Origin: an uncultured Planctomycetaceae bacterium
GTDB taxonomy: Bacteria; Planctomycetota; Planctomycetia; Planctomycetales; Planctomycetaceae
Reading direction: 5' to 3'
DNA: 63,964 nucleotides
Assembly: GCA_964431285.1 (NCBI GenBank)
Contig: CAYSJO010000896.1
Location: 1-63,964, forward strand
In this document: positions 1 to 63,964 of the stretch, one piece after another
Layout of the letters: each line of letters opens with the position of its first letter
How positions within the stretch are numbered: position 1 is the stretch's first letter
The notes under the pieces: generated by a model
Told to the model about the DNA's origin: nothing
The model's database searches: none
Seen by the model: only the letters and a program-made list of their open reading frames with translations
Program-made: the position numbers and the translations under genes

Positions 1-84
1 GATTTCTTCGTCGATGTTTTCGACGATGATGAGGACTTTGTTGATGACGACGATGATGTCGACGATGTTGTCGACGATGACTGA
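1..84 (+). CDS. C-terminal fragment of an Asp-rich acidic protein (N-terminus outside window)
   Basis: Frame +1 is open from the window edge to TGA at 82-84 and translates DFFVDVFDDDEDFVDDDDDVDDVVDDD*. It is GAY-codon low complexity and could instead be a non-coding simple repeat. Confidence 0.25.
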   Translation, partial: DFFVDVFDDDEDFVDDDDDVDDVVDDD

Positions 85-151
85 CGACGATGACTGATCG
101 CGCCGACACATGACTTCGTCAATGTTGAGCGTCAGGAACTACCGCGGCGTG

Positions 152-529
152 TTACTCATCGGTAACAATCTCGAAGTCGGCTTCTTTCCAGCCCCGCACA
201 CCGCCGTCCATTGAGATCACTCTGACGTAACCCATCCGCTGCAGGTTGTCGGCCGCCAGAACGGATCGGTATCCGCCGCCGCAATACAGCACCACCTTGG
301 CGGAGTGGTCGGGAACAGCGGACTCAATGTCCCGTTCGATGACTCCTTTGCCCAGGTGCGTGGCGTTGGGCAAGTGACCGGCTGCCCATTCGCGGTCCTC
401 TCGAACATCGATCAGATGAAACGACTCGCCCGCATCGAGCCATGTCGACACGTCATGCACAGTGCATTCCTGAACGCGTGCCTTTGCGTCATTCACAATC
501 GCCAGAAATCCCGGAGCGTGCTTTGCCAT
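152..529 (-). CDS. rhodanese-like sulfurtransferase domain protein
   Basis: ORF 152..664 trimmed to the ATG at 527-529 (MAKHAPGF...). Rhodanese motifs DVREDREWAAGHLPNATHL and active-site loop CGGGYRS. Confidence 0.8.
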   Translation of the reverse strand: MAKHAPGFLAIVNDAKARVQECTVHDVSTWLDAGESFHLIDVREDREWAAGHLPNATHLGKGVIERDIESAVPDHSAKVVLYCGGGYRSVLAADNLQRMGYVRVISMDGGVRGWKEADFEIVTDE

Positions 530-763
530 GAGTGACTGTCCTGACTGTATGAGGCGGAATCGTCCGACGAGACGGTTTGTTGCAACGACGTTGTGCCGAT
601 CAGGCTCATCTATGTGAGCAATCAGGCTGCAGATATCATCCCGCCGCCGAAGCCAGGACCGCAACCGACGCGAACACAGCTCATGGAAGCAGTGTCGGTG
701 GTTCTTTGACGGACAGCGACACGGAGTCGATGGGAAGAACCTCCTGCGGGGCAGAGAAACGAC

Positions 764-2566
764 ATGGATACCTGGGAGGCCTGGTTCACAGTCGGTGTTG
801 TCTGCCTGCTGATTGTTGGTCTGGCACGCAACTGGGGTCCCCCTGACCTGCTGACTCTGGGGAGCCTGACGCTGCTGATCGTTGTGGGGCAGGTGTATCG
901 GGCTCTTTACCCCGCGCTCAGTACTTCGCTGCCGACACCGGAAGAAGCCATCGCTCGCTTTGGATCGCCGGGATTGATCACGGTGGGGGTGTTGTTCGTG
1001 ATCGTCACTGGCCTGTCACAGACCGGTGCAATGTTGCTGATCACGCAGCGGCTGATCTCACGACCGAAGTCAATCGCCCAGGCTCAACTGCGAATTCTGC
1101 CGCCTGTCGCCGCGCTCAGCGCGTTTCTGAACAACACGCCGATCGTCGCGATGTTCCTGCCAGTGATCGACGACCTGTGCCGGAAGACGAGCTTCAGCCA
1201 GTCGCGTCTCTATCTGCCACTCGCGTACGCGGCGACGTTTGGGGGAATGTGCACGCTGATCGGCACGAGCACCAACCTGATCATCAACGACGAGATCGCC
1301 AAAGCCGGTCTACCGCCACTTGGCATGTTCGAACTGGCCTGGGTCGGACTTCCGTGTGCCGTTCTCGGACTATTGTACCTGCTGGTGTTCAGCTCGAAGC
1401 TAATGCCGGATCGTCGCCCGGCAATCAGCATGTCTGACGACCCGCGTGAATATTCGGTGGAGATGATTGTTGCCGACGGTGGTCCACTGTCGGGAAAGAC
1501 GGTCGAAGAAGCCGGCTTGCGACATTTGCCCGGCCTCTTTCTGTTCGAAATCGATCGGGACGGCGAGGTCATTCCGGCTCCGCCACCGGACACGAAGCTG
1601 CACGCCAGTGATCGACTCGTATTCGTCGGGATCATCGAATCGGTCATCGACCTGAAGAAGCTTCGCGGACTGATCCCTCCGGACGACGAAACATTCAAGC
1701 TCGATTCACCGCAAATCAAGCGCTGCCTGATCGAGGCCGTCGTTTCGGACCGCTGCCCGCTGGTAGGCAAGACGATTCGCGATGGCCGCTTTCGAACAAC
1801 ATACAATGCCGCTGTTCTGGCAATTGCACGCAGTGGTGAGCGAATTAACGCCAAACTGGGCGACGTCGTGCTCAAAGCGGGAGACACGTTACTGCTTGAG
1901 TCGCATGCAGGATTTGCCAGTCAGCAGCGTAACTCGCCGGATTTCTTCCTCGTCAGCCGGATCGAGAATTCAGCCCCGGTGCGGCATGCTCAGGCCCGCG
2001 TGGCGCTGTTGATCATGGTTGCCATGGTCGTCGTTGTGACGATTGGTCTGCTGGATTTGATGACAGCTGCGATGGTTGCTGGCGGAATGATGATTCTGAC
2101 CCGTTGCTGCACGGGACGCGAAGCACGTCGCAGTGTGGATATCTCGCTGCTGCTGGTCATTGGTGGAGCACTCGGCATTGGCGAAGCCATGAAGACGACT
2201 GGAGCCGCTGAGTCGATCGCTAACGGACTGGTCAGTCTGGCGGGCAGTGACGAGCGGATGATACTGCTGACGTTGTACTTCGTGACGATGCTGTTCACTG
2301 AATTAATCACGAACAACGCCGCGGCCGTGCTGGTTTTCCCGATCGCACTTGCCTCAGCGCAGAAGCTGGGCATCGACCCGCGACCGCTGATCATCTCGCT
2401 CATGATTGCCGCATCCGCCGCGTTCGCCACGCCGTTTGGCTATCAGACGAACCTGATGGTCTACGGTCCCGGCGGATATCGGTTTTCGGATTACCTGCGC
2501 TTCGGAATCCCGCTCAGCCTGCTGTTTATGGCGATGTGCGTGTGGTTGGTCCCGATCATCTGGTAG
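764..2566 (+). CDS. SLC13/DASS-family anion permease with two central TrkA-C (RCK_C) domains
   Basis: 600-aa polytopic membrane ORF. Two soluble repeats lie between the transmembrane halves (EMIVADGGPLSGKTVEEAGLRHLPGLFLFEIDRDGEVI and IEAVVSDRCPLVGKTIRDGRFRTTYNAAVLAIARSGERI). C-terminal ATPFGYQTNLMVYGPGGY is typical of the family. Confidence 0.85.
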   Translation: MDTWEAWFTVGVVCLLIVGLARNWGPPDLLTLGSLTLLIVVGQVYRALYPALSTSLPTPEEAIARFGSPGLITVGVLFVIVTGLSQTGAMLLITQRLISRPKSIAQAQLRILPPVAALSAFLNNTPIVAMFLPVIDDLCRKTSFSQSRLYLPLAYAATFGGMCTLIGTSTNLIINDEIAKAGLPPLGMFELAWVGLPCAVLGLLYLLVFSSKLMPDRRPAISMSDDPREYSVEMIVADGGPLSGKTVEEAGLRHLPGLFLFEIDRDGEVIPAPPPDTKLHASDRLVFVGIIESVIDLKKLRGLIPPDDETFKLDSPQIKRCLIEAVVSDRCPLVGKTIRDGRFRTTYNAAVLAIARSGERINAKLGDVVLKAGDTLLLESHAGFASQQRNSPDFFLVSRIENSAPVRHAQARVALLIMVAMVVVVTIGLLDLMTAAMVAGGMMILTRCCTGREARRSVDISLLLVIGGALGIGEAMKTTGAAESIANGLVSLAGSDERMILLTLYFVTMLFTELITNNAAAVLVFPIALASAQKLGIDPRPLIISLMIAASAAFATPFGYQTNLMVYGPGGYRFSDYLRFGIPLSLLFMAMCVWLVPIIW

Positions 2567-2713
2567 GTCACGAGGCTTCTGACCGGCCCGACCGCTTCAC
2601 GCAACGACATCGACTGATACAATTCCGTGTACGTCACTCGATGCGTCGAGTGCCGCCTGAACACGGAGTGAATGGAACTCCGTCGAGAATCACCCGCGAC
2701 CTTGTGCGCGGAC

Positions 2714-2740
2714 AACCGCATGAATGCGGTTACTACGAAC
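2714..2740 (+). repeat. 27-nt dispersed element, copy 1 (AACCGCATGAATGCGGTTACTACGAAC), containing a 7-bp hairpin
   Basis: Identical 27-mer recurs at 38714-38740 on the same strand. Both copies are preceded by CGCGACC about 11-16 nt upstream. Stem AACCGCA/TGCGGTT with loop TGAA. Confidence 0.6.
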
Positions 2741-2745
2741 CAGTT

Positions 2746-3741
2746 ATGAAGGAGCCCCTGATGCGAATCTCAGCAATTCTCAGTTCTGTACTGGCGCTGT
2801 TGGTCCTCTCTACGCCGGGCCTGCGAGCCGACGAAGATGAAGCGGACGCGGAGAAGCCGAAGGAAATCAAGATCGAATTGACTGACGCTGACAAGGCGGC
2901 CCTCGAGGAGATCCGCAAGCTTGGCGGCACGACGCTGGAAGTCGCTCAGAACGACAACCGTGTCGAGGTGAGCTATCACCTGGCAGATAAGGCGGCCGAG
3001 ACCGTCAAGAACGATCACCTGAAACCACTGCAGGGTCGCACATTCATTTACTCTCTGAACGCGAGAGGCACCGGAGTCGATGACGATGGCCTGCAGAATA
3101 TTGCCGGCACAACGGGTCTCGTACGACTGCATCTCGAGAAGACGAAAATCACGGACAAGGGCCTGCCGCACCTGGCGAAACTCGAAAACCTCGAATATCT
3201 GAACGTGTACGGCACCGAGGTCACCAACGAAGGCATTCAGGCTGTCGTTGGACTGAAGAAACTGAAGAAGCTGTACATCTGGCAAACCAAAGTCGACATT
3301 GAAGGCGTGAAGAAGCTGAAGGCGGCTCGGCCGGACCTTGTCATCGTTCCCGACTACGTGCGTCAAAAGGAATTGGCGGCGCTGGAAGCCAAACGCAAAG
3401 TTGAGGACACGAAGCTTGCTGTCGAGGAGACGAACGCCGCCGCCGCAGCTGCTGCCAAAAAGGCGGAAGAAGCGGCGAAGGCCGCTCCTGTGGCCAAGGC
3501 GAAATCAGACGAAGCCGCAAAGAAGGCGGCAGGAGCTCAGAAGGCATCCGACGACAAGAAAGATGATGAAGCCCTGAAGAAGGCGGCCGCAGACGCGAAG
3601 AAGGCGGCCGATGAAGCGAAAAAGGCGTCAGACGCTGCTGCGAAGGCGGTCGAAGACACGAAAAAAGCCGCCGAAGCAGCGACAAAGAAGGCCGCCGACG
3701 CTGTCAAAGCCGCCGAAGAAGCGGCAAAAGCCGTGCAGTAG
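2746..3741 (+). CDS. secreted leucine-rich-repeat protein with Ala/Lys/Glu-rich C-terminal tail
   Basis: ORF 2536..3741 trimmed to the ATG at 2746. The N-terminus is signal-like (MKEPLMRISAILSSVLALLVLSTPGLRA). LRR units include LVRLHLEKTKITDKGLPHLAKLENLEYLNVYGTEVTNEGIQAVVGLKKLKKLYIWQTKV. The last ~120 aa are AAKKA-type low complexity. Confidence 0.75.
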   Translation: MKEPLMRISAILSSVLALLVLSTPGLRADEDEADAEKPKEIKIELTDADKAALEEIRKLGGTTLEVAQNDNRVEVSYHLADKAAETVKNDHLKPLQGRTFIYSLNARGTGVDDDGLQNIAGTTGLVRLHLEKTKITDKGLPHLAKLENLEYLNVYGTEVTNEGIQAVVGLKKLKKLYIWQTKVDIEGVKKLKAARPDLVIVPDYVRQKELAALEAKRKVEDTKLAVEETNAAAAAAAKKAEEAAKAAPVAKAKSDEAAKKAAGAQKASDDKKDDEALKKAAADAKKAADEAKKASDAAAKAVEDTKKAAEAATKKAADAVKAAEEAAKAVQ

Positions 3742-3956
3742 CGTTCAATTGTTTGATGAGAGCGAAGTTCCAGCCGTGTACTCGGCTGGACTGAGCCCCC
3801 GTCGCGGCTTTTCAGTCGTGCCGAATGGGTTGCGTTGTCAGTCGCCGGTTGTCTGGCTATGCTCCTGCGTTTTTCCCGGCCTTGAGCAGGGAGAATTGCG
3901 TAACATCAGTGACAGCAGCCAGTTCTGGCTGTTCAGCAAAGTTGGAGAGCAGAGCG

Positions 3957-4307
3957 ATGTATATTCGCCGGGGCGACAATGTTGAGGTGATTTCCGGGGA
4001 CGACAGTGGTAAGCGCGGGCAGGTCACGGTCGTCGATCGCAAGAAGGGAACCGTGACAATCCAGGGTCTCAATGTGGTGCGCAAGCACATCAAACGCGGG
4101 CACCCCAAGAGCCCTCAAGGTGGTCGGCTGGAAATCGAAATGCCGTTGCCAGCCTGCAAGGTCGCCCTGATTGATCCAGAGTCGAATAAGCCCACCCGCG
4201 TTGGGTTCCGCTACCTGGCCGATGGCAGTAAGGAGCGATTCGCAAAGCGAAGCGGCGCCTCACTTGGACTCGTCTCGCCGGCAAAAGCATCGCGCGCGTC
4301 AAGCTGA
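3957..4307 (+). CDS. rplX: 50S ribosomal protein L24
   Basis: ATG at 3957 preceded by GGAGAG. KOW motif RRGDNVEVISGDDSGKRGQV; GGRLEIEMPLPACKVALIDP is typical of L24. It has a short basic C-terminal extension. Confidence 0.85.
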   Translation: MYIRRGDNVEVISGDDSGKRGQVTVVDRKKGTVTIQGLNVVRKHIKRGHPKSPQGGRLEIEMPLPACKVALIDPESNKPTRVGFRYLADGSKERFAKRSGASLGLVSPAKASRASS

Positions 4308-4401
4308 ATAAGGGCTGGACGCAGCCTGCAGAATCTTCTGTTGGCCGACCTGTCGGGCGCGATCTATAATCACCGCATTACACGTGTCGAATCGGACACA
4401 T

Positions 4402-4472
4402 TGCCCTGTAGTGTAACGGTAGCACGATTGACTCTGACTCAATTAGTCTAGGTTCAAATCCTAGCGGGGTAA
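4402..4472 (+). tRNA. tRNA-Gln (anticodon CUG)
   Basis: Cloverleaf read by eye. Acceptor stem TGCCCTG/CGGGGTA with the U1-A72 pair typical of bacterial tRNA-Gln. Anticodon stem ATTGA/TCAAT with loop CTCTGAC (CTG). T-arm CTAGG-TTCAAAT-CCTAG. No encoded CCA. Confidence 0.85.
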
Positions 4473-4482
4473 CTTACCAAGG

Positions 4483-4515
4483 CCCGTTGACAGCGATTGT
4501 CAGCGGGCTTTTTTC
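4483..4515 (+). terminator. rho-independent terminator after tRNA-Gln
   Basis: Stem CCCGTTGACA / TGTCAGCGGG (9 of 10 bp), 5-nt loop, followed by CTTTTTTCT. Confidence 0.6.
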
Positions 4516-4532
4516 TGTGGCCGAGCCGGCAC

Positions 4533-5792
4533 ATGACACAAGCACGCCGACACAATCCAGTTCGATTGCTGGCTGCCGTGGGCAGTGTCCTGGCCCTGAT
4601 CGTTGTCGTTGTTGGTGGGGTCATCTGGTGGGACGAACGGCCTTTACGCGAAGCGGATGCGCTCCTGAGTGCTGGCGACCCGGTTCAGGCACTGAGCGTG
4701 GTGAATGAGTTTCTGCGGACTCATCCGGGTCACGGTCAGGCGGGGACGACACGAGGACAGATCTACGTCGAACTGGGGCGGTGGAGTGACGCCATCGACG
4801 AGTTCCAGCGTTACGGAGCGGCAAGTCCTCAGGAACTGCACGCACTGGCGATCTCGCTGCTGCATCTCGAACAGTGGAGCCAGGCGCAGCCCGTGCTGGA
4901 GCATGTCGTGCGCCTGGCCCCGTCAGATGCCGATGCACTGCATGAACTGGCCGGGTGCCAGGGAAAACTCGGCAAGTTCCAGGCAGCTCTGCAAACCGCA
5001 ACCCGCTTCGCCAGTCTGGAAGGTTGCGAGGTACGTGGGTTGTTGCTGATCGGAACGGTTCAGCGTGAGGCCGGCAACGAGGCGAAAGCACTGGAAGCCT
5101 GGCAGCGTCTGGTCGAATTGCGTCCCGATGCATCCGACCTGCAAATACCAGCTCACGAGTTTCTGCGTGAGTACGGTTCGGTCCTGCTGCAAAACGGTCA
5201 ACCGGAAAGTGCTGTGGATGCATTGCAGAAGAGTCTGAAACTCAACCCGGATTCCGATGCCGAGACCTGGCTGGGTGACGCCTTCCTGCGCACAAGCCGA
5301 CCTGAACTGGCGGAACAGGCGTGGCGACGGGCTGTCGACCTGCAGCCTGGAAATCGTCGACCCCGCGAAGCTTTGGCGCGGCAGGCGCTGCAGAACAGGG
5401 ATCCGTCAGAGGCAATGAACTGGCTGACGCCGTTGAAAAGTGGTCATCTGCGAGCGTCGACGGCGTACCTGTTGCAAAGAGCCTGCTCTCAGGCGGGCGA
5501 ATCCGAGCAGGCCGCCGAGTGGCGTCGGCGATACGACGAACTGACAGTGCTGGAACGACGAGACGCGGCCATTCAGCATCTGCTGATTGAATCTCCCGAG
5601 TCGTGGTGGGCGCAGGTCATCCGGGCCTGGCGGATGGCCGATGATGAGAACTGGGGCGAGGCAGCTTCGCTCGTTGCGTCATTGCTGAACGAAGACAAAG
5701 AATCCGACCCGTTTCTGCAGGACCTGGTCGAGGCAATCCACGAACGCGGGACGTTACCATCTCTGGATCGCCTGCCGATTCAACACTTCTGA
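4533..5792 (+). CDS. membrane-anchored TPR repeat protein
   Basis: ATG at 4533 (MTQARRHNPVRLLAAVGSVLALIVVVVGG, a single TM). The rest is Ala/Leu-rich 34-aa TPR-like helices (e.g. AEQAWRRAVDLQPGNRRPREALARQAL). Confidence 0.75.
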   Translation: MTQARRHNPVRLLAAVGSVLALIVVVVGGVIWWDERPLREADALLSAGDPVQALSVVNEFLRTHPGHGQAGTTRGQIYVELGRWSDAIDEFQRYGAASPQELHALAISLLHLEQWSQAQPVLEHVVRLAPSDADALHELAGCQGKLGKFQAALQTATRFASLEGCEVRGLLLIGTVQREAGNEAKALEAWQRLVELRPDASDLQIPAHEFLREYGSVLLQNGQPESAVDALQKSLKLNPDSDAETWLGDAFLRTSRPELAEQAWRRAVDLQPGNRRPREALARQALQNRDPSEAMNWLTPLKSGHLRASTAYLLQRACSQAGESEQAAEWRRRYDELTVLERRDAAIQHLLIESPESWWAQVIRAWRMADDENWGEAASLVASLLNEDKESDPFLQDLVEAIHERGTLPSLDRLPIQHF

Positions 5793-5813
5793 AGCCACAC
5801 AGTACCGGGTCGC

Positions 5814-7565
5814 ATGATGCCGCAGTTCAACGCCAAGCAGGCTGGACTACTGAGCGTGGTCGCTGTGCTTGCGCTGGCTGTTGTAATGTGCCTCTGGCCA
5901 ACCGCGTCAAAGGACGCTCCCGAGCCCGTTGATGATTCGCCACGTTCGATTGGTGCACGTTCTACAGACGCGGCCAGTGCAGAGCCATTCGTGACGTTCA
6001 CACTGATGACCGATTCGTCCGGCATCGGCTTCGTGCATGACAGCGGCACGTCTCCGGAAAAACCATTTCCTGCAGCGAACGGCAGTGGTGTCGCGGTTCT
6101 GGATTTCGATGGTGACGGATGGTGCGACCTGCATTTTGCCAGCGGCACCGATTTTCCCATTGATCTCGATCGAACCAGTTCACGTAATCGCTGCTATCGC
6201 AATCTCGGGAATTGGCAGTTCGACGACGTGACGGATGAGTGTGGAATTGGACACGCCGGCTACAGCGCAGGTCTGGCCGTCGGCGATTTTGACAACGACG
6301 GTTTTCCCGACTTGTACGTCAATTGCATCGGCCAGAATCAGCTCTTTAAGAATCTGGGCGACGGCACTTTTGAGAACGTCACAGCGATCGCAGGCGTGGG
6401 CGACCGACGCTGGGGAACCAGTGCCGCGTTTCTGGATGCGAATGGCGACGGGCAACTGGATCTGTACTGCTGCAATTACGCCGTCTGGGAATTCGAGAAC
6501 AATCGCTTTTGCGGGGATCGCGAGCGGGACGTGCGCATCTTCTGTCACCCGTCATCCGTTCCGCCGGCCGGAGACTCGTTTTATCTGAGTAACGGGGATG
6601 GGACATTTCGGGACGCCACCGAAGAATCCGGAGTCGGGGCGCGCGCTGGTCGTGCTCAAGGAGTCGTCGCCGCGGATATCGATGGCGACCTTCGCACGGA
6701 TATTTATGTGGGAAATGACCAGAATCCGAATTCGCTGTTCATCAACTCGAATGGCGGGCACTTCTCCGACACGACCGAGACATCCGGTGTCGGTTACGAC
6801 TGGCAGGGTCGCAGTCAGGCGGGCATGGGGGTGGCTGCTGCCGACATCAACGGCAACGGGCAGTTTGATCTGCTCGTGACCAATTTCGAGCAGGACCACA
6901 ACACGCTCTATCTGGGCATTGGCGATGGACTGTTTGAAGACTCAAGCGACCGGCTGGGGGTCGCTTCGCCCGGCCTGCCATGGGTCGGCTGGGGCACGGC
7001 GTTTGCCGACTTCGATGCCAACGGCTGGCCGGACCTGATCATCACCAACGGACACGTTGATGACAATCTGCCTGAACTCGGCCAGGACCGCCCCTACGAG
7101 CACCCGCCGCTCATGCTTTCGAACAAACATGGCCGGTTTACGGATGTGTCGAATGCCTGTGGAGACTACTTCCGATCCAGTCATCCGGGCCGCGGTCTGG
7201 CACTGGCCGACCTGGACAATGACGGTGACCCCGATGTTGTCATTACACATCAGGATTCGGCACCAGCCATTCTTCGTAACGATGCCCCAACTCCTGAGGT
7301 CACGCCGCAACTACGTCTCCGGCTTGTGGGTACGGCCAGTAATCGGGACGCCGTCGGGGCGACCGTGATTCAGAAACTGTCACAGCGGTCATCCATGCAG
7401 CAGATCACGGGTGGAGGGAGTTATCTGTCCGGGTCAGAGACAATCGTCTTCATCCCACCGACAGACCCGATTTCCATTCGGATCCGCTGGCCGTCCGGCC
7501 GATCGACTCAAGTCGATGAGCTGTCCCTGGATCGTCTTAATGTGGTGGCCGAGCCATTGCCTTGA
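5814..7565 (+). CDS. CRTAC1-family protein (FG-GAP/VCBS repeats + ASPIC/UnbV C-terminal domain)
   Basis: Repeated Ca-binding loops: DFDGDGWCDL, GDFDNDGFPDLYV, DANGDGQLDLYC, ADIDGDLRTDIYV, ADINGNGQFDLLV, DFDANGWPDLII, ADLDNDGDPDVVI. UnbV-like end: RDAVGATV...GGGSYLSGSE...IRWPSGRSTQV. Confidence 0.85.
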   Translation: MMPQFNAKQAGLLSVVAVLALAVVMCLWPTASKDAPEPVDDSPRSIGARSTDAASAEPFVTFTLMTDSSGIGFVHDSGTSPEKPFPAANGSGVAVLDFDGDGWCDLHFASGTDFPIDLDRTSSRNRCYRNLGNWQFDDVTDECGIGHAGYSAGLAVGDFDNDGFPDLYVNCIGQNQLFKNLGDGTFENVTAIAGVGDRRWGTSAAFLDANGDGQLDLYCCNYAVWEFENNRFCGDRERDVRIFCHPSSVPPAGDSFYLSNGDGTFRDATEESGVGARAGRAQGVVAADIDGDLRTDIYVGNDQNPNSLFINSNGGHFSDTTETSGVGYDWQGRSQAGMGVAAADINGNGQFDLLVTNFEQDHNTLYLGIGDGLFEDSSDRLGVASPGLPWVGWGTAFADFDANGWPDLIITNGHVDDNLPELGQDRPYEHPPLMLSNKHGRFTDVSNACGDYFRSSHPGRGLALADLDNDGDPDVVITHQDSAPAILRNDAPTPEVTPQLRLRLVGTASNRDAVGATVIQKLSQRSSMQQITGGGSYLSGSETIVFIPPTDPISIRIRWPSGRSTQVDELSLDRLNVVAEPLP

Positions 7566-7736
7566 CTGTGACGCAGATTCTGAATGTGGCCGAGTTTCGC
7601 TCAGGACCATTACCACTGAGTGTGCCGCGATGCCCCTCGTGACGGTTGCCGTTCGTTTCGGAAATCCGGATACTTGCCGGTTAATTTCTCCGAATACTCA
7701 TTTCGGGACCACTCTTCCCCTTTCCGGAGCACTATT

Positions 7737-8744
7737 ATGAAGGCGCGAGTTCGCTTTCGGCTCGGCTTCACGTTAATCGAGCTTCTGGTCGTCATCGCCA
7801 TTATCGCCATCCTGATTGCCCTGCTGCTGCCTGCCGTGCAACAGGCTCGGGAGGCCGCGCGACGTTCGCAGTGCAAGAACAATCTGAAGCAGATTGGTCT
7901 GGCAATGCACAATTATCATGACATGGCCAGCCAGTTTCCGATCTCCATCGGCTGGAATCCCCGCAACAACGAGCGGCATGGAGCCTTCTCTGACAAGGTC
8001 TTCCTGCTGCCGTATCTGGATCGCGCAAGTGAGTACCAATTGACCGATCCCAATCTGCGGCCGTGGGATTCAGGTGGCTGGTTTGGCAGTGAGAACATTC
8101 AGGCACACAGCGGCCGATTGCCAGTGTTCAACTGCCCTTCGCAACCGTACGAGGTATCCGGTGGTGCGGCCAACTTCACCTACTCGATCAATGTCGGAGT
8201 GGTGGACAGTCGGCACAACAGCAACGGCTCTGATATGCACAACGGCTTTTCCTGTTTCGTCGGTGCCGGCGGGAACAGTTCCGCCCCGGTGAACGCGGCA
8301 TCTGTCAGCGATGGCCTCAGCAATACTGCGGCGTATTCGGAATTCGTGATTGAACACGACCCCAACGACAGTGGTCCTCGGTCACATACAGTTCATCACT
8401 GGGCCGCAGGAAATACTCCAGCTCAGATTCGTGCAGACTGTCTGGCGAAAACGCAGAAGGGTGGCCGCTACGGAATGCGAGGACGCTCGTGGGCATTCTC
8501 CTTCGTGGGAGTCGGCTCGACCTATTCACACACCATGGCCCCGAACGACAAGCCCTGCCATTCCCGTTCCGGCGCTGGTGACTGGGAGGGCACAAGCGTG
8601 ATGTCCGCATCCAGCATGCACCCCGGCGGAGTCCACGTCCTGATGGGAGATGGCGCGGTCCGATTCGTTAACGACTCAGTCGACTACAACACTTGGCTCT
8701 CCCTCGGAACACGCAACGGTGCTGAGATTGTCGGCGAGTTTTAG
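7737..8744 (+). CDS. DUF1559 protein with prepilin-type N-terminal cleavage/methylation domain
   Basis: ATG at 7737. N-terminus [52 protein letters not shown]-terminal H-X9-DG-like [17 protein letters not shown]. Confidence 0.9.
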
Positions 8745-8776
8745 GACGTTTTCAGAGTTGGTCTTCAGTGTAAACC

Positions 8777-8865
8777 CCTCTCCCTGACCCTGTCCCCAGC
8801 AGGGAGAGGAACGAGTCAGACGAGTTCCCTCTCCCCGCTGGGGACAGGGTCAGGGAGAGGTTTTT
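8777..8865. repeat. composite palindromic element with T-tract (terminator-like) downstream of DUF1559 gene
   Basis: Perfect 24-bp inverted repeat CCTCTCCCTGACCCTGTCCCCAGC (8777-8800) / GCTGGGGACAGGGTCAGGGAGAGG (8837-8860). Each arm can also fold back on an inner AGGGAGAGG / CCCTCTCC segment. Followed by TTTTT. Confidence 0.7.
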
Positions 8866-8992
8866 GAGTCGGATGGCCAACTCTGAAATGCTCTACTGCC
8901 TGGATCGTCGGCATCGCCATCCATCATGTTGCACTGCCGTGATCTGGCGAGTACGGGCAATCCTCGACCCAAAATGCCGGGCGTGATCTGGT

Positions 8993-10795
8993 GTGAGTCT
9001 GATCAAAGCAACCACTCTCTGGTTCCTGGCATTGCCGGTCCTGCTTGTATGTAGCGGCTGTGGCCAGGACGTCGCTGACGTTGAGTCAGCCGCAGTCCCA
9101 ACGCAGGGCGCGCCACGGTCCACAGCGATTTCCATCCAGCCTGAATCGACGGATGCCGCACCTGCGCCGTCTACGAACCCGAAGTTTGTTGATGTCGCGG
9201 CCGAGGTCGGACTCGATTTCCAATTCTTCAGCGATGCCGTGCCGAGACGATACTGGTTGCCCGAGATCATGGGCGGAGGCGCCGCATGGATCGATGCTGA
9301 CGCGGACGGCCAACTCGATCTTTACTTGATGAACGGGGCGACGTTGACCGATTCCGGTCCATCATCAGGGCCGCACGGTAATCGCCTGTTTCAACAGATC
9401 GGGGCTCGGTTTGTGGACGTCAGTCACACCGCTGGATCAGCGCACGCCGGATACGGACAGGGAGTCGCGGCCGGTGACTTTGATGGAGACGGCTTTACCG
9501 ATCTGTACCTCGCCAACTGGCGCGACAACTGTCTGTTGCACAACAACGGCGACGGGACATTTGACGATGTCAGCACTGTTGCCGGAGTGCCCGGACAGCA
9601 GTGGTCGACCAGCGTGGCATGGTGCGACATCAATCGCGATGGGTTGCTTGATCTGTATGTCACGAACTATCTCGACATCAACCTGAGCCAGAGTCGCACG
9701 TGCCGGTACGACGATCGACCCGGTTACTGCGGGCCAGGTGAGTACGCAGCTGTTCCTGATGACGTCTACTTGAGCCAGGGCGACGGGACTTTCCACGAGT
9801 CGGCCCGGGACCTGGGTCTCACGGTGGCCAACGGCAAGGGGCTGGCCGTGTCCGTGCTGGATCTTGACAACGACCTGCAACCGGAAATCTATGTCGCGAA
9901 CGACATGACTCGAAACTTCCTGTTCACGCGCACGTCGGTCGGATCACAAGCTGACTCGAATCCCCATTTCCGCGAGGTCGCAATGGAAACGGGTTGCGGT
10001 CTCAGTGACACCGGACGAAACGAAGCGAGTATGGGTATCGCGACTGCGGACTTCGACTCAGACGGTCAGGTTGATCTGTTTCTGACACACTATTTTCAGT
10101 CGAAGAACACGCTGTATCGCAACCTGGGCGAGCTGATGTTCGATGACGACAGTCGACGCTGGAAAGTGGCCGCCACCAGCTACAACTTTCTGGGCTTCGG
10201 CATCGGTCCACTGGACTGGAATCGCGATGGTCGCCCGGATGTCTTCATCGCAAACGGACATGTGCTGGGTCCTGAGCATGAACCGAATCAGATGACCCAG
10301 CAATTGCTGTGGAACGACGGAAACGGGTTTCATGATGTCTCGCATCTGGCCGGTCCGTATTTCTCGGAACGCTGCCAGGGCCGCGGAGTCAGCGTCGCCG
10401 ACTTCGACACCGACGGAGAATCCGACCTCGAACTCACACATCAGGAACGAACCGAGGCATTGCTGAGAAACGACACGCAGACAACCGGACATTTTCTCGG
10501 CCTGGAGTTTCGATCAACCAATCGCATCCCTCCCGTAGGTGGACGAGTCCTCGTCGAGTTCGCTGGCCGGCATCAGGTCGTTCCGATAACGGCGGGTGGA
10601 AGTTACCTCTCATCCGGTGACCGGCGGTTGCTCATCGGACTGGGTGACGGAACGGGCGTCTGCACGGTCACTGTATACTGGCCCAATGGTCGCGAGAGTC
10701 GATTGGATGACCTCCCCATTGATCGTTACTGGCAGATCATCGAGCAGGTTGAATCCGATCCCGTCTGCGTCCCTTTCAGTGCTTCCGGGTTCTGA
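8993..10795 (+). CDS. CRTAC1-family lipoprotein (FG-GAP/VCBS repeats + ASPIC/UnbV domain)
   Basis: GTG start. Lipobox-like LLVCSGC. Loops DADADGQLDLYL, GDFDGDGFTDLYL, DINRDGLLDLYV, ADFDSDGQVDLFL, DWNRDGRPDVFI, ADFDTDGESDLEL. UnbV-like GGSYLSSGDRRLLIGL...VYWPNGRES. Confidence 0.85.
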   Translation: MSLIKATTLWFLALPVLLVCSGCGQDVADVESAAVPTQGAPRSTAISIQPESTDAAPAPSTNPKFVDVAAEVGLDFQFFSDAVPRRYWLPEIMGGGAAWIDADADGQLDLYLMNGATLTDSGPSSGPHGNRLFQQIGARFVDVSHTAGSAHAGYGQGVAAGDFDGDGFTDLYLANWRDNCLLHNNGDGTFDDVSTVAGVPGQQWSTSVAWCDINRDGLLDLYVTNYLDINLSQSRTCRYDDRPGYCGPGEYAAVPDDVYLSQGDGTFHESARDLGLTVANGKGLAVSVLDLDNDLQPEIYVANDMTRNFLFTRTSVGSQADSNPHFREVAMETGCGLSDTGRNEASMGIATADFDSDGQVDLFLTHYFQSKNTLYRNLGELMFDDDSRRWKVAATSYNFLGFGIGPLDWNRDGRPDVFIANGHVLGPEHEPNQMTQQLLWNDGNGFHDVSHLAGPYFSERCQGRGVSVADFDTDGESDLELTHQERTEALLRNDTQTTGHFLGLEFRSTNRIPPVGGRVLVEFAGRHQVVPITAGGSYLSSGDRRLLIGLGDGTGVCTVTVYWPNGRESRLDDLPIDRYWQIIEQVESDPVCVPFSASGF

Positions 10796-10798
10796 ACA

Positions 10799-12034
10799 AT
10801 GCGACGCATCCGATCAATCCTGATTGTCGTCGTGCCCATCGCCGGCCTTCTGTCGATTGTTGCATGGAACGAAGTGTCGCGTCTGGAACGAGCCCGGTAT
10901 CTGATGGCTTCGGGACAGTTTGCCGAGGCGCTGCCACAACTCGATCGCTACCTGTCGTGGTTTCCTGGCGATGCAGCAGCTCACATGAACATGGCCGAGG
11001 CGCTGATCAAGGATGAATCGCAGCCTGAGGCGAACGCCGTGCGGAATGCCATCAGCCATCTGGAACACGCGCAGACCGATCCGGCGTTCCGCGTTGCCGC
11101 CGGGATTCAGGCGGGACGAGTGCAGTTCCTGTTGCTCACCCAGCCGTTCGATGCCGAACACCGTTTCCAAGACGCTCTGCAGATCGAGCCAGAGAACTTC
11201 GAAGCGAACTGGCTGATGTGGAAACTGCTCGATGTCACCATGCGGGCACATCTCAGTGAGCCACATTTCTGGAAGTGCTACGAACGTGCGAAGCGAGCAG
11301 ACCGTCCAGCGCTGCTGCGTGACTGGTATCTCAGCCAGTTCAGCCCCGGGACGGCAAATGCGTCTATCGATCACATGATGGGGATCCAGTCGCCGGACGA
11401 ATCGCCGCACTCCCGCATCGAACTGCGCCGGTTAGCTCTCTTTCGCGATGAGCAGCAGACCTGGCCTCAGGCACACGCCGCATTCGCCGCCTGGTGCCAC
11501 CTGGAAGGTGCTCACGAGCTGGCTCGCGAAGCGATCGACGAGTCGATCGAAATGGCCCGGAATGATCCGTTCTATCTGGCAACCGTCATCCTGGTGCGAA
11601 TCAACTCAGGCGACTTTGGCGCGGCTCAGGCTGCCTTCGGGCACTGGCCAGAATCCGACCGAGGATTCGACTACTGGAAGTCGAGAGGTCTGGTCTCAGA
11701 GGAGGTTCGAGGAGACGACGGCGACGCGGCAGATGCTTTCCAGCGAGCATTGAAAATCTGGCCCGGACACTGCGATGCATCCTTGCAGCACCGGCGTTCA
11801 AATTGTCTGATGCGCTTGGGTCGTAAGGACGAAGCGGCCGAATGCCGCGAGGCGGCCTGCCGGATTGACGATCTGATGGAACTCGACCTGCATACACGAC
11901 TTCGCCGACTGCTTGTCGATTTGACATCGAGGACGACGTCTGCGGAGATGGCGGAGTTTTATCGACAACTGGGCCGGCATCGCGAAGCGGACGAATGGCA
12001 GAACCTGGTAACTCAGAGTTTTCCGAACAAGTAG
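10799..12034 (+). CDS. membrane-anchored TPR repeat protein
   Basis: Starts 3 nt after the CRTAC1 stop. N-terminal TM MRRIRSILIVVVPIAGLLSIVAW. Helical TPR-like repeats (e.g. FQDALQIEPENFEANWLMWKL, FQRALKIWPGHCDASLQ). Confidence 0.7.
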   Translation: MRRIRSILIVVVPIAGLLSIVAWNEVSRLERARYLMASGQFAEALPQLDRYLSWFPGDAAAHMNMAEALIKDESQPEANAVRNAISHLEHAQTDPAFRVAAGIQAGRVQFLLLTQPFDAEHRFQDALQIEPENFEANWLMWKLLDVTMRAHLSEPHFWKCYERAKRADRPALLRDWYLSQFSPGTANASIDHMMGIQSPDESPHSRIELRRLALFRDEQQTWPQAHAAFAAWCHLEGAHELAREAIDESIEMARNDPFYLATVILVRINSGDFGAAQAAFGHWPESDRGFDYWKSRGLVSEEVRGDDGDAADAFQRALKIWPGHCDASLQHRRSNCLMRLGRKDEAAECREAACRIDDLMELDLHTRLRRLLVDLTSRTTSAEMAEFYRQLGRHREADEWQNLVTQSFPNK

Positions 12035-12060
12035 ACGTTCAACATCCGGAGACAACACAA

Positions 12061-12288
12061 ATGAAACACATTTTGAAATGCCTGTGTGCGGTGGCTCTGA
12101 TCCTGGTCGGTGTGGGGGGTTGTGGTGGCCAGGGAAGTGAGCTGGCACCAGCGACGGAAACGCCGCCGCCGCCGTCCCAGGAGGAGATGCAGAATCTGAT
12201 GCAGGAAAGTATGAATCAGGGTGGCATGACTGGTGAGCTTCCTGACACGCCAGCGGACGATTCTGCGGAAACGGACAGCAGTAATTGA
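12061..12288 (+). CDS. small acidic lipoprotein
   Basis: ATG at 12061. MKHILKCLCAVALILVGVGGCGG lipobox, then a Pro/Glu/Asp-rich 50-aa tail. No family recognised. Confidence 0.5.
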   Translation: MKHILKCLCAVALILVGVGGCGGQGSELAPATETPPPPSQEEMQNLMQESMNQGGMTGELPDTPADDSAETDSSN

Positions 12289-12338
12289 CTGCCCCGCCGC
12301 GTCAGACATGATCGAGTCACCTCGAAGAGTCGCTGCTG

Positions 12339-13136
12339 ATGGCATTCATCGAACTCAGTGACATCGACGATCCGCGGTTGCATGTTTACCGGCATGTGAA
12401 GAAGACCAATCTGACACGCTGGTCGAGCCAGTTCATTGCGGAAGGCAAGAAGCTGGTTGTGCAGTTGATCAACAGCGAGTTCGACATTCAGTCCATTATG
12501 ACCAGTGATAAGCATGCGGCTTATCTGGAACCGCACGTGCCCGCTGACGTTCCCGCCTACGTGCTTCCGCATCGACTGGCCCAGTCGCTTGTCGGATTCG
12601 CCTTCCACTGCGGGATGCTCGGCTGCGGTATCCGCAAACCGGCACGACCGCTGGTTGACCTTCTGGATTCCGAACATCGACATCTGCTGGTTGCGCTGCC
12701 TCGCACAGAGAATCCCGAAAACATGGGCTCAATCATCCGCATTGCCGCCGGGTTCGGGGCGACGGCCGTGCTGACTGGCCAGGGCTGTTGCGACCCATTC
12801 AGCCGCCGGGCGCTGCGTGTCTCTATGGGAAACACGTTCTGTCTCCCCGTGATTGAATGCGGCGCCGATCTTGCGTCAACGCTCCAGGACCTGAAGGAGC
12901 AACATTCGTTCGAGCTGTTCGCGACGCTACTCGATGAATCCGCTGAGCCGCTGCATCAGGCACGCCCATCGGGTAACTGTGCCCTGCTGTTCGGACACGA
13001 GGACTCCGGCCTGACGTCGGAGTGGGGCAACTTGTGCGACCGCCGCCTCTCCATCCCGATGCACGGCGACACCGATTCCCTTAACGTCGCAGTCGCGGCC
13101 GGTATTTTTCTGCATCACTTCGCCAACATTACGTAG
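12339..13136 (+). CDS. TrmH/SpoU-family RNA 2'-O-methyltransferase
   Basis: SpoU motifs [49 protein letters not shown]. Confidence 0.85.
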
Positions 13137-13156
13137 TCGAACCCCTTTTCAGCTTG

Positions 13157-13198
13157 GGCTTTCTCTTGCACGTAAGGTTCGAGAAAGCCCTTTTCTCT
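13157..13198 (+). terminator. rho-independent terminator after methyltransferase gene
   Basis: Perfect 10-bp stem GGGCTTTCTC / GAGAAAGCCC, 15-nt loop, then CTTTTCTCT. Confidence 0.55.
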
Positions 13199-13218
13199 GT
13201 GTGCCGTGGATAGCCCTG

Positions 13219-14340
<1,122 letters not shown>

Positions 14341-14605
14341 AATCCTCGCCCTTCGCGGAACAGGATCCGCAGCAACTCGTGCTGCTGAGCCGACTTCCGA
14401 CAGCTTTCAACTCTCGCTGGAAGGACAGACCAGCAGAAGGTGGCTCTGCCCGAAAATGTTGGCGAGAACTCTGCTCTGCGGTGTCTATTCACCGCTGTGC
14501 CAAAGTAGCCATCTCGTCCTGCGAGATGAGTCATACGGACCAACGAGCGCCGCAGTCATTTGACTTCGCGCGATCGCACCGGAAGGGCTCATTTCACAGA
14601 ACCAG

Positions 14606-14980
14606 ATGGCTACTTTCACTGCGAGACCGCGACCCATGACTGACTGGTTCCAACTCATCCCCTTGCTTGCTCAGAATGGGGACGATCCCCAACAGAGCTC
14701 GCCGCTGGCGATGTTCATGCCGCTGATCCTGATCGGATTCTTCTTCTATTTCATTATTCTGCGTCCGCAGACCAAAGAGCGTCGTAAGCATCAGGGCATG
14801 CTCGACAGCCTGAAGAAGAACGATCGCGTCGTCACGGTGGGCGGAATCGTGGGTCATGTCACCAACATTTCGAATGACGGCAAAGAAATCACACTCCGCG
14901 TTGATGACAACACGCGGATCAAGTTCGTGCGAAGCTACATCAGCTCAGTCCTCGCCGACGACACGGAAGCGTCGGCATAG
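14606..14980 (+). CDS. yajC: preprotein translocase subunit YajC
   Basis: MFMPLILIGFFFYFIILRPQTKERRKHQGMLDSLKKNDRVVTVGGIVGHV is the YajC signature. Canonical position between tgt and secD. Confidence 0.85.
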   Translation: MATFTARPRPMTDWFQLIPLLAQNGDDPQQSSPLAMFMPLILIGFFFYFIILRPQTKERRKHQGMLDSLKKNDRVVTVGGIVGHVTNISNDGKEITLRVDDNTRIKFVRSYISSVLADDTEASA

Positions 14981-15031
14981 ACAGACGCGGCTTCCGACCG
15001 GTCAACGGTCCCTCATTAAGGATAGCAATCG

Positions 15032-18010
15032 ATGTTCTGGCTACTGGCACAGCAGGCTGAGGAGGTCGCAAAGGTTCCGGCGACTTCCGGCTGGATGATT
15101 TTCTGGATGCTTCTGGCCGTGATCTTTGTGCCATTCATCGTCGGCTCGCTGCTGGCGAACGCACTCAAGCTCAAGGACTACAGCAGCCGGATGGGCACTG
15201 TGCTGTTCTGCCTGACAGCTGCACTGACCCCCTTCTGCTTTCAGCTTTCACAGGGACAGAAGATTGAAGACTGCTTCCGCTTGGGGATCGACCTCGCCGG
15301 TGGCACGAACCTCGTCTACCAGATCGACCACGCAAATGTTGATGCCGAGAAGGACTTCGATCGATCAATGGACCAGATGGTGGGGGCCATCATCCGTCGA
15401 GTGAATCCATCTGGTACTGAAGAAGTGACCGTCCGTCGCGTGGGCAGTGACCGGATCGAAGTCATCATTCCGGGGGCCGATCAGGCCTATGTGAATGAAA
15501 TGAAGGACCGCATGACCCAACTGGGTACACTGGAATTCGAGATCCTGGCGACGCGGCCGGACAAATGGGGCGAGCACCCGGCCTTGATCGACGAAGCCAG
15601 GAAGCTGACCGACAAAGAAACACGCGTTGTCATGGACGGCGTTGAAGTCGCCCGCTGGGTCGAAGTCGAGGAAACGGAACGAATCACCAACGGCGGCTCA
15701 GTACTTCCTGCTGAAACCCGCGATGTTAAACGTGGCGAAGAGACGATTCAGCAGGCGCTGATTGCCGTCACACCACAAAGAGACGAAGTCACGGGCGAGT
15801 TTCTTGTGCGGGCAACCGAACAGATGGACCCCAGTGGACGACTTGTCGTCGGATTCCGCTTCAATCAAACCGGTGCGTCTCGCTTCTTCGAACTGACCAG
15901 CAAGTACAAACCGCTGCAGGACGACACCAAGTACCGCCTGGCCGTTCTGCTGGATGGGATTATCGAATCCGCTCCCAGCCTGAACGGTGCCATCGGTGCC
16001 CAGGGACAGATCGAAGGCAACTTCACGCGGACGGAAATCCAGTCACTGGTCAGCGTTCTGAATGCGGGAGCGCTCGATATTCCGCTGGACACGACCCCTG
16101 TCAGCGAGTTCACGATCAGCCCACTGCTGGGTGTCGACATCCGCCAGAAGGGCGTCACTGCGATCGTCATCTCGGCCGTGTTTGTGATCGCCTTCATGGC
16201 CGTCTACTACCTGAAGGCCGGGTTGATTGCCGTCACATGTCTGCTGTTCAACATGCTGCTGATCATGGGCACGATGGTCTTCGTCCAGGGCACATTTACT
16301 TTGCCTGGTCTGGCCGGCCTAGTGTTGACGATCGGCATGGCAGTCGACGCCAACGTGCTGATATTCGAGCGCATTCGCGAAGAGGTTGCTCGTGGGGCCA
16401 GCACGCGCATGGCCATTCACAACGGCTTTGATAAGGCCTTCAGTGCCATCATCGACTCGAATCTGACGACCCTGATCGTCGCGGTTGTCCTGTTCATGAT
16501 TGGCACAGATCAGGTTAAGGGCTTTGCCGTGACGTTGTTCATCGGCATTGTGATGAGCATGTTCTCGGCTCTGTATTTCGGGCGACTGGTGTTCGAAGTG
16601 CTGGAGCAGAAACGACTGCTGCAGAAGTTGCCGATGCTTGCCATTGTTAAATCACAAAGTCACGACTTTGTCGGTAAGCAGAAGATGGCGGCAGTGGTTT
16701 CCGTTGTCCTGATCGTCGCCGGAATGGCGAGTGTGATTGCCCGGGCCGAGAACAATCTGGACATCGATTTCCGCGGTGGCACAATGGTGACATTCGAATT
16801 TGATGAGGCCCAGGAACTCGACAGCTTCCGCACTGCACTGGAAGAGAAATTCGGTTCCGGAATCACGATCGAGCGGTTGACCCGGGAAGATGAGTCGCAG
16901 GACTCAGAAGCCGGACGCCGCTGGAGACTGCGAACCACCGAACAGTCTGTGGATAATGTTCAGACAGGAATCGCGGACACTCTGGGCAATCGCAGCCTGA
17001 AGCGAGTTGAGATGGCCCCGATTGAAGTGGTCCAGATTGCCGCGGCCGTTGTTGATGAACCGGGGGAGGACGAGCCCGGTGAAGAGACAGAAACAATCGA
17101 GGAAGAAGAAGAGGAGTCTGCATACGCAGGTGGCTGGCAGTCGAATCTGGCCTTCACCAAAGAGATCACGGCGAACACAGTCAGCCGGAATCTGGCGGCT
17201 GCCATCACGGCGCTGCCGAACGGATCGACTGATTATCCGGAACCGTCGAACCTGTTCCGATTGACGGGAACGGTCGGTGACGGAGTCGGCGCAGCTCAAG
17301 GGCAGGTCCAGACATTCAGCGAAATGCTGTTGGAAGTCCGGGCGGATGTTGAGCAGGCTGATCTGGTAACCGCACTGAACGCGATGCGGGACAACATGGC
17401 CAGCACGCCGATGTTTGAAGAGGTGAGCAAATTCTCCACGGCCGTGGGCGGCGAAATGCAGCAACAGGCCCTGATAGCCATGCTGATCAGTCTGGCGGCG
17501 ATCATTGTTTACATCTGGTTCCGCTTCCAGCGGATCACGTTCGGCTTTGCTGCCGTTGTGGCACTGGTGCATGACGTGCTGGTCGTACTGGGGGTCATGG
17601 CGCTGGCCTCGATGCTCAGCAACAACCCGGTCGGCTCGTTGCTGATGCTGTACGACTTCAAGATCAACCTGCCGATGATCGCAGCCTTCCTGACAATTGT
17701 CGGTTATTCACTGAACGACACGATCGTCATCTTCGACCGCATCCGAGAAGTGCGGGGCAAGAATCCGTCACTGACAGAGGACATGATCAATCGCAGTCTG
17801 AATCAGACGCTGGCGAGAACGGTGCTGACGTCATTGACCACATTTTTTGTCGTCGCGATTCTGTACGCCTTCGGCGGTGAAGGGATTCACGGCTTCGCGT
17901 TCTGCCTGCTGGTCGGCGTCATCGTCGGAACATACAGCTCGATCTTCGTCGCGAGCCCCGTCCTGCTGTGGCTCATGAATCGAGCAGAGTCAGCGGCAAA
18001 ACCGGCGTAG
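15032..18010 (+). CDS. secDF: fused protein translocase subunit SecDF
   Basis: 992 aa. SecD motifs LGIDLAGGTNLVYQ and LTIGMAVDANVLIFERIREE. SecF motifs IVGYSLNDTIVIFDRIRE. AAGGA upstream of the ATG at 15032. Confidence 0.9.
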   Translation: MFWLLAQQAEEVAKVPATSGWMIFWMLLAVIFVPFIVGSLLANALKLKDYSSRMGTVLFCLTAALTPFCFQLSQGQKIEDCFRLGIDLAGGTNLVYQIDHANVDAEKDFDRSMDQMVGAIIRRVNPSGTEEVTVRRVGSDRIEVIIPGADQAYVNEMKDRMTQLGTLEFEILATRPDKWGEHPALIDEARKLTDKETRVVMDGVEVARWVEVEETERITNGGSVLPAETRDVKRGEETIQQALIAVTPQRDEVTGEFLVRATEQMDPSGRLVVGFRFNQTGASRFFELTSKYKPLQDDTKYRLAVLLDGIIESAPSLNGAIGAQGQIEGNFTRTEIQSLVSVLNAGALDIPLDTTPVSEFTISPLLGVDIRQKGVTAIVISAVFVIAFMAVYYLKAGLIAVTCLLFNMLLIMGTMVFVQGTFTLPGLAGLVLTIGMAVDANVLIFERIREEVARGASTRMAIHNGFDKAFSAIIDSNLTTLIVAVVLFMIGTDQVKGFAVTLFIGIVMSMFSALYFGRLVFEVLEQKRLLQKLPMLAIVKSQSHDFVGKQKMAAVVSVVLIVAGMASVIARAENNLDIDFRGGTMVTFEFDEAQELDSFRTALEEKFGSGITIERLTREDESQDSEAGRRWRLRTTEQSVDNVQTGIADTLGNRSLKRVEMAPIEVVQIAAAVVDEPGEDEPGEETETIEEEEEESAYAGGWQSNLAFTKEITANTVSRNLAAAITALPNGSTDYPEPSNLFRLTGTVGDGVGAAQGQVQTFSEMLLEVRADVEQADLVTALNAMRDNMASTPMFEEVSKFSTAVGGEMQQQALIAMLISLAAIIVYIWFRFQRITFGFAAVVALVHDVLVVLGVMALASMLSNNPVGSLLMLYDFKINLPMIAAFLTIVGYSLNDTIVIFDRIREVRGKNPSLTEDMINRSLNQTLARTVLTSLTTFFVVAILYAFGGEGIHGFAFCLLVGVIVGTYSSIFVASPVLLWLMNRAESAAKPA

Positions 18011-18116
18011 TCAGCTGTAATGTCGGTGTGGCTGGGGTCGAACGAATTGAGCCCCAGCTGTGTTTGCTCGCGGTCGGGCCTGGCAGGCTGGTATCCCCAG
18101 GCCGCACCTCAGCGAA

Positions 18117-18155
18117 CAAAAATACGCCGCGGATGAATTTCCGCGGCGTTTTCTG
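18117..18155. terminator. bidirectional hairpin terminator between convergent secDF and HU genes
   Basis: AAAAAT-ACGCCGCGGA-TGAATTT-CCGCGGCGT-TTTCT: a 9-10 bp GC stem flanked by an A-tract and a T-tract. Confidence 0.55.
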
Positions 18156-18173
18156 CAGTCAGCATTGATCGTC

Positions 18174-18509
18174 TTAGTTGACCGAGTCCTTGAGTCTCTT
18201 CAAGGGTCGAATCTTGATCTGCTGCGAGGCCGGCTTGGCCTTGAACATCTGCTCTTCCTTGGTGAACGGGTTGATGCCTTTGCGGGCTTTTGTGGCCGGC
18301 TTGTACTTGGTCACAATCTTGCACAGGCCCGGGATCGTGAATCCCTTGTCCGTTGTCTTCGCGCCTTTGTTCAGCTCCTTGTCAATCAGGTCGCCGAGTG
18401 CATCGAACACGGCGCCGACATCCTTTTTCGCAACACCAGTGGCTTCTGACAATGCATTCAGGATTTCGGTCTTGGTCAGCGGTTTCCCAGCAGCAGCTTT
18501 CTTGGCCAT
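18174..18509 (-). CDS. HU/IHF-family DNA-binding protein with Lys/Ala-rich N-terminal extension
   Basis: LTKTEILNALSEATGVAKKDVGAVFDALGDLI...FTIPGLCKIVTKYKPATKARKGINPFTKEE matches the HU fold signature. Confidence 0.85.
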   Translation of the reverse strand: MAKKAAAGKPLTKTEILNALSEATGVAKKDVGAVFDALGDLIDKELNKGAKTTDKGFTIPGLCKIVTKYKPATKARKGINPFTKEEQMFKAKPASQQIKIRPLKRLKDSVN

Positions 18510-18950
18510 CGAGGGCGTCCTTTCAAACAGCCTTACAAAAATGTGTCATACGCGAACCTGGGTCTGGGTCGAAGGGGTGTCGTCTGACGCGTGCGAGCGA
18601 CGCGAGTCGATCAGAGATCCGAACGACACCAAACCAAAGCCGGTGCGGAGTGATAAGCGCTCATCTCGTAGAAAGTCAACCAGATCAGCCAATTTCCCGG
18701 GGTCTTCAGGCGAAACCCCGCCATCACCTGGAATCCCGAGGTCGATATCCCGGTCGTGTGTTAGGACACGAGTCTGGCATTCGATCGGGATTGCAACGAC
18801 CTCGCGGAAGAGCTGCGGGCCCGAACGAAACACGACGGATCAACCAGTTCAAATGGACTGCCGGGAGAGTTGATCCATCAGCCGGCGCGGATACAAACCG
18901 AACCCTTGTCTCGTCAGTTTCTTCACCGTGTCAATCAGCAGGCTGAACTC

Positions 18951-20264
18951 ATGACAGACCCGCAACGATCACTCAACGTCGCCATCATCGGTGGCGGCAT
19001 GTTCTTCGACGATATCATCGGGCAAAGCTTCAAGGATCTGATGCGCGGTGGTGTCGCCGGTGCATTGACCAGCATTGGCATGAGTCATCTGGCGTCGGCG
19101 GTGGCTGACGTCGAGATCAACGTGTCCGCAATCGGCACTCGCAGCGAAAAGAGTGGCACAGCCGGTCGCATCGTCGACTGGTTCGCTCAAGAGTTTCCTG
19201 ATCGGAAGATTGACGCGTGTTACGGCGAAGAAGTGTGGCGGGATATCCTTGCGACGCATAAGCCAGACGTGCTGTTCGTTGCCACTCCGGATCATGTTCA
19301 CGCTCAGCCAATTCTGGACGCTCTCGATGCCGGTTGTGACGTCGTCACCGAAAAACCACTGTGCCTGACGACAGCCGAAGCAGATCAGATCATTGCTCGC
19401 GCGAAGGAAACAGATCGCATTGTCGCAGTCGATATGCACAAGCGATTCGATCCGTTTGTGCGTGACATGATGCTGAACGCACACGAAAAGTACGGTGCCA
19501 TTAATCGGGTACGCACTGTGCTGGAAGAGCCGCTGGAAGTCAGCACGGACATCTTTGCCTGGGCAGAACAGAGTAACCCGTTCGCTTACGTTGGCTGCCA
19601 CTGGCTGGACGTTGTGCACCATTATTTGAAGGTCAAGCCACGCACCGTTTTTGCGACTGGCCAGAAGAATCTGCTGCTGCATTGGGATGAACATCACGCA
19701 GAGGTCGCACGTCGGCGGGGCGTCGATCCGGCGACGTTCAAGCGGCTACATTCCATCAACACATGGGACAGCATTGACGTGGCCGTGACTTACGACGACG
19801 GCATGCGGGGTGATTACAACAACAACTGGATCAACCCGGCGGAATTCGAAGGTGCCGTGAATCAGGAGATCGAGCTGTACGGGATTTACGGACGGGGCAT
19901 CGTCGACCAGCAGGACCGTGGTTTCCGCGAAGCCGTCATTGGAGACGGATCACGCACACGTAATCCGTCGTTTGGCGGTCGTATGCAGCATTACGGTGCC
20001 AACCTTGAAATCTTTGGTTACGGCAAGGCGTCGATCGTGTCTGGCCTGCTGGCCATCATCCGTCGCCGTGTGCTGGGCGAGTCGCTCGAAAGCCTCGACG
20101 AAACCTATCCCACGGCGGCCAGTCAGCGCGATGTCGTGCAGGTGATTGAAGCCGCATCGGAAGTCGCCGACAGGAACTACGAACACTTCCAAGCCGGCCG
20201 TGGTACGCCGGTGACGGCGCTCCTTACGGATTCGGAGATTCGGATCCTGAATCCTCTCGGTTGA
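18951..20264 (+). CDS. Gfo/Idh/MocA-family oxidoreductase
   Basis: ATG at 18951. Rossmann start LNVAIIGGGMF. Family hallmark VVTEKPLCLT after VATPDHVHAQPILDALDAGCD. Confidence 0.75.
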   Translation: MTDPQRSLNVAIIGGGMFFDDIIGQSFKDLMRGGVAGALTSIGMSHLASAVADVEINVSAIGTRSEKSGTAGRIVDWFAQEFPDRKIDACYGEEVWRDILATHKPDVLFVATPDHVHAQPILDALDAGCDVVTEKPLCLTTAEADQIIARAKETDRIVAVDMHKRFDPFVRDMMLNAHEKYGAINRVRTVLEEPLEVSTDIFAWAEQSNPFAYVGCHWLDVVHHYLKVKPRTVFATGQKNLLLHWDEHHAEVARRRGVDPATFKRLHSINTWDSIDVAVTYDDGMRGDYNNNWINPAEFEGAVNQEIELYGIYGRGIVDQQDRGFREAVIGDGSRTRNPSFGGRMQHYGANLEIFGYGKASIVSGLLAIIRRRVLGESLESLDETYPTAASQRDVVQVIEAASEVADRNYEHFQAGRGTPVTALLTDSEIRILNPLG

Positions 20265-20286
20265 CGCACGGATGATTTCCGGCAGA

Positions 20287-21630
20287 TCACTCGATCGGCA
20301 ACCAACTGTCGGCGGAATCGATGCCGCGCGGCTGTGGTGTCTCTTCGGTGATGATCTTCCAGGAAGCCCCGGTCTCACGCATGTTGCGGTAATCCGGCGT
20401 CACGTAACCGAAATCCAGGTCCGGTGTCTCGACCGGAACACGTCGATGTTGTGACTTCATGGACGCGTCGAGCATGCCACTCACCATCAGCGTTCGCTCA
20501 ACCGGATAGGGCGATTTCCGGTCAACAAAGTATTGCTGGATCGCATGTGAGAGTGCCTTGAACAGATTGCGGTTTTCCCAGGGACCGACGTACCAGCGAG
20601 TCGCTCGGATTCTGGACTCGCCGCGTAATCGGCAGGCGAAATTCCAGCGAGTCGCGTTGTAGCTTTCTGATCTGAGGATCATCGATTTCAGTCCGTCCCG
20701 ATGGGTCACGAGAACTCCGTTTGTCCCCACCACATTCTCGTCACCGATGGCTTTGAACGGGGATTGTGGACGCCCCAGTTCAGCCTGCATGGCGGCCTCG
20801 GCCAATCGCATTGACCAGCGGCCTTCCTCAGCCGCTTTTTTCAAACTGTCGGCATCGAGGAATTCGACACGTGCAATTCCCGACTCACCCCCGCGGCGTG
20901 CTTCGACCATCGACAACAGTAGTTCGAACGCGTGGAAACCATATGCCTCGATTGGTCCACCGTGGATCACCAGCACCTCGTCGAACTCGCAGTCCTGCGG
21001 CAGTTCCAGCATGGGACGGCGTTGAGCGAGCGGGACAGAACTTCCTGCCATCAGCGGTATGCTGAGTTCCTTCGCCGTGTCGTACATCTCCTTCGCTTCG
21101 CTCCACAGATGCGACAGATGCTTGTCATTGAACACGGGAATGGGCCGACCGGCCTCGTGGACGACGTCCACGATCTCGTCAAAGAAACGCTTATGTGGGT
21201 ATTCGATCTGGTCAAATTCGTTCCTAGGGTAGTCGCCATGCTCAGCGATTGAAAGCACGGCATCGACTGCAAGTCGGCTGCCACCCAGGCACAGTGCTTC
21301 GCGAATGGATTCACAGATGGGAATGCCGTATGCCCTGGCTGTGTCTCGTGCCATGTCGCCATCGGGAAACTGATCGGCATAGAAGCTGACAACATCGACA
21401 GGCGGTGTGGTGCGTTTTCCGTTGAAGATGTACGGCTCAAGAAAGTTCTCAAGAATGACGTGTGCATGCGAGCGGTAGCGAAATTCTGTGAAGATCGCGG
21501 CAACTTTGGGTCGTGGCATGTTGACGGCCTTACACGGTACGGGGGCGAGCGTGACGAGACCGGCGACTCCTGCACTGCTAAGAAAGTCGCGGCGTGTGAC
21601 GGGGACGTCTGAGCTGATCTCTCGATTCAT
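20287..21630 (-). CDS. Tat-signal periplasmic protein of unknown function
   Basis: ATG at 21628-21630. Twin-arginine leader VTRRDFLSSAGVAGLVTLAP. No catalytic motif recognised. Confidence 0.6.
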   Translation of the reverse strand: MNREISSDVPVTRRDFLSSAGVAGLVTLAPVPCKAVNMPRPKVAAIFTEFRYRSHAHVILENFLEPYIFNGKRTTPPVDVVSFYADQFPDGDMARDTARAYGIPICESIREALCLGGSRLAVDAVLSIAEHGDYPRNEFDQIEYPHKRFFDEIVDVVHEAGRPIPVFNDKHLSHLWSEAKEMYDTAKELSIPLMAGSSVPLAQRRPMLELPQDCEFDEVLVIHGGPIEAYGFHAFELLLSMVEARRGGESGIARVEFLDADSLKKAAEEGRWSMRLAEAAMQAELGRPQSPFKAIGDENVVGTNGVLVTHRDGLKSMILRSESYNATRWNFACRLRGESRIRATRWYVGPWENRNLFKALSHAIQQYFVDRKSPYPVERTLMVSGMLDASMKSQHRRVPVETPDLDFGYVTPDYRNMRETGASWKIITEETPQPRGIDSADSWLPIE

Positions 21631-21822
21631 GGTCAACCTGTAGATATGAGAAAACTGTTGAAGTGCGTAACGTCCTGGACAGCGACTGTCCGTGTCCAGC
21701 ACGTTGAATCAGCCAGCGGCGCCGGCTGCGATTGTCGTTGGAATGGTCGCTCGCTCCGACCGGTCTGGTTTGCCATCATGAAGGCTCACGGCCACAGTCA
21801 ATTTCTGTAAGAGCACCGTCCG

Positions 21823-22329
21823 ATGGGCAAGCGAGTCAAAATTGTCTGTACTGAGTGTGGCGCAAAACATCGCGTCCTGAAATCGCGTCTCGGCCAGGAG
21901 CGAAACTGTCCGAAATGTGGTTTAACGATTGTACTCGACGTCGAGTCCAATCGTTCAACGTATGACCTGCTCGGCTCCGCACCAAAGCCCGAATCACAAA
22001 CCGTGGATTCGCCACACGCGCCGGCTGCACCGATCTGGTCGGAGGATGATATCGCGCAGGACGATACTGATCGGCCGGATGAACAGGTACCGGTTCTCAA
22101 GCGCGGCGCCCATCGCCAGGCGGGCGGCACTCGAAAACGGAGCGGAGGGACTGGTAGTGGTGGAATCAGTCTCACAAACAGGCCGATGCTTATTGTGGTC
22201 GGTCTGGTCTTCTGCGTGCTGCTGGGCCTGCTCGTGCACTTTGTGGCCAATTATGTCGGCTCCAATCCACCGAAACCCAACGAGACTGTGATGATCACAT
22301 CGCCGGCCCCAGACGTCTCGATTGCGTAA
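21823..22329 (+). CDS. zinc-ribbon protein with C-terminal transmembrane helix
   Basis: CTECGAKH...CPKCG ribbon at the N-terminus, disordered middle, TM PMLIVVGLVFCVLLGLLVHFV. Confidence 0.5.
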   Translation: MGKRVKIVCTECGAKHRVLKSRLGQERNCPKCGLTIVLDVESNRSTYDLLGSAPKPESQTVDSPHAPAAPIWSEDDIAQDDTDRPDEQVPVLKRGAHRQAGGTRKRSGGTGSGGISLTNRPMLIVVGLVFCVLLGLLVHFVANYVGSNPPKPNETVMITSPAPDVSIA

Positions 22330-22335
22330 CTCAGA

Positions 22336-23562
22336 TCAGTAGATTTCATGGTAATGATGCGCATACGTTTCCTCGCAACGAGCACGCAGAGCGGGATCGG
22401 ATCGGACGTCGTCCTCGAATCGGTCCACACTCAGGACATCGGGCGAAATCCAGGACAGGTCGCCACCGACCACTTCAGCGACGACTCGGCCAACTCCGGG
22501 TGAGCGATCGATCCCCCCCACGCCGCACGCCGAAGCGATGATCAGCCCACTCAGGTCATTGCACTCGGAAACCAGCAAACGTCCATCCGGTGAGACAGTT
22601 GGAAGCCCTCGGCGTTCCTGGACAACGGTTGCTCCACTCAGAGACGGGAAGAACTCGCACGCCGCATCGGACAACTGCTGGTAATAAACAGGATCGGCTT
22701 TGAGTGCTGCGATTTCGAAGTCACTTGGAAACTGATCCATGTCCACACTCAGCGGTCGGTATCCGTAGCCGCCAACCAGTAGCCCTCCCTGTTCCGGACG
22801 CACATAGATTTGCGGTTCAGTGATTCTGACGACGGGTTGATCGGTGACCACACCTGGAATGGGACCGGTCACGAAAGCCTGATGCTGAACCGGAACGGCG
22901 CACAGGTTCAAGCCGAGTTTGCGACCGAACTGACGCGTCCATGCCCCGGCGGCAAGTACGACTCGGTCCGTCGAGATGTCGCCGTGATCCGTGCGGACAC
23001 CTCGCACGACTCCCTGTTCAACAATCAGATCGAGCGCCGCCACACCAGTATGAATGCTGACTCCTCGGTCACGCGCAGCCGCCGCATAGGCCACTGCAAC
23101 CGACTTCGGTTCGACCCAGCCGTCGCGTGGGATTCGCAGGATGCGGCAGTTTTCCGGCGGCTGAAAAGTCGGCACGAGTTCGCGGGCTTGCTCGCTGGTG
23201 ACAAACTCGACGGGATGTCCGAGTTCTCGTGCCGCATCATGGCGTGCCGCCAGGTCCTGCTGATACTTCTCCGTAAGTGCGACTCGCAGGCTGCCCGGTT
23301 GATGGAAGTTGATTGCGTGTCCGGTTCGTTCTTCGAAATGCTCGAAGAACTCGACGCAGTAGGTGCCGAATTTCAATGCGAAGCGGTCACAGTTGAGATA
23401 CCCGGTCTGACCGGCAGCAAACGGAGTTGTTCCGCTGGCAACAGGTCCCTTGTCGATCAATGTGACGTTCTGCTGGCCACTGTCGGCCAGGTGAAACGCC
23501 GCGCTCGTTCCGATTACTCCACCACCGATGACGACCACGTTTGCAGTTCGAGGAAGGCTCAT
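22336..23562 (-). CDS. FAD-dependent oxidoreductase (DAO family, sarcosine/glycine oxidase-like)
   Basis: ATG at 23560-23562 (MSLPRTANVVVIGGGVIGTSAAFHLA dinucleotide fold). The ORF-track start at 23577 is TTG. Confidence 0.85.
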   Translation of the reverse strand: MSLPRTANVVVIGGGVIGTSAAFHLADSGQQNVTLIDKGPVASGTTPFAAGQTGYLNCDRFALKFGTYCVEFFEHFEERTGHAINFHQPGSLRVALTEKYQQDLAARHDAARELGHPVEFVTSEQARELVPTFQPPENCRILRIPRDGWVEPKSVAVAYAAAARDRGVSIHTGVAALDLIVEQGVVRGVRTDHGDISTDRVVLAAGAWTRQFGRKLGLNLCAVPVQHQAFVTGPIPGVVTDQPVVRITEPQIYVRPEQGGLLVGGYGYRPLSVDMDQFPSDFEIAALKADPVYYQQLSDAACEFFPSLSGATVVQERRGLPTVSPDGRLLVSECNDLSGLIIASACGVGGIDRSPGVGRVVAEVVGGDLSWISPDVLSVDRFEDDVRSDPALRARCEETYAHHYHEIY

Positions 23563-24066
23563 GTTCTGCCTTTTCAATAAATCGACTCAGGTTCAGAGAC
23601 CTGGACATTAGCCGCGAAACGGCGACAGGTGATAGCCAGTGCCGCAAGCCCCGGGTTCGAGACGAGACGACGGTTTGAGAGCCGCGAGCGCCGCCGGCGT
23701 CCTGACAATCGGTGTGCGGAACAGTATTGGCCGTGACCCCTTTGTTTTTCCGGTGCCGTCCATCGGCGTCTGCCTGTGACCAGGTGGATTGACTTTTCGG
23801 TGGGACTCTGGCACTTTGCCTGGCAACTGGTGACTTCCGCTGATGGGAGTCCAGGAGTTCAGGATACAGGCTTGGACTCTACTGTCCCACTTCTCACGGA
23901 TTGGTCCGACCGGGGCTGAGGAGTGCCATCAGTACGGTGCAGCTCGGCACCCCTTCACACTTGGCGCCCGACACATGGGTTCGGCGCTGTGGGACACAAG
24001 TTTTTCCTTCCAAGTACGTAACTTCTGCGCGCCATCACCGACCGTTAGCACGAGGCCATTGGACCA

Positions 24067-25287
24067 ATGATCTGGTTTGCAGCAGTTGCCTGGACGCTCT
24101 TTGGAACCGTCGTTGTCGTACTCGCCGCGCTGTCCGTGAGGTTCGCCAGTCATTACCGCCAGCCGATGGCAGGTATCTCCGATGACCAGCTTCCAGCCGT
24201 TGGCGTGCTGATGACGCTGCGGGGAGCCGATCCGTTTCTGGAGAAATGCCTGCGTCAGCTGTTCTGCATCGACTATCCGCGGCATCAGATCTGCATCATC
24301 GTCGATAGCGATCTTGATCCGGCCTATGCACTGGTCAACAAGATCAGTGACGAGCTGGATGCATCGCATGTCGGCATCGAAATCCTGACGGAACACGGCG
24401 AAAACTGCAGCCTGCGTATGAGTGCTTTGAACCAAGGTGTCGAGGGTTTCAGTGATGACGTTGAAATCATTGCATGGCTCGATGCCGATGCTACGCCGTA
24501 TCCCGGCTGGCTCCGCGACCTCGTTGCTCCGTTTGCCGACGCGAAAGTCGGAGCGGCGTGCGGGTACCGCTGGTTTGTCCCCCCCGACCGCAAGCCTGGA
24601 TCGCTGGTCAGGTATCTCTGGAATGCGGCGTCTATTACCCAGATGCGATTCTTTCAGATTGGTTGGGGCGGCTCCTATGCAATCCGTCGATCAGTCTTCA
24701 ATGAACTGGAGATCGGAAAGAAATGGCAGCAAGTTCTCTTCGAGGACACGTTTACCACCAACGAAGTCCTGAAGGGTGGATATGAATTCCGTTTTGTGCC
24801 CGGCGTCACGATGGACAACCACGAGTCCACAGACCTCTCGGGCTGCGTGCGATTCCTTTCCAGACAGTTGTTGAACTGCCGTCTCTATCATCGAGCGTGG
24901 CCGAAGGTGTCGCTGCTCGCTTTACTGACTCTGCTCCCGATTCCCATCAACGTGGCGCTGCCTGTCGTAGCGGCGTGGTTTGGTGAGTGGGTGCTGGTCG
25001 GCTGGTCCGCTGTGGCATGGGCTGTCTATGGATTGAGGCTTGGGCTCTTTAACACGCAAGTTGAGTCTCACGTTCGTCAGCGACTGGAAGAGCGCGGAGT
25101 TGAATCCGCACACTTCTCTCTGCACGCCATCTGGACCGCGCCGTTGACATCCATTGTGTATGCGGTGGCTCTGTGGAATTCCATCCGCCAACGCGAAGTC
25201 AACTGGCGCGGCATTCGCTACCAGTTCCAGTCCGGAACAGACGTGCGACGACTTAACTACGAGCCGTTTGTGCCCGAGCCAGTGTAG
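24067..25287 (+). CDS. membrane glycosyltransferase (GT2/GT21-like)
   Basis: N-terminal TM. Acidic motifs IIVDSDLDPAY and AWLDADATPYPGW. Multiple C-terminal TM helices, as in ceramide-glucosyltransferase/HpnI-like enzymes. Confidence 0.7.
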   Translation: MIWFAAVAWTLFGTVVVVLAALSVRFASHYRQPMAGISDDQLPAVGVLMTLRGADPFLEKCLRQLFCIDYPRHQICIIVDSDLDPAYALVNKISDELDASHVGIEILTEHGENCSLRMSALNQGVEGFSDDVEIIAWLDADATPYPGWLRDLVAPFADAKVGAACGYRWFVPPDRKPGSLVRYLWNAASITQMRFFQIGWGGSYAIRRSVFNELEIGKKWQQVLFEDTFTTNEVLKGGYEFRFVPGVTMDNHESTDLSGCVRFLSRQLLNCRLYHRAWPKVSLLALLTLLPIPINVALPVVAAWFGEWVLVGWSAVAWAVYGLRLGLFNTQVESHVRQRLEERGVESAHFSLHAIWTAPLTSIVYAVALWNSIRQREVNWRGIRYQFQSGTDVRRLNYEPFVPEPV

Positions 25288-25372
25288 CGGTTCAGTTGGA
25301 AATGGAATCGGGGTCTGGTCGGGTTAGCATGACCTGACTGGAGAATGATGCCATGACTCAACTGAACCGCTA
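25285..25372. repeat. 14-bp perfect inverted repeat spanning the GT stop codon and the GH1 leader
   Basis: TAGCGGTTCAGTTG (25285-25298) / CAACTGAACCGCTA (25359-25372), separated by 60 nt. Confidence 0.5.
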
Positions 25373-25422
25373 CAGAGGCCACGCGAGCTCTACCCCGATT
25401 TGCCCACGGAAGGGAGCAGCAA

Positions 25423-26820
25423 ATGTTAGGTCCGCGAAACCCCGCCGTCAGAATGCGCTGGAAGCCGACGCAGCCCACGTTGCAGCTTCCCGACCCGGAT
25501 TCGATGGTCTTCCCAGACGGTTTCCACTGGGGGTGCTCGACTGCATCTCACCAGGTCGAAGGAATGAACAACAACAGCGACTGGTGGCGCTACGAACGCA
25601 TCCAGGGGAACGCTGACAACTTCTTCGACTTCTCAGAGCACGTCCAGAATTACAAGAGTGACCATCGGCGCCAGTTCCAATCCGACATCGGGCTGATGGC
25701 CGAAGGGCTCGGGCTGAATTCGTATCGCTTCTCGCTTGAGTGGAGCTGCACTGAGCCCGAGGAAGGCCGGTTCGACGACGAAGTTATCGAACGATACGCA
25801 GCCATGTGTCGTCTGATGCGGACTCGTGGCATCGAGCCCATGGCCTGCCTGTTTCACTGGGTGAGCCCCGACTGGATCTGGGATCACGACAACGAACGCG
25901 GAACAGGCTGGTATCATCCCTCAATCGTTGATCGCTTCGCCCGGTTCGCTGAGAAGGTCATTCCAACCCTGTCTCCGCACGTCAATCAGTTCCTGACATT
26001 GAATGAGCCCAATGTCTATCTCTACGGCGGTTACTCGGAAGCCGTCCTGTGTCCCGGGCACACGATTGAAGACGAAGAACTGGTCGATGTCTATCGTCAC
26101 CTGTTACAGGCTCATGTTGCTGCCTGGAAGGTGATCAAGCAGGCGAATCCCGACGCCGAAGTGGGAATCGCAAATCATATTTCTCCGTTTGAGCCGGTCT
26201 CCAGGTGGAACCCCCTGGAAGCGTGGCTGGCTGCTCGCGTCGAGCAGGGCTTCTCCTGGTCGTTTCCTGATGCGGTGCGCGATGGACGATTCACTCTCGG
26301 CACGCGCAGATCCCGATTCATTTCGGAAGAAGTCGCCGACCTGAAAGGGACGGTCGATTTCATGGGGATCAATTACTACCAGCCGCTGTGGGCGAAAATC
26401 GCATTCAAGCCGATGGTGACTGTTGACGTCCAGCACCCGTATTCAGACGACATGCGCATCTGGCCGGACCAGATTTACACGGCCGGTTTCCTAGGCATCC
26501 TGGAGATCGCTCACGAACGGTATGAGTTACCGACTCATGTCCTGGAAAACGGTCGCTCTCATCGCGATGACAATCAGCGACGTGAATACATCAGGCAGCA
26601 CCTGGCGACACTGTCACACGGGATCAACAACAGGGGTGTTGACGTCCGTGGTTACTACTACTGGTCAGTGCTTGACAACCAGGAATGGGGCAACGGCTTC
26701 GTACCCAGGTTGGGTCTGTACGAAGTCGATTACGACACGGGCGAGCGGACTTTACGCGACAGCGGCCAGTACTATGGCCAGGTGATTCGGCGGAGCCATG
26801 CAAAAAAGGCGACGGCCTGA
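25423..26820 (+). CDS. glycoside hydrolase family 1 (beta-glucosidase-like)
   Basis: FPDGFHWGCSTASHQVEG, acid/base LTLNEPN, nucleophile VLENG. GGGAG lies 7 nt upstream of the ATG. Confidence 0.9.
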   Translation: MLGPRNPAVRMRWKPTQPTLQLPDPDSMVFPDGFHWGCSTASHQVEGMNNNSDWWRYERIQGNADNFFDFSEHVQNYKSDHRRQFQSDIGLMAEGLGLNSYRFSLEWSCTEPEEGRFDDEVIERYAAMCRLMRTRGIEPMACLFHWVSPDWIWDHDNERGTGWYHPSIVDRFARFAEKVIPTLSPHVNQFLTLNEPNVYLYGGYSEAVLCPGHTIEDEELVDVYRHLLQAHVAAWKVIKQANPDAEVGIANHISPFEPVSRWNPLEAWLAARVEQGFSWSFPDAVRDGRFTLGTRRSRFISEEVADLKGTVDFMGINYYQPLWAKIAFKPMVTVDVQHPYSDDMRIWPDQIYTAGFLGILEIAHERYELPTHVLENGRSHRDDNQRREYIRQHLATLSHGINNRGVDVRGYYYWSVLDNQEWGNGFVPRLGLYEVDYDTGERTLRDSGQYYGQVIRRSHAKKATA

Positions 26821-26900
26821 CGCGGTCCGATCCCTGCTCTCAATGTCTCCGGCGAGAACGAATGCGGCGGATGGATGCGCCGGACAGCATCCATGAATCG

Positions 26901-29021
26901 TCAGGGAATGCTTCCGGACGATCTCGTGCCAGTACCGGCGTCTCCATTGGAGTGACCGTTTTGTGACCAGAGTCGCAGCCCTCGTTCGCTGACCGACTTG
27001 AGCACGAAGTACCACATCATCCCGACAATCGCGCCTGCTACTCCGAAAGCGAACCAGGCATACCGAGTCAGACGCGACTGCAACTCGTAGACGGGCAGCA
27101 GAACTTCCGCTTTGCGTTCCTGCACGATCGCCGTCCAGCCGGTCTTGCCAACCGGGGCAAACGCCGCCAGCCATTCGCCGGCCGATGCCTCTGGATCGAT
27201 GGTGCTTAACGGATCCCGGTAGTCGGTCATAGTGATGCGGTCTGTGCCAGCTTCGGACAGGCGATGAGATACTTCGTCTGACAGTGTGAGTTGCCCGGCG
27301 CCTTTTTTGAGGCCGGCCAGACGCGAATGATCGAGCAGTCGCCAGTTGCGCGTGTCGGCGAGTGCGATCGTTCGCGCGACTCCACCGGCACCTGAGATGC
27401 TGCCTTCGTATTGCGACAGCAGTTCGCTGACATGAGCCGTGCGGGCCAGCACGCCGATCACGTCGCCTCCATTTAATCCCCATACGGGAACACTCAGGGC
27501 AACCATGTTGCGAAACGTGGAACGACTTTCAAACACGAGCGAAACATGTGGAGCGCGAATCGGTTGGATATCCTGCGGTGCCTCGCCTTTGCCGTAATCG
27601 ACTCCATGCGCGTGATAATAATCGCGGTAATTGAACTGCTGTCCGAGGATCTCGCCGTCGTGAGGACTTCGCCAGCGTTGAAAGCCATCGGCGTCAACGA
27701 AGAACCAGCTTGTGTCGAGCTCACGATCATGCTGCTTTCGGCGAGCGTCCACGCTGTCGCGGACTCCGTCCAGAATCGATCCGAATGTCATCCGATCAGA
27801 CCAGTCATCCCGCTGACTTGTCTCAATCGCCGCCACCAGATGCCGGTCGGACGCGACGCGTACCAGTTCGTCCATGCGGTCCTGCAGTTCGCGTTCGATA
27901 CTGCGGGCCAGAATACTGACGGACATCGCGTCACTTTCGAGCGCACGCGCGGTCAGGTTGGCGCCGGCCGTGTCCACAGCGCTGTTGGTGGCATTCGATG
28001 CAAAGAAAAACATGGCCAGCAGAATGAGACCCGGACCGATGCCTCCCATCGCCACCAGCGGGCGCACGCGACGCTGTCGGTCACGGGCGACCAGTTCATC
28101 GAGCACGGCCTGGGCGTTCGGATATCGGCGTTGCGGGTCACTGTGCAGACACCGATCGACAATCTCCGACAATCGCCGATCGAGTCCGGTGGCCTTCCAG
28201 TGTTCTTTGGGAGGAGGCGACTCGCCCACAATCTCGCGATAACGCTGCAGTCGCTCTTCAAGAGTCTGAGCCTGCCGAAGCGAATCCTCATTCTCTGGAG
28301 TGCGATGTGGTGGATGACCAACCAGCAAATGGAACAGCAGCGCACCCAGCGCATAGACATCCCACCGAGCATCGGGAATCGCATGCAAATCTGCCTGCTC
28401 GGGAGCCATATAGAACAAAGTACCCAGCGCCGGGTTCTGTTCGTGTGACAATCGCGACTGGCCGAAGTCGCACAGACGCGGTTCGAGGTCGGCGTCCAGC
28501 AGAATGTTGGCCGGCTTCAGGGCGCAGTGCAGCACACCGCGCCCGTGAGCATGGACGAGCGCCTGGCACACGCAACGAATGATCCGCACTGCTTCGTCGG
28601 GATGCGGCTGCCCATCGTCCAGCAGCGCTTCCAGCGAACCCCGTTCCAGATACTCCATCACGTACCACGGCGGGTCGGCCAGCCAGCCGACATCGATCAG
28701 TCGTACGACGTGCCGCGACGTGTACAGCAGAGCGAGTTTCTCGACCTCCCGACTGAGCAGTGACCAGTCCAGTCCACGATGGTGCGAGTAAAACTTGACG
28801 GCCACTTCCTTGCCGGTCTTCTCTTCCCGTGCCAGCCAGACAGCTCCGTAGGCGCCCTCACCCAGCTTCCGCTCGAGGTGTAAACCGGGTACGTGAAAAT
28901 CCTGCGGTTGGTGCGACCGCGAACTGAGTTCCTGCGACTGCGCAAGTTCCGCCTCGGACTGTCGCGGAGTCTGCTGAAGATGATCGCGCGTGGCGGGCAT
29001 GAATGGAGCCGGAGGGATCAC
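26901..29021 (-). CDS. Ser/Thr kinase-like sensor protein with Cache-like ectodomain (HRD replaced by HCA)
   Basis: Hanks subdomains GEGAYGAVW, VAVK, HCALKPANILL, CDFGQS, MAPEQ. TM, then an ectodomain with Cache-like FNYRDYYHAHG...MVALSVPVW...VIGVLART, then a second TM. Confidence 0.85.
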   Translation of the reverse strand: MIPPAPFMPATRDHLQQTPRQSEAELAQSQELSSRSHQPQDFHVPGLHLERKLGEGAYGAVWLAREEKTGKEVAVKFYSHHRGLDWSLLSREVEKLALLYTSRHVVRLIDVGWLADPPWYVMEYLERGSLEALLDDGQPHPDEAVRIIRCVCQALVHAHGRGVLHCALKPANILLDADLEPRLCDFGQSRLSHEQNPALGTLFYMAPEQADLHAIPDARWDVYALGALLFHLLVGHPPHRTPENEDSLRQAQTLEERLQRYREIVGESPPPKEHWKATGLDRRLSEIVDRCLHSDPQRRYPNAQAVLDELVARDRQRRVRPLVAMGGIGPGLILLAMFFFASNATNSAVDTAGANLTARALESDAMSVSILARSIERELQDRMDELVRVASDRHLVAAIETSQRDDWSDRMTFGSILDGVRDSVDARRKQHDRELDTSWFFVDADGFQRWRSPHDGEILGQQFNYRDYYHAHGVDYGKGEAPQDIQPIRAPHVSLVFESRSTFRNMVALSVPVWGLNGGDVIGVLARTAHVSELLSQYEGSISGAGGVARTIALADTRNWRLLDHSRLAGLKKGAGQLTLSDEVSHRLSEAGTDRITMTDYRDPLSTIDPEASAGEWLAAFAPVGKTGWTAIVQERKAEVLLPVYELQSRLTRYAWFAFGVAGAIVGMMWYFVLKSVSERGLRLWSQNGHSNGDAGTGTRSSGSIP

Positions 29022-29109
29022 AGTGGGGACAGTCGTGGAGAGTCGAACAACGTCCCGCGCTCAGCTGACGGTGTCAACTCAGCCGCGTCCCCTTGCACAC
29101 GGAGACCCA

Positions 29110-31743
29110 CTATTTTCCGTCATTCGCATCCTGAGGAAACAGTAACTCGCGAGCGCGATCCTGCGGGAGCCACTTCAGCGCGACGCCGACCACTGCCTCG
29201 CTGAACAGCGTTGCTTCCGAAGAGGATTCCTCCGGCTGACTGCCGATGACGCGATGCCCCTTGATCCACCGACTGCGCAGATCCTTCAGTGGCCCCTGGC
29301 TTTCGCTGAATGATCGAACTGGCAGCGGGACGAGTTTCGCAAGTCTCTCACCGATTTCGATTCTGACGTCGGCTGCATTCGGCGGATGAGCCATCAGCAC
29401 TCGCAGCAACAGCACTCGACGACTGCTGACGAGCGGCCAGTTGGCGCCGCCAGCGCCGCCGGCTCCTGCGTAGTCTGAGACGCCGAAGTCTCGGCCCGGT
29501 GAGTGCGGAGAATATGACATCAACTGCATCAGAAACGGTCGCGGTCCCTTCTCGGCCCTACTGTCCTTCTGGATCAGAGCAAGAATTCGCTCCACCGTGG
29601 CATCTGCCAGTTCGCCGGACACTTCTGACAGCGCGACAACGAGGTCGGTCACTTCGACCCCGTCGGGCGTTTCTTCGATCGCACTCATCAGGACGTCCAC
29701 GAGCCGTGTCCGCAATTCGTCGCCGATGGTCTGGTTCGACGTCAGCGACAACCGCGACATGATGACGGCCGCCTCGGCCCGGACGAACGGATCCTCGTCA
29801 TCCAGCAATCTTTCCATATACGAATCGAGACTGGACTGTTTCGCTCTGACGTCAGTTGTCACGAAGCGCCATGCCAGTCGTAGCAATGCCCGTTTCAGCC
29901 CGACACTGTGGCCAGGCCATTCTCGCTTTTTGAACTGTTCGAAAAACGCGACTGTGAATTCGGTCGACCGATTCAGACTTGTCGAACGTTCGGAGTCATA
30001 CGGCCACATGCTGTGCCCGGTTTCGGTGCGGGCATTCGCCAGGCGATCGACGATCCACCATCGTGCCTGATCCGTTCCTGACTGCAACGTGTGGGTGGCA
30101 GCCAGGGTGGCGACATTCGAATCATTCGTGTGGAGTGCTTCGTAAGCGGTCATCGCCATGTCTGAGGGTGCCGTGTTTGGCCGTTCGTCAGCGTAGAAGG
30201 TCTGCGTCGACAGCAAATACTGGAGCACGCGAGCGACTGCGGATGTCGCGGCCTGTCGGCCTGGACCGTTCGTGCGAAGCACCATGACACCAGTGAGATT
30301 GGACTCCAGTTGTTCAAGTGGAGTGTCGGCACCTGCCAGGTTCTCTGCAGCGGCACACCATTGGGAGAAGCGTTTGCCCTGATACGTCACCAGCTTCGGC
30401 AGCAGCGACATGGTAATCTGGTCCGACACATTGCCCGGCGCGACTCGTCCTCCAGATCCGGAGTCCAGGACACCTGACTCGCCCGGAACCGGTGCGAGTC
30501 GGATGACAGGCATGTCCGCATAAGGTACCGGCGCACCGGTAATTCTCTGCAGAGCCAGCACAGCGGCATTCAGCGACGAGCCAGTGAGTTCTGCCCGCAT
30601 GTCATCCCACCCCAACTCATTCCCTTGCGGGTGATCAACCGGACGGGTCGTCAGCTTGCCGCTGTCAATCAGAAACTCTGGCCGGACCGCTTCGAATCCG
30701 AAATCGCCCTCAAAGTCCGGAGCAACACCGAACCGCTCGGGCATCGATCTGACGATTGCCTCTATCACAGAAGCGGGCACGTCGGATCCCAGCCGTCCCA
30801 GTAACTCGTAGATCATTAATCGCCGTGTAATCAGAATCCGATCTTGGTGCCGGACGGTGGACGGCACTGCGACAATGGCTACCTGATCGAGACGATTCTG
30901 GTGCTTGCTGGACTGCAGCAGTACCGCGATTCGTTCTGCGGAATCGAGCGCCTGCCCGGCCAATTGAGCCAGACCGATCCAGGCGTCCGACTCGGCCGCC
31001 CACCATGCATCACGCAGGAACGGGCTGACGCTGTCGGGGTTTTCCAGAGCATTCAAAAACAGTCCAGCCAGCTCCGGACGCGGGTTGATCTCAGTCATCA
31101 GCCGAGTCGCCTTGAGGTGAAACGGCGAAGTTGGTGTGTCAACGAGTGCTTCCAGGCGCTCGACGAATTTTGGTTCGGTCTGTGGTCCTCGAACCTGATC
31201 AGAGAATCCCTGGAACGCGGAATACTGAGACGGCTCCTCGAGTTCATCCCACAGTTCAAGAACCGTGTCGATGTAGTCAGGAGACGTGAGCAATGCCTCG
31301 CGTAATGGATCTGGTGTTCCGACGATCGAACCAGGGGCGTGGTCAACACCATTGGGAGGTTCGGCCAGCCACTCAATAATCAACCGTCGCAGCAGCGGGC
31401 TGTCTTTCTGCAGGCCAGCGATGATTGGTTCGAGTATGTCGTCGGTACTTAATCGTCGGAGCTGACGAATGGCGGACGCCACAAGTATCTCTTCCGTGGA
31501 GAATCGCTCCATCGTCACGATCCCCACCTCTGTTTCAGTGCCGAGTTCGCGAATCGTCTCGCGTCGCGGCAGAGAATCGAGGGGGTAGGGTTCCAGTATC
31601 TGCAGTACTGCCTCGGCAGCTTCGCGATCGCGATAGCCTCGGCCCAGTATGCACAGCGCGTTGACCGCGCGTTCCAGTTCCTCGGGATTTCGTTCGGTCA
31701 GGACATCCTTCATCCATTGGTCAAAAGTCTTGCCGCTGAACAC
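29110..31743 (-). CDS. large HEAT/ARM-like alpha-helical repeat protein
   Basis: 877 aa, Leu/Ala/Arg-rich helical. N-terminal GKTFDQWMKDVLTERNPEELERAVNALCILG is a planctomycete HEAT-type motif and recurs internally (YQGKRFSQWCAAA). An alternative start at 31713 gives an ATGA overlap with the upstream stop. Confidence 0.65.
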   Translation of the reverse strand: MFSGKTFDQWMKDVLTERNPEELERAVNALCILGRGYRDREAAEAVLQILEPYPLDSLPRRETIRELGTETEVGIVTMERFSTEEILVASAIRQLRRLSTDDILEPIIAGLQKDSPLLRRLIIEWLAEPPNGVDHAPGSIVGTPDPLREALLTSPDYIDTVLELWDELEEPSQYSAFQGFSDQVRGPQTEPKFVERLEALVDTPTSPFHLKATRLMTEINPRPELAGLFLNALENPDSVSPFLRDAWWAAESDAWIGLAQLAGQALDSAERIAVLLQSSKHQNRLDQVAIVAVPSTVRHQDRILITRRLMIYELLGRLGSDVPASVIEAIVRSMPERFGVAPDFEGDFGFEAVRPEFLIDSGKLTTRPVDHPQGNELGWDDMRAELTGSSLNAAVLALQRITGAPVPYADMPVIRLAPVPGESGVLDSGSGGRVAPGNVSDQITMSLLPKLVTYQGKRFSQWCAAAENLAGADTPLEQLESNLTGVMVLRTNGPGRQAATSAVARVLQYLLSTQTFYADERPNTAPSDMAMTAYEALHTNDSNVATLAATHTLQSGTDQARWWIVDRLANARTETGHSMWPYDSERSTSLNRSTEFTVAFFEQFKKREWPGHSVGLKRALLRLAWRFVTTDVRAKQSSLDSYMERLLDDEDPFVRAEAAVIMSRLSLTSNQTIGDELRTRLVDVLMSAIEETPDGVEVTDLVVALSEVSGELADATVERILALIQKDSRAEKGPRPFLMQLMSYSPHSPGRDFGVSDYAGAGGAGGANWPLVSSRRVLLLRVLMAHPPNAADVRIEIGERLAKLVPLPVRSFSESQGPLKDLRSRWIKGHRVIGSQPEESSSEATLFSEAVVGVALKWLPQDRARELLFPQDANDGK

Positions 31744-33881
31744 AGGCTGTGGCTGATGTTGGCGTCCGATTCGCCCAGCGCAGTTCGCAGAGCCAGTTCT
31801 TGCAACGTGGCGGCACTGAAGAGCTCGTCCTCCGATGCGCGGCTGTTGTCTGTGGTGGGTCGCAACGCAACGCTCAGCCGGCCGATTTCCTTCGCCAGCA
31901 TGATTCGTGTCGCATCCTCCGCGGTGACCAGCAGACTGATTCGGTGTGGTGGAAACAGGTCATCCTCAACCGGTCTGTGCTGATCGACGGCAAAGACCTT
32001 AACGGCCTCAGCGACCGTGCGGATCGATTTCATCTGGCCCAGCTTCATCCGCTGACTGAACACGACCAATAGATCGACACGGTCACCGGGTGCAAGAATA
32101 TGACTCGAACCAACAGGTTGATCGACATCGATCGACACAACCCGCATGCCTTTTGGAATGCTTGCTCCGGCACTCTGGTTGAGGTCGACGCTCGACTGCA
32201 AAGTCAGGCTGAGTGTCCCGAGAGGAACGGCCGCTCGAAGCCGAGCCGCGATGATCGGCGTCACCTCGAATGTCATCTCACAATGCACGACGTCGTTGTC
32301 AGTCTTCTCGGCCTTGTCTATCCCGGTGATCTGAAGATTCTCAGCGATCGTACGGGCCGCGACCGCATCCTCGCCGTCCAGTAACTGAATTACATGCACG
32401 TGAGTCTTGTCAACGGGCAATGCCATCAGTGTTTCGCCGAACAGCTCGACTGACACGGTGACCGTTGTCAGTTCGGGCAGCGCCGCGATACCGGAAGGGT
32501 TGGAATTGTTGGCGGCCACTTCGCCAGGAATGCCCCGCTTGTGGTGTGTAATGCTGACGTACTCGTTGCCACCCCGTTTCAGCTGAATACTCCGGTCGTC
32601 GATTTTGAGCGACTCATACTCCTTCGGCAGCACGATTTCGTATTGCCCCGAACGGACGGTCAATTCGTTTTTGCCAATCGAGAGCGTTGCCTTGTGGACG
32701 ACCTCATTACCACGGCGAATCTCGATCGGAACGTTCTCGTCAGCACACTGGATGTGAATCGTGCCCGTATCCGTTTCAAGCCAGATGCCGATTCCGGCGG
32801 CCAGGATGGGGGGCACTATGAGCCCTCGCAGCCACTTCGCCGTGGAGCTACGTGACGCGGGCGCGTCACCAGACTTCGCCTGAGGGAAACCCTCCGGACG
32901 CACAAACGGCGGAATCGTCGCCGGGAAGTCCGGTTCATTCTCGGCTTCCGCCGCCGAAGCCAGTGTCTGGCCGCGGTCAGCCAGCTCAATCAATCTGTGC
33001 CCCGCACAGAATGGCCCCAGCACTGCAGCGACGTCGGCGGCCGTGGCGTGTCGATCATCCGGGGCTCGCGACAGTGTGCGGTTGACGATTTCGATCAGCT
33101 CAAGCGGCAGGTCCTGACTGCGGTCCCCGAGTGACGGCACATCGATTGTCGCCAGTGCTTTCATCTTTGCCAGCGGAGTGCGTCGCTCTCCCGACTCGTA
33201 CGGAGCGGTGCCGGTCAACAGTTTGAACAGCGTCGCACCCAGGCTGTAAACGTCTGCGCGACCGTCGACATCGTGGCTGTTATCTCCCTGCTCGGGAGCC
33301 ATGTAATCCAGCGTCCCCATAAGCTGTCCAACAGTCGTCAGCTCATCAACCGCTTCAATGGCCGCACCGAACAACGCCAGACCCAAATCCAGAATCCGAA
33401 CCTCACCGCGACGGTCGAGCATCAGATTGGAAGGTTTGACGTCGCGATGAATCAGATCCTGTTCGTGAGCATACTGCAGACCCAGAGCCGCCTGACGGAT
33501 GACCTCACACGCCGACGCCACGTCCAGCGGGCCGTTCAGTCGAACGAGCTTCGACAGGTCGATGCCCTCGACATAGTCCATCGCCAGAAAATGTGCTCCG
33601 TCGAGCACACCGGCATCGGTTGCCCGCACAATCGCCGGGTGATCGAGACGGCCAATGGCCTTCATCTCGCGTTCAAAGCGTGCGACCGCAGCAGCATCTC
33701 GAAGCCGCCGCGCTGGCAGCAGTTTCAAGGCGACCTCGCGTTCGAGTCGCGTGTGCAGGGCGCGGTACACCGTACCCATGCCACCGGCGCCCAGTTGCTC
33801 GACGAGTTCGTAATCGCGGATCCGCTCAACGATTCGAGCTGAAGGACTGGCACCGCTCGACTCGTCCATCGAACCAGGCAT
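31710..33881 (-). CDS. Ser/Thr protein kinase with single TM and CpaB/RcpC-like extracytoplasmic domain
   Basis: GAGGMGTVY, VALK, HRDVKPSNLML, DLGLA, YMAPEQ. TM LIVPPILAAGIGIWL. C-terminal IPKGMRVVSIDV...APGDRVDLLVVF...VKVFAVDQ...LLVTAEDATRIMLAKEIGRLSVALRP. Confidence 0.85.
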   Translation of the reverse strand: MPGSMDESSGASPSARIVERIRDYELVEQLGAGGMGTVYRALHTRLEREVALKLLPARRLRDAAAVARFEREMKAIGRLDHPAIVRATDAGVLDGAHFLAMDYVEGIDLSKLVRLNGPLDVASACEVIRQAALGLQYAHEQDLIHRDVKPSNLMLDRRGEVRILDLGLALFGAAIEAVDELTTVGQLMGTLDYMAPEQGDNSHDVDGRADVYSLGATLFKLLTGTAPYESGERRTPLAKMKALATIDVPSLGDRSQDLPLELIEIVNRTLSRAPDDRHATAADVAAVLGPFCAGHRLIELADRGQTLASAAEAENEPDFPATIPPFVRPEGFPQAKSGDAPASRSSTAKWLRGLIVPPILAAGIGIWLETDTGTIHIQCADENVPIEIRRGNEVVHKATLSIGKNELTVRSGQYEIVLPKEYESLKIDDRSIQLKRGGNEYVSITHHKRGIPGEVAANNSNPSGIAALPELTTVTVSVELFGETLMALPVDKTHVHVIQLLDGEDAVAARTIAENLQITGIDKAEKTDNDVVHCEMTFEVTPIIAARLRAAVPLGTLSLTLQSSVDLNQSAGASIPKGMRVVSIDVDQPVGSSHILAPGDRVDLLVVFSQRMKLGQMKSIRTVAEAVKVFAVDQHRPVEDDLFPPHRISLLVTAEDATRIMLAKEIGRLSVALRPTTDNSRASEDELFSAATLQELALRTALGESDANISHSLCSAARLLTNG

Positions 33882-33908
33882 CCGGTCGAGGCTGCGGGCC
33901 AGAGCGTC

Positions 33909-34145
33909 CTACAGCACGTTGCTCTCAGGAGGCGATGCGCTCTGTGATTCGGGGACGCCGTCGCGAACCGCCTCGCGCACACTGGCGATCAGTGAATCGG
34001 CCGTGTCGTCAAACGATGCGACCGTGTCTTCACACACAGGGCATTCGACAAGATGCGCATTGATCTGCTCAACACGGTCATCGTCGATACGACCAAGGCT
34101 GAAAGCTCGCAATTCATCGCGATCAATGCAGTCAGGAACTGGCAT
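33909..34145 (-). CDS. small zf-HC2-like (anti-sigma type) zinc-finger protein
   Basis: 78 aa. HLVECPVC (HxxxCxxC) preceded by CIDRDELRAFSLGRI. Its TAG stop is in frame with the kinase ATG 27 nt downstream. Confidence 0.55.
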   Translation of the reverse strand: MPVPDCIDRDELRAFSLGRIDDDRVEQINAHLVECPVCEDTVASFDDTADSLIASVREAVRDGVPESQSASPPESNVL

Positions 34146-34371
34146 CGCATTGCTCCATCAAAGGCGGACTCAGTAATCGTAAGCGAAATCAACTCTTATT
34201 CAGTAACAACGACGGAGCGCGACAGCTCTTTTCAATTTGGCGAGCATCGCGAATCCATGCCACACGGCCATGCATCTTGCCAGCCATTGCCAGGACGCCG
34301 GTAAACTCGGACCATGCGTTCAGAACCGACCTGACACGAGAACTCGCAACTTCGACCGGCTACGGTGATCG

Positions 34372-35814
34372 ATGCAAGCTACTGCCACCGCAGGTCGGCC
34401 ACATGTCGCAGTGATCGGGGGCGGACTGGCGGGACTCGCCACGGCTGCGGCACTTGTCGAACGCGATATCCGTGTCACGCTGCTGGAATCGCGGCCTCGG
34501 CTGGGCGGTCGCGCGAGCTCCATCGTTGATCGCGAAACCGGCCAGACGATCGACAACTGTCAGCACGTGACGATGGGCTGTTGCACCAACTTCCGCCACT
34601 TCAGCGAGAAGCTGGGATTTGCCGATCTGCTGCAGACGGAACGCCGTCTGTATTTCGTGGCTCCGCCCCGACCGGACGAGCGTCCGGCGATCGTTCCGTT
34701 CGCGGCTGGTCGGTTGCCAGTTCCTCTGCATCTGGCAATGGCATTCAACCGGCTCCCCTGGTTTCGCTTTGCCGAGAAACAGCAGATCGCGGTCGGTATG
34801 CGTGCATTGGCCCGCGCAGGTAATCAAACGGATGAACCCTTCTCGTATTGGCTGAACCGACACAAGCAATCGGAATGCGTGCAACGCGATTTCTGGCATC
34901 TGGTCCTTGTGAGTGCGCTCAGTGAGTCACTGGACCGCATCAGTACGCGTCATGCCCGCAAGGTCTTCGTCGACGGCTTCTTGGCATCCCGCACCGGATG
35001 GCAGGTTTCGATTCCCAGCGTTCCACTCGAGACGATCTATTCCACACGAGTCCGGCAATGGCTCGATCGTCAGGGTGTTGATGTGCGCATCCAGGCCGGA
35101 GTGAAACAACTGTCCGTTGATGATGGCCAGGTCGTCGGGGCGGAGATGCGAAGCGGCGAAACTGTTTCAGCAGATCATTTTGTCCTCGCTATCCCCCACT
35201 GGCTTGTGAAGCCCATCCTTCCGGACGTTCTGGCAAACGACTCTCAGCTATCCGGGATCGACCACCTCGAAACGGCTCCAATTGCGAGTGCGCATCTGTG
35301 GTTCGACCGGCCGCTAACTTCGCTCCCCCACGCCACTTTGCTGAATCGGCTAAGCCAGTGGATGTTCAATCGAGGCCTGGTTCAACATAACGAAAAAAGC
35401 TCTGAGTCAGCTGCGACATCGCACGTGCAGGTCGTCATCAGCGCCGCCCGTAATTTGTCAGGTCTGAGTGAGGGCGACATCATCGGTCAGGTCGAATCCG
35501 AGCTGCGCAGCGTCTGGCCCGAGTCCCTCGACGCGAAGCTCCGGCATGCCCGCTTAATCACCGAGCATCGAGCAGTGTTCTCACCACTCCCTGATGTAGA
35601 TGCTCTGCGTCCGCCTCAGCAGACTCCTGTTCCGAATCTGCAGCTTGCCGGCGACTGGACCAGTACCGGCTGGCCATCAACGATGGAAGGCGCCGTCCGC
35701 AGCGGCTACCTCGCCGCTGGCAACATCCTGCATCACCTGAATCGTCCCGCCGAACTCATCCGGCCCGATCTTCCGCAATCGCGACTCTTCCAATGGTGCT
35801 TTGGAGTGCGGTGA
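34372..35814 (+). CDS. FAD-dependent amine-oxidase/phytoene-desaturase family oxidoreductase (HpnE-like)
   Basis: VAVIGGGLAGLATAAALVERDIRVTLLESRPRLGGRA dinucleotide fold. C-terminal LAGDWTSTGWPSTMEGAVRSG. The HpnE-type assignment is by resemblance only; no hpnC/D neighbours. Confidence 0.65.
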   Translation: MQATATAGRPHVAVIGGGLAGLATAAALVERDIRVTLLESRPRLGGRASSIVDRETGQTIDNCQHVTMGCCTNFRHFSEKLGFADLLQTERRLYFVAPPRPDERPAIVPFAAGRLPVPLHLAMAFNRLPWFRFAEKQQIAVGMRALARAGNQTDEPFSYWLNRHKQSECVQRDFWHLVLVSALSESLDRISTRHARKVFVDGFLASRTGWQVSIPSVPLETIYSTRVRQWLDRQGVDVRIQAGVKQLSVDDGQVVGAEMRSGETVSADHFVLAIPHWLVKPILPDVLANDSQLSGIDHLETAPIASAHLWFDRPLTSLPHATLLNRLSQWMFNRGLVQHNEKSSESAATSHVQVVISAARNLSGLSEGDIIGQVESELRSVWPESLDAKLRHARLITEHRAVFSPLPDVDALRPPQQTPVPNLQLAGDWTSTGWPSTMEGAVRSGYLAAGNILHHLNRPAELIRPDLPQSRLFQWCFGVR

Positions 35815-35827
35815 TGCGTCCTGCGGC

Positions 35828-35939
35828 TGATTGATGATTAGCGATTGGTGAAGGGTTTGGTCAGCCTCTGAAATGACCGCAGTCTTGCCGATGTCCTGAC
35901 CAAACCCTTCAACATTGATCAATCGACAATCATCAATCA
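35828..35939. repeat. 112-bp imperfect palindrome between convergent genes
   Basis: Inner perfect 15-bp arms GAAGGGTTTGGTCAG (35850-35864) / CTGACCAAACCCTTC (35896-35910). Outer arms TGATTGATGATTAGCGATTG / CAATCGACAATCATCAATCA match at about 18 of 20 positions. Confidence 0.6.
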
Positions 35940-35956
35940 ATACGTTCGCCGAGGTC

Positions 35957-37378
35957 CTACAGCAACCGATCGCGTTTCAGCAGTGCGAGAATCTTCTCGA
36001 CAATCTCCGGGTGCTCGGCTGAGACGTCCGTCTGTTCGCCAATGTCCTCGGCCAAATCGTAGAGCCGCCAATCTGGCTGCTGTTTCGACTGCGAGGGGTT
36101 CTTTTTCTTTGTCGGACGGTATTGCACCAGCTTCCAGTTTCCGTACCGCACGCCGACAGATGTCGCACCCTCTGAGCTGACCCAGTACTGATACTCATGC
36201 TTCTTCTGTTGGTCAGCATTGCCGAGCAATGTGGGCAGATAGGAGATTCCGTCGATCCCGGCTGGCGAGTCAGTTCCAGCAATCTCGCAGGCGGTCGGCA
36301 GGAAGTCCGGAAACGCCGAGGGGTGATTTGAAACAGAACCGGCAGCAATTTTTCCCGGCCAGCGTGCGATCATCGGGACGCGAATCCCTCCATCGTGCAT
36401 CGATCGCTTGAAGCCGGTGAGGGGGCCGTTGGAATCGAAGAACTCGTGTTTGTGCCCACCCTCATTGTGAGGTCCGTTGTCGGACGTAAATACAACAAGT
36501 GTCTGCTCGTCAATCTCCAGTTCCTGCAGCAGTTCCATCAGACGTCCCACATCGGCGTCCATGTGCGTGACCATCGCCGCAAAACCTTTCTCCGGATTTG
36601 GCCAGTCTTTATCGGCGTACATTCCCCAGTCGGGAATCTCCATGCCATCGCCCGTGACGCGACCGCCTTCGTTGTTCGCGTGCGGAATCGTCCAGTGAAT
36701 ATGAAGCAGGAACGGAGACGCCTTGTGTTTCCGAATAAAGCCGAACGCCGCGTCGGTCATGAAGTCGTGTGAATAGCTGACTCGTTTCGACGAAACTCGA
36801 CCCCGCCCCGCCGGAATCGGATCGATCACGTTACCTGGCAATTCAACCTGCTGGTCGTTTTCCCACAGATGGGTTGGAAAGAAATTGTGAGCGTTCCCCT
36901 GGTTCATGTAGCCGAACCAGTAGTCGAAGCCGTTCTTATTGGGATGCCCGGGATTGTCGATTTCGGACGGCTTGTCGACGTTTCCCAGCGACCACTTGCC
37001 CACCCCGCCCGTCGCGTAACCCGCACTCTTCAAGAGCCCGGCAACCGTATTTTCTTTTGAGGTCAAGCTGCGGGATCGATTTCCGATCAGCCCGGTATGC
37101 CCCACGTGCTGCCCGAGCCACAGCACCAGCCGCGACGGACGGCAGACCGTGTGTCCGGCATAGTGGTCTGTGAACCGCATACCGTCGGCGGCCAGACGGT
37201 CAATGTTGGGAGTCTGGACGACCTTCTGCCCGTAACAGCCATGGTCGCCATACCCCAGGGCATCGACCATGATGTAAACGATGTTGGGACGTTTCTGACT
37301 CGCGTCGTCCGCATTCACCTGCGACACCACCAACATGGGCAGCAGAGTCACACACAACATCGTGGTTCGATGGACCAT
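35957..37378 (-). CDS. sulfatase (arylsulfatase family, Cys-type)
   Basis: Signal peptide. PNIVYIMVDALGYGD. Formylglycine motif CRPSR in HTVCRPSRLVLWLG. HWTIPHAN and FTSDNGP. Confidence 0.9.
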   Translation of the reverse strand: MVHRTTMLCVTLLPMLVVSQVNADDASQKRPNIVYIMVDALGYGDHGCYGQKVVQTPNIDRLAADGMRFTDHYAGHTVCRPSRLVLWLGQHVGHTGLIGNRSRSLTSKENTVAGLLKSAGYATGGVGKWSLGNVDKPSEIDNPGHPNKNGFDYWFGYMNQGNAHNFFPTHLWENDQQVELPGNVIDPIPAGRGRVSSKRVSYSHDFMTDAAFGFIRKHKASPFLLHIHWTIPHANNEGGRVTGDGMEIPDWGMYADKDWPNPEKGFAAMVTHMDADVGRLMELLQELEIDEQTLVVFTSDNGPHNEGGHKHEFFDSNGPLTGFKRSMHDGGIRVPMIARWPGKIAAGSVSNHPSAFPDFLPTACEIAGTDSPAGIDGISYLPTLLGNADQQKKHEYQYWVSSEGATSVGVRYGNWKLVQYRPTKKKNPSQSKQQPDWRLYDLAEDIGEQTDVSAEHPEIVEKILALLKRDRLL

Positions 37379-37493
37379 TCAGGCGTTTTCCTTTCAACGT
37401 TCTCGGCGAATGATTGAGCAGTCGTACCGGGCTGCATCGCCACTTCAGAGATTCAAGTCGGACGCAGCATCGACCACAGGCGAATGCATTTCA

Positions 37494-38645
37494 ATGACGC
37501 ATCCTGATCGCTTTGAGACTCCGGCTGACGTGATGCGTCACGCCATCGAACTCGCCCGGCACGGGCTGGGACGTGTTGAGCCGAATCCCGCCGTCGGCGC
37601 TGTGCTGGTCGATGCGGATTCGAAGTTCCTCGCCCACGGATTTCATGAAGCATTCGGCGGACCGCATTCCGAGATCAACACGCTGGCCGATCTGACTCGG
37701 CGAGATTCCAACGCCCAGGAGCAACAGCGGCTGCTGGCGGACGCGACGCTGTATGTCACACTCGAACCGTGCTGCCACCACGGAAAAACTCCGCCGTGCA
37801 CTGCTGCGATCATCCAGTCCGGCATTCGGCGGGTTGTCTATGGCCTCCGTGATCCATCACCCCATGTGGCCGGTGGCGGCGAACGTCAGTTGGCTGAAGC
37901 CGGAATCCAGATCAGCCATGGACTGCTGCGGGATGAGGTGGCCGCTCTGAATGGTCCCTTCCTTCATCTCTTGAACACCGGCCGGCCGTGGGTGCACGCC
38001 AAGTGGGCGATGACACTCGACGGTCGAATTGCCGCGCATACCGGCGCGTCGAAATGGATTTCGAGTGAGGCCTCGCGAGCCGTTGTGCATGAACTGCGGG
38101 GACGCATGGACGCGGTCATCGTCGGCGCCAACACCGCACGCGTCGATGACCCGTTGCTGACCGCTCGACCGCCCGGCCCTCGAACGCCGTGTCGGGTTGT
38201 TGTTGACTCGCGGGCATCACTGCCCGTGGACAGCCGGCTTGTTCGCACCCTTGATGAAGGTCCAGTGCTTGTCGCAACAGGACGGTCACCTGATTCCGAA
38301 AACGTCGAATTACTCCAGAGTGGCGGTGTCGAAGTTGTTCCGTTTGAAAGTGTCGACGATCGAGTTGACCTGAATGGGCTATTGGTCGAACTGGGCAGGC
38401 GATCGCTGACAAATGTGCTGGTCGAAGGCGGCAGCGGTTTGCTCGGATCGCTCTTTGATCAGAACCTCGCGAATGAACTGCATGTGTTCATCGCGCCGAA
38501 AATTGTCGGCGGAGCTGAGTCGTTGTCCGCGGTGGGCGGCAAAGGCCTGACCGAGATTCCGGAACTGGGTCTGCTTAAGTCAATTCAGGTACGGGACTCA
38601 GGCGGCGACGTGTACATCCACGGAATCGTCGACCAAGGCTCGTAG
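37494..38645 (+). CDS. ribD: bifunctional riboflavin biosynthesis protein RibD (deaminase/reductase)
   Basis: ATG at 37494. EPNPAVGAVLV, HSEINTL, TLEPCCHHGKTPPC (CDA zinc motif). Reductase half KWAMTLDGRIAA...VEGGSGLLGSL. Confidence 0.9.
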   Translation: MTHPDRFETPADVMRHAIELARHGLGRVEPNPAVGAVLVDADSKFLAHGFHEAFGGPHSEINTLADLTRRDSNAQEQQRLLADATLYVTLEPCCHHGKTPPCTAAIIQSGIRRVVYGLRDPSPHVAGGGERQLAEAGIQISHGLLRDEVAALNGPFLHLLNTGRPWVHAKWAMTLDGRIAAHTGASKWISSEASRAVVHELRGRMDAVIVGANTARVDDPLLTARPPGPRTPCRVVVDSRASLPVDSRLVRTLDEGPVLVATGRSPDSENVELLQSGGVEVVPFESVDDRVDLNGLLVELGRRSLTNVLVEGGSGLLGSLFDQNLANELHVFIAPKIVGGAESLSAVGGKGLTEIPELGLLKSIQVRDSGGDVYIHGIVDQGS

Positions 38646-38665
38646 CAGCCGGATTTATCCGGCTG
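38646..38665. terminator. short GC hairpin after ribD (possible terminator, no T-tract)
   Basis: CAGCCGGA-TTTA-TCCGGCTG starts 1 nt after the ribD stop, between convergent genes. Confidence 0.35.
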
Positions 38666-38713
38666 GTGTCGGCTTTCGATCGCGGTGGACTCGCGACCCC
38701 CCTCTGACGAGGG

Positions 38714-38740
38714 AACCGCATGAATGCGGTTACTACGAAC
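38714..38740 (+). repeat. 27-nt dispersed element, copy 2
   Basis: Identical to 2714-2740. Preceded by CGCGACC and a CCCTC/GAGGG mini-hairpin. Ends 5 nt from the stop codon of the minus-strand cyclase gene. Confidence 0.6.
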
Positions 38741-38745
38741 GGCGG

Positions 38746-40635
38746 TTATTTCTCAGTCATCGAGAATGCCCCGTCCCAGTCCGCTGGCACTGCATTGTCG
38801 GTTCTGGCCATCTGGCGGAACAGGAAGTCCTTCGGGCCGTCGTCACCCTGCAGCGAGTTCAGCAGTGTTGTCCCCTCTTCCCAATTACCCGCGACGATGG
38901 AGTCGACGGCTTTTTCAAAGGTCGCAAGGTGCTCGGCCGAGATTTCACTCTTGTCGGCAGGCGGAAGCATCTGACTCACAGTGATGGCGATTTCCATACC
39001 TTTGGGACGAACCCGGGCCAGCTTCCGAACACGCGCCTTCGTTTCGGGAATGTGCTTTCGCGCGAATTCTGCAGAGGCTTCGTCAATGATGATCGAGACA
39101 CCGAACTGTTTCGTCATTGTCTCGAGTCGAGCACCCTGATTGACGACGGGGCCGAACACGCCAATCTTTGCCTGCTGACTCGTACCAATCTGGCCCGACA
39201 CGGCCCGCCCGTGTGCAATGCCCAGTCCCACACTGAATCCGTCAATCAGTCCTTCGTGCCGCTCGGGATGATTGAATTCGTCCTGGATTGCCAGCCCGGC
39301 CAGGCAGGCAGGAACTGCTCCCTCTTCCAGTTCAACGGGCCAGCCCCAGAAACCAAGCGCGGCGTCGCCCTGGAAATCGGCGATCGCTCCATCGTGGGCC
39401 AGAATCCCGTTTGTCATGCACCCCAGCGCCGCCTTCACGCAGTTCAACAGGTACAGCAGGTTATCCTGATGCTGCTCGGACTTGCGAGAGAAGCCGCGGA
39501 CGTCGCAGAACAGGACAGTGATCTCCCGCTCGGAAGGAGTCAGGACATCAGTCGTGCCTTTGCCGGTCAGGTTCTCCATGACCGTCGGTGAGAAGAACGA
39601 GCTGAGCTGCGTCTGTGTATCCTGCAGATCGCGAACGGATCGAATGGATCCAATGAACTGCGCGAGAAGCTGAGTGAACCGGATGTCCGGTTTCAGCGAT
39701 TCCTCGTCGATCAGCATCCCTCCGTCTTTGCCGCCTTCGCCCGAGATGTACAGGCACCAGCCTTCGCACGCCGCGCCCGGGACCGGCACACAGAGCGCCC
39801 AGTCCAGACTGTCGCTCATCGTAAACTGACCGCCTTCATCGCGATCGCCCCAGACATGCACCGTACACTCGCTGGTCTTGAGCGTGTGATTGACCAGGCG
39901 GCGACTGGGCATGAACCGCCCCTGATACGATTCACGCGTTTCAACTCGCATGATCGCCGGTTTCGGTAGATCGTAATTGCTCGGGTCGTCAGTGCCCTTC
40001 AGCGCCTCGACGACAGTTTCGTCCCACTGGGCCGCCGCGACGGCGACGGATTCCGGAATCGCATCGAGCAGCAGCTTGACCAGAAACTGAGCCAGTTCCA
40101 CGTCCGTCTTCGCACTGGCGATCATCGTTGGCAGATCACACAGCAGCTCCATCTGCCGGGCAGTGTCCGCGAACTCAACGCCGCTCAGATCGTCAGCCTT
40201 GATCGAAAACTCATCGACCTCATTGCTGCCGCTGTCGTCTGGATTCGAATCCTCAAACACACCCGAATCATCGAATGTCGACTTGACCCGGCGTGATGAT
40301 CCCGAAGGATCAACGGGCTTAACTTCAAGCAGAAAGACACCAAAGAGTGTCTGCCCGATCTGAAATTGTCCGCCTGGGCCAATCACGAATTCGCGGGTTG
40401 GCCCTTGTTGTGTAAGAATCGGGTTTCGCGCACCTTGAGCACAGGCTACTCGTGCCTTCTCACCGCGAATCTCAATGGTGGCATGCTCGCGAGAAACTTC
40501 ACGGTCCCACGTGACTGCGCAGTCATTGTTCGGGGTTCGGCCTATGCGAATCTGTTTGCCTTCGACCAGACTCAATTGCATGGTGTGATCGGCCGAGATT
40601 GCCTTCACTCGCAACACCATCTGGCTGGTGCTCAT
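38746..40635 (-). CDS. FHA domain - GAF-like region - class III adenylate/guanylate cyclase
   Basis: FHA: IRIGRTPNNDCAVTWDREVSREHATIE. Cyclase: ITVLFCDVRGFSRKSE...FQGDAALGFWGWP...GIAHGRAVSGQIG...VFGPVVNQGARLE. Confidence 0.85.
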   Translation of the reverse strand: MSTSQMVLRVKAISADHTMQLSLVEGKQIRIGRTPNNDCAVTWDREVSREHATIEIRGEKARVACAQGARNPILTQQGPTREFVIGPGGQFQIGQTLFGVFLLEVKPVDPSGSSRRVKSTFDDSGVFEDSNPDDSGSNEVDEFSIKADDLSGVEFADTARQMELLCDLPTMIASAKTDVELAQFLVKLLLDAIPESVAVAAAQWDETVVEALKGTDDPSNYDLPKPAIMRVETRESYQGRFMPSRRLVNHTLKTSECTVHVWGDRDEGGQFTMSDSLDWALCVPVPGAACEGWCLYISGEGGKDGGMLIDEESLKPDIRFTQLLAQFIGSIRSVRDLQDTQTQLSSFFSPTVMENLTGKGTTDVLTPSEREITVLFCDVRGFSRKSEQHQDNLLYLLNCVKAALGCMTNGILAHDGAIADFQGDAALGFWGWPVELEEGAVPACLAGLAIQDEFNHPERHEGLIDGFSVGLGIAHGRAVSGQIGTSQQAKIGVFGPVVNQGARLETMTKQFGVSIIIDEASAEFARKHIPETKARVRKLARVRPKGMEIAITVSQMLPPADKSEISAEHLATFEKAVDSIVAGNWEEGTTLLNSLQGDDGPKDFLFRQMARTDNAVPADWDGAFSMTEK

Positions 40636-41168
40636 CGCACGTACTCTCTTTGTATGAGCTTTGCTGTACCCACGAGCGGGGGTCCGAACTTCAGGGTCTC
40701 AGGTTGTTTGACAAGACGAAGCGGCCTGAACGGCGTTTCCCAGCTTGCATGTGAACATAGTATGAGCTCCGCTGCAATTCACGACTGTACGAGAGGTCTC
40801 CTCGTCCGAAAATCAGAATCCGCCCAATAAAAGCGCAAATTCTCGAACACACCACCTCCGTGGCGATACAGTCAACCTGAATCGCCGCCTGGTCAGGTTT
40901 GACTGTTTATCCCGATGAGGGAAGCGATCGAACTTTGAAATCATGTGGCACGTGGGTATCGCACACATCCGTTTGAGAGTGATCCAGTGTCAGAGCTGTA
41001 GTACCGGTTACGGCGGTTATCCAGAGAGGGTCTTTTCTGACTAGCGGAGGAATTGGTCCCGACCGAATGAGAGTATGTGAGATGAAACCAGTTGTTTCTT
41101 CGGACGTCCATCCATCAGACTGGACTTAATCGAGCGGTGGTGAGTTTCTCTGTCGCAGGTACCGTTGC

Positions 41169-41996
41169 ATGAATCGTCTCGTCTGGCTCAATCGTCGCGT
41201 TTGTCTCACTTTTGTGATTGGTCTCATGGCGTGCGCTGACGCACAAGCGCAGGGACTGATCTGGTCACTGCCGGAAGACGGTAGTTGGGTGCGCTACGAA
41301 GGCACCTACACACAGGAAGAAGTTCGACCGGACGCGACCGGCAACCTTATCCTACAGTGGGTTCGGCACCTGACGATTAAGTCGGTCGGCAGGGCTCAGG
41401 CAGATTATCGCGGGCAGATGGTTGACTGCCGCTGGATCGAAATCAAGCTTCAAACGGGTCGTATTCTGGACGGACGTGTGGACACCGGATCAGTTGGAGA
41501 GCGCATCTACAAAATACTGGTCCCTGAGCCCAGAGTACTGGGTCGGCTGCAGGACGAGGAGGGGCTGCCGGTCTCCTACCTGCCCATTGTGCGGGGCTTT
41601 CGCAAGACAAATGACAAGGACCCGACACCGCGTGAAATCAAGACCGGCATTCTCCAGGTCTTTCCGATCATTTCACTGATTCGTCACTACAAGAGCATGG
41701 ACGCGTCGGATGTACCTGCGAGTGTCGCGGTCGGCCTGAATGATTATCCCACAACAGTTTTGACTGGTTCGGTGGTTCAGGAAAGTCGCACAACTCGGGT
41801 GACGCACGAGACGAAGGAGATGCACCGGAACGACGAATTCCCCTTTGGGCTCGTTCAGTGGAAAATCGAAATCGTTGAAGACCGGAAGGGCGAAGTCCTG
41901 CCACGCTCTGAATTTGCTTTCGCGTCCAAGATCGAAGTCGAAATGACCGCTCGAGAAACCGGCACTGACGCGACCAGCGAACTTGCGGTTGAGTAA
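41169..41996 (+). CDS. secreted protein of unknown function
   Basis: Signal-like MNRLVWLNRRVCLTFVIGLMACADAQA. Beta-rich composition, no recognised motif. Flanked by 533-nt and 391-nt intergenic regions. Confidence 0.5.
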   Translation: MNRLVWLNRRVCLTFVIGLMACADAQAQGLIWSLPEDGSWVRYEGTYTQEEVRPDATGNLILQWVRHLTIKSVGRAQADYRGQMVDCRWIEIKLQTGRILDGRVDTGSVGERIYKILVPEPRVLGRLQDEEGLPVSYLPIVRGFRKTNDKDPTPREIKTGILQVFPIISLIRHYKSMDASDVPASVAVGLNDYPTTVLTGSVVQESRTTRVTHETKEMHRNDEFPFGLVQWKIEIVEDRKGEVLPRSEFAFASKIEVEMTARETGTDATSELAVE

Positions 41997-42387
41997 GTTC
42001 GCGTCCGACGCTCCGCCACGACACGTCTTAATGAACGCGGGCGGCCGCTACCACGATGTTCGCGGCCCGATGATGTGTCTGCCCGGCTAATCTGCCGAAA
42101 ATCGCAGCTGACGACTTCCCACGCGCTGGGTCGAGTGCACTACTACTGTTCAGTGCCAGGGCGTGCCGACACGCTGTGTACTTAAGTATAGTTTCTGCAA
42201 AAATCTGGGACAGCGTTGACTATTTGACGAATGTAAATACCATGATAGAGGTGATGGTCTGTCCGGCTGCGCTGATGAGTTTCGGACTGTCGAGTCATTG
42301 TACGTAAGGCCAACCCTCGCCCAGAAGGTTCAGTCATCCAAATCATCTGGCATTTCGACTTACCCTCTTTAAAGGGAGTTCGAGACA

Positions 42388-44547
42388 GTGAAGCGACTCT
42401 GCACGCCACTCTGTGTCCTGACAGTTCTTGCCATGATCGCTACCTCGGCTGACGCTGAGTCTGGTGCGACGGGTGCTGAACTCAGCCGGACTCTGACCGC
42501 GGAAAACAAAGAACTCGGCATTGAGGCCAAACCGATTGGCCTTGTCGATGACATGACTTACCTCCGCAGGACGTCGGTGGACCTGATTGGAAGGATTCCC
42601 ACGCATGAGGAAGTCGAGCAGTACCTGGCTTGGTCACCCACCGACCGACGCAGCCAATTGATCGATCGACTCATGGCCGATTCCCGGTTTGTCGACCGTT
42701 GGACGACGTTCTTTGCCGATATGCTCCGCCTGCGGTCCAATGCACCGGGTGGAGCGGCGGCCCTGGCATTCGTTCATAAGGCTATAGAAGAGGACATTCC
42801 TTACGACGAAATGGCACGTCGCTTCATCTCAGCCAACGGCAAGGCTGGAGCTGTTCCCGAGGTCGCGTACGTGCTGGGCGACAACGCCGATCCGATGGCC
42901 CTTGCTGGCGTCACCGCTCAGGTTTTCATGGGCATCCGGATCTCGTGTGCCCAGTGCCACGATCACCCGTTCGACAAGTGGACCCAGGAAGACTTCTACG
43001 GTTTCGCGGCATTCTTTGGGAAGACGCGGCGGTACGAGAATGACTTCACGAACACGATTTACACGTCGGAAGTCAAAATGTCATCCGTGCTCTGGCCACC
43101 CGAAGGTGAAGTTCCGGCCAGTGAGCGTAAGCCGGCGCTGCCGAAGTTCCTGGTCGATCTGATCGAGTCGAAGTCTAACTCTGAATACATCGCTCGCCTG
43201 GAACGCCAGCGCAAGGCTGAGCAGGATCTGATTGAAGCCGCCCTCGCTGAGAAGGCAAAGACCGCCGATCTCGATTCGCTGCTGGGCGATGCAGCCGAGC
43301 GGGCTCTGGAAGGTGCTTTGCGAGGAAAAAAAGACGCCGTCTCAGACGAAGCGAGAAGAGAACGCGAAGCGATCGATCTGACGGCCAGCTACTACAATTC
43401 CAGTGAACTTCGCACGGAACTGGCCGGTCTGATCGCAAATCCGAGGAATCGTTACTTCGCATCGTGCTTCGTGAATCGCGTCTGGGCCGATCTGGTCGGA
43501 CGCGGCATCGTCAACCCGATCGATGACTTCAGTGATGGGAACAAACCGTCACATCCGCAGACGCTGGACTTTCTGGCGAACGAGTTCATCGCCAGCGGGT
43601 TCCAGATCAAGCCGATCATCAAAATGATCGTCACCAGCGAACCATACATGCGAGGCCAGGCGGTTGGCTTTGATGCTCTGCAGACCGAAGAGCTGCAGTC
43701 CGCGTTCCTTGCTGCTCCGCCTCGGCGAATGCTGAGTGAAGTCCTCTACGATTCGATCGTCACGGCGGGACATCTCTTTGAGTACAAGTACCCGCAGGGC
43801 GCCAACATGAGGACCATCTCGAACCGCATTCGAGTCGCCATCCCAAAAGAAGGCGAAGAAGACGTGGTGGTACCTCAAGCGCTGGTGGCCAACGCTGGAG
43901 CGGCTATGAAGCCAAGTATGAAAGCTCAAATGGCTTCCCTGCCGGGTTACAGTCTTGAAGCTGGCATCGAACTCGATTTCGACGCCGTTCTGAAAAAGGC
44001 CGTGAACGAAGCCCGGGGGGAAACAGTCGAAGTTGAAGCCATGAAGGTGAAGTCGGCTGAAGAAATCGAAGCGGAGCGTATGCAAATGGAAGGTACGACC
44101 CGCCGCCGTTACACCTACATTTACCGCACTGTCGAGCGGACCTTTGACGACAATCCCATATTCAGCTCATCCTTCCGCATGGCATCTCCAGCCAACCCGG
44201 AGCACTTTGTTCGTATCTTCGGTCAGACCGATCGTGCCGAACTTGGTGTCCCGCGGGATCATGCTCCGAGCATGCGGCAGGGTTTGATGATGCTCAACGG
44301 AAAAATGACTCATGAAGCGTCGCGAGTTGGTTCGTTCGAACCTATGCACCAACTGCTTGTGGGTAAGAATGCTGATCTCAACGAAGCAGTGAAACTGGCC
44401 TATGTTGAGGTCCTGACACGTCAACCGGATGCTGACGAGATTGCAATGGCGGCGGCAATTGTTAGCGACGGCGATACATTGCTCGACGGCATGGCCGATC
44501 TTCGGTGGGTCCTCCTGAACTCAAACGAGTTCCGTTACCTGCCATAA
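42388..44547 (+). CDS. DUF1549/DUF1553 domain protein (PSD1-type)
   Basis: GTG start with GGGAG upstream. Signal peptide. DLIGRIPTHEEVEQYL (DUF1549), ISCAQCHDHPFDKW, FVNRVWADLVGRGIVNPIDDF (DUF1553). No N-terminal cytochrome-c domain seen. Confidence 0.9.
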   Translation: MKRLCTPLCVLTVLAMIATSADAESGATGAELSRTLTAENKELGIEAKPIGLVDDMTYLRRTSVDLIGRIPTHEEVEQYLAWSPTDRRSQLIDRLMADSRFVDRWTTFFADMLRLRSNAPGGAAALAFVHKAIEEDIPYDEMARRFISANGKAGAVPEVAYVLGDNADPMALAGVTAQVFMGIRISCAQCHDHPFDKWTQEDFYGFAAFFGKTRRYENDFTNTIYTSEVKMSSVLWPPEGEVPASERKPALPKFLVDLIESKSNSEYIARLERQRKAEQDLIEAALAEKAKTADLDSLLGDAAERALEGALRGKKDAVSDEARREREAIDLTASYYNSSELRTELAGLIANPRNRYFASCFVNRVWADLVGRGIVNPIDDFSDGNKPSHPQTLDFLANEFIASGFQIKPIIKMIVTSEPYMRGQAVGFDALQTEELQSAFLAAPPRRMLSEVLYDSIVTAGHLFEYKYPQGANMRTISNRIRVAIPKEGEEDVVVPQALVANAGAAMKPSMKAQMASLPGYSLEAGIELDFDAVLKKAVNEARGETVEVEAMKVKSAEEIEAERMQMEGTTRRRYTYIYRTVERTFDDNPIFSSSFRMASPANPEHFVRIFGQTDRAELGVPRDHAPSMRQGLMMLNGKMTHEASRVGSFEPMHQLLVGKNADLNEAVKLAYVEVLTRQPDADEIAMAAAIVSDGDTLLDGMADLRWVLLNSNEFRYLP

Positions 44548-44645
44548 ACTGTGTGTGATTTACGTCCCGCAGACGCGTCTCTGCCGGGCACTGCGAAACA
44601 AGGTTTACTCTTACCCCTCTGCTTCCGCTGAAAGGAACATGCACA

Positions 44646-45902
44646 ATGGTGGGTTGCCAGGACTACCGAGTCAGTCGCCGAGCTATGCTTGGAGCTTCCG
44701 CTGCAACGCTTATGGGTATGCAGGTCCGGGACCTGCTCGCGGCGAAGGGCCGTGATCACGAACCGACCGCCGACCACGTGATCTTCTTCTGGAATGGCGG
44801 CGGAATGACTCATTTGGATACGTGGGATCCAAAACCGGGCGCTCCGACTCAGGGCGAATTTGAGCCTATCGATACGTCAGCCCCAGGAATCCAGATCAGC
44901 GAGATTTTCCCGGAATTCGCCAAGGAAATGCACAATGTGTCGCTGGTCCGCTCAATCGCGGGCACACAGGGTGCCCATGGCCGTGCCAGTTATCTGGCGC
45001 AGACCAGTTACAACCAGACGGCCAATATCACGCACCCGGGTTTTGGCTCGGTGGTGGTGTCGGAAAAAGAAAAGCTGGGTGACCTGCCGGCGTATATCTC
45101 GATTAGCGGCCGCGCCCGGCGGGCGACCTACCTGGGGCAAAGCTGCGAGGCCTACTTTGTGGGCAGCCCCGGCGACAAGGACCCTTACCTTGCCTTCCCG
45201 GAAGGGATCACCAAGGTGCGTGGCAATAAGCGGTTAGACACGTTGGCGAAATTCAACGCCAAGTTCTCAAGCCGTACCACCAGCAAAGAGCTGGGCGCGA
45301 CCAAGACATCGGTCGAGGATGCCGTCAAGCTGATGCGCAGCCCGGCCCTCAAAGCGTTTGAACTGGACCATCTTCCTCTGACGGAGTTTGAGCGCTACGG
45401 CGACACTCCGTTTGGTCGAGGATGCCTGGTTGCGAAACAGCTCGTTGAGACGGGCGTCCGCTTCGTGCAGGTTAATCGCGGTGGATTCGACACCCACAGC
45501 AATAACTTTGAAGCCATGCGAAATCATGGTGACGTCATGGATCCGGCTCTCGGTTCCCTGATGCACGACCTGGACAAGACCGGTCTTCTGAAGCGCACGC
45601 TGGTCGTGATGCTCAGCGAATTTGGCCGGACGCCCCGCATTAATCGCAATGCTGGTCGTGACCACTATCCAGCAGTCTTCAGCTGCTTCATGGCTGGTGG
45701 CGGCATCAAGGGTGGCCAGGTCATCGGCTCGTCCGACAAGAACGGCGAACAGCCGCATGATCGCCCGGTTCTCATCCCCGAGTTGCACGCGACTCTGTGT
45801 CACGCTCTGGGCATCGATCCGAACAAAGAAGTCATGCCACCTCTGCAGCGTCCCATGAAGCTTGTCGATAAGGGCACGCCGATCATGGAAATGTTCGGCT
45901 AA
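44646..45902 (+). CDS. DUF1501 domain protein (sulfatase-fold, Tat signal)
   Basis: SRRAMLGASAATLMG, FWNGGGMTHLDTWDPKPGAP, LSEFGRTPRINRNAGRDHYP, MAGGGIKGGQVIGSSD. Confidence 0.9.
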   Translation: MVGCQDYRVSRRAMLGASAATLMGMQVRDLLAAKGRDHEPTADHVIFFWNGGGMTHLDTWDPKPGAPTQGEFEPIDTSAPGIQISEIFPEFAKEMHNVSLVRSIAGTQGAHGRASYLAQTSYNQTANITHPGFGSVVVSEKEKLGDLPAYISISGRARRATYLGQSCEAYFVGSPGDKDPYLAFPEGITKVRGNKRLDTLAKFNAKFSSRTTSKELGATKTSVEDAVKLMRSPALKAFELDHLPLTEFERYGDTPFGRGCLVAKQLVETGVRFVQVNRGGFDTHSNNFEAMRNHGDVMDPALGSLMHDLDKTGLLKRTLVVMLSEFGRTPRINRNAGRDHYPAVFSCFMAGGGIKGGQVIGSSDKNGEQPHDRPVLIPELHATLCHALGIDPNKEVMPPLQRPMKLVDKGTPIMEMFG

Positions 45903-45926
45903 GACCGAACGGACAACGCATTCCAA

Positions 45927-45960
45927 AGCCCGGCTTCTTTAACAGAAGCCGGGCTTTTTT
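45927..45960 (+). terminator. rho-independent terminator after DUF1501 gene
   Basis: Perfect 12-bp stem AGCCCGGCTTCT / AGAAGCCGGGCT, loop TTAAC, then TTTTTT. Confidence 0.7.
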
Positions 45961-46144
45961 AAAACTTCTATACGGCCACTGTTGAGCTCACCGCGGCAGT
46001 TCGTGCTTTCCGGTCTACTGACTTTTCGGTGTATGTGTATCCGTTGGCGTTCTCCTGATTGACGATGACGACTTTGCAGTTTACGTTGGTTGTCCTGTCG
46101 ATTCCCGCCTGACCTCACCCACTTTTTTTGCGTGGTTTTGATCT

Positions 46145-48607
46145 ATGAAACGTATCGCCCACTGCGCGCTTCTCGCGCTCGTCGTTGCCGGACCGCTGCT
46201 CAATTCGCAAGTCGCCTATTCACAGGCACCGGCGCCGATTCGAGGCTCGATCATTGAGGACCGGGCTGCGAAGAAACTCGTCGAGGCCGGCGACACTCGC
46301 TATGACGCCGACGAGGTCAAAAAGGCTGTCGAGGTGTGGCAGTCAGTGCTGGAACGTTACCCGACGAGCCGAGTGCGATTCGAAGCACACATGCGACTCG
46401 GGAACTACTTTCTCGAGCGGGATCGGGCATACGACAAAGCCCGCGTTCAGTTCGAAGCGGTCGCCATCGAACAGAACCGCAACGAAGAACAGCGAGCCGA
46501 AGCATCGTTGAAAATGGGCATGTGCTTTTACGAGGCCCGTAATTTCGGCAAGTGCTTCCAGGTAATGCGTGACGTCATCGCAGAATTCCCAGTCAGCAAA
46601 CAGGTGAATCAGGCCTACTACTACATTGGTCTCGGTCACTTTCAGCTTGGGCATTACAGCCGCGCGATCGCCGCTCTGGAAAAGGTCGGCACCTCAATGG
46701 GTGCTGATGACGATCAGATTCTGAAAGTCGAAGCCGGCAAGCGTTTGTTTGTGAAAATCGAGGACGCGGACCTGTCTGCACTCGATGTGGGCAAGGCCGT
46801 TATGGTGCAGTGCGAAGCGACAAGTGGCGATGTCGAAATCGTGGAATGCTTCCCTGTGGGTCGCAATGTCCGCATCGTCCTAGGTAGCATAGTGACACGA
46901 CTGGGTAAACCGAAACCCAAGAATGGTCAGCTCGAAGTCAAAGGGGACGACAAGGTCAAAGTCGTCTACATCGACGAGCATACAGCAGACAAGCAGTTTG
47001 ACCGGCAGGTACTGCACGAAGTCGCCGTCGTGGGCGATGGTGTCGTCGAGATTACCGACGGGGCGTTTGCGGAGACTCTGCAGGGAGTTGTGCTGGGCAA
47101 GTCGGTCAATGTTCAGACGAACGATCCCGATCGCGACCTGACTGACGATGCCGATCAGATTCAGGTTTCCGTACAGGTGTACCGAGCGAAAACCGACGAA
47201 GAGATCGAACAGGAAACAATCGAAGCTCTTCAGGCCGCTGAAGGCGAAGGTAGTGAGGCCGTTGAGCTTGACGAAGACGATCAGCCAAAGATCGATCGGT
47301 ACCGTAAAGTGGACGAAGTGGTGGTCACGCTGACTGAAGCCGTGATCGAAACGCTTCGGCCAGTCGACACGGGTGTTCTTGCTGATCCAGCATCGACCGA
47401 CCCAACAACGACTGCTCCGACTGAGGCAGCCCCCGCCGAGACGACACCGCCCGCTGCGGCGCCACCTGCTGACACTCCCAAGCCCGTCGCCACCGAGGAA
47501 AACTCCGAAGAGTTCGGCGGTACTAAAAAAGGCGAGGAAGCTCCAACGGCCCCCGTAGCTGTCGTCGAAGAGAAAGACGACTCAATCCACTCCGGCGTAT
47601 TTCGGTCGGCTGTCAGTCTCACACGTGCCGATGAGATCGTCGCCGGTGACGCAATCCTGCAGGCACTGCCGGGCGACGTTATTCGCATCGTCTACCAGGA
47701 CGAGAAGAACTCCACGGACGACACGATCGAAGTTCGTGCAGAAGCGAAGTGCATTGAAGGCAACCTGGGTGGTGTGCGTGTCACGCGGACTCAGATTTCT
47801 GACCGCGAACTTCGAGTGCGGACACGGCTGAAGACCGCTCACGCACTGACGAACATTGGTAATCGGTACAAAGAGTTTGGCCTGAAGAAGAACGCTGACG
47901 GCAAGTACCAGGCTGCATTGACACTGTGCGAAGACATCATGAATGAAGCTCGCCAGCTGGGTGGGCGACTGCTGGAAGAAACCTACGTCCAGCTTTGGAA
48001 AATCTACTTTGAAATGGACCGCCTGGAACTTGCCGCCGCGATGGCCCAGCGTCTCCAGCGGGAGTTCCCAAACAGCGGGTTTGTGGACGATGCTTTGCTG
48101 CAGCTTGCCGATGTTGCCCGTGAGCAAGGCAACCTCAACCGGGCGATTGGGATTTACAACCGGCTGGTGCGCATGGAAGGAAGCCAGCTACGAGGCGAAG
48201 CTCAATTCGGTGTCGGCGAATGCTATGAGAAAATGGCCGAAGGCGCTCAGGCCGGTGCTGGTTCAGAGCAGCTCTTCGATCGGGCGTTTCAGGAGTACAA
48301 GAAGGTCTTTGACGAGTTCCCAGACAGCGGTCGCGTGGGCGAGGCCGTGTCACGCATGGCGAACCATTACTACCGCCAGAAGGACTACGCCCGTGCGATC
48401 GATACGTTCGAGACCGTGTTGTCGAACTATCCAGATGCACGGTTCCTCGACGTAATCCTGTTCAACTACGGACGCTGTCTCTACCGCATGGAGAAGCGAA
48501 ATCAGGCACGTCAGCGGTTTGATCAGCTTATCGGGGACTATCCCGAAAGCCCACTCGCGGCAGATGCTCGCAAAATCTCAGAAGCTCTGGCACGTTCCGG
48601 TTTCTGA
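46145..48607 (+). CDS. secreted TPR - beta-module - TPR protein (820 aa)
   Basis: Signal peptide MKRIAHCALLALVVAGPLLNSQVAYSQA. YbgF-like TPRs at both ends. Central modules (FVKIEDADLS...VKVVYIDEHT and NVQTNDPDRDLTDDADQIQV...HSGVFRS...GDVIRIVYQDEKN), the second split by an acidic/Pro-rich insert. Confidence 0.75.
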   Translation: MKRIAHCALLALVVAGPLLNSQVAYSQAPAPIRGSIIEDRAAKKLVEAGDTRYDADEVKKAVEVWQSVLERYPTSRVRFEAHMRLGNYFLERDRAYDKARVQFEAVAIEQNRNEEQRAEASLKMGMCFYEARNFGKCFQVMRDVIAEFPVSKQVNQAYYYIGLGHFQLGHYSRAIAALEKVGTSMGADDDQILKVEAGKRLFVKIEDADLSALDVGKAVMVQCEATSGDVEIVECFPVGRNVRIVLGSIVTRLGKPKPKNGQLEVKGDDKVKVVYIDEHTADKQFDRQVLHEVAVVGDGVVEITDGAFAETLQGVVLGKSVNVQTNDPDRDLTDDADQIQVSVQVYRAKTDEEIEQETIEALQAAEGEGSEAVELDEDDQPKIDRYRKVDEVVVTLTEAVIETLRPVDTGVLADPASTDPTTTAPTEAAPAETTPPAAAPPADTPKPVATEENSEEFGGTKKGEEAPTAPVAVVEEKDDSIHSGVFRSAVSLTRADEIVAGDAILQALPGDVIRIVYQDEKNSTDDTIEVRAEAKCIEGNLGGVRVTRTQISDRELRVRTRLKTAHALTNIGNRYKEFGLKKNADGKYQAALTLCEDIMNEARQLGGRLLEETYVQLWKIYFEMDRLELAAAMAQRLQREFPNSGFVDDALLQLADVAREQGNLNRAIGIYNRLVRMEGSQLRGEAQFGVGECYEKMAEGAQAGAGSEQLFDRAFQEYKKVFDEFPDSGRVGEAVSRMANHYYRQKDYARAIDTFETVLSNYPDARFLDVILFNYGRCLYRMEKRNQARQRFDQLIGDYPESPLAADARKISEALARSGF

Positions 48608-48734
48608 AAGTTTCCCACGTCGTTACGTCATTCTGAGCACGATGTTCCACCACCTCTTTGCTGCCTTCAAATCCTCTGTTGGGCTCAACAGAAACAGACG
48701 AAGGCTGCGGAGTCTCAAACGAATGGTGATTGAT

Positions 48735-51700
48735 ATGAGCCGGGTCCTGAATGCGGTGTTCATTGCTGGTCTTCTCGCGGTCACATTTCCTTTGTCAGCC
48801 CAGGAGACGGGTGACACTCCGCCTGCTGACGACAGTGGTGGAATCGATGCTGTCAGCCAGGAAGCCACCAGACTGGAAGGAGAGCTTGGGAAGTACAAGG
48901 ACACCGCGCCTGAGGCCGGAGAGGCGTTGTTCAAGCTGACCGAGCTGTATCACTCTAACGGGCGGTCATTTGGCCTCGTTCGAGCAGCGCAGCGGTTTGT
49001 CGCTGCTCGTCCCACTGACACCCGGCATGCGGCTGTGATGCTCAGACTGGCGGACGGACTGGAGACACTTGCACGGCACAAGGAATTCACGGTCATCGCC
49101 CGGCAGTTCCTTACTCGCTACCCAAGTGCCCCTGAGTGTGCCGCGATGGAAGAGCGGCTAGCGGTGTCACTAGAGAAGACAGACCAGCGGGAAGATGCGG
49201 CAGTCGTCTATCAGAATCGCTGGCGACGTGAGCAGAATCCCAACGGACGTAAATGGGGTGTACGCGCCTGCCGTCTTTTCTCGCAGCTTGGCAATGCGAA
49301 CATCGTCATTGGAGCTGAACTCGCCGAGGAGATGTTCGACAAGCTGCCGAAAGATGAATTTGCTCGCAGTATGGGCGAGCGTTCTTACTGGGAGTGGCGA
49401 AGGGCCAGTCAATGGGCCAAAGCCAACGGAATGGGCGGCAAACTTGTTAAGTCAAACCTGGTCCGGCAGCCCGAGAAGAAACGTGAGATTCTGCGGACGA
49501 TGGCTGAGAATTACCGCAGTCTTGGCCAGTACACCAACGCTGTGGAAGTGCTCAAGCAGGTCCGCGCGATCCGCGACGATCAATGGTCGCTCAACTATCA
49601 CATTCAGTCTCTGTACGACTCGGCAGTTCCGGCGGCTCAGATGCAGGCACCCGTGCAGGAATATCTGCGTGAGCACCCCAAGCGCATGGATCGGTACGAG
49701 CGCATTGGCCTTTTGGCGCTGGCCTTTAATCGAGAGAACAACCCACAGCAGGCACTCAAACTGTTCCGCAGTCTGCTGGGTGTGATTCCGGCGACGCACA
49801 GTGTCGCGTCGCATTTTGTACAGCTCAACGGCACCGATCCGGCTCGGCTCGTGGACACGGAAAAGGCTCTGCGGGCCGCGATCGCGCAGTGCGATGCGGC
49901 GAATCCGTCACAGACCTGGGCGCTCCGATACCAGCTGGGGATCTCCCTCTTCCGAGATCGTCTGAAGGACAATGCAAAAGCAAAGGTGGCGCTGCGTGAG
50001 TTCATCCAGAAGTCACCGACGAATGATGGCAATGTCTGGAATGCCATCTCGTGGCTCCTGTCCAATGCCGAAAACGACAGCGAATTTCGCAGCGATGCCG
50101 CAATGATCATGAAGGTTCGACGGCAGTATCCGCACTGGTCGAACCTGCGTAGCTATCCGGGAAACTGGGCCAAGACGGCACTGATGAGCAAGGAGCCGGG
50201 TGTCTCGGCCCGTGGTGCTCTCTTGCAGAATCTTGTCGACCAGTCGGCCAAAGACCCTGTCTTTCAGCTCATCAGCCAGTTTCGCACGAGTGCAACGAAC
50301 GAACGCGAGGGCCAGCTCCGTGCGAAACTTGGCGAGCCCGCACTCTTCAATACCTACAGCCTGGAAGCCAAACGCTGGAACCTGTACGAGCTGGGTTCCT
50401 ACTACCAGCGCTACTCACCTGGCGAACAACGCAAGCTGTCACCTGGTTACTGGGGCCGGCTCATCGAACTGTTTCCGAAAGAGCCGTCGTATCGATATTC
50501 GTATCTGAGTGATGCTACAGACTATGGCACGCCTGAAGAAGCCAAAGAAGCGGCACTGAAGATACTTGAGCTGGAGCCGACGGGAGTCAGTCCAGACGTG
50601 TGGCGTCGGATTGCCATGGCTGGCGACAAGAACATGGACGCTGACCTGGTTCGCAAAGCGGTCGCGTACGCAAAGAAATCGTACGCCACGTTTGGTGTCA
50701 CCAATCATCAGTATCTGACGGGAATTGGTGACACGCTGCTGAGAATGGAACTCGAAAACGAAGCAGTTGCACTGTGGAGTGAAGTTGCAAAGCCCGGCCT
50801 TACCGGTGGCGAAGCACGTGATTCAGCCTCGAAGCTTCTTGCGAAGATGGAAGACCCCCGACAGAAGATCGCGTTCCTGAAGCAGCGGTTTCTGCAGGAC
50901 ACCGACAATTTCGCTCGATATGGATCATGGCTTGGCGATCTGCAGCTTCGCACGGGAGACGTAGCAGGCTTTGAATCCACCATGCGTCAACTCAAAAAAC
51001 GCATGGACGATCGACCGTTCCGACCCACGGACATAAATGCGTATGACCTGCACTACGCATTGCATTACTACCGGACCAGTCATGCCGATTATCGGGTTAA
51101 CCCTGAAGTGGAGAATACTCCAGAGAACATTGCTCGCGTCGATCGAGCGATCGCAGATGTGCAATATGACTGGCCCTCGGCGCAGGCGGCTTTGTTCCTG
51201 CTGGAAGCTGAAGAACCCGGGACACAAAAGCCCATGAACCGGCTTCTGGCCTGGCAACGAGTGACACAGCAGATCCACGGTGATTCACACCGATGGGATC
51301 AGTTGATCGGCTTTGCGTCACGCGCCATCGTCGCCAATGACTACAGCGTCGCTGCCACCCTGTTGACCGGGATGCTGGAAAACTTCAAGGCAACGGAAGT
51401 TGGTCGTCTACAACGTGGCCGTACAATGGTCGGGCAATGCTATGCCCGCCTGGGCTCAGTTGGCCTGACAATCGATGAAAACAGCCCGCTGGCTCCTCTG
51501 CTGCAAGCGGCCTTGTATCTGCGACTGGGTGACGAGCGACTCGCACTCGACACATACGTTGCCAACAAGGCATTGTACGATCAGCACCGCGATGAAGTGC
51601 CTGTCGATCTGACCGTATTCATCTGCGAAAACATGCTCGCCGCTGGCGGTGAAGAGAACCACAACAAGGTCGAGGACATTCTGCGTGGCTGGATCATCAA

Positions 51701-54700
51701 GAACAGTGAGCTGACCACTGTCAAAGACGACATCAAAGCTCAGATCCAGTTCCTGCTTGCGAAGAACTTCTTTGGGTCCCGCCGCTTCGACGTTGCCCGC
51801 AGTGAGTATCAGACAGTCATCGACCGCTATCCGGAAACGGTCTTTGCCGTCGAAGCCGAGTTCGGCATCGGCGAGACCTTCATGGCTCAGAAGGTGTATG
51901 ACCAGGCCGAACTGGTCTTCGAAAAACTGGCTAACAGCCGAGATTCCGAGATCATCGTACGGGCTGAGTTCCTGCGTGGAGTCCTGTCACATCGGCGCGG
52001 CGACAACGAAGAAGCTCGAGATATCTTCCGCACGGTGCTGGAGCGCGTTCCGAATATCGATCTTGCGAATCAGGCTCTGTACAACCTGGCGGAAGTTTAC
52101 GGCGATGAAGAACGTTACATGGACCAGTTGCAGTTGCTGATGACCGTCGGACGTCTCGGGCGCGTCAGCAAGCGGCAGCATGCTCCCGGCCTGCCCCTGT
52201 CCATCGTTGTACAGGACAGCGACCTGGGGATCAGCCGCGGACACAACCGCATTCCAGTCATCATCACGACTGTCCCTGGTGGCGATGAGGAACTGGTTTA
52301 CCTGACGAGCGGTGGGGCAGGCAAAGGCCTGTTCCGGGCCGACGTCGACACGGAACTGGGTCCAATCACCAAGGGTGACAGAGTTCTTCAGCTCACGGGT
52401 AAGGACACGATCAAGTCCGATTATCCCGACGAATTCAAGTCCGAGTTTAAGAGCGTTCCTCTATCGGATGTGGAGATTCGGATTGCCGCGGACGGCCAGT
52501 TCGAAGTCGCATCGAGCAAAATCATCGACGAGGAAGAAGAGTCCTTCAGTGATCGTCTCGAACGTGAAGCTCGCGAAGAAGAACTTGCTGACGCCCGCCA
52601 GTCACAGCAGCGACCGACGAACCAGATCAAGCCTGGTAACCCGATCTATCTTCGCGTGAAGGACGCTGACCGCGATCTCGGCGACGAGAAGGACACGATT
52701 GTGACCAAGCTCGTCGCTGACAGTGGCGACCAGGTTCAAGTCACGTTGAACGAGACGGAACCGCACTCGGGTATCTTTGAAGGCTACGCCAAGACCGGTG
52801 AGCTGCCAGCCGGTGCCCTCGCGACTGATACCGCCATCGATCACAACCCGCTGATGTCGATCGACCGCGATCCGGCAACGTTCTGGCTCAGCGAACCGGA
52901 TGGTGCGACTCCGAAACTGCTGACGGTCGACATGAAAGACCTGAAGTCTGTGTCGCGAGTGAAGTTCCACACACCGAAGCCTGACGAAAACGCTCCTGTG
53001 AGGGCCGAACTGCAGGCAAGTTATGACGGGCAGTTCTGGTTCCGTGTCGCTGCTCACCCGGCGATTCCGAATGCACCCAAGGTCGGCACCGAAGACTACG
53101 GTGCCATGAAGTTCCGCCTCTACAGGGGTAATACCACAAGTTACACGACATGGCAGCAGGTGCTGTCGCTCGCGAATGGAGAGCCGCTTCAGGAGAGTGA
53201 AGTTGTGGATGGTCAACTCGTCTGGAATCGTCCAGAAGTTGACGAAGCTGACAAAAACCCGATGAGTTACGTAACAGGCGTGTGGTACGGTAAGTTCGTG
53301 CAGCAAAAGTCAGGTGCTGTGCGATTCGCACCGCGGGGCACGCGGACAGGTATGTCGGTCAATGGCCGCTTGGAGATGGAACTTGGCCCCGGTAATCGCA
53401 CGGTTGACGTGTGGCTGGACAAAGGCGTCCACGACCTGACCATCTTCTGCTCGGCACACCCGAACCAGCAGATTCTTGAAGTTGTTCGAGCACGTTCCGA
53501 TCTCAATCGGCAACAGATTGTCTTCAGTCCGTTCCTGACCAGCGACTTCGATCTGTCTCAGTTTGCACCACCCGAAGTTGCCGCAGCCGACACGGGGCCA
53601 ACGGATGGGGAGACAACTGCCGAAGAGGGACAGCCGACACCAGCAGAACCAGAGGCTGATGTCACACTCGACCTTGAGACAGTTCAGCTGGCAAAGACGA
53701 CCGAGCAGTTCGCCGTCACGGAACCGGCGGACCTGCCCAAGTCGATTGGTTTCTGGCAAAACCTCGAGGACGTTGCGAGTTGGGAATTCGATGCTCCGGC
53801 CGGAATCTACGACGTCTGGCTTGAGTACGCACACCAGTATGGAAGTGCAAGAGTTCGTGTCGAGCTGGGTGATCAGCGATTCACAGCTCCCGTTCCAGCC
53901 ACAGGCAACTACTCGACCTACCGCAAAGAGCGGTTCGGCACGATCGTGATCGACGAGCCAGGCAAAGCCAAACTGGTCGTGCGGCCAGACACGCTTGGCA
54001 ATGGCGTGCTGATGAACCTCCGCAAAGTGGAACTGCGAGCTGCCAGCGGAACACGGGTTGTGTTGGCGGACACTTCGTGGGAATTCCGCTTCGACCCTCA
54101 CGACGTGCGCTACACGCGACTCGTTATCAACGAATACCTCGGTGAGGCCGTCGCGATCAGCCACATTGAAGTGTCTGGCGAAGACATCAAGGCTCCGTTC
54201 ATTCCCACGGAGTCCGATGTTCTGGCTCTCGCTCAGAATGATCAACTGGAGATTGCCGGCGGTGACGTCGTCACGGCGACATACACGGATGAAGTGACGC
54301 AGATCAATTCCGGAGCCAGTCGACTTCTGGCCGGCAAACTGCAGGCGACGTACTTCAACGGTTCAGTGTCTCCGATTGCGTACGACTTCATTCGACAGAA
54401 CAACGGTGCTGTCGCCAATGTGCGGAAACGCCTGAAGCGAGTCGACCCCGGTGAGCGAGTCACTGTAGAGATCACCGACTACGACCGCGACATCTCCGTT
54501 TCTCGTGACAAGCTGCAGTTCGAAGTCAGTGTGAACGACGGCGAACCAATCACGCTGACAGCAACCGAAACCGAAGAAAACACCGGTCTCTTCACGAAGG
54601 AAGTTGACACGGCCGCGGTCGCCGAGGGAGACAAGCTGGTCGTCAAAGAGGGAGACCGTATCAACATCAAGTACATCGATGAGCAGAACACATTCCCAGG

Positions 54701-56708
54701 CCACTCAGTTCCGCGTGAGTCAGTGGTCTACGTAAATCGTCCAACAGAGGGCCTGATTCGCATTCTTGAATCGAAGGTCATTCCGCCTCCGGAAGGGTCC
54801 AAGCAACGGCCAGGTTTCATATATCAGATTCCGAAAGCCGAACAGCTCGCCGACGCCGGAGAGGTTGCAGCACTGGGTCCTGAAGAGGCCGAACCAGGTG
54901 AAACGGAACCGGCCGGGACAGAGCCGGGCGAGACGGAGCCAGCCGGAACCAAACCCGATTCCGAGGCCACTCCGACGACCGCCGGCGAGACTGAACCGGC
55001 TGCCGACTCCGATGCGGCGACACTTATCACGACAAACGTAGCGTTTGAAGCTCCGTTGACCGTCGAGGTGATTGATCCTGATGCCGCGAAAGACAGCGAG
55101 AGTGAAATCACGGTGCGGCTGACAACCACTGATGGAGCAACCGTTGATGTGCTTTGTCGGATTTCATCGGCATTCACAAATGTGCCGAACATCGACGGTG
55201 AGGACTGGGCTCTCGAAGAGGGTCGATTCGTTGGACAGATCGTGATGCAGCTTGGTTCGAAGGCCAGCCCGGTCGTCGTGCCAGTCACGTCTGAGATGCC
55301 ACGAAGTCTGATTGGTGGTGGGATACTGGCCGAGGAAGAGGGCATGTCGAATATGGACATGGGCCTTGTGGCGGCCGTGCTCAACCTGACGGGCAAAGAC
55401 CGAATTACAGGAACTTACAACGATGAGCGACGGCCGGACGGTAAACCAGCCGCCCTGCCGAGCTATGGCCGTTTGATCTCCAACGGTGAACTGGCGTCGG
55501 TCGATCGCGACTACGACAAGCCGGTAGAGAGCCTGCATGTTGGCGAAAAACTGTTCCTGGTCGTTACTGATCCTGATCAGGACTCATCCGACGAACGGGA
55601 CATGGTCGACATCGAGATCACGTCTGAGTTTGGTGAGAAAGAGTCGGTCCAGTTGACTGAAACGCTTGCTCACAGTGGAGTTTTCACTGGCTCGCTGACC
55701 TTGAAGTCGACCGAGGAACCGACGGCCGGCAACATCGAAGCGAACAACCCACACGTCGAAGCGTACTTCGGTGACACATTGACCGTGACGTATCTCGATC
55801 CGGCAGCGAGCAACGACGAGGGCCAGCTCGAATTGACGACAACATTACCTGTTGTCATCGGGACGGATGGCCTTGTGTCAGCATTCAGCAAGACGTTCAA
55901 CAACGAAACACTAGCCGTCGAAACGCGTTTCCACATTGCCGAGAGTTACTTCGAACTCTTCAAGAGCCACAAGAATCTGGGACGTCAGGAAGAATCCGCT
56001 ATCGATCTCGACGCCGGTCGTCGTGTGCTTCGAGAAGTGATGGAAGACTTCCCCGATCCGAAGTACCAGCCGCGAATTCTGTACCTGCTGGGTCAGTTCG
56101 CTCAGGAGCTTGGGGGCATCGAAGAAGCCACTGATTCCTACGAACAGATCGTGCGACAGTTCCCGGAGCATCCACTTGCTTCGGACGCACAGTACAAGCT
56201 GGCTCAGACGTACGAAGAGGCCGGTGACTTTGACGAAGCTCTGGAAGCTTATGTCACGCTGGCGGCGACGTATCCGAAGAGTCCGCTGATCGCGAACGTG
56301 ATGATTCGTATCAGCGATCACTTCTACAAAGGTGAGGAGTACCCGATCGCTGCAGAAGTCGGCAAGAAGTTCCTCGAAAAGTTTGAGGGACATCAGTATG
56401 CGTCGCGAATGGCGTTCCGCGTTGGCCAGTGCTACTACAAGGCAGAGGACTACACGGTGGCGGGCAAGTCGTTCGACGAGTTTGCCAAGATTTTCCCGGA
56501 CGATGACCTGGCGTCAGACTCTCTGTTCTGGGCTGGTGAATCATTCCGCATGGCCAGCAACAACCGCGACGCGTTCCGTCGGTACAACCGATGCCGCTGG
56601 GATTATCCGGCCAGCGATGCAGCCAAGTATGCCCGCGGTCGACTGGCACTGCCTGAAATGCTTCAGCAATTTGAGGCGGAAGCCAACAGCGTCGAGGACA
56701 ACAACTAA
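48735..56708 (+). CDS. giant secreted TPR - multidomain beta region - TPR protein (about 2657 aa)
   Basis: ATG at 48735 gives the signal-like MSRVLNAVFIAGLLAVTFPLSAQE; the ORF-track start at 48519 overlaps the previous gene. About 1150 aa of helical TPR-like sequence come first. Then at least five copies of the same beta-module as the upstream gene, plus discoidin-like, PA14-like and CBM-like segments. C-terminal YbgF-like TPRs. Confidence 0.8.
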   Translation: MSRVLNAVFIAGLLAVTFPLSAQETGDTPPADDSGGIDAVSQEATRLEGELGKYKDTAPEAGEALFKLTELYHSNGRSFGLVRAAQRFVAARPTDTRHAAVMLRLADGLETLARHKEFTVIARQFLTRYPSAPECAAMEERLAVSLEKTDQREDAAVVYQNRWRREQNPNGRKWGVRACRLFSQLGNANIVIGAELAEEMFDKLPKDEFARSMGERSYWEWRRASQWAKANGMGGKLVKSNLVRQPEKKREILRTMAENYRSLGQYTNAVEVLKQVRAIRDDQWSLNYHIQSLYDSAVPAAQMQAPVQEYLREHPKRMDRYERIGLLALAFNRENNPQQALKLFRSLLGVIPATHSVASHFVQLNGTDPARLVDTEKALRAAIAQCDAANPSQTWALRYQLGISLFRDRLKDNAKAKVALREFIQKSPTNDGNVWNAISWLLSNAENDSEFRSDAAMIMKVRRQYPHWSNLRSYPGNWAKTALMSKEPGVSARGALLQNLVDQSAKDPVFQLISQFRTSATNEREGQLRAKLGEPALFNTYSLEAKRWNLYELGSYYQRYSPGEQRKLSPGYWGRLIELFPKEPSYRYSYLSDATDYGTPEEAKEAALKILELEPTGVSPDVWRRIAMAGDKNMDADLVRKAVAYAKKSYATFGVTNHQYLTGIGDTLLRMELENEAVALWSEVAKPGLTGGEARDSASKLLAKMEDPRQKIAFLKQRFLQDTDNFARYGSWLGDLQLRTGDVAGFESTMRQLKKRMDDRPFRPTDINAYDLHYALHYYRTSHADYRVNPEVENTPENIARVDRAIADVQYDWPSAQAALFLLEAEEPGTQKPMNRLLAWQRVTQQIHGDSHRWDQLIGFASRAIVANDYSVAATLLTGMLENFKATEVGRLQRGRTMVGQCYARLGSVGLTIDENSPLAPLLQAALYLRLGDERLALDTYVANKALYDQHRDEVPVDLTVFICENMLAAGGEENHNKVEDILRGWIIKNSELTTVKDDIKAQIQFLLAKNFFGSRRFDVARSEYQTVIDRYPETVFAVEAEFGIGETFMAQKVYDQAELVFEKLANSRDSEIIVRAEFLRGVLSHRRGDNEEARDIFRTVLERVPNIDLANQALYNLAEVYGDEERYMDQLQLLMTVGRLGRVSKRQHAPGLPLSIVVQDSDLGISRGHNRIPVIITTVPGGDEELVYLTSGGAGKGLFRADVDTELGPITKGDRVLQLTGKDTIKSDYPDEFKSEFKSVPLSDVEIRIAADGQFEVASSKIIDEEEESFSDRLEREAREEELADARQSQQRPTNQIKPGNPIYLRVKDADRDLGDEKDTIVTKLVADSGDQVQVTLNETEPHSGIFEGYAKTGELPAGALATDTAIDHNPLMSIDRDPATFWLSEPDGATPKLLTVDMKDLKSVSRVKFHTPKPDENAPVRAELQASYDGQFWFRVAAHPAIPNAPKVGTEDYGAMKFRLYRGNTTSYTTWQQVLSLANGEPLQESEVVDGQLVWNRPEVDEADKNPMSYVTGVWYGKFVQQKSGAVRFAPRGTRTGMSVNGRLEMELGPGNRTVDVWLDKGVHDLTIFCSAHPNQQILEVVRARSDLNRQQIVFSPFLTSDFDLSQFAPPEVAAADTGPTDGETTAEEGQPTPAEPEADVTLDLETVQLAKTTEQFAVTEPADLPKSIGFWQNLEDVASWEFDAPAGIYDVWLEYAHQYGSARVRVELGDQRFTAPVPATGNYSTYRKERFGTIVIDEPGKAKLVVRPDTLGNGVLMNLRKVELRAASGTRVVLADTSWEFRFDPHDVRYTRLVINEYLGEAVAISHIEVSGEDIKAPFIPTESDVLALAQNDQLEIAGGDVVTATYTDEVTQINSGASRLLAGKLQATYFNGSVSPIAYDFIRQNNGAVANVRKRLKRVDPGERVTVEITDYDRDISVSRDKLQFEVSVNDGEPITLTATETEENTGLFTKEVDTAAVAEGDKLVVKEGDRINIKYIDEQNTFPGHSVPRESVVYVNRPTEGLIRILESKVIPPPEGSKQRPGFIYQIPKAEQLADAGEVAALGPEEAEPGETEPAGTEPGETEPAGTKPDSEATPTTAGETEPAADSDAATLITTNVAFEAPLTVEVIDPDAAKDSESEITVRLTTTDGATVDVLCRISSAFTNVPNIDGEDWALEEGRFVGQIVMQLGSKASPVVVPVTSEMPRSLIGGGILAEEEGMSNMDMGLVAAVLNLTGKDRITGTYNDERRPDGKPAALPSYGRLISNGELASVDRDYDKPVESLHVGEKLFLVVTDPDQDSSDERDMVDIEITSEFGEKESVQLTETLAHSGVFTGSLTLKSTEEPTAGNIEANNPHVEAYFGDTLTVTYLDPAASNDEGQLELTTTLPVVIGTDGLVSAFSKTFNNETLAVETRFHIAESYFELFKSHKNLGRQEESAIDLDAGRRVLREVMEDFPDPKYQPRILYLLGQFAQELGGIEEATDSYEQIVRQFPEHPLASDAQYKLAQTYEEAGDFDEALEAYVTLAATYPKSPLIANVMIRISDHFYKGEEYPIAAEVGKKFLEKFEGHQYASRMAFRVGQCYYKAEDYTVAGKSFDEFAKIFPDDDLASDSLFWAGESFRMASNNRDAFRRYNRCRWDYPASDAAKYARGRLALPEMLQQFEAEANSVEDNN
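54891..54950 (+). repeat. 2 x 30-nt in-frame tandem repeat encoding EPGETEPAGT twice
   Basis: gaaccaggtgaaacggaaccggccgggaca / gagccgggcgagacggagccagccggaacc. The peptides are identical. 8 of 10 codons differ, all at synonymous third positions. Confidence 0.75.
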
Positions 56709-56728
56709 GTAGCAGGCGAAAGTGCTGC

Positions 56729-56767
56729 ACAGGCAGGCGGGATGTTGAATTCCGCCTGCCTGTTTTC
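56729..56767 (+). terminator. rho-independent terminator after the giant gene
   Basis: Perfect 12-bp stem ACAGGCAGGCGG / CCGCCTGCCTGT, 11-nt loop, then TTTTCG. Confidence 0.7.
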
Positions 56768-56873
56768 GTAGCTACATGAGCGATCATGGCGTCTTGCGTG
56801 TAAGTTCTCTGGACGCGTCGCCACTCGATTGCGCACACTCGATCGCACGTAAGTCGTCCTGAGCCAAAAGGTT

Positions 56874-58313
56874 TTGATCATGCTCACGATCCCCGGCCCG
56901 CGTTCGCAGTACTGTGACGGAATGTCACGGCGAAACTGGTTGCAAATTGGCGGTCTGGCGATGGGTGGCCTGTCGCTTCCCGCGATCCTGCGAGCGGAAT
57001 CGGCGAGCCAGTTGTCGCGCAACGAACCGGGCAACAAGCGACGTGCCAAAGGCATCATTATGGTGCTTTTGCCTGGTGGGCCGTCGCATATGGACATGTA
57101 CGATTTGAAGCCTGAGGCTCCTTCCGAAGTCCGGGGAGAGTTTCAACCGATCGAAACGCGTGTCCCAGGTATCGACATTTGCGAATTGATGCCGCGGCTG
57201 GCAGGCATGACCGATAAGCTGACGATCATTCGGTCGCTGATGGGTTTTCTCAATGACCACAACACCCACTGGTGTACGACGGGTTGGGAATCTCATCCTC
57301 CGATGCGATCATCGCCCATCGTCCAAGGATATCCGCCTGGCGACTGGCCGACAATTGGTGCGATATTGTCGCGACAATTCGGCCCGCGAGTAACGGGAGT
57401 GCCTCCGTCGGTCGATTTATCGCCAGTAGACCCGGATGCGAGATTCATCATGCGAACCTCGCCGGGTCAGCCAGGTTATTTGGGAGCTGCTCACGCCGGG
57501 TTCGAAGTTCAGGCTGTGGACCGACGTAACATCATGCTCAATGGAGTCGACCTGCCCCGCCTGGGAGATCGACAGGCATTGCTGAGCAGTTTTGATCGAT
57601 TCCGGCGGGACGTAGATCGCAGTGCGCCGACGGATGGAATCGACGAGTTTCATCGGCAAGCGATCGAGATGCTGACCTCTCCGCGTCTTGCCGAGGCCCT
57701 CGACCTGAGCCGAGAGGAGCCCGGAGTTCTGAATCGGTACGGCCTTGATGCCAGCTACCCGAACGAACGAGACGGAAAAACGCTGCTGGACCAGTTTCTG
57801 CTGGCTCGTCGAGTGATTGAAGCAGGGGCTCGCTGTGTCACATTGGCCTTCAGCCGCTGGCCGTTCGGTCGGATGCTGACCGGCGACTACAACTGGGACT
57901 GGCACAGAGATAACTTCAAAGAAGCCCGTGGTGCTCTGCCGCTGTTTGACATCGGCGTCTCGGCGTTGATTCAGGATCTGGAAGAACGCGGACTGCTGGA
58001 CGACATCGCCGTCGTCGCATGGGGAGAATTCGGCCGCACGCCGAAGATCAACGGAAATGCTGGCCGGGATCACTGGCCAAACGTCGGCGGCGCGCTGCTG
58101 GCTGGCGGCGGCCTGCAGTGCGGCCAGGTCATTGGCTCCAGCACACGACTGGGTGAGGAACCACTCAACCGGCCAGTCCATTTCCGCGAGGTCTTTGCTT
58201 CGCTGTACGAACGGCTGGGAATCGATGTCGCGACGACACAGTTCAACGATCTTGGGGGTCGACCTCAGTACCTGGTCGGTGATCACCGACCAATGCCAGA
58301 GCTGATCGGGTGA
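56874..58313 (+). CDS. DUF1501 domain protein (second copy, no adjacent DUF1549/1553 partner)
   Basis: N-terminus MLTIPGPRSQYCDGMSRRNWLQIGG, typical of planctomycete DUF1501. LLPGGPSHMDMYDLKPEAP, WGEFGRTPKINGNAGRDHWP, LAGGGLQCGQVIGSST. Confidence 0.9.
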   Translation: MIMLTIPGPRSQYCDGMSRRNWLQIGGLAMGGLSLPAILRAESASQLSRNEPGNKRRAKGIIMVLLPGGPSHMDMYDLKPEAPSEVRGEFQPIETRVPGIDICELMPRLAGMTDKLTIIRSLMGFLNDHNTHWCTTGWESHPPMRSSPIVQGYPPGDWPTIGAILSRQFGPRVTGVPPSVDLSPVDPDARFIMRTSPGQPGYLGAAHAGFEVQAVDRRNIMLNGVDLPRLGDRQALLSSFDRFRRDVDRSAPTDGIDEFHRQAIEMLTSPRLAEALDLSREEPGVLNRYGLDASYPNERDGKTLLDQFLLARRVIEAGARCVTLAFSRWPFGRMLTGDYNWDWHRDNFKEARGALPLFDIGVSALIQDLEERGLLDDIAVVAWGEFGRTPKINGNAGRDHWPNVGGALLAGGGLQCGQVIGSSTRLGEEPLNRPVHFREVFASLYERLGIDVATTQFNDLGGRPQYLVGDHRPMPELIG

Positions 58314-58329
58314 GGATTCCTGGCGACGA

Positions 58330-61300
58330 CTACAACAGATCGCCAAGACCGTCGAATCCCGTGTACAGACTGTCCAGGTCGTGCGCCGTGACTTCACGAC
58401 GGATACCGGTCTCCAGTGTGTGCTCCATCAGACCACCATCGTGCTGATGGGTGAGTCCAAGGATGTGCCCCAGCTCATGAGCGATCACGGTTAGCAGGTC
58501 ATAGCGATGGGCCACGTCGGATCCTTCAGCCCCAGACTGAAACTCGGTGCTGTCCTGGGGAGTGGAGTCAACGAACCATCCGGCACCTGCCGCATTGACG
58601 TCCACGAAGATCCGGTTGCCCGCAGCCAGACCGAGTTGTTGACCGGGCAAATCCCGAATGACAACTTCGACGGACTGCAATTCCGTAACAGATGTGTCAT
58701 CCAGGCCCGCTGATTCAAACTGCTGGATGGCGGCAGTCTTAAGTTGATTCGCGTCCTCGTTGTCGACGACGGGAACGGGTGACTCACTGGGCGCGACCTC
58801 GGAAGTGGCCAGCAGCGTGGATCCGCCTGTGTGAAAGTCCGGGGCATAGATCTGCCCACCGGTCGAACTGATCGAGCGCCCCAGATTGCTGGCGAACAGT
58901 GAGATATCCGCAAAATCAACCGATCCTCCTCGATCGAAGTCGGCCCGAAACGCAGAGGGATTGCCGCTCGTCGTGGTACTGAAAACGGCTGCCAGTGCCG
59001 GCAGGTCACCAAACCCGATGCTGCCATCGTCATCCAGGTCGTACAGGACCGGCCAGATTTCAGTTGTGAGACCGCTGACGTTGAGCGCCGTTGCTGTTCC
59101 TCCGCCGCTCAGCGCGACCGTGATGTTTTCTGCGTCGAATCGGTCGTCGATCGTCGGCGAGACGTATTGGTTCAACAGATTGTTCGGAAGCTCGACTTGC
59201 ACGCTCAGGGAAACACGCGCGAACAGGACGAACGTGTCGACGCCCGCGTCGGTACGAGCTGTGTCGAGGTCCAGCGTAATGCGACCATTGCCTGGCGTGT
59301 TGTCCACACTCGAACCTGAGTTTCCCTCAAACGAGGCTCCGAAGGCGACCGCGTCAACAGTATAGAAGTTGGACTGGTACGGGATTTCGATGTGTGCGGT
59401 ATCAACACCGCTGGTCGACTCGGTAACTTTGCCCCACACTTCCAGAAAGAATTCGTCCCATTCATCCAGGAAATCGGCATTCGGCGGCAGCACGGTGGCT
59501 TCGCCATTTCCGTCGGTCGCGGTCGCAACGTGAGCGATTCTGAGTTCCGTCTGCAGTGACCCCGAGCCATCATTGTCGCGAATTGTGATCGTATGCGTGT
59601 CGCGGCTTTCATCGATCGACACGCTGCCATTGATGCTGTTGCTCAACCCACCCAGCCCCAGCGATATCGTCTCACTGGCTTCCTCAATGGCGTCATCTTC
59701 GATCACCACCCCAACGTTTTTCGTTTCTGATGTCGTGTTGAACATCACTTGCGCGGGGCTGTTAAATATAAAGTCGCTCGATCCAGCTGAGCCGGTCTGG
59801 AGGTCCGCAACATTAACGGTCAGGGGGGACGCCAGTGTTCCTGAATTCGCTTGTCCATTTGCCGTAATCGTCAGTCTGACAGCGACGTTTTGCGTCCCAT
59901 CAGACTCTGACAGACTGCTCGTCACGGCGTCGAATGCGACCACGGCTGTATCGTTGTCATCGAATATGCCGATGGCCGTATCGGCCGACCCGATGGTGTA
60001 GCCCGGAGCAGCTGTCAGTGTCATCACAACGTTTTCGTCGCCTTCGACAACCGTGTCACTTACCGCGGTCAGCGACACGGTTGCTGACGATTCACCATCA
60101 GCAATGGTCACCGTTCCTGTTCCGCCACTGAACGAATCCGCTCCCGATACGGTGTAATCCGTTGTCAAAGCCGCCGACCCTGCGACGCTGAAGTTAAGCG
60201 TGACGTCACCCGTGCTGCCAGTCCTCGCAAAGGTGTAAACGAGTGATCCGCTGCTTTCCTCACCAACACTGGCTGCCGGAACGGTCACTTCCACAAGTGC
60301 TTCGATCAGGAGCCGGGCCTGTCCTTGAGTCAGGAGCTGGTATTGCACTCCATCAACGGTCGTGCCGCCTCCGCCTGTCCAGCCGGACCCGACATTGACG
60401 GTGTCCACCACATCGAGACGGACCCTGAGCTCATTGGATGTGCCGCTGATATTGAGTACTTCAGACACGTTGAGTGTCAGTGTGTTGGCGCCTTCTCCCC
60501 GCAGGTCAATTCCCTCGATGTCGACGATTCGACTGTCAGCGATCTTCGTCAGATCGAGGTTGCCGGAGAATGCCGCGGAGCCACCGAGCTTAAGCGTGTC
60601 GACACCTGTGCCTCCGTCGAATCGGTATGCCGTTCCGATGTTACCGGTTGCGATCCCCAGAACATCGTTGCCCTGGCCGCCGATCAAGACATCGGCTCCG
60701 CCGTCTGCGTTGAGTACGTCATCACCTTGACCACCGATGAGGCGGTCGACTGAAGTGGCTCCCCGCGTGGCATTCAGAGTATCGGATTTACTAGACCCCG
60801 AGTCGGTTCCAATCTGAGTCTCGCTGCCGGCCGTAAAGCCGCCTCCAAAGACGACATACCCAGTGCCAACTGTGAAGTTCAGACCGACATTGACCTTTGG
60901 TGCTCCGATCAACAGGTCCTCGAAGCCATCGCCGTTGATGTCGCCGGCGCCGCTGACTGCTTGTCCTGCGTAGTCTCCGCGCACCTCACCATCCAGGCGG
61001 AATCCATTTTCACCATCGAGATACGCCGTGGCGTCGGGGTTTGATTCGGTTGTAATTCGCAGGTTTACGTCCGCCGGGAAGTCGGTCGTCTGACCAAACA
61101 GGACGTAGGCGCGTCCAGTGCCTATTTGGACCTCATTGCTGGAATTGTACTCAGCGTTTGGCGCACCGATGAGGATGTCGTCGAGCCCGTCGCCGTTGAT
61201 GTCTCCGACTCCACTGGCGGCCTTCCCGATGTAGTCGTACGAGTTGTCGCCCGGGATTCGGAAGCCGTCGCTGCCGTTCAGGCTGGCAACACTGATCGGA

Positions 61301-62481
61301 TTGGTCACAGGTTCCGACTGCCCGAAGATCACATAGGCTTCCCCTACTGAATACTTACCACCCGCGCTTGCATATGATGCAGTGGCAATCAAATCGGCGA
61401 AGCCATCGCCGTTGATATCTCCAAGAGTGTCCACCACACGGCCAACGTAATCACCAACAATTCTGAAACCATCGGCGCTGGAAAGCGTGGTCAGATCGAT
61501 TGGGGCAGTGACTGCTGCACTGCGTCCGAAGACGACGTAAGCGCGTCCCTGGTCGTCGTAATAGTCTCCCACGACAACATCATCGAATCCGTCGCCATTG
61601 ATGTCCGCTGCTCCGGCAACCGACGTTCCGGCATACCCGGCACGGGTTGCGTTGCTGAACATCCTGAAACCATCGCTGGTGGTCAGGCTGTCGAGGTTGA
61701 TCGCAGGGTTGAAACCGCTGGCTTTACCGAAAACGACGTATGCACGCCCAGCCTGTTCATACGTAACGGATGGCGCTCCGACAATGACGTCGTCGAGGCC
61801 GGCACCGTTGAAATCACCCGCTGCAGACAGGCTGTTGACTGAGTTTGTTCCTCCTGAGTCGTCGAGACGGAATCCGTCAGAGCCGTCAAGTGCCGACAGG
61901 TCGAGCGATGTCCCAAAACTGGCCCGACCAAAGATGACCCACACGCTGCCGCCGCTCTGATACGGGGTGCCCGATGCGAGTCCAAAATCAGAAAAACCGT
62001 CGCCATTCACGTCGCCCAGGTCACTGGCGATAGGTACTTCACCAACGTCGTCGACTCGAAACCCATTGTCCCCTGTCAGGTCATCCACACTCAGCGTGGC
62101 CGAAAAACTGCCGGGATTCCCGAAGACAACGTACGCATCCCCACTTGAGTCGACTCCCGGACCTGTGAGCACGAAATCTTCGAAACCGTCGCCATTAATG
62201 TCGCCGACTCGGCTAATTGACTCGCCCACACCTGCACTGGTTTCGGCTCCATTGACACGAAATCCCGCCGGATTCGTACTGCTGGGATTAAGCGATCCAA
62301 GGTCAACCGGATTGGGCGCCGTAAGCAATGTTCGTTGCTCGAGGTGCTCAATCTGTGCACTTGTCCGACCCCGTCGGGGACCGACGAAGCCATCCATCCG
62401 GCTCATGCGGGGTTGCGCACGACGCTGGATGAAACTGCTTCTCAGAATGCACAGCCAGTCATTAAGCCGCATTTGAGCCAA
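58330..62481 (-). CDS. giant FG-GAP repeat / RTX-like / Calx-beta / dockerin-like protein with C-terminal metzincin motif
   Basis: N-terminal LEQRTLLTAP motif. More than 10 FG-GAP loops (GDINGDGFEDFVL, GDVNGDGFSDFGL, ADINGDGFDDVVV ...). GGQGDDVLNADGGADVLIGGQGNDVL. Calx-beta-like segments (LNFSVAGSAALTTDYT, ETISLGL...ITIRDND). DLDDDGSIGFGDL...ADFDRGGSVDFADI. HELGHILGLTH at 58447-58479. Confidence 0.85.
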   Translation of the reverse strand: MAQMRLNDWLCILRSSFIQRRAQPRMSRMDGFVGPRRGRTSAQIEHLEQRTLLTAPNPVDLGSLNPSSTNPAGFRVNGAETSAGVGESISRVGDINGDGFEDFVLTGPGVDSSGDAYVVFGNPGSFSATLSVDDLTGDNGFRVDDVGEVPIASDLGDVNGDGFSDFGLASGTPYQSGGSVWVIFGRASFGTSLDLSALDGSDGFRLDDSGGTNSVNSLSAAGDFNGAGLDDVIVGAPSVTYEQAGRAYVVFGKASGFNPAINLDSLTTSDGFRMFSNATRAGYAGTSVAGAADINGDGFDDVVVGDYYDDQGRAYVVFGRSAAVTAPIDLTTLSSADGFRIVGDYVGRVVDTLGDINGDGFADLIATASYASAGGKYSVGEAYVIFGQSEPVTNPISVASLNGSDGFRIPGDNSYDYIGKAASGVGDINGDGLDDILIGAPNAEYNSSNEVQIGTGRAYVLFGQTTDFPADVNLRITTESNPDATAYLDGENGFRLDGEVRGDYAGQAVSGAGDINGDGFEDLLIGAPKVNVGLNFTVGTGYVVFGGGFTAGSETQIGTDSGSSKSDTLNATRGATSVDRLIGGQGDDVLNADGGADVLIGGQGNDVLGIATGNIGTAYRFDGGTGVDTLKLGGSAAFSGNLDLTKIADSRIVDIEGIDLRGEGANTLTLNVSEVLNISGTSNELRVRLDVVDTVNVGSGWTGGGGTTVDGVQYQLLTQGQARLLIEALVEVTVPAASVGEESSGSLVYTFARTGSTGDVTLNFSVAGSAALTTDYTVSGADSFSGGTGTVTIADGESSATVSLTAVSDTVVEGDENVVMTLTAAPGYTIGSADTAIGIFDDNDTAVVAFDAVTSSLSESDGTQNVAVRLTITANGQANSGTLASPLTVNVADLQTGSAGSSDFIFNSPAQVMFNTTSETKNVGVVIEDDAIEEASETISLGLGGLSNSINGSVSIDESRDTHTITIRDNDGSGSLQTELRIAHVATATDGNGEATVLPPNADFLDEWDEFFLEVWGKVTESTSGVDTAHIEIPYQSNFYTVDAVAFGASFEGNSGSSVDNTPGNGRITLDLDTARTDAGVDTFVLFARVSLSVQVELPNNLLNQYVSPTIDDRFDAENITVALSGGGTATALNVSGLTTEIWPVLYDLDDDGSIGFGDLPALAAVFSTTTSGNPSAFRADFDRGGSVDFADISLFASNLGRSISSTGGQIYAPDFHTGGSTLLATSEVAPSESPVPVVDNEDANQLKTAAIQQFESAGLDDTSVTELQSVEVVIRDLPGQQLGLAAGNRIFVDVNAAGAGWFVDSTPQDSTEFQSGAEGSDVAHRYDLLTVIAHELGHILGLTHQHDGGLMEHTLETGIRREVTAHDLDSLYTGFDGLGDLL

Positions 62482-63003
62482 CCCCGGTGATCAAAAAGCC
62501 TCAGACACTACCAACTATTGAGTTTAGATCCCGTGACCTGAAAAAAGTTCCCGTCTCGCCTCAGACGATTCTGGCGAAAGTTCATCTGTGTCAATATTTA
62601 TTAACACGGTTCTCAGTTACTTGCCTGGCAAGACCAAGCTGCTTTCACTACGCCGTGCCCGTGCCTTCCTTGCAGTAAACAGCAGCGTCCCCGCCTTTAT
62701 TGCGCGACAGAAGCGGCCCCTCAGCGGGCCATTGTCCGGCTGTTCCAACGATTATCCAGTCGACGTAGCGAATTCCGCTGCACTTCATACGGTCAACCGG
62801 CAGACGTGCAGGAAAGAAAGTCACAATGAACGCTGACTTGCAAATACGAGGAACCAGCCAATCCCATGGTGTCGGAAGAAGGCGGGCAAGTACCAAATCG
62901 AGCAAAACCCTTGCGCAGTGCATCACCGTCAAACGACACGATGCTGGCAGGGAATCACGTTCTGCGAGCGCACGCGTCACGGCGCCCCTGCCGACGCGAC
63001 TGT

Positions 63004-63963
63004 TCACTCACTCGTCCTGCGCCGCTGCAGGTAAAGAAAACCGTCTTCAGCGCCAACCAGCAGATCTGGCTTTTCCGTGCTCCAGAAGTTCGCTGTCGCG
63101 GGACTACTGGTGTGTCCGGCCAGCTTACGCGTACTCAGCGGACCACGGTCCAGCAGCATGGTCTGACCCTCGAATGTTGTCCTGTTCTCGTACAGGTCAG
63201 CATTGACGCCGTTCACCAGCAAATCGAAGTCACCATCGCCGTCCCAGTCGACGGCGTGCAGCTTACGTCGGCCGCTCCTGCCCGCACGTCCCGCATTCAG
63301 ACGCACCAACTCACCGCGGACGTCGACAAATGCTCGCCGCCCGGGTTTGAGTTGCAGGATCGAGTCGTCACGCTCACTACGAGTCCGCTCGAACAGAACC
63401 AGATAACCTTCATGGTCAAGCATGACCAGATCGTTGAGTCCATCGCCGGTCCAGTCCACGACGACCGGAGTTGTTCTCCACTGCGTGACAAGCTGTTTGC
63501 CTTCCGGTTTCCACCAGGTCCACTCCGGTTTCGGCGTGACACCAGTCCATTCAACCTGGACTGACCGGGCGGACTCCAGTTGCGGCATTTGAGCCGTGCC
63601 GGAATTCCGGTACCACAACACTTTGCCCCAGCTCGAGTTGAGCACGACATCGCGCCGTCCATCGTGGTCCCAGTCGGCCACTGTAAAAGTCGTGTAACCC
63701 CATTTCGCCTCTGCCGGGCCCTGAATCGAACCATTCGGCCCGGCCTGAATCCGAATCACTTCTCCGCCCGCCATCAGCCGGACGGGGGCCGCCCATCGGG
63801 GCTCACTGCTGTCATCGGGGATGCCCAGGTTTTCGAAGAACTCAACGTACCCGGCCGTGTTGCCTGACAGAATGTCCTCATCTCCATCGGCGTCCCAGTC
63901 GACGCAAAACGGCGTCGCCAGAGCTCCGCACTTCAGATGCCGGGCCGTCTGACGAAAGTATCG
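63004..63963 (-). CDS. FG-GAP/VCBS repeat protein, N-terminus outside window
   Basis: The reading frame stays open upstream of the track Met (63774) to the window edge (...VDWDADGDEDILSGNTAGYVEFFENLG...). Further loops ADWDHDGRRDVVL, VDWTGDGLNDLVM, VDWDGDGDFDLLV. Confidence 0.8.
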   Translation of the reverse strand, partial: RYFRQTARHLKCGALATPFCVDWDADGDEDILSGNTAGYVEFFENLGIPDDSSEPRWAAPVRLMAGGEVIRIQAGPNGSIQGPAEAKWGYTTFTVADWDHDGRRDVVLNSSWGKVLWYRNSGTAQMPQLESARSVQVEWTGVTPKPEWTWWKPEGKQLVTQWRTTPVVVDWTGDGLNDLVMLDHEGYLVLFERTRSERDDSILQLKPGRRAFVDVRGELVRLNAGRAGRSGRRKLHAVDWDGDGDFDLLVNGVNADLYENRTTFEGQTMLLDRGPLSTRKLAGHTSSPATANFWSTEKPDLLVGAEDGFLYLQRRRTSE

Positions 63964-63964
63964 A

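Follow-up and report, generated by a model that had tools for sequence, protein, structure and literature searches.

Four open reading frames (ORFs 1 to 4) lie closely packed on one strand of a contig from an uncultured Planctomycetaceae bacterium, and the question they raise is whether they form a new four-protein signalling system or have another origin. The stretch analysed, called here the window, comprises the 63,964 nucleotides of contig CAYSJO010000896.1 (assembly GCA_964431285.1). A preliminary description had taken the four ORFs for four genes of one module, with a separate zinc finger protein and a separate HEAT scaffold. The coordinates and spacings that it gave were exact: all four ORFs are on the minus strand, ORF1 and ORF2 are separated by a 27-nt in-frame gap, ORF2 and ORF3 overlap by 34 nt, or by ATGA if ORF3 begins at Met11 as in the source gene call (867 aa), and 88 nt separate ORF3 from ORF4. 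Positions are collected in Table 1. All comparator sequences used are metagenome assemblies, and the window itself is a MAG/WGS contig.

Table 1. Positions in the window of the ORFs, genes, domains and lesions, and of the candidate partner gene
Feature	Position	Strand	Evidence or remark
ORF1, 78 aa	33909-34145	minus	
ORF2, 723 aa	31710-33881	minus	
ORF3, 877 aa, GTG start	29110-31743	minus	
ORF4, 706 aa, GTG start	26901-29021	minus	
Gene A, disrupted receptor Ser/Thr kinase of ~1,675 aa	29110-34145	minus	Reads as three ORFs (78, 723 and 877 aa)
Predicted ZAS-like (zf-HC2-like) N-terminal domain, gene A	33912-34145	minus	C6, H31, C35 and C38 invariant
Premature TAG stop, gene A	33909-33911	minus	CAG (Gln) in L002, DNA alignment
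27-nt gap, former coding linker from finger to kinase	33882-33908	minus	25/27 nt identical to L002, in frame there
Hanks kinase domain, gene A	33045-33812	minus	Pfam Pkinase 2.6e-44, 152 bits (cut-off 31.7)
Single TM helix, gene A	32778-32834	minus	aa 350-368 of the 723-aa ORF
RcpC (CpaB C-terminal, beta-clip), extracytoplasmic, gene A	31860-32165	minus	Pfam 1.2e-23, 83.6 bits (cut-off 28.8)
Frameshift site, RcpC-solenoid linker, gene A	31750-31765	minus	Net 1-nt loss (4-nt indel vs L001/L002)
HEAT-like alpha-solenoid (877-aa ORF), gene A	29110-31743	minus	AF2 pLDDT 79, almost all helical
Gene B, Hanks-type kinase with dCache between two TM helices	26901-29021	minus	Pkinase 1.2e-42
Ala codon GCC at catalytic-base position, gene B	28521-28523	minus	GAC in L002; HCALKPAN vs HCDLKPAN
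Double-Cache (dCache_1-like) domain, extracytoplasmic, gene B	27072-27987	minus	AF2 pLDDT 86.4
FHA + class III nucleotidyl cyclase, 629 aa	38746-40635	minus	Pfam FHA/Yop-YscD_cpl + Guanylate_cyc

Two tandem receptor kinase genes, not four genes

In a sister species (L002, positions 7604-12631), a single ORF of 1,675 aa is colinear with ORFs 1 to 3, at about 80% nucleotide identity. Word-indexed homology searches were nearly blind (one match for the solenoid encoded by ORF3, two for the 78-aa ORF), and an exhaustive HMMER search was needed. It showed that the solenoid is internal in proteins of 1,000 to 2,800 aa in some 40 distant relatives. The zinc finger followed by the kinase is found at the N-terminus in 10 of the 11 relatives scanned, with Pkinase starting around residue 100 to 180, after an N-terminal region of about 100 aa; the finger-linker-kinase region is conserved over at least 16 proteins. 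Judged from these alignments, ORFs 1 to 3 are the pieces of one ancestral gene (gene A), which encodes one polypeptide across the family. The locus is thus made of two tandem receptor Ser/Thr kinase genes, A and B, the latter being ORF4. Gene A belongs to a so far uncharacterised group of very large planctomycete Hanks kinases, which comprises about 40 clusters at 50% identity. The ancestral product of gene A would have consisted, in order, of a cytoplasmic CHCC ZAS-type finger, a Hanks kinase, a single transmembrane (TM) helix, a beta domain and RcpC in the periplasm, and a HEAT-like solenoid of about 870 aa.

Domains of the two kinases

The N-terminal domain of gene A was analysed on alignments of 16 to 18 family members. 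An H-x3-C-x2-C motif with an upstream Cys ligand is present, and its four positions are invariant in 16 members. The profile built on these 16 members matched the anti-sigma factors DdvA (E = 0.002), ChrR (E = 0.0035) and RslA (E = 0.015) in the PDB, and 15 of the 16 matched zf-HC2 (E <= 1, best E = 6e-6). For the 78-aa protein of the window taken individually, the zf-HC2 score was 13.9 to 14.2 bits (E = 0.06; cut-off 22.2). The 78-aa ORF is therefore supported at the family level as a ZAS-type finger domain, predicted to bind zinc and a sigma factor. As in the ZAS anti-sigma factors (ChrR, RslA, RsrA, DdvA), the motif sits in a helix pair; unlike them, the finger is part of the same protein as a Hanks kinase and a giant periplasmic domain, and the window contains no sigma gene: no Sigma70_r2 match was found by Pfam in the roughly 30 large ORFs scanned.

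The catalytic motifs of the gene A kinase are complete (LGAGGMGTV for GxGxxG, VALK, HRDVKPSN, DLG, APE), and the dN/dS ratio of this domain relative to L002 is 0.07. A hydropathy scan placed one strong TM helix about 80 aa past the kinase in L002 and in most of nine family members, the exceptions being two with a second weak segment and one with none. The RcpC domain, also found in L002, P0019 and P0023, is above the Pfam cut-off as in the CpaB/RcpC proteins of Tad/Flp pili. Here, however, it lies in the ectodomain of a kinase; no SAF domain was detected with Pfam (E <= 0.1), and no Tad/Flp genes were found among the window ORFs.

The product of the 877-aa ORF is predicted to fold as an alpha-solenoid of stacked helical hairpins, and Foldseek matched its model at probability 1.0 to CAND1, karyopherin-beta2, condensin Cnd3, SF3B1 and PP2A-A. 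Almost all of the top 50 matches were HEAT/ARM-type helical-repeat proteins; their TM-scores were low, which the flexibility of solenoids leads one to expect. Pfam scores were below cut-off (HEAT_2, 4.5e-5 and 24.1 bits for a cut-off of 27.7; Cnd1, 18.2 bits for a cut-off of 26.4). The ORF has no TM helix or signal peptide of its own. Since the single TM helix follows the kinase, the solenoid of intact relatives is predicted to lie outside the cytoplasm, as the C-terminal domain of gene A, and not to be a separate cytoplasmic scaffold; nor does the finger stand as a protein of its own, being joined to the kinase in L002 and in the family.

Gene A can be compared with receptor Hanks kinases such as Mycobacterium tuberculosis PknB and PknD and Xanthomonas citri PknS, which likewise combine a cytoplasmic Pkinase domain with an extracytoplasmic sensor across one TM helix. 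PknS also has a helical N-terminal region of about 81 aa ahead of the kinase (PMC13147305). Gene A differs from them in its sensor, composed of RcpC and the long HEAT-like solenoid in place of PASTA, beta-propeller or similar domains, and in belonging to a family with a CHCC ZAS-like N-terminus and a length of 1,000 to 2,800 aa, of which the window copy is broken.

Gene B probably starts at Met8 (position 29000), which gives the 699 aa of the source gene call. The protein is 93% identical to its orthologues in L002 and L001, with a dN/dS ratio of 0.06, and its Pkinase score is 146.6 bits (cut-off 31.7). Two TM helices (aa 319-342 and 655-675) bracket the ectodomain. Its model matched DctB, PscC, Tlp3 and PctA/B/C in Foldseek, at probability 1.0 and with target-normalised TM-scores of 0.6 to 0.7. 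With 14.2 bits (E = 0.031), the window protein falls short of the Pfam dCache_1 cut-off of 45, but many homologues carry a precomputed PF02743. The structural model confirms that the ectodomain has the predicted fold of a dCache ligand-binding domain, with two PAS-like alpha/beta units on a long N-terminal helix. The arrangement recalls the dCache_1 sensors DctB, PctA, Tlp3 and PscC, in which a double-Cache fold also lies between two TM helices; in gene B, however, it is coupled to an N-terminal Hanks kinase and not to a downstream histidine kinase or MCP module.

At the position of the catalytic base, gene B has an Ala codon where the sister species has Asp. All seven homologues for which the motif region is available read HCD, within HCDLKPxN, and HCA is found in the window genome only. 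Of the window-derived changes, three fall at outgroup-conserved sites, and this substitution alone among them is non-conservative. Gene B of the window is structurally a kinase, and it is predicted to be catalytically dead.

The initial domain assignments were sound. The Hanks kinase and RcpC domains of ORF2 and the Pkinase domain of ORF4 are above the Pfam cut-offs; the zf-HC2, HEAT and Cache guesses, below cut-off on the window proteins, are borne out by the family profile and by AF2/Foldseek. Calling ORF4 only 'kinase-like' proved apt, its HRD equivalent being HCA.

Lesions of the locus and their age

Gene A is split into three ORFs because of a nonsense codon and a frameshift. The premature TAG falls in a linker, 'vLqdAL', that is conserved in the family. 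The frameshift was located by DNA and three-frame comparison. The frame of the solenoid is open for 72 codons upstream of the GTG, with no start codon in this interval, and the codon of the conserved Pro that precedes 'VFSGKTF' lies upstream of this putative start. Readthrough of the stop was discarded, TAG being the normal stop of 13 out of 30 window ORFs, and so was programmed frameshifting, as no slippery heptamer is present where the shift would be required, upstream of the conserved PQPVFSGK.

In the comparison of the window with L002, dN/dS ratios were 0.05 to 0.22 in every segment. The numbers of window-derived and L002-derived changes (3:4 and 21:14) did not differ significantly, so that no excess was found on the window side. 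These values rule out a long-standing pseudogene, and they argue for lesions of recent date. Three lesions would thus have accumulated in two adjacent genes otherwise under purifying selection. This makes it most likely that the module lost its function recently in the window genome; at best, it works as truncated remnants. Such remnants would be a kinase-RcpC protein devoid of finger and solenoid, plus a pseudokinase. The start codons of the fragments are usable (the ATG of the 723-aa ORF corresponds to a conserved Met, and GTG or Met11 are possible for the solenoid ORF), and separate products may be made from them; no source record holds a 723-aa product with that start.

The same picture could come from consensus errors of a MAG contig: the organism itself would carry an unbroken gene A, and the TAG and the frameshift, perhaps with the Asp-to-Ala change as well, would be artefacts. 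Errors and splits are common in such data, as seen in L001, which lacks about 400 nt, in the near-identical assembly L007, which has an extra 1-nt deletion and two N-gaps, and in the split homologues of L001, L005, L006 and L009, some of which clearly result from scaffold gaps. The Asp-to-Ala change is read on one contig only, L007 ending at 28985, short of the site. However, L007 is identical to the window at both the TAG and the frameshift; it differs from it by 11 SNPs and is hence a different assembly, although it may come from the same or a related sample. Moreover, the 78-aa product is on record from three sources (NCBI, ENA and Logan), the gene call of a third contig likewise begins at Met11, the frameshift is not in a homopolymer, and nonsense and missense substitutions are untypical of assembly errors. 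We therefore hold an artefact to be decidedly unlikely. The lesions appear fixed in two assemblies, and one may ask instead whether gene A underwent a functional fission, giving a free zinc finger, a kinase-RcpC sensor and a cytoplasmic HEAT scaffold that would form one module with the Cache pseudokinase. Each ORF has a start codon, the spacing is tight, all segments are under purifying selection relative to L002, and pseudokinases are able to act as scaffolds. Yet the dN/dS ratios reflect a long shared history and not the short time since the lesions, and the solenoid, extracytoplasmic in intact relatives, has no signal peptide of its own. In addition, the GTG 'start' is merely the Val codon of the conserved PxPVFSGK motif, and the four-gene layout was found in no relative examined. 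This makes such a fission very improbable.

A last alternative concerns the adjacency of A and B, which could be functional and not incidental, the two kinases forming a dedicated heterodimer or a cascade in which A phosphorylates B or the reverse. Tandem Hanks kinases do exist, for example pknA-pknB. The two genes are co-directional, 88 to 109 nt apart in the window and overlapping (ATGA) in L001 and L002, and their order is kept in two species that are separated by a dS of about 0.6 and do not share the flank downstream of gene B. On the other hand, conservation of the gene order, which the preliminary description had proposed to check, stops at the one sister species: the adjacency is found at 1 of the 22 informative loci of Cache-kinase relatives, is missing at the other 21, and is absent from six distant giant-kinase loci. 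Each kinase also has recurrent neighbours of its own, an FHA-cyclase for the Cache kinase and an ECF sigma factor for the giant kinase. A dedicated pair appears unlikely. A damaged two-kinase locus, with a cyclase and a sigma factor as proposed outputs in relatives, probably remains the best explanation overall. We conclude that the locus holds two uncharacterised receptor kinases of planctomycetes, which were damaged recently and may be decaying, and not a new four-protein system; for annotation, this means one disrupted receptor kinase and one Cache kinase predicted to be catalytically dead.

Neighbouring genes and candidate outputs

The preliminary description had found no output for the module. 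It was right that no sigma factor, PP2C phosphatase or response regulator is encoded by the larger window ORFs, but it had missed a candidate, the FHA-cyclase. In 22 of 35 loci, the gene that comes immediately after the Cache kinase is an orthologue of this one (E 1e-100 to 1e-119). The window protein is 33 to 34% identical, over its full length, to the neighbours of the Cache kinase in L004 and L005, and its gene is syntenic in L002. Residues for phosphothreonine binding are present in the FHA domain (GR, aa 32-33; SREH for SxxH, aa 48-51), as are the cyclase motifs FCDxxGFS, GDA and NxxxR. In the window, the gene is on the same strand, 4.6 kb upstream of gene A and about 9.7 kb from gene B. 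On the strength of this recurrent association, the FHA-cyclase is a candidate output of gene B. In intact relatives, binding of a small ligand to the dCache domain would lead gene B to autophosphorylate; the FHA domain of the partner cyclase would then dock on the phosphothreonine, and the synthesis of cAMP or cGMP would change.

Pairs of a kinase and an FHA protein are known in PpkA-Fha1 (T6SS) and PknB-GarA, and Synechocystis Cya1 is a class III cyclase containing an FHA domain. In the relatives studied here, an FHA domain with GR and SxxH is similarly encoded beside a Hanks kinase, and it is fused to a class III cyclase domain. The window departs from these pairs in that cyclase and gene B are separated by four genes (gene A and three others), and in that the kinase lacks the catalytic Asp. 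We know of no description of a conserved Cache-kinase/FHA-cyclase operon. Its recurrence predicts a direct link from Ser/Thr phosphorylation to cyclic nucleotides.

For the giant kinases, the neighbourhood points elsewhere. An ECF sigma gene lies 110 to 115 nt upstream of two distant members (L010 and L048), that is, in two of seven distinct contexts (the window/L002 lineage and six distant ones). A phmmer search of the six-frame translation of the window found no relative of the L010 sigma factor. This vicinity resembles the ECF sigma/STK modules (EcfP-PknT and EcfK-PknS of ECF43; the planctomycetal ECF59, 61, 62 and 217), in which a sigma gene also adjoins a membrane Hanks kinase; the window and the sister species differ from these in having no adjacent sigma gene. 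According to reviews, the ECF groups of these modules have no separate anti-sigma factor, and those other than ECF43 keep a DAED-like motif (PMC7826278, PMC8999054). Likewise, the sigma factors of L010 and L048, found beside the relatives P0021 and P0022, keep an acidic sigma2.2-type motif, DxxDxxQD, which sets them apart from ECF43-type activation, where this acidic motif is lacking.

Within the explanation that we favour, gene A would be an envelope sensor distinct from gene B. A macromolecule is the probable binding partner of its solenoid and RcpC domain in the periplasm, and the ZAS-like finger probably holds an ECF sigma factor whose gene lies in another part of the genome. Tentatively, and with the balance of likelihood against it, one may go further and see in the giant kinases anti-sigma factors that are anchored in the membrane and carry their own Hanks kinase. 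The finger would sequester an ECF sigma factor, and a periplasmic signal read by RcpC and the HEAT solenoid would release it through autophosphorylation or through phosphorylation of the sigma factor itself; the Cache kinase and FHA-cyclase would be a parallel, ligand-gated route from phosphothreonine to cyclic nucleotides. We infer sequestration by a fused ZAS-like domain; the papers cited above do not describe it. If true, this reading would account for the control of the kinase-associated ECF groups of planctomycetes, which have no separate anti-sigma factor and yet retain the acidic sigma2.2 motif. The giant-kinase family, with its anti-sigma-type finger and periplasmic HEAT solenoid and its position sometimes directly after an ECF sigma gene, offers a testable mechanism for such groups.

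Two scans of the DNA complete the description. Promoter and terminator counts over 26500-34500 equalled the shuffle expectation and have no bearing on co-transcription. The Rfam scan of the window returned a tRNA at 4402-4472 only.

ORFs and domains of the kinase locus

The preliminary description had placed four closely packed minus-strand ORFs in this region, and all were recovered at exactly the coordinates it gave, with the same spacing: a 27-nt in-frame gap, a 34-nt overlap (or ATGA, if the Met11 start is used) and 88 nt. The gene calls of the NCBI source contig itself are 78, 867 and 699 aa long. In Pfam searches, both the 723-aa ORF (2.6e-44) and the 706-aa ORF (1.2e-42) matched Pkinase, and the former also matched RcpC (1.2e-23). 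The list of domains was accurate as well, with the zf-HC2 (E = 0.06), HEAT_2 (4.5e-5) and dCache_1 (0.031) scores of the window proteins lying under the Pfam cut-offs. The interpretation has largely been replaced, as follows. About 20 nt past the stop of the 706-aa ORF, a short GC-rich hairpin with a T-poor tail (26865-26882, minus strand) is the sole terminator-like site at an operon end; overall, such sites are as numerous as expected from shuffling.

Coordinates of kinase-locus features in the window and in related loci
Feature	Position	Strand	Remarks
78-aa ORF	33909-34145	-	Coordinates as first described
723-aa ORF	31710-33881	-	Pkinase + RcpC (Pfam)
877-aa ORF, GTG start	29110-31743	-	Solenoid
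706-aa ORF, GTG start	26901-29021	-	Pkinase (Pfam)
FHA + class III cyclase	38746-40635	-	Same strand as gene A and gene B
ECF sigma genes	L010:7270-7890; L048:451-1080		Sigma70_r2; acidic DxxDxxQD kept
Split homologous kinases	L001:694-703; L005:5946-8160; L006:8728-10942; L009:6935-13115

The finger, kinase and HEAT-like proteins had been taken for separate genes, which was not borne out. A scan of species-representative genomes gave L002, a Planctomycetota MAG locus with about 80% nucleotide identity and upstream synteny, where one 1,675-aa ORF spans the 78-aa ORF, the 27-nt gap, the kinase/RcpC ORF and the HEAT-like solenoid. Where the window has TAG, L002 has CAG, and it shares 25 of the 27 gap bases with the window. 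The sole homologue of the 877-aa ORF in a word-indexed search, P0001, also carries the RcpC region and the solenoid in one ORF; at this junction, the window differs by a 4-nt indel, that is, a net loss of 1 nt. Exhaustive HMMER searching returned 41 solenoid relatives, nearly all of 1,000 to 2,800 aa, in which residue 1 of the 877-aa ORF aligns internally, at positions 320 to 1,465. Upstream of the supposed GTG start, the solenoid frame is open for 72 codons without a start codon, and the conserved proline preceding 'VFSGKTF' is encoded there. At the N terminus, Pkinase starts around residue 100 to 115 (182 in P0023) in 10 of 11 scanned relatives, whose first 100 or so residues can be aligned to the 78-aa ORF and the adjoining gap, C6, H31, C35 and C38 being invariant. 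On these sequence comparisons, the three upstream ORFs are to be read as one gene (gene A, encoding a giant kinase).

The N-terminal domain gives Pfam zf-HC2 hits in 15 of 16 family members, and its profile finds the ZAS domains of DdvA, ChrR and RslA, three anti-sigma factors (E 0.002 to 0.015). A single strong TM helix lies about 80 residues past the kinase in L002 and in most relatives scanned; in the intact proteins the RcpC domain and the solenoid are thus extracytoplasmic. The solenoid model (877 aa, pLDDT 79.1) is almost entirely helical and matches CAND1, karyopherin-beta2, condensin Cnd3, SF3B1 and PP2A-A.

Probable lesions in two adjacent kinase genes

The 706-aa ORF (gene B) encodes a second kinase, 93% identical to its orthologues in L002 and in the related assembly L001. 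Its ectodomain lies between two TM helices, and the AF2 model (pLDDT 86.4) matches the dCache ligand-binding domains of DctB, PscC, Tlp3 and PctA-C with probability 1.0. The catalytic loop reads HCALKPAN in the window versus HCDLKPAN in both orthologues (GCC versus GAC, 28521-28523), and every other homologue with the motif region available has HCD; the alanine codon was seen in one assembly, that of the window.

TAG is the stop of 13 of 30 window ORFs, and is therefore not reassigned. Assembly error would be an alternative, though unlikely, explanation for the interruptions of gene A. The TAG and the junction frameshift are both present in L007, an ENA scaffold of the same locus that is 99.6 to 99.9% identical to the window and 11 SNPs apart from it, and the product of a third, short contig likewise begins at Met11. 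Relative to L002, dN/dS is 0.07 for the kinase domain of gene A, 0.20 to 0.22 for the finger, ectodomain and solenoid, 0.06 for the second kinase and 0.09 for flanking control genes. Outgroup-polarised changes are evenly spread over the window and L002 lineages; the lesions are thus of recent origin when set against a dS of about 0.6. Altogether, the lesions look real. We infer that the module was recently inactivated in this genome, since two adjacent, otherwise constrained genes carry a premature stop, a frameshift and a missense change that removes a catalytic Asp; some leftover function of the fragments is possible.

L007 contains in addition two N-gaps and a 1-nt deletion inside the solenoid (L007:6516, window 30472), which is split into gene calls of 441 and 433 aa; the deletion reflects either continuing decay in the population or an error of assembly. 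In other metagenome assemblies, too, homologous kinases appear as two or three separate gene calls. L001 contains N runs and lacks a stretch of about 400 nt that includes the last part of the kinase domain as well as the TM helix. Split kinase genes in metagenome assemblies need to be checked first and interpreted afterwards.

Gene neighbourhoods and a candidate output

A metagenome scan for the Cache ectodomain yielded 37 loci, which were analysed with three more contexts (L004 to L006). Upstream sequence of 3 kb or more was available for 22 loci; among these, the giant kinase was found 5' of the Cache kinase only in L011, which belongs to the L002 species, and none of six distant giant-kinase loci had a second kinase adjoining the giant kinase. 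The four-gene order, proposed as a module, is not a conserved system. Directly 3' of the Cache kinase, the window's FHA-cyclase has a full-length orthologue in 22 of the 35 loci for which 600 nt or more of downstream sequence was available (spacing -106 to +115 nt; E 1e-100 to 1e-119), which makes this protein a candidate output. The window protein has the GR and SxxH residues of the FHA domain as well as the metal and transition-state motifs of the cyclase. In the window, RibD, sulfatase and amine oxidase genes lie between FHA-cyclase and gene A, and the L002 arrangement is syntenic. The preliminary description was right that the window lacks a sigma factor, PP2C phosphatase or response regulator (none occurs among the larger ORFs), but it overlooked FHA-cyclase as a candidate output.

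Two of the six distant loci, L010 and L048, have an ECF sigma gene 110 to 115 nt upstream of the giant kinase. In another, L051, a Peptidase_M50 gene (site-2 protease family; L051:2097-3311) lies directly upstream of the giant kinase P0033, whose ectodomain has Poly_export in place of RcpC; this single case hints at intramembrane proteolysis of the anti-sigma type. In L010, a 455-aa RVT_1 reverse-transcriptase ORF (L010:5838-7205) sits a short way upstream of the sigma/giant-kinase pair and may be a retron or belong to a group II intron.

In intact relatives, the dCache kinase would sense a small periplasmic ligand and signal via phosphothreonine-dependent docking of FHA-cyclase. The giant kinase would act as an envelope sensor in its own right, with a ZAS-like finger that may retain an ECF sigma factor. 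This proposal is consistent with reviews noting that no separate anti-sigma factor exists for the planctomycetal kinase-linked ECF groups and that these groups have a DAED-like motif conserved (PMC7826278, PMC8999054), and with the helical N-terminal region of about 81 aa in PknS (PMC13147305). All parts belong to known domain families, and receptor Hanks kinases are an established type of system; the finger-kinase-RcpC-solenoid architecture and the Cache-kinase/FHA-cyclase operon are variants that we could not find described in a limited literature search. The locus itself is of lesser weight than these two family-level leads.

Other features of the window

Two TPR-rich plus-strand ORFs of 820 and 2,729 aa (46145-48607 and 48519-56708) overlap by 89 nt; they may together form a single very large gene, or else represent a further split gene. 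On the same strand, a PSCyt2/PSD1 (DUF1549/DUF1553) gene is followed by a DUF1501 gene (42388-45902), a pair typical of planctomycetes, and a second DUF1501 gene is found at 56874-58313. TPR and FG-GAP/ASPIC-UnbV genes are repeated at 4497-12034 (plus strand), in the order TPR, FG-GAP, DUF1559 prepilin-like, FG-GAP, TPR. In a 1,383-aa minus-strand ORF (58330-62481), a matrixin-like metalloprotease motif occurs together with FG-GAP, Calx-beta and RTX nonapeptide. Rfam matched the window at a single place, a tRNA gene (4402-4472, plus strand).

Follow-up and report, generated by a model that had tools for sequence, protein, structure and literature searches.

A paralogous pair of TPR-Ig proteins in Planctomycetota and Verrucomicrobiota, putative scaffolds of a Tol/Agl-like envelope system

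Two adjacent genes of an uncultured Planctomycetaceae bacterium encode proteins of 820 and 2657 amino acids (A and B, respectively) in which arrays of Ig-like modules are framed by TPR blocks. Our tentative proposal is that both proteins leave the cytoplasm by the Sec route and serve, as soluble periplasmic scaffolds, a proton-driven envelope system of the Tol/Agl type that is specific to the PVC group (Planctomycetota, Verrucomicrobiota and relatives), a reading that we would place somewhat short of an even chance. What gives the proposal its interest is that TolQ/TolR-type motor genes and two unusual, putatively periplasmic TPR-Ig scaffolds belong to one gene set with high conservation in two phyla. 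The envelope and cell biology of PVC bacteria are atypical, with wide, invaginated periplasms, and the planctomycetes have crateriform membrane contacts as well as an uncharacterized uptake of macromolecules (PMC5394234). A, B and their presumed motor are concrete, genetically testable candidates for the molecules that underlie such features.

Two paralogous, colinear proteins

Genes A (46145..48607) and B (48735..56708) are neighboring open reading frames on the + strand of the window, that is, of the whole stretch of 63,964 nucleotides that was analyzed. A consists of a signal peptide (aa 1-26), a CpoB/YbgF-like TPR block (~40-185), two Ig-like modules, a helical linker and a C-terminal TPR block (~580-815). 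In B, the signal peptide (aa 1-23) is followed by a helical N-terminal region of ~980 aa, a CpoB-like TPR block, five Ig-like modules with nested lectin-like domains, and a C-terminal CpoB/YbgF-like TPR block. (The B reading frame is open from 48519, with plausible ATG codons at 48723 and 48735 that would yield proteins of 2661 and 2657 aa, and the gap between A and B measures 115-127 nt, depending on which is used.)

The two proteins are colinear paralogs: residues 49-461 of A align with residues 1014-1459 of B (E=1e-13) and, in the same order, residues 482-808 of A with residues 2313-2596 of B (E=8e-21). A preliminary description of this DNA had taken A and B for adjacent paralogs sharing the plan TPR - beta-module - TPR, and the colinear alignments, together with the HMM and TPR matches described below, agree with it; the peptides that it quoted are all found in the translations of A and B. 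Its statement that both proteins begin and end with YbgF-like TPR holds for both ends of A and for the C-terminus of B, but not for the start of B, whose ~980 residues are helical and do not score as TPR. Searches of A, B and the isolated modules with Pfam, NCBIfam and PADLOC returned no match to a defense system.

The Ig-like module

A module of ~95 aa, with near-invariant residues G7, D16, D18, G52, F54, Y90 and D92, recurs twice in A and five times in B. An HMM seeded with five copies recovered, along with split copies, a sixth that was not part of the seed (B 1151-1236, i-E 2.4e-8), so the repeat is real and not due to chance. In A, module 1 (aa 194-287; 46724..47005, + strand, as are all the features of A and B located here) matches the HMM with i-E 1.8e-38; module 2 (aa 314-347 and 474-528; 47084..47728), also delineated by the HMM, is split by an acidic, P/T/E-rich insert (aa 348-473) that is poorly conserved (17-35% identity among orthologs). 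Module 1 of B is the non-seed copy just mentioned (52185..52442), for which AF2 predicts beta strands. Module 2 (aa 1296-1366 and 1826-1856; 52620..54302) is matched at two sites, by HMM positions 1-73 and 63-93, in agreement with the AF2 model, and is interrupted by a nested insertion of ~460 aa; module 3 (aa 1901-1991; 54435..54707) matches with i-E 1.6e-36. Module 4 (aa ~2099-2248; 55029..55478) is divergent, has an inserted helix and loop and is matched weakly by the HMM (2106-2141 and 2215-2233); AF2 models it as a beta-sandwich (pLDDT ~90). For module 5 (aa 2266-2364; 55530..55826; i-E 6.8e-41), AF2 and Foldseek agree with the HMM.

What is this module? Searches of Pfam and NCBIfam with whole A and B and with isolated modules found no Pfam family for it, the Pfam listings of A and B orthologs hold only TPR and discoidin, and single-sequence PDB searches with the beta regions found nothing. 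A profile of 30 modules, in contrast to these single sequences, matches the S-layer protein of Nitrosopumilus maritimus (NmSLP; 8c8k_A) with E=1.8e-7 over 81 residues that take in all three motifs (DPDxD, ETxxxTGxFxG and GDxxxxxYxD). Foldseek aligns a model of the module with NmSLP at E=3.2e-11, and NmSLP is again the top match for a second model. Judged by profile and predicted structure, the module is an Ig-like beta-sandwich and a homolog of the NmSLP Ig domains. A clean match to a well-characterized Pfam family, which the preliminary description had set as one outcome that would tell against it, is not seen, and the module that it could not name can now be given a name.

The likeness to NmSLP (PDB 8c8k/8c8m) is best for its ninth Ig domain, and extends beyond fold and motifs to an acidic composition and to the nesting of domains (D4 of NmSLP lies within D3; PMC11153153). 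Conversely, NmSLP is an archaeal lattice protein with ten Ig domains and no TPR, and identity is ~15%, whereas A and B come from diderm bacteria and have two and five modules, respectively, framed by TPR. Closer to home, the Kustd1514-family S-layer glycoprotein of anammox planctomycetes (NF052345), likewise an envelope protein, weakly matches the module motif at B 2304-2374 (E=1.2e-5); with a score of 22.9 bits, where the cut-off is 1400, this is a single motif-level match and not membership in the family. The beta-sandwich topology also resembles that of the MG domains of alpha-2-macroglobulin and complement (Foldseek E ~1e-4 to 1e-7), a likeness of structure only: A and B have no thioester, bait region or Pfam MG match.

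More than 4000 protein clusters contain the module, and giant proteins built of tandem repeats are frequent among them. Of the 147 further module-bearing representatives with the best scores, 82 are giants that lack TPR and carry 4-43 copies in tandem; DUF11, Big_8, BslA-like or IPTL-CTERM features occur in some of these. Defining this Pfam-less Ig-like repeat should improve the annotation of many giant "hypothetical" proteins.

Lectin-like domains nested in B

The insertion in module 2 of B is itself composite. It contains a discoidin (F5/8 type C) domain (aa 1371-1450 and 1781-1814; 52845..54176) that is split in turn by a PA14-like region (~1500-1600), a P/T/E linker and a CBM35-like domain (1643-1779). 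When the two discoidin segments are spliced, they score 34.0 bits with Pfam (cut-off 28.2; profile positions 13-118 of 127), as against 24.3 bits for the unspliced sequence; the nesting of domains rests on this test, on the split HMM matches and on secondary structure. Foldseek matches for the insert include the RsgI PA14 dyad, anthrax PA and CBM-bearing glycosidases. The segment that comprises the CBM-like domain (residues 1632-1779) is missing from the orthologs of Gemmatales and Opitutae.

TPR blocks

Both proteins pass the YbgF model TIGR02795 (cut-off 90.1 bits), A with 109.9 bits and B with 150.1 bits, scores that are sums over two stretches in A and four in B; the TPR matches are generic. 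The internal TPR block of B (aa 1003-1119; 51741..52091) directly precedes its first Ig-like module and aligns with the N-terminal TPR of A; its PDB matches are CpoB (6g5s_A, E=1.3e-4) and YbgF (2xev_A). The C-terminal block (aa ~2430-2640; 56022..56654), where TIGR02795 also matches, finds the same two structures with E ~5e-8. The natural proteins nearest to the TPR blocks of A and B (CpoB/YbgF, BamD and SprE) are all periplasmic. The BamD/YfiO model TIGR03302 (cut-off 81.4 bits) gives A a marginal, TPR-driven 84.9 bits and B 63.8 bits; the notion that A is a BamD-like lipoprotein was rejected, as its N-terminus has no lipobox.

CpoB is a protein of ~260 aa in which a single TPR block accompanies an N-terminal trimerization domain. 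A and B resemble it in their TPR_6-rich blocks, for which CpoB/YbgF provide the best natural PDB matches, but differ in size and in having two TPR blocks around Ig arrays, and they are distant from CpoB of the E. coli type (NF008068: 45.3 bits for A and 80.7 bits for B, against a cut-off of 383).

Conservation and gene neighborhood

Loci with A and B are found in Pirellulales-like MAGs, in Gemmatales (including Zavarzinella formosa DSM 19928), in a MAG labelled Singulisphaera and in Opitutae. Whether A and B co-occur in related genomes had been set beforehand as a point on which the pairing might founder; it has not, since of the 42 related loci that could be assessed 41 have B after A. Against the proposal, at one Verrucomicrobiales locus a B homolog stands without A or the motor alongside. 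A is 55-60% identical to its Gemmatales counterparts and ~50% identical to those of Verrucomicrobia; for its TPR blocks the values rise to 67-72% and 58-60%. Taken at the level of sequence, this conservation is far above what is usual for surface proteins, and that of the TPR blocks fits a part of a machine with multiple partners.

In 30 of 31 assessable genome loci, B is followed by a gene of the MotA/ExbB family (TolQ-like), at a distance of 39-77 nt in three loci that were checked, and this is usually followed in turn by two ExbD/TolR genes. In a distant cluster, which encodes three TPR-Ig paralogs, the genes keep this order. The relatives' motor genes belong to the Pfam MotA_ExbB and ExbD families, and their best NCBIfam matches are tolQ and tolR; these matches fall below the equivalog cut-offs (88-107 bits with the TolQ model TIGR02796, cut-off 221; 20-28 bits with the TolR model TIGR02801, cut-off 127), which is why the genes are termed TolQ/TolR-like here. 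In the window, tblastn with TolQ/TolR-like queries finds no such gene beside B or elsewhere in the 64 kb, nor is there one beside B in the closest relative (L001), so that A and B of the window are connected to the motor by homology only.

Upstream of A and B, a PSCyt2-PSD1 (DUF1549/DUF1553) gene and a DUF1501 gene (42388..45902, + strand; identified by Pfam and synteny) encode proteins with, as read from their N-termini, a Sec and a Tat signal, respectively. The pair are orthologous neighbors of A-B in different phyla, before or after the cluster: the linked DUF1501 protein is 58% identical to the one that neighbors A-B in Opitutia, as against 30% to the window's own paralog. (We take DUF1501 to be an alkaline-phosphatase/sulfatase-like family.)

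Inside or outside?

The N-termini of A and B read as cleavable Sec signals (...AYS|QAP in A and ...LSA|QET in B) of the signal-peptidase-I type, with no lipobox in either. The N-terminal segment of B orthologs is variable, yet always ends in AxA|Q, the pattern of a signal peptide that is cleaved; the idea that the hydrophobic segment of B is a conserved TolA/TonB-like membrane anchor was rejected on those grounds. Inspection of the C-termini and searches of Pfam and NCBIfam disclosed no C-terminal sorting signal and no recognizable signal for translocation across, or anchoring in, the outer membrane.

The exported proteins might nevertheless end up at the cell surface or beyond, as an S-layer-like lattice or an adhesin or scaffold, with the Ig arrays exposed beyond the outer membrane and the lectin-like domains bound to external polysaccharide. 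We regard this as unlikely, though it has real arguments on its side: the module is otherwise typical of cell-surface proteins (the archaeal S-layer, giant repeat proteins) and this counts against a periplasmic reading; homology to the Ig domains of NmSLP (PMC11153153), the faint echo of Kustd1514 and the preponderance of TPR-free giants among the best-scoring module proteins all point outward, as do the acidic Ig regions of A and B (pI 4.35-4.5) and the frequency of discoidin, PA14 and CBM folds in extracellular proteins that bind glycans. Against it stand the lack of a recognizable outer-membrane signal, the resemblance of the flanking TPR blocks to periplasmic families, the conserved linkage to genes for inner-membrane TolQ/TolR-like proteins, next to which the other conserved neighbors encode Sec- and Tat-exported proteins, identities of 55-72% across orders that are atypical of surface-exposed proteins, and a Kustd1514 score far below its cut-off. 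On balance, A and B are probably periplasmic scaffolds rather than secreted exoproteins. The preliminary description had called them an envelope or extracellular scaffold pair and had assigned them no function: the envelope scaffold stands, the extracellular alternative (and the term exoprotein) has become the less likely, and the function can be narrowed to partnership with what is presumably a Tol/Agl-type motor.

A partner for a Tol/Agl-like motor?

How might such a system work? Placed in the cytoplasmic membrane, the TolQ-like protein and the two TolR-like proteins would act as a proton-driven stator; their genes come immediately after B in most relatives and, in this genome, would have to lie elsewhere. 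The CpoB/YbgF-type TPR blocks at the ends of A and B could serve as docking platforms for the periplasmic parts of the motor and for other envelope proteins, with the acidic Ig-like arrays as spacers that span the periplasm, while the discoidin/PA14-like/CBM-like cluster of B may grip a glycan (peptidoglycan or a polysaccharide of an outer layer). Overall, the system would couple the energized inner membrane to outer layers of the envelope, for integrity, constriction or tethering.

Precedents for parts of this scheme exist. CpoB, a Tol-associated protein of the periplasm, binds TolA and PBP1B (PMC4458516), and A and B of the relatives, like CpoB, are encoded beside TolQ/TolR-like genes. The comparison with the tolQ-tolR-tolA-tolB-pal operon is less close: the window has no tolQ/tolR-like genes, and no TolA/TonB-like transducer, TolB or Pal is seen in the 10-kb flanks of the relatives. 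(One cluster, L049, holds small unannotated open reading frames of 94 and 147 aa; TonB/TolA Pfam matches are absent among the genes scanned.) The Agl-Glt core complex of Myxococcus and other proteobacteria (AglR, AglQ, AglS, GltC, GltD, GltE and GltG) is encoded by one TolQ-like gene, two TolR-like genes and genes for TPR proteins with signal peptides, and its function outside of gliders is still called unknown (PMC3169522). The relatives' clusters, with one MotA/TolQ/ExbB gene, two ExbD/TolR genes and exported TPR proteins, follow the same logic; they differ in that no TonB-like GltG is seen among the genes scanned, and the window and L001 differ further in lacking the motor genes.

One can go further and think of A, B, the TolQ-like and the two TolR-like proteins, possibly with PSCyt2-PSD1 and DUF1501, as a previously unrecognized, PVC-wide, proton-powered trans-envelope machine, in which giant TPR-Ig proteins replace TolA, TolB, Pal and CpoB. 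This larger conjecture is improbable as it stands, but its consequences would be considerable: such a machine could underlie the "press-stud" contacts between inner and outer membrane of planctomycetes, or the uptake of macromolecules. Many planctomycetes divide without FtsZ, and the machine could also serve outer-membrane constriction in that kind of division.

Alternatively, the cluster might be devoted to periplasmic capture and processing of glycans: B would hold a polysaccharide, DUF1501 and PSCyt2-PSD1 would act on it as substrate, and the TolQ/TolR-like motor would power a TonB-like import without a classical TonB receptor. The orthologous linkage of the PSCyt2-PSD1/DUF1501 pair, on either side of the cluster and across phyla, the export signals read from both proteins, the nested domains of B and the existence of an uncharacterized planctomycete system for macromolecule uptake (PMC5394234) are consistent with this. 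We nonetheless consider it doubtful: the CBM-like domain is dispensed with in Gemmatales and Opitutae, no gene for a transporter or an outer-membrane receptor is conserved in the flanks of A-B, DUF1501 and A are set apart in the window by a strong terminator, and, the functions of DUF1501 and PSCyt2-PSD1 being uncharacterized, one inference is stacked upon another.

Most lineages that carry the A-B cluster are not known gliders, nor are the Glt TPR proteins known to carry the Ig module of A and B. That A and B are part of a surface-gliding motor of the Agl-Glt type is very improbable, the shared gene logic notwithstanding: the one NCBIfam match, of B to GltE (NF033758), is weak (21.4 bits, cut-off 225) and confined to a TPR stretch (B 1074-1125), other Glt components were not found, and Luciano et al. 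themselves hold that motility is not driven by the core complex on its own (PMC3169522).

The putative A-B transcription unit

To return to the proposed scaffold pair and its genes: A and B are bracketed by two strong hairpins, as the preliminary description had it in proposing one two-gene unit between strong terminators, and folding energies now uphold that proposal. The upstream hairpin (45925..45962, + strand), terminator-like and with a U6 tail, ends the DUF1501 gene and marks the 5' limit of the unit (-25 kcal/mol and z -6.8 for the folded stretch, 45925-45957). The downstream hairpin (56724..56772, + strand), which has a UUUU tail and lies 16 nt past the B stop codon, marks the 3' limit (-34.3 kcal/mol, z -7.6). 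The spacer between A and B has no comparable hairpin (z -2.0). An Rfam search of 41000-59000 gave no match to a regulatory RNA at E<=0.1. Conserved antisense open reading frames inside B (e.g., 52602-53306, minus strand) were considered, and are taken to be by-products of the conservation of B itself. A consensus terminator scan omitted both of the bracketing hairpins; its result was set aside because direct folding shows both to be strong.

The A-B transcription unit

Gene A (46145-48607, + strand) encodes a protein of 820 aa. Its paralogous neighbor B, on the same strand, is in frame from 48519, with plausible ATG starts at 48723 or 48735; the start at 48735 reproduces the 2657-aa product and the 127-nt A-B gap of the preliminary description, and every peptide quoted there is present in the A and B translations. 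Strong terminators had been claimed on both sides of the unit: the bracketing hairpins do fold strongly (-25 and -34 kcal/mol; z -6.8 and -7.6), and a U run follows each. (A technical note: a consensus terminator scan lists neither hairpin.) RNA folding finds no comparable hairpin in the A-B spacer, and an Rfam search around the unit returns no element. Both proteins are predicted to be exported, on the strength of N-terminal signals that are variable and cleavable-looking; a lipobox is absent from both. Two long antisense ORFs inside B (52602-53306 and 53310-54245, - strand), one of which recurs in 27 related loci, are most likely B conservation read on the other strand, not a gene.

The repeated module

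An HMM seeded with five copies of the module that recurs between the TPR blocks of both proteins also recovers a sixth copy from outside the seed (B 1151-1236, i-E 2.4e-8) and two split copies, which bears out the recurrence originally noticed. The copies lie at aa 194-287 and 314-347 plus 474-528 (split) of A, and at aa 1151-1236, 1296-1366 plus 1826-1856 (split), 1901-1991, about 2099-2248 (divergent) and 2266-2364 of B. No Pfam-A model matches the isolated modules, even at E<=10, and the module maps to no characterized family there; precomputed newer Pfam lists for more than 200 orthologs hold only TPR and discoidin families.

The module, left unnamed at first, can nevertheless be named. 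An AlphaFold2 model of B 2095-2400 (28-sequence alignment; pLDDT 84) is all-beta, and its top Foldseek match in the PDB is the Nitrosopumilus maritimus S-layer protein, NmSLP (8c8k_A, E=3e-11), followed by complement and alpha-2-macroglobulin MG domains and the Bacillus anthracis S-layer protein Sap. A 30-module profile reaches NmSLP from sequence alone (E=1.8e-7), and in the alignment the module and NmSLP share three motifs, DPDxD, ETxxxTGxFxG and GDxxxxxYxD. The module is thus an Ig-like sandwich of the NmSLP S-layer type. NmSLP itself consists of ten Ig-like domains in an acidic array, with one domain nested inside another (PMC11153153); the Ig regions of A and B are likewise acidic (pI 4.35-4.5). 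A and B carry the Ig domain type of NmSLP but belong to no S-layer family model.

The module is widespread. When 1.84 billion representative proteins are searched exhaustively, 4148 match at E<=1e-3, and 549 still do so at E<=1e-30. Among 147 further best-scoring representatives (P0205-P0351), 65 resemble B, combining TPR with 4-5 modules, and 82 have no TPR but 4-43 tandem copies; the tandem arrays reach 53 matched stretches per protein, in giants that measure up to 7799 aa and stem from MAGs of Bacteroidota, Actinomycetota and Acidobacteriota. These giants are named only "hypothetical" or "large repetitive protein", and no Pfam model covers their repeat. The Ig-like repeat is a candidate for definition as a new domain family.

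TPR blocks and nested domains

At the ends of A and B, Pfam and NCBIfam find nothing beyond TPR families (TPR_6, YbgF TIGR02795, BamD-like), placing blocks at aa about 40-185 and 580-815 of A and 2430-2640 of B; sequence searching of the PDB places a further, CpoB/YbgF-type TPR at B 1003-1119, just ahead of the first beta module. The proposal that TPR stands at both ends of each protein holds for A and for the C-terminus of B but fails at the start of B, where about 980 helical residues, matched by no family model, come first. The proposed paralogy and common TPR-module-TPR plan are upheld by a colinear alignment (A 49-461 with B 1014-1459, E=1e-13; A 482-808 with B 2313-2596, E=8e-21), which makes A the counterpart of B's last two thirds without the nested domains and three of the modules. 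Although both contain CpoB-like TPR domains, neither is CpoB: the whole-protein model does not fit, nor does the operon context.

The nesting, with the Ig module that encloses it, spans 52620-54302 of the window (+ strand; B aa 1296-1856). A discoidin Pfam match at B 1371-1440 spans only profile positions 12-83; splicing B 1365-1452 to 1777-1818 raises its score from 24.3 to 34.0 bits (cut-off 28.2) and extends coverage to positions 13-118 of 127. There are accordingly three levels of nesting: Ig module 2 encloses a discoidin domain, which encloses a PA14-like domain, a P/T/E linker and a CBM35-like domain. Foldseek with the AlphaFold2 model of B 1140-2000 (pLDDT 76) returns NmSLP first; the RsgI PA14 dyad comes next, with anthrax protective antigen and glycoside hydrolases that bear CBMs. 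Orthologs in Gemmatales and Opitutae cleanly lack the CBM-like part (B 1632-1779).

Conservation and gene neighborhood

Homologs of A number more than 1100; the 120 best are 64-91% identical to it and are named at source "TolA-binding protein" or "tetratricopeptide repeat protein". Among one-genome-per-species contigs, A is present in four groups: Pirellulales-like marine MAGs, Gemmatales (including Zavarzinella formosa DSM 19928), a Singulisphaera-labelled MAG, and Verrucomicrobiota (Opitutae, Verrucomicrobiae). Compared region by region, the TPR blocks of A retain 67-72% identity to Gemmatales and 58-60% to Verrucomicrobia; its signal peptide and acidic insert show no conservation. A and B are conserved like core machinery.

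Whether A and B co-occur in related genomes had been asked, and they do: B follows A in 41 of the 42 loci with enough downstream sequence. Of 31 assessable loci, 30 have a MotA/ExbB-family gene after B (gap 39-77 nt in the three loci checked), and two ExbD/TolR genes come next in most lineages, or lie a few kb upstream in some marine MAGs. The best NCBIfam matches of these motor genes are tolQ and tolR, both under the equivalog cut-offs. A distant relative (L049 1-17231, GCA_041686775.1) has three tandem TPR-Ig paralogs of at least 766, 2526 and 1634 aa, then a 94-aa ORF, MotA_ExbB, two ExbD, a 147-aa ORF and a DUF4159 protein; its small ORFs might include the missing TonB/TolA-like transducer. 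In a Verrucomicrobiales MAG (L050 7761-14389), the B homolog is present as two overlapping ORFs of 756 and 1462 aa and is an exception to the synteny, with neither A nor motor genes nearby.

The window's 64 kb holds no motor gene. Here and in the closest relative, L001, the usual place of the TolQ-like gene is taken by a DUF1501 paralog (56874-58313 in the window, + strand; 30% identical to the upstream DUF1501 copy), which suggests that a lineage-specific rearrangement moved the motor genes elsewhere. For the window's own genome, the link to the motor is thus a presumptive one, by homology to relatives.

The folds in A and B are already known; the novelty lies in the module, a family without annotation so far, in the triply nested TPR-Ig-TPR architecture, and in the conservation of the cluster across the PVC group (Planctomycetota, Verrucomicrobiota and relatives); a restricted literature search found no earlier description of any of these, and one may exist.

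A proposed role

Across two phyla, A and B show genetic linkage to a TolQ/TolR-type stator and to further exported proteins; both consist of CpoB-type TPR docking modules and Ig spacers. There are two precedents. One is CpoB, a TPR protein of the periplasm that is associated with Tol and links TolA to PBP1B (PMC4458516). The other is the Myxococcus Agl-Glt core complex, which combines one TolQ-like gene with a pair of TolR-like genes and with TPR proteins that carry signal peptides, and whose role outside gliders is still called unknown (PMC3169522); the relatives' clusters follow the same gene logic, but A and B have no sequence membership in it. Taken together, the export signals, the TPR/Ig build, the conservation and the motor linkage point, tentatively, to A and B as periplasmic scaffolds of a Tol/Agl-like, proton-driven envelope system, a reading to which we give somewhat less than even credence. 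In such a system the TPR blocks would dock partners and the Ig domains would serve as spacers; the lectin-like insert of B suggests attachment to peptidoglycan or another glycan.

Of the envelope or extracellular scaffold first proposed, the envelope part is retained. That A and B are instead surface or S-layer-like proteins is suggested by the module's other homes, but is made unlikely by the TPR type, the motor linkage, the conservation and the absence of sorting signals.

The other linked exported proteins are a PSCyt2-PSD1 protein (DUF1549/DUF1553; Sec signal) and a DUF1501 protein (Tat signal), encoded at 42388-45902 (+ strand). The pair is orthologous and linked to the cluster in Planctomycetota and Verrucomicrobiota (L003, L030, L051 and the Gemmatales loci L016 and L019), on a side that differs by lineage. 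In Verrucomicrobia, as in the window's clade, the two genes precede A; the Gemmatales PSCyt2-PSD1 gene begins just past the TolR-like genes, where the fetched loci end. The window's upstream DUF1501 is 58% identical to the Opitutia neighbor versus only 30% to the window's own paralog at 56874, and is therefore an ortholog of the cluster neighbor, not a chance paralog. Both are large planctomycete families without known function, which makes the linkage a lead; that they form with A and B a periplasmic system of glycan capture or uptake is quite doubtful.

Participation of A and B in gliding motility is highly improbable.

Flanking genes

Convergent with the A-B unit is another large exported-looking protein of 1382 aa (58330-62481, - strand), with FG-GAP repeats, Calx-beta, an RTX nonapeptide repeat and a matrixin-like (Peptidase_M10) C-terminus. 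Upstream, an FHA-like (Yop-YscD_cpl) plus adenylate/guanylate cyclase protein (38746-40635, - strand) and a 275-aa signal-peptide protein with no family match (41169-41996, + strand) are common to the window and L001 only.
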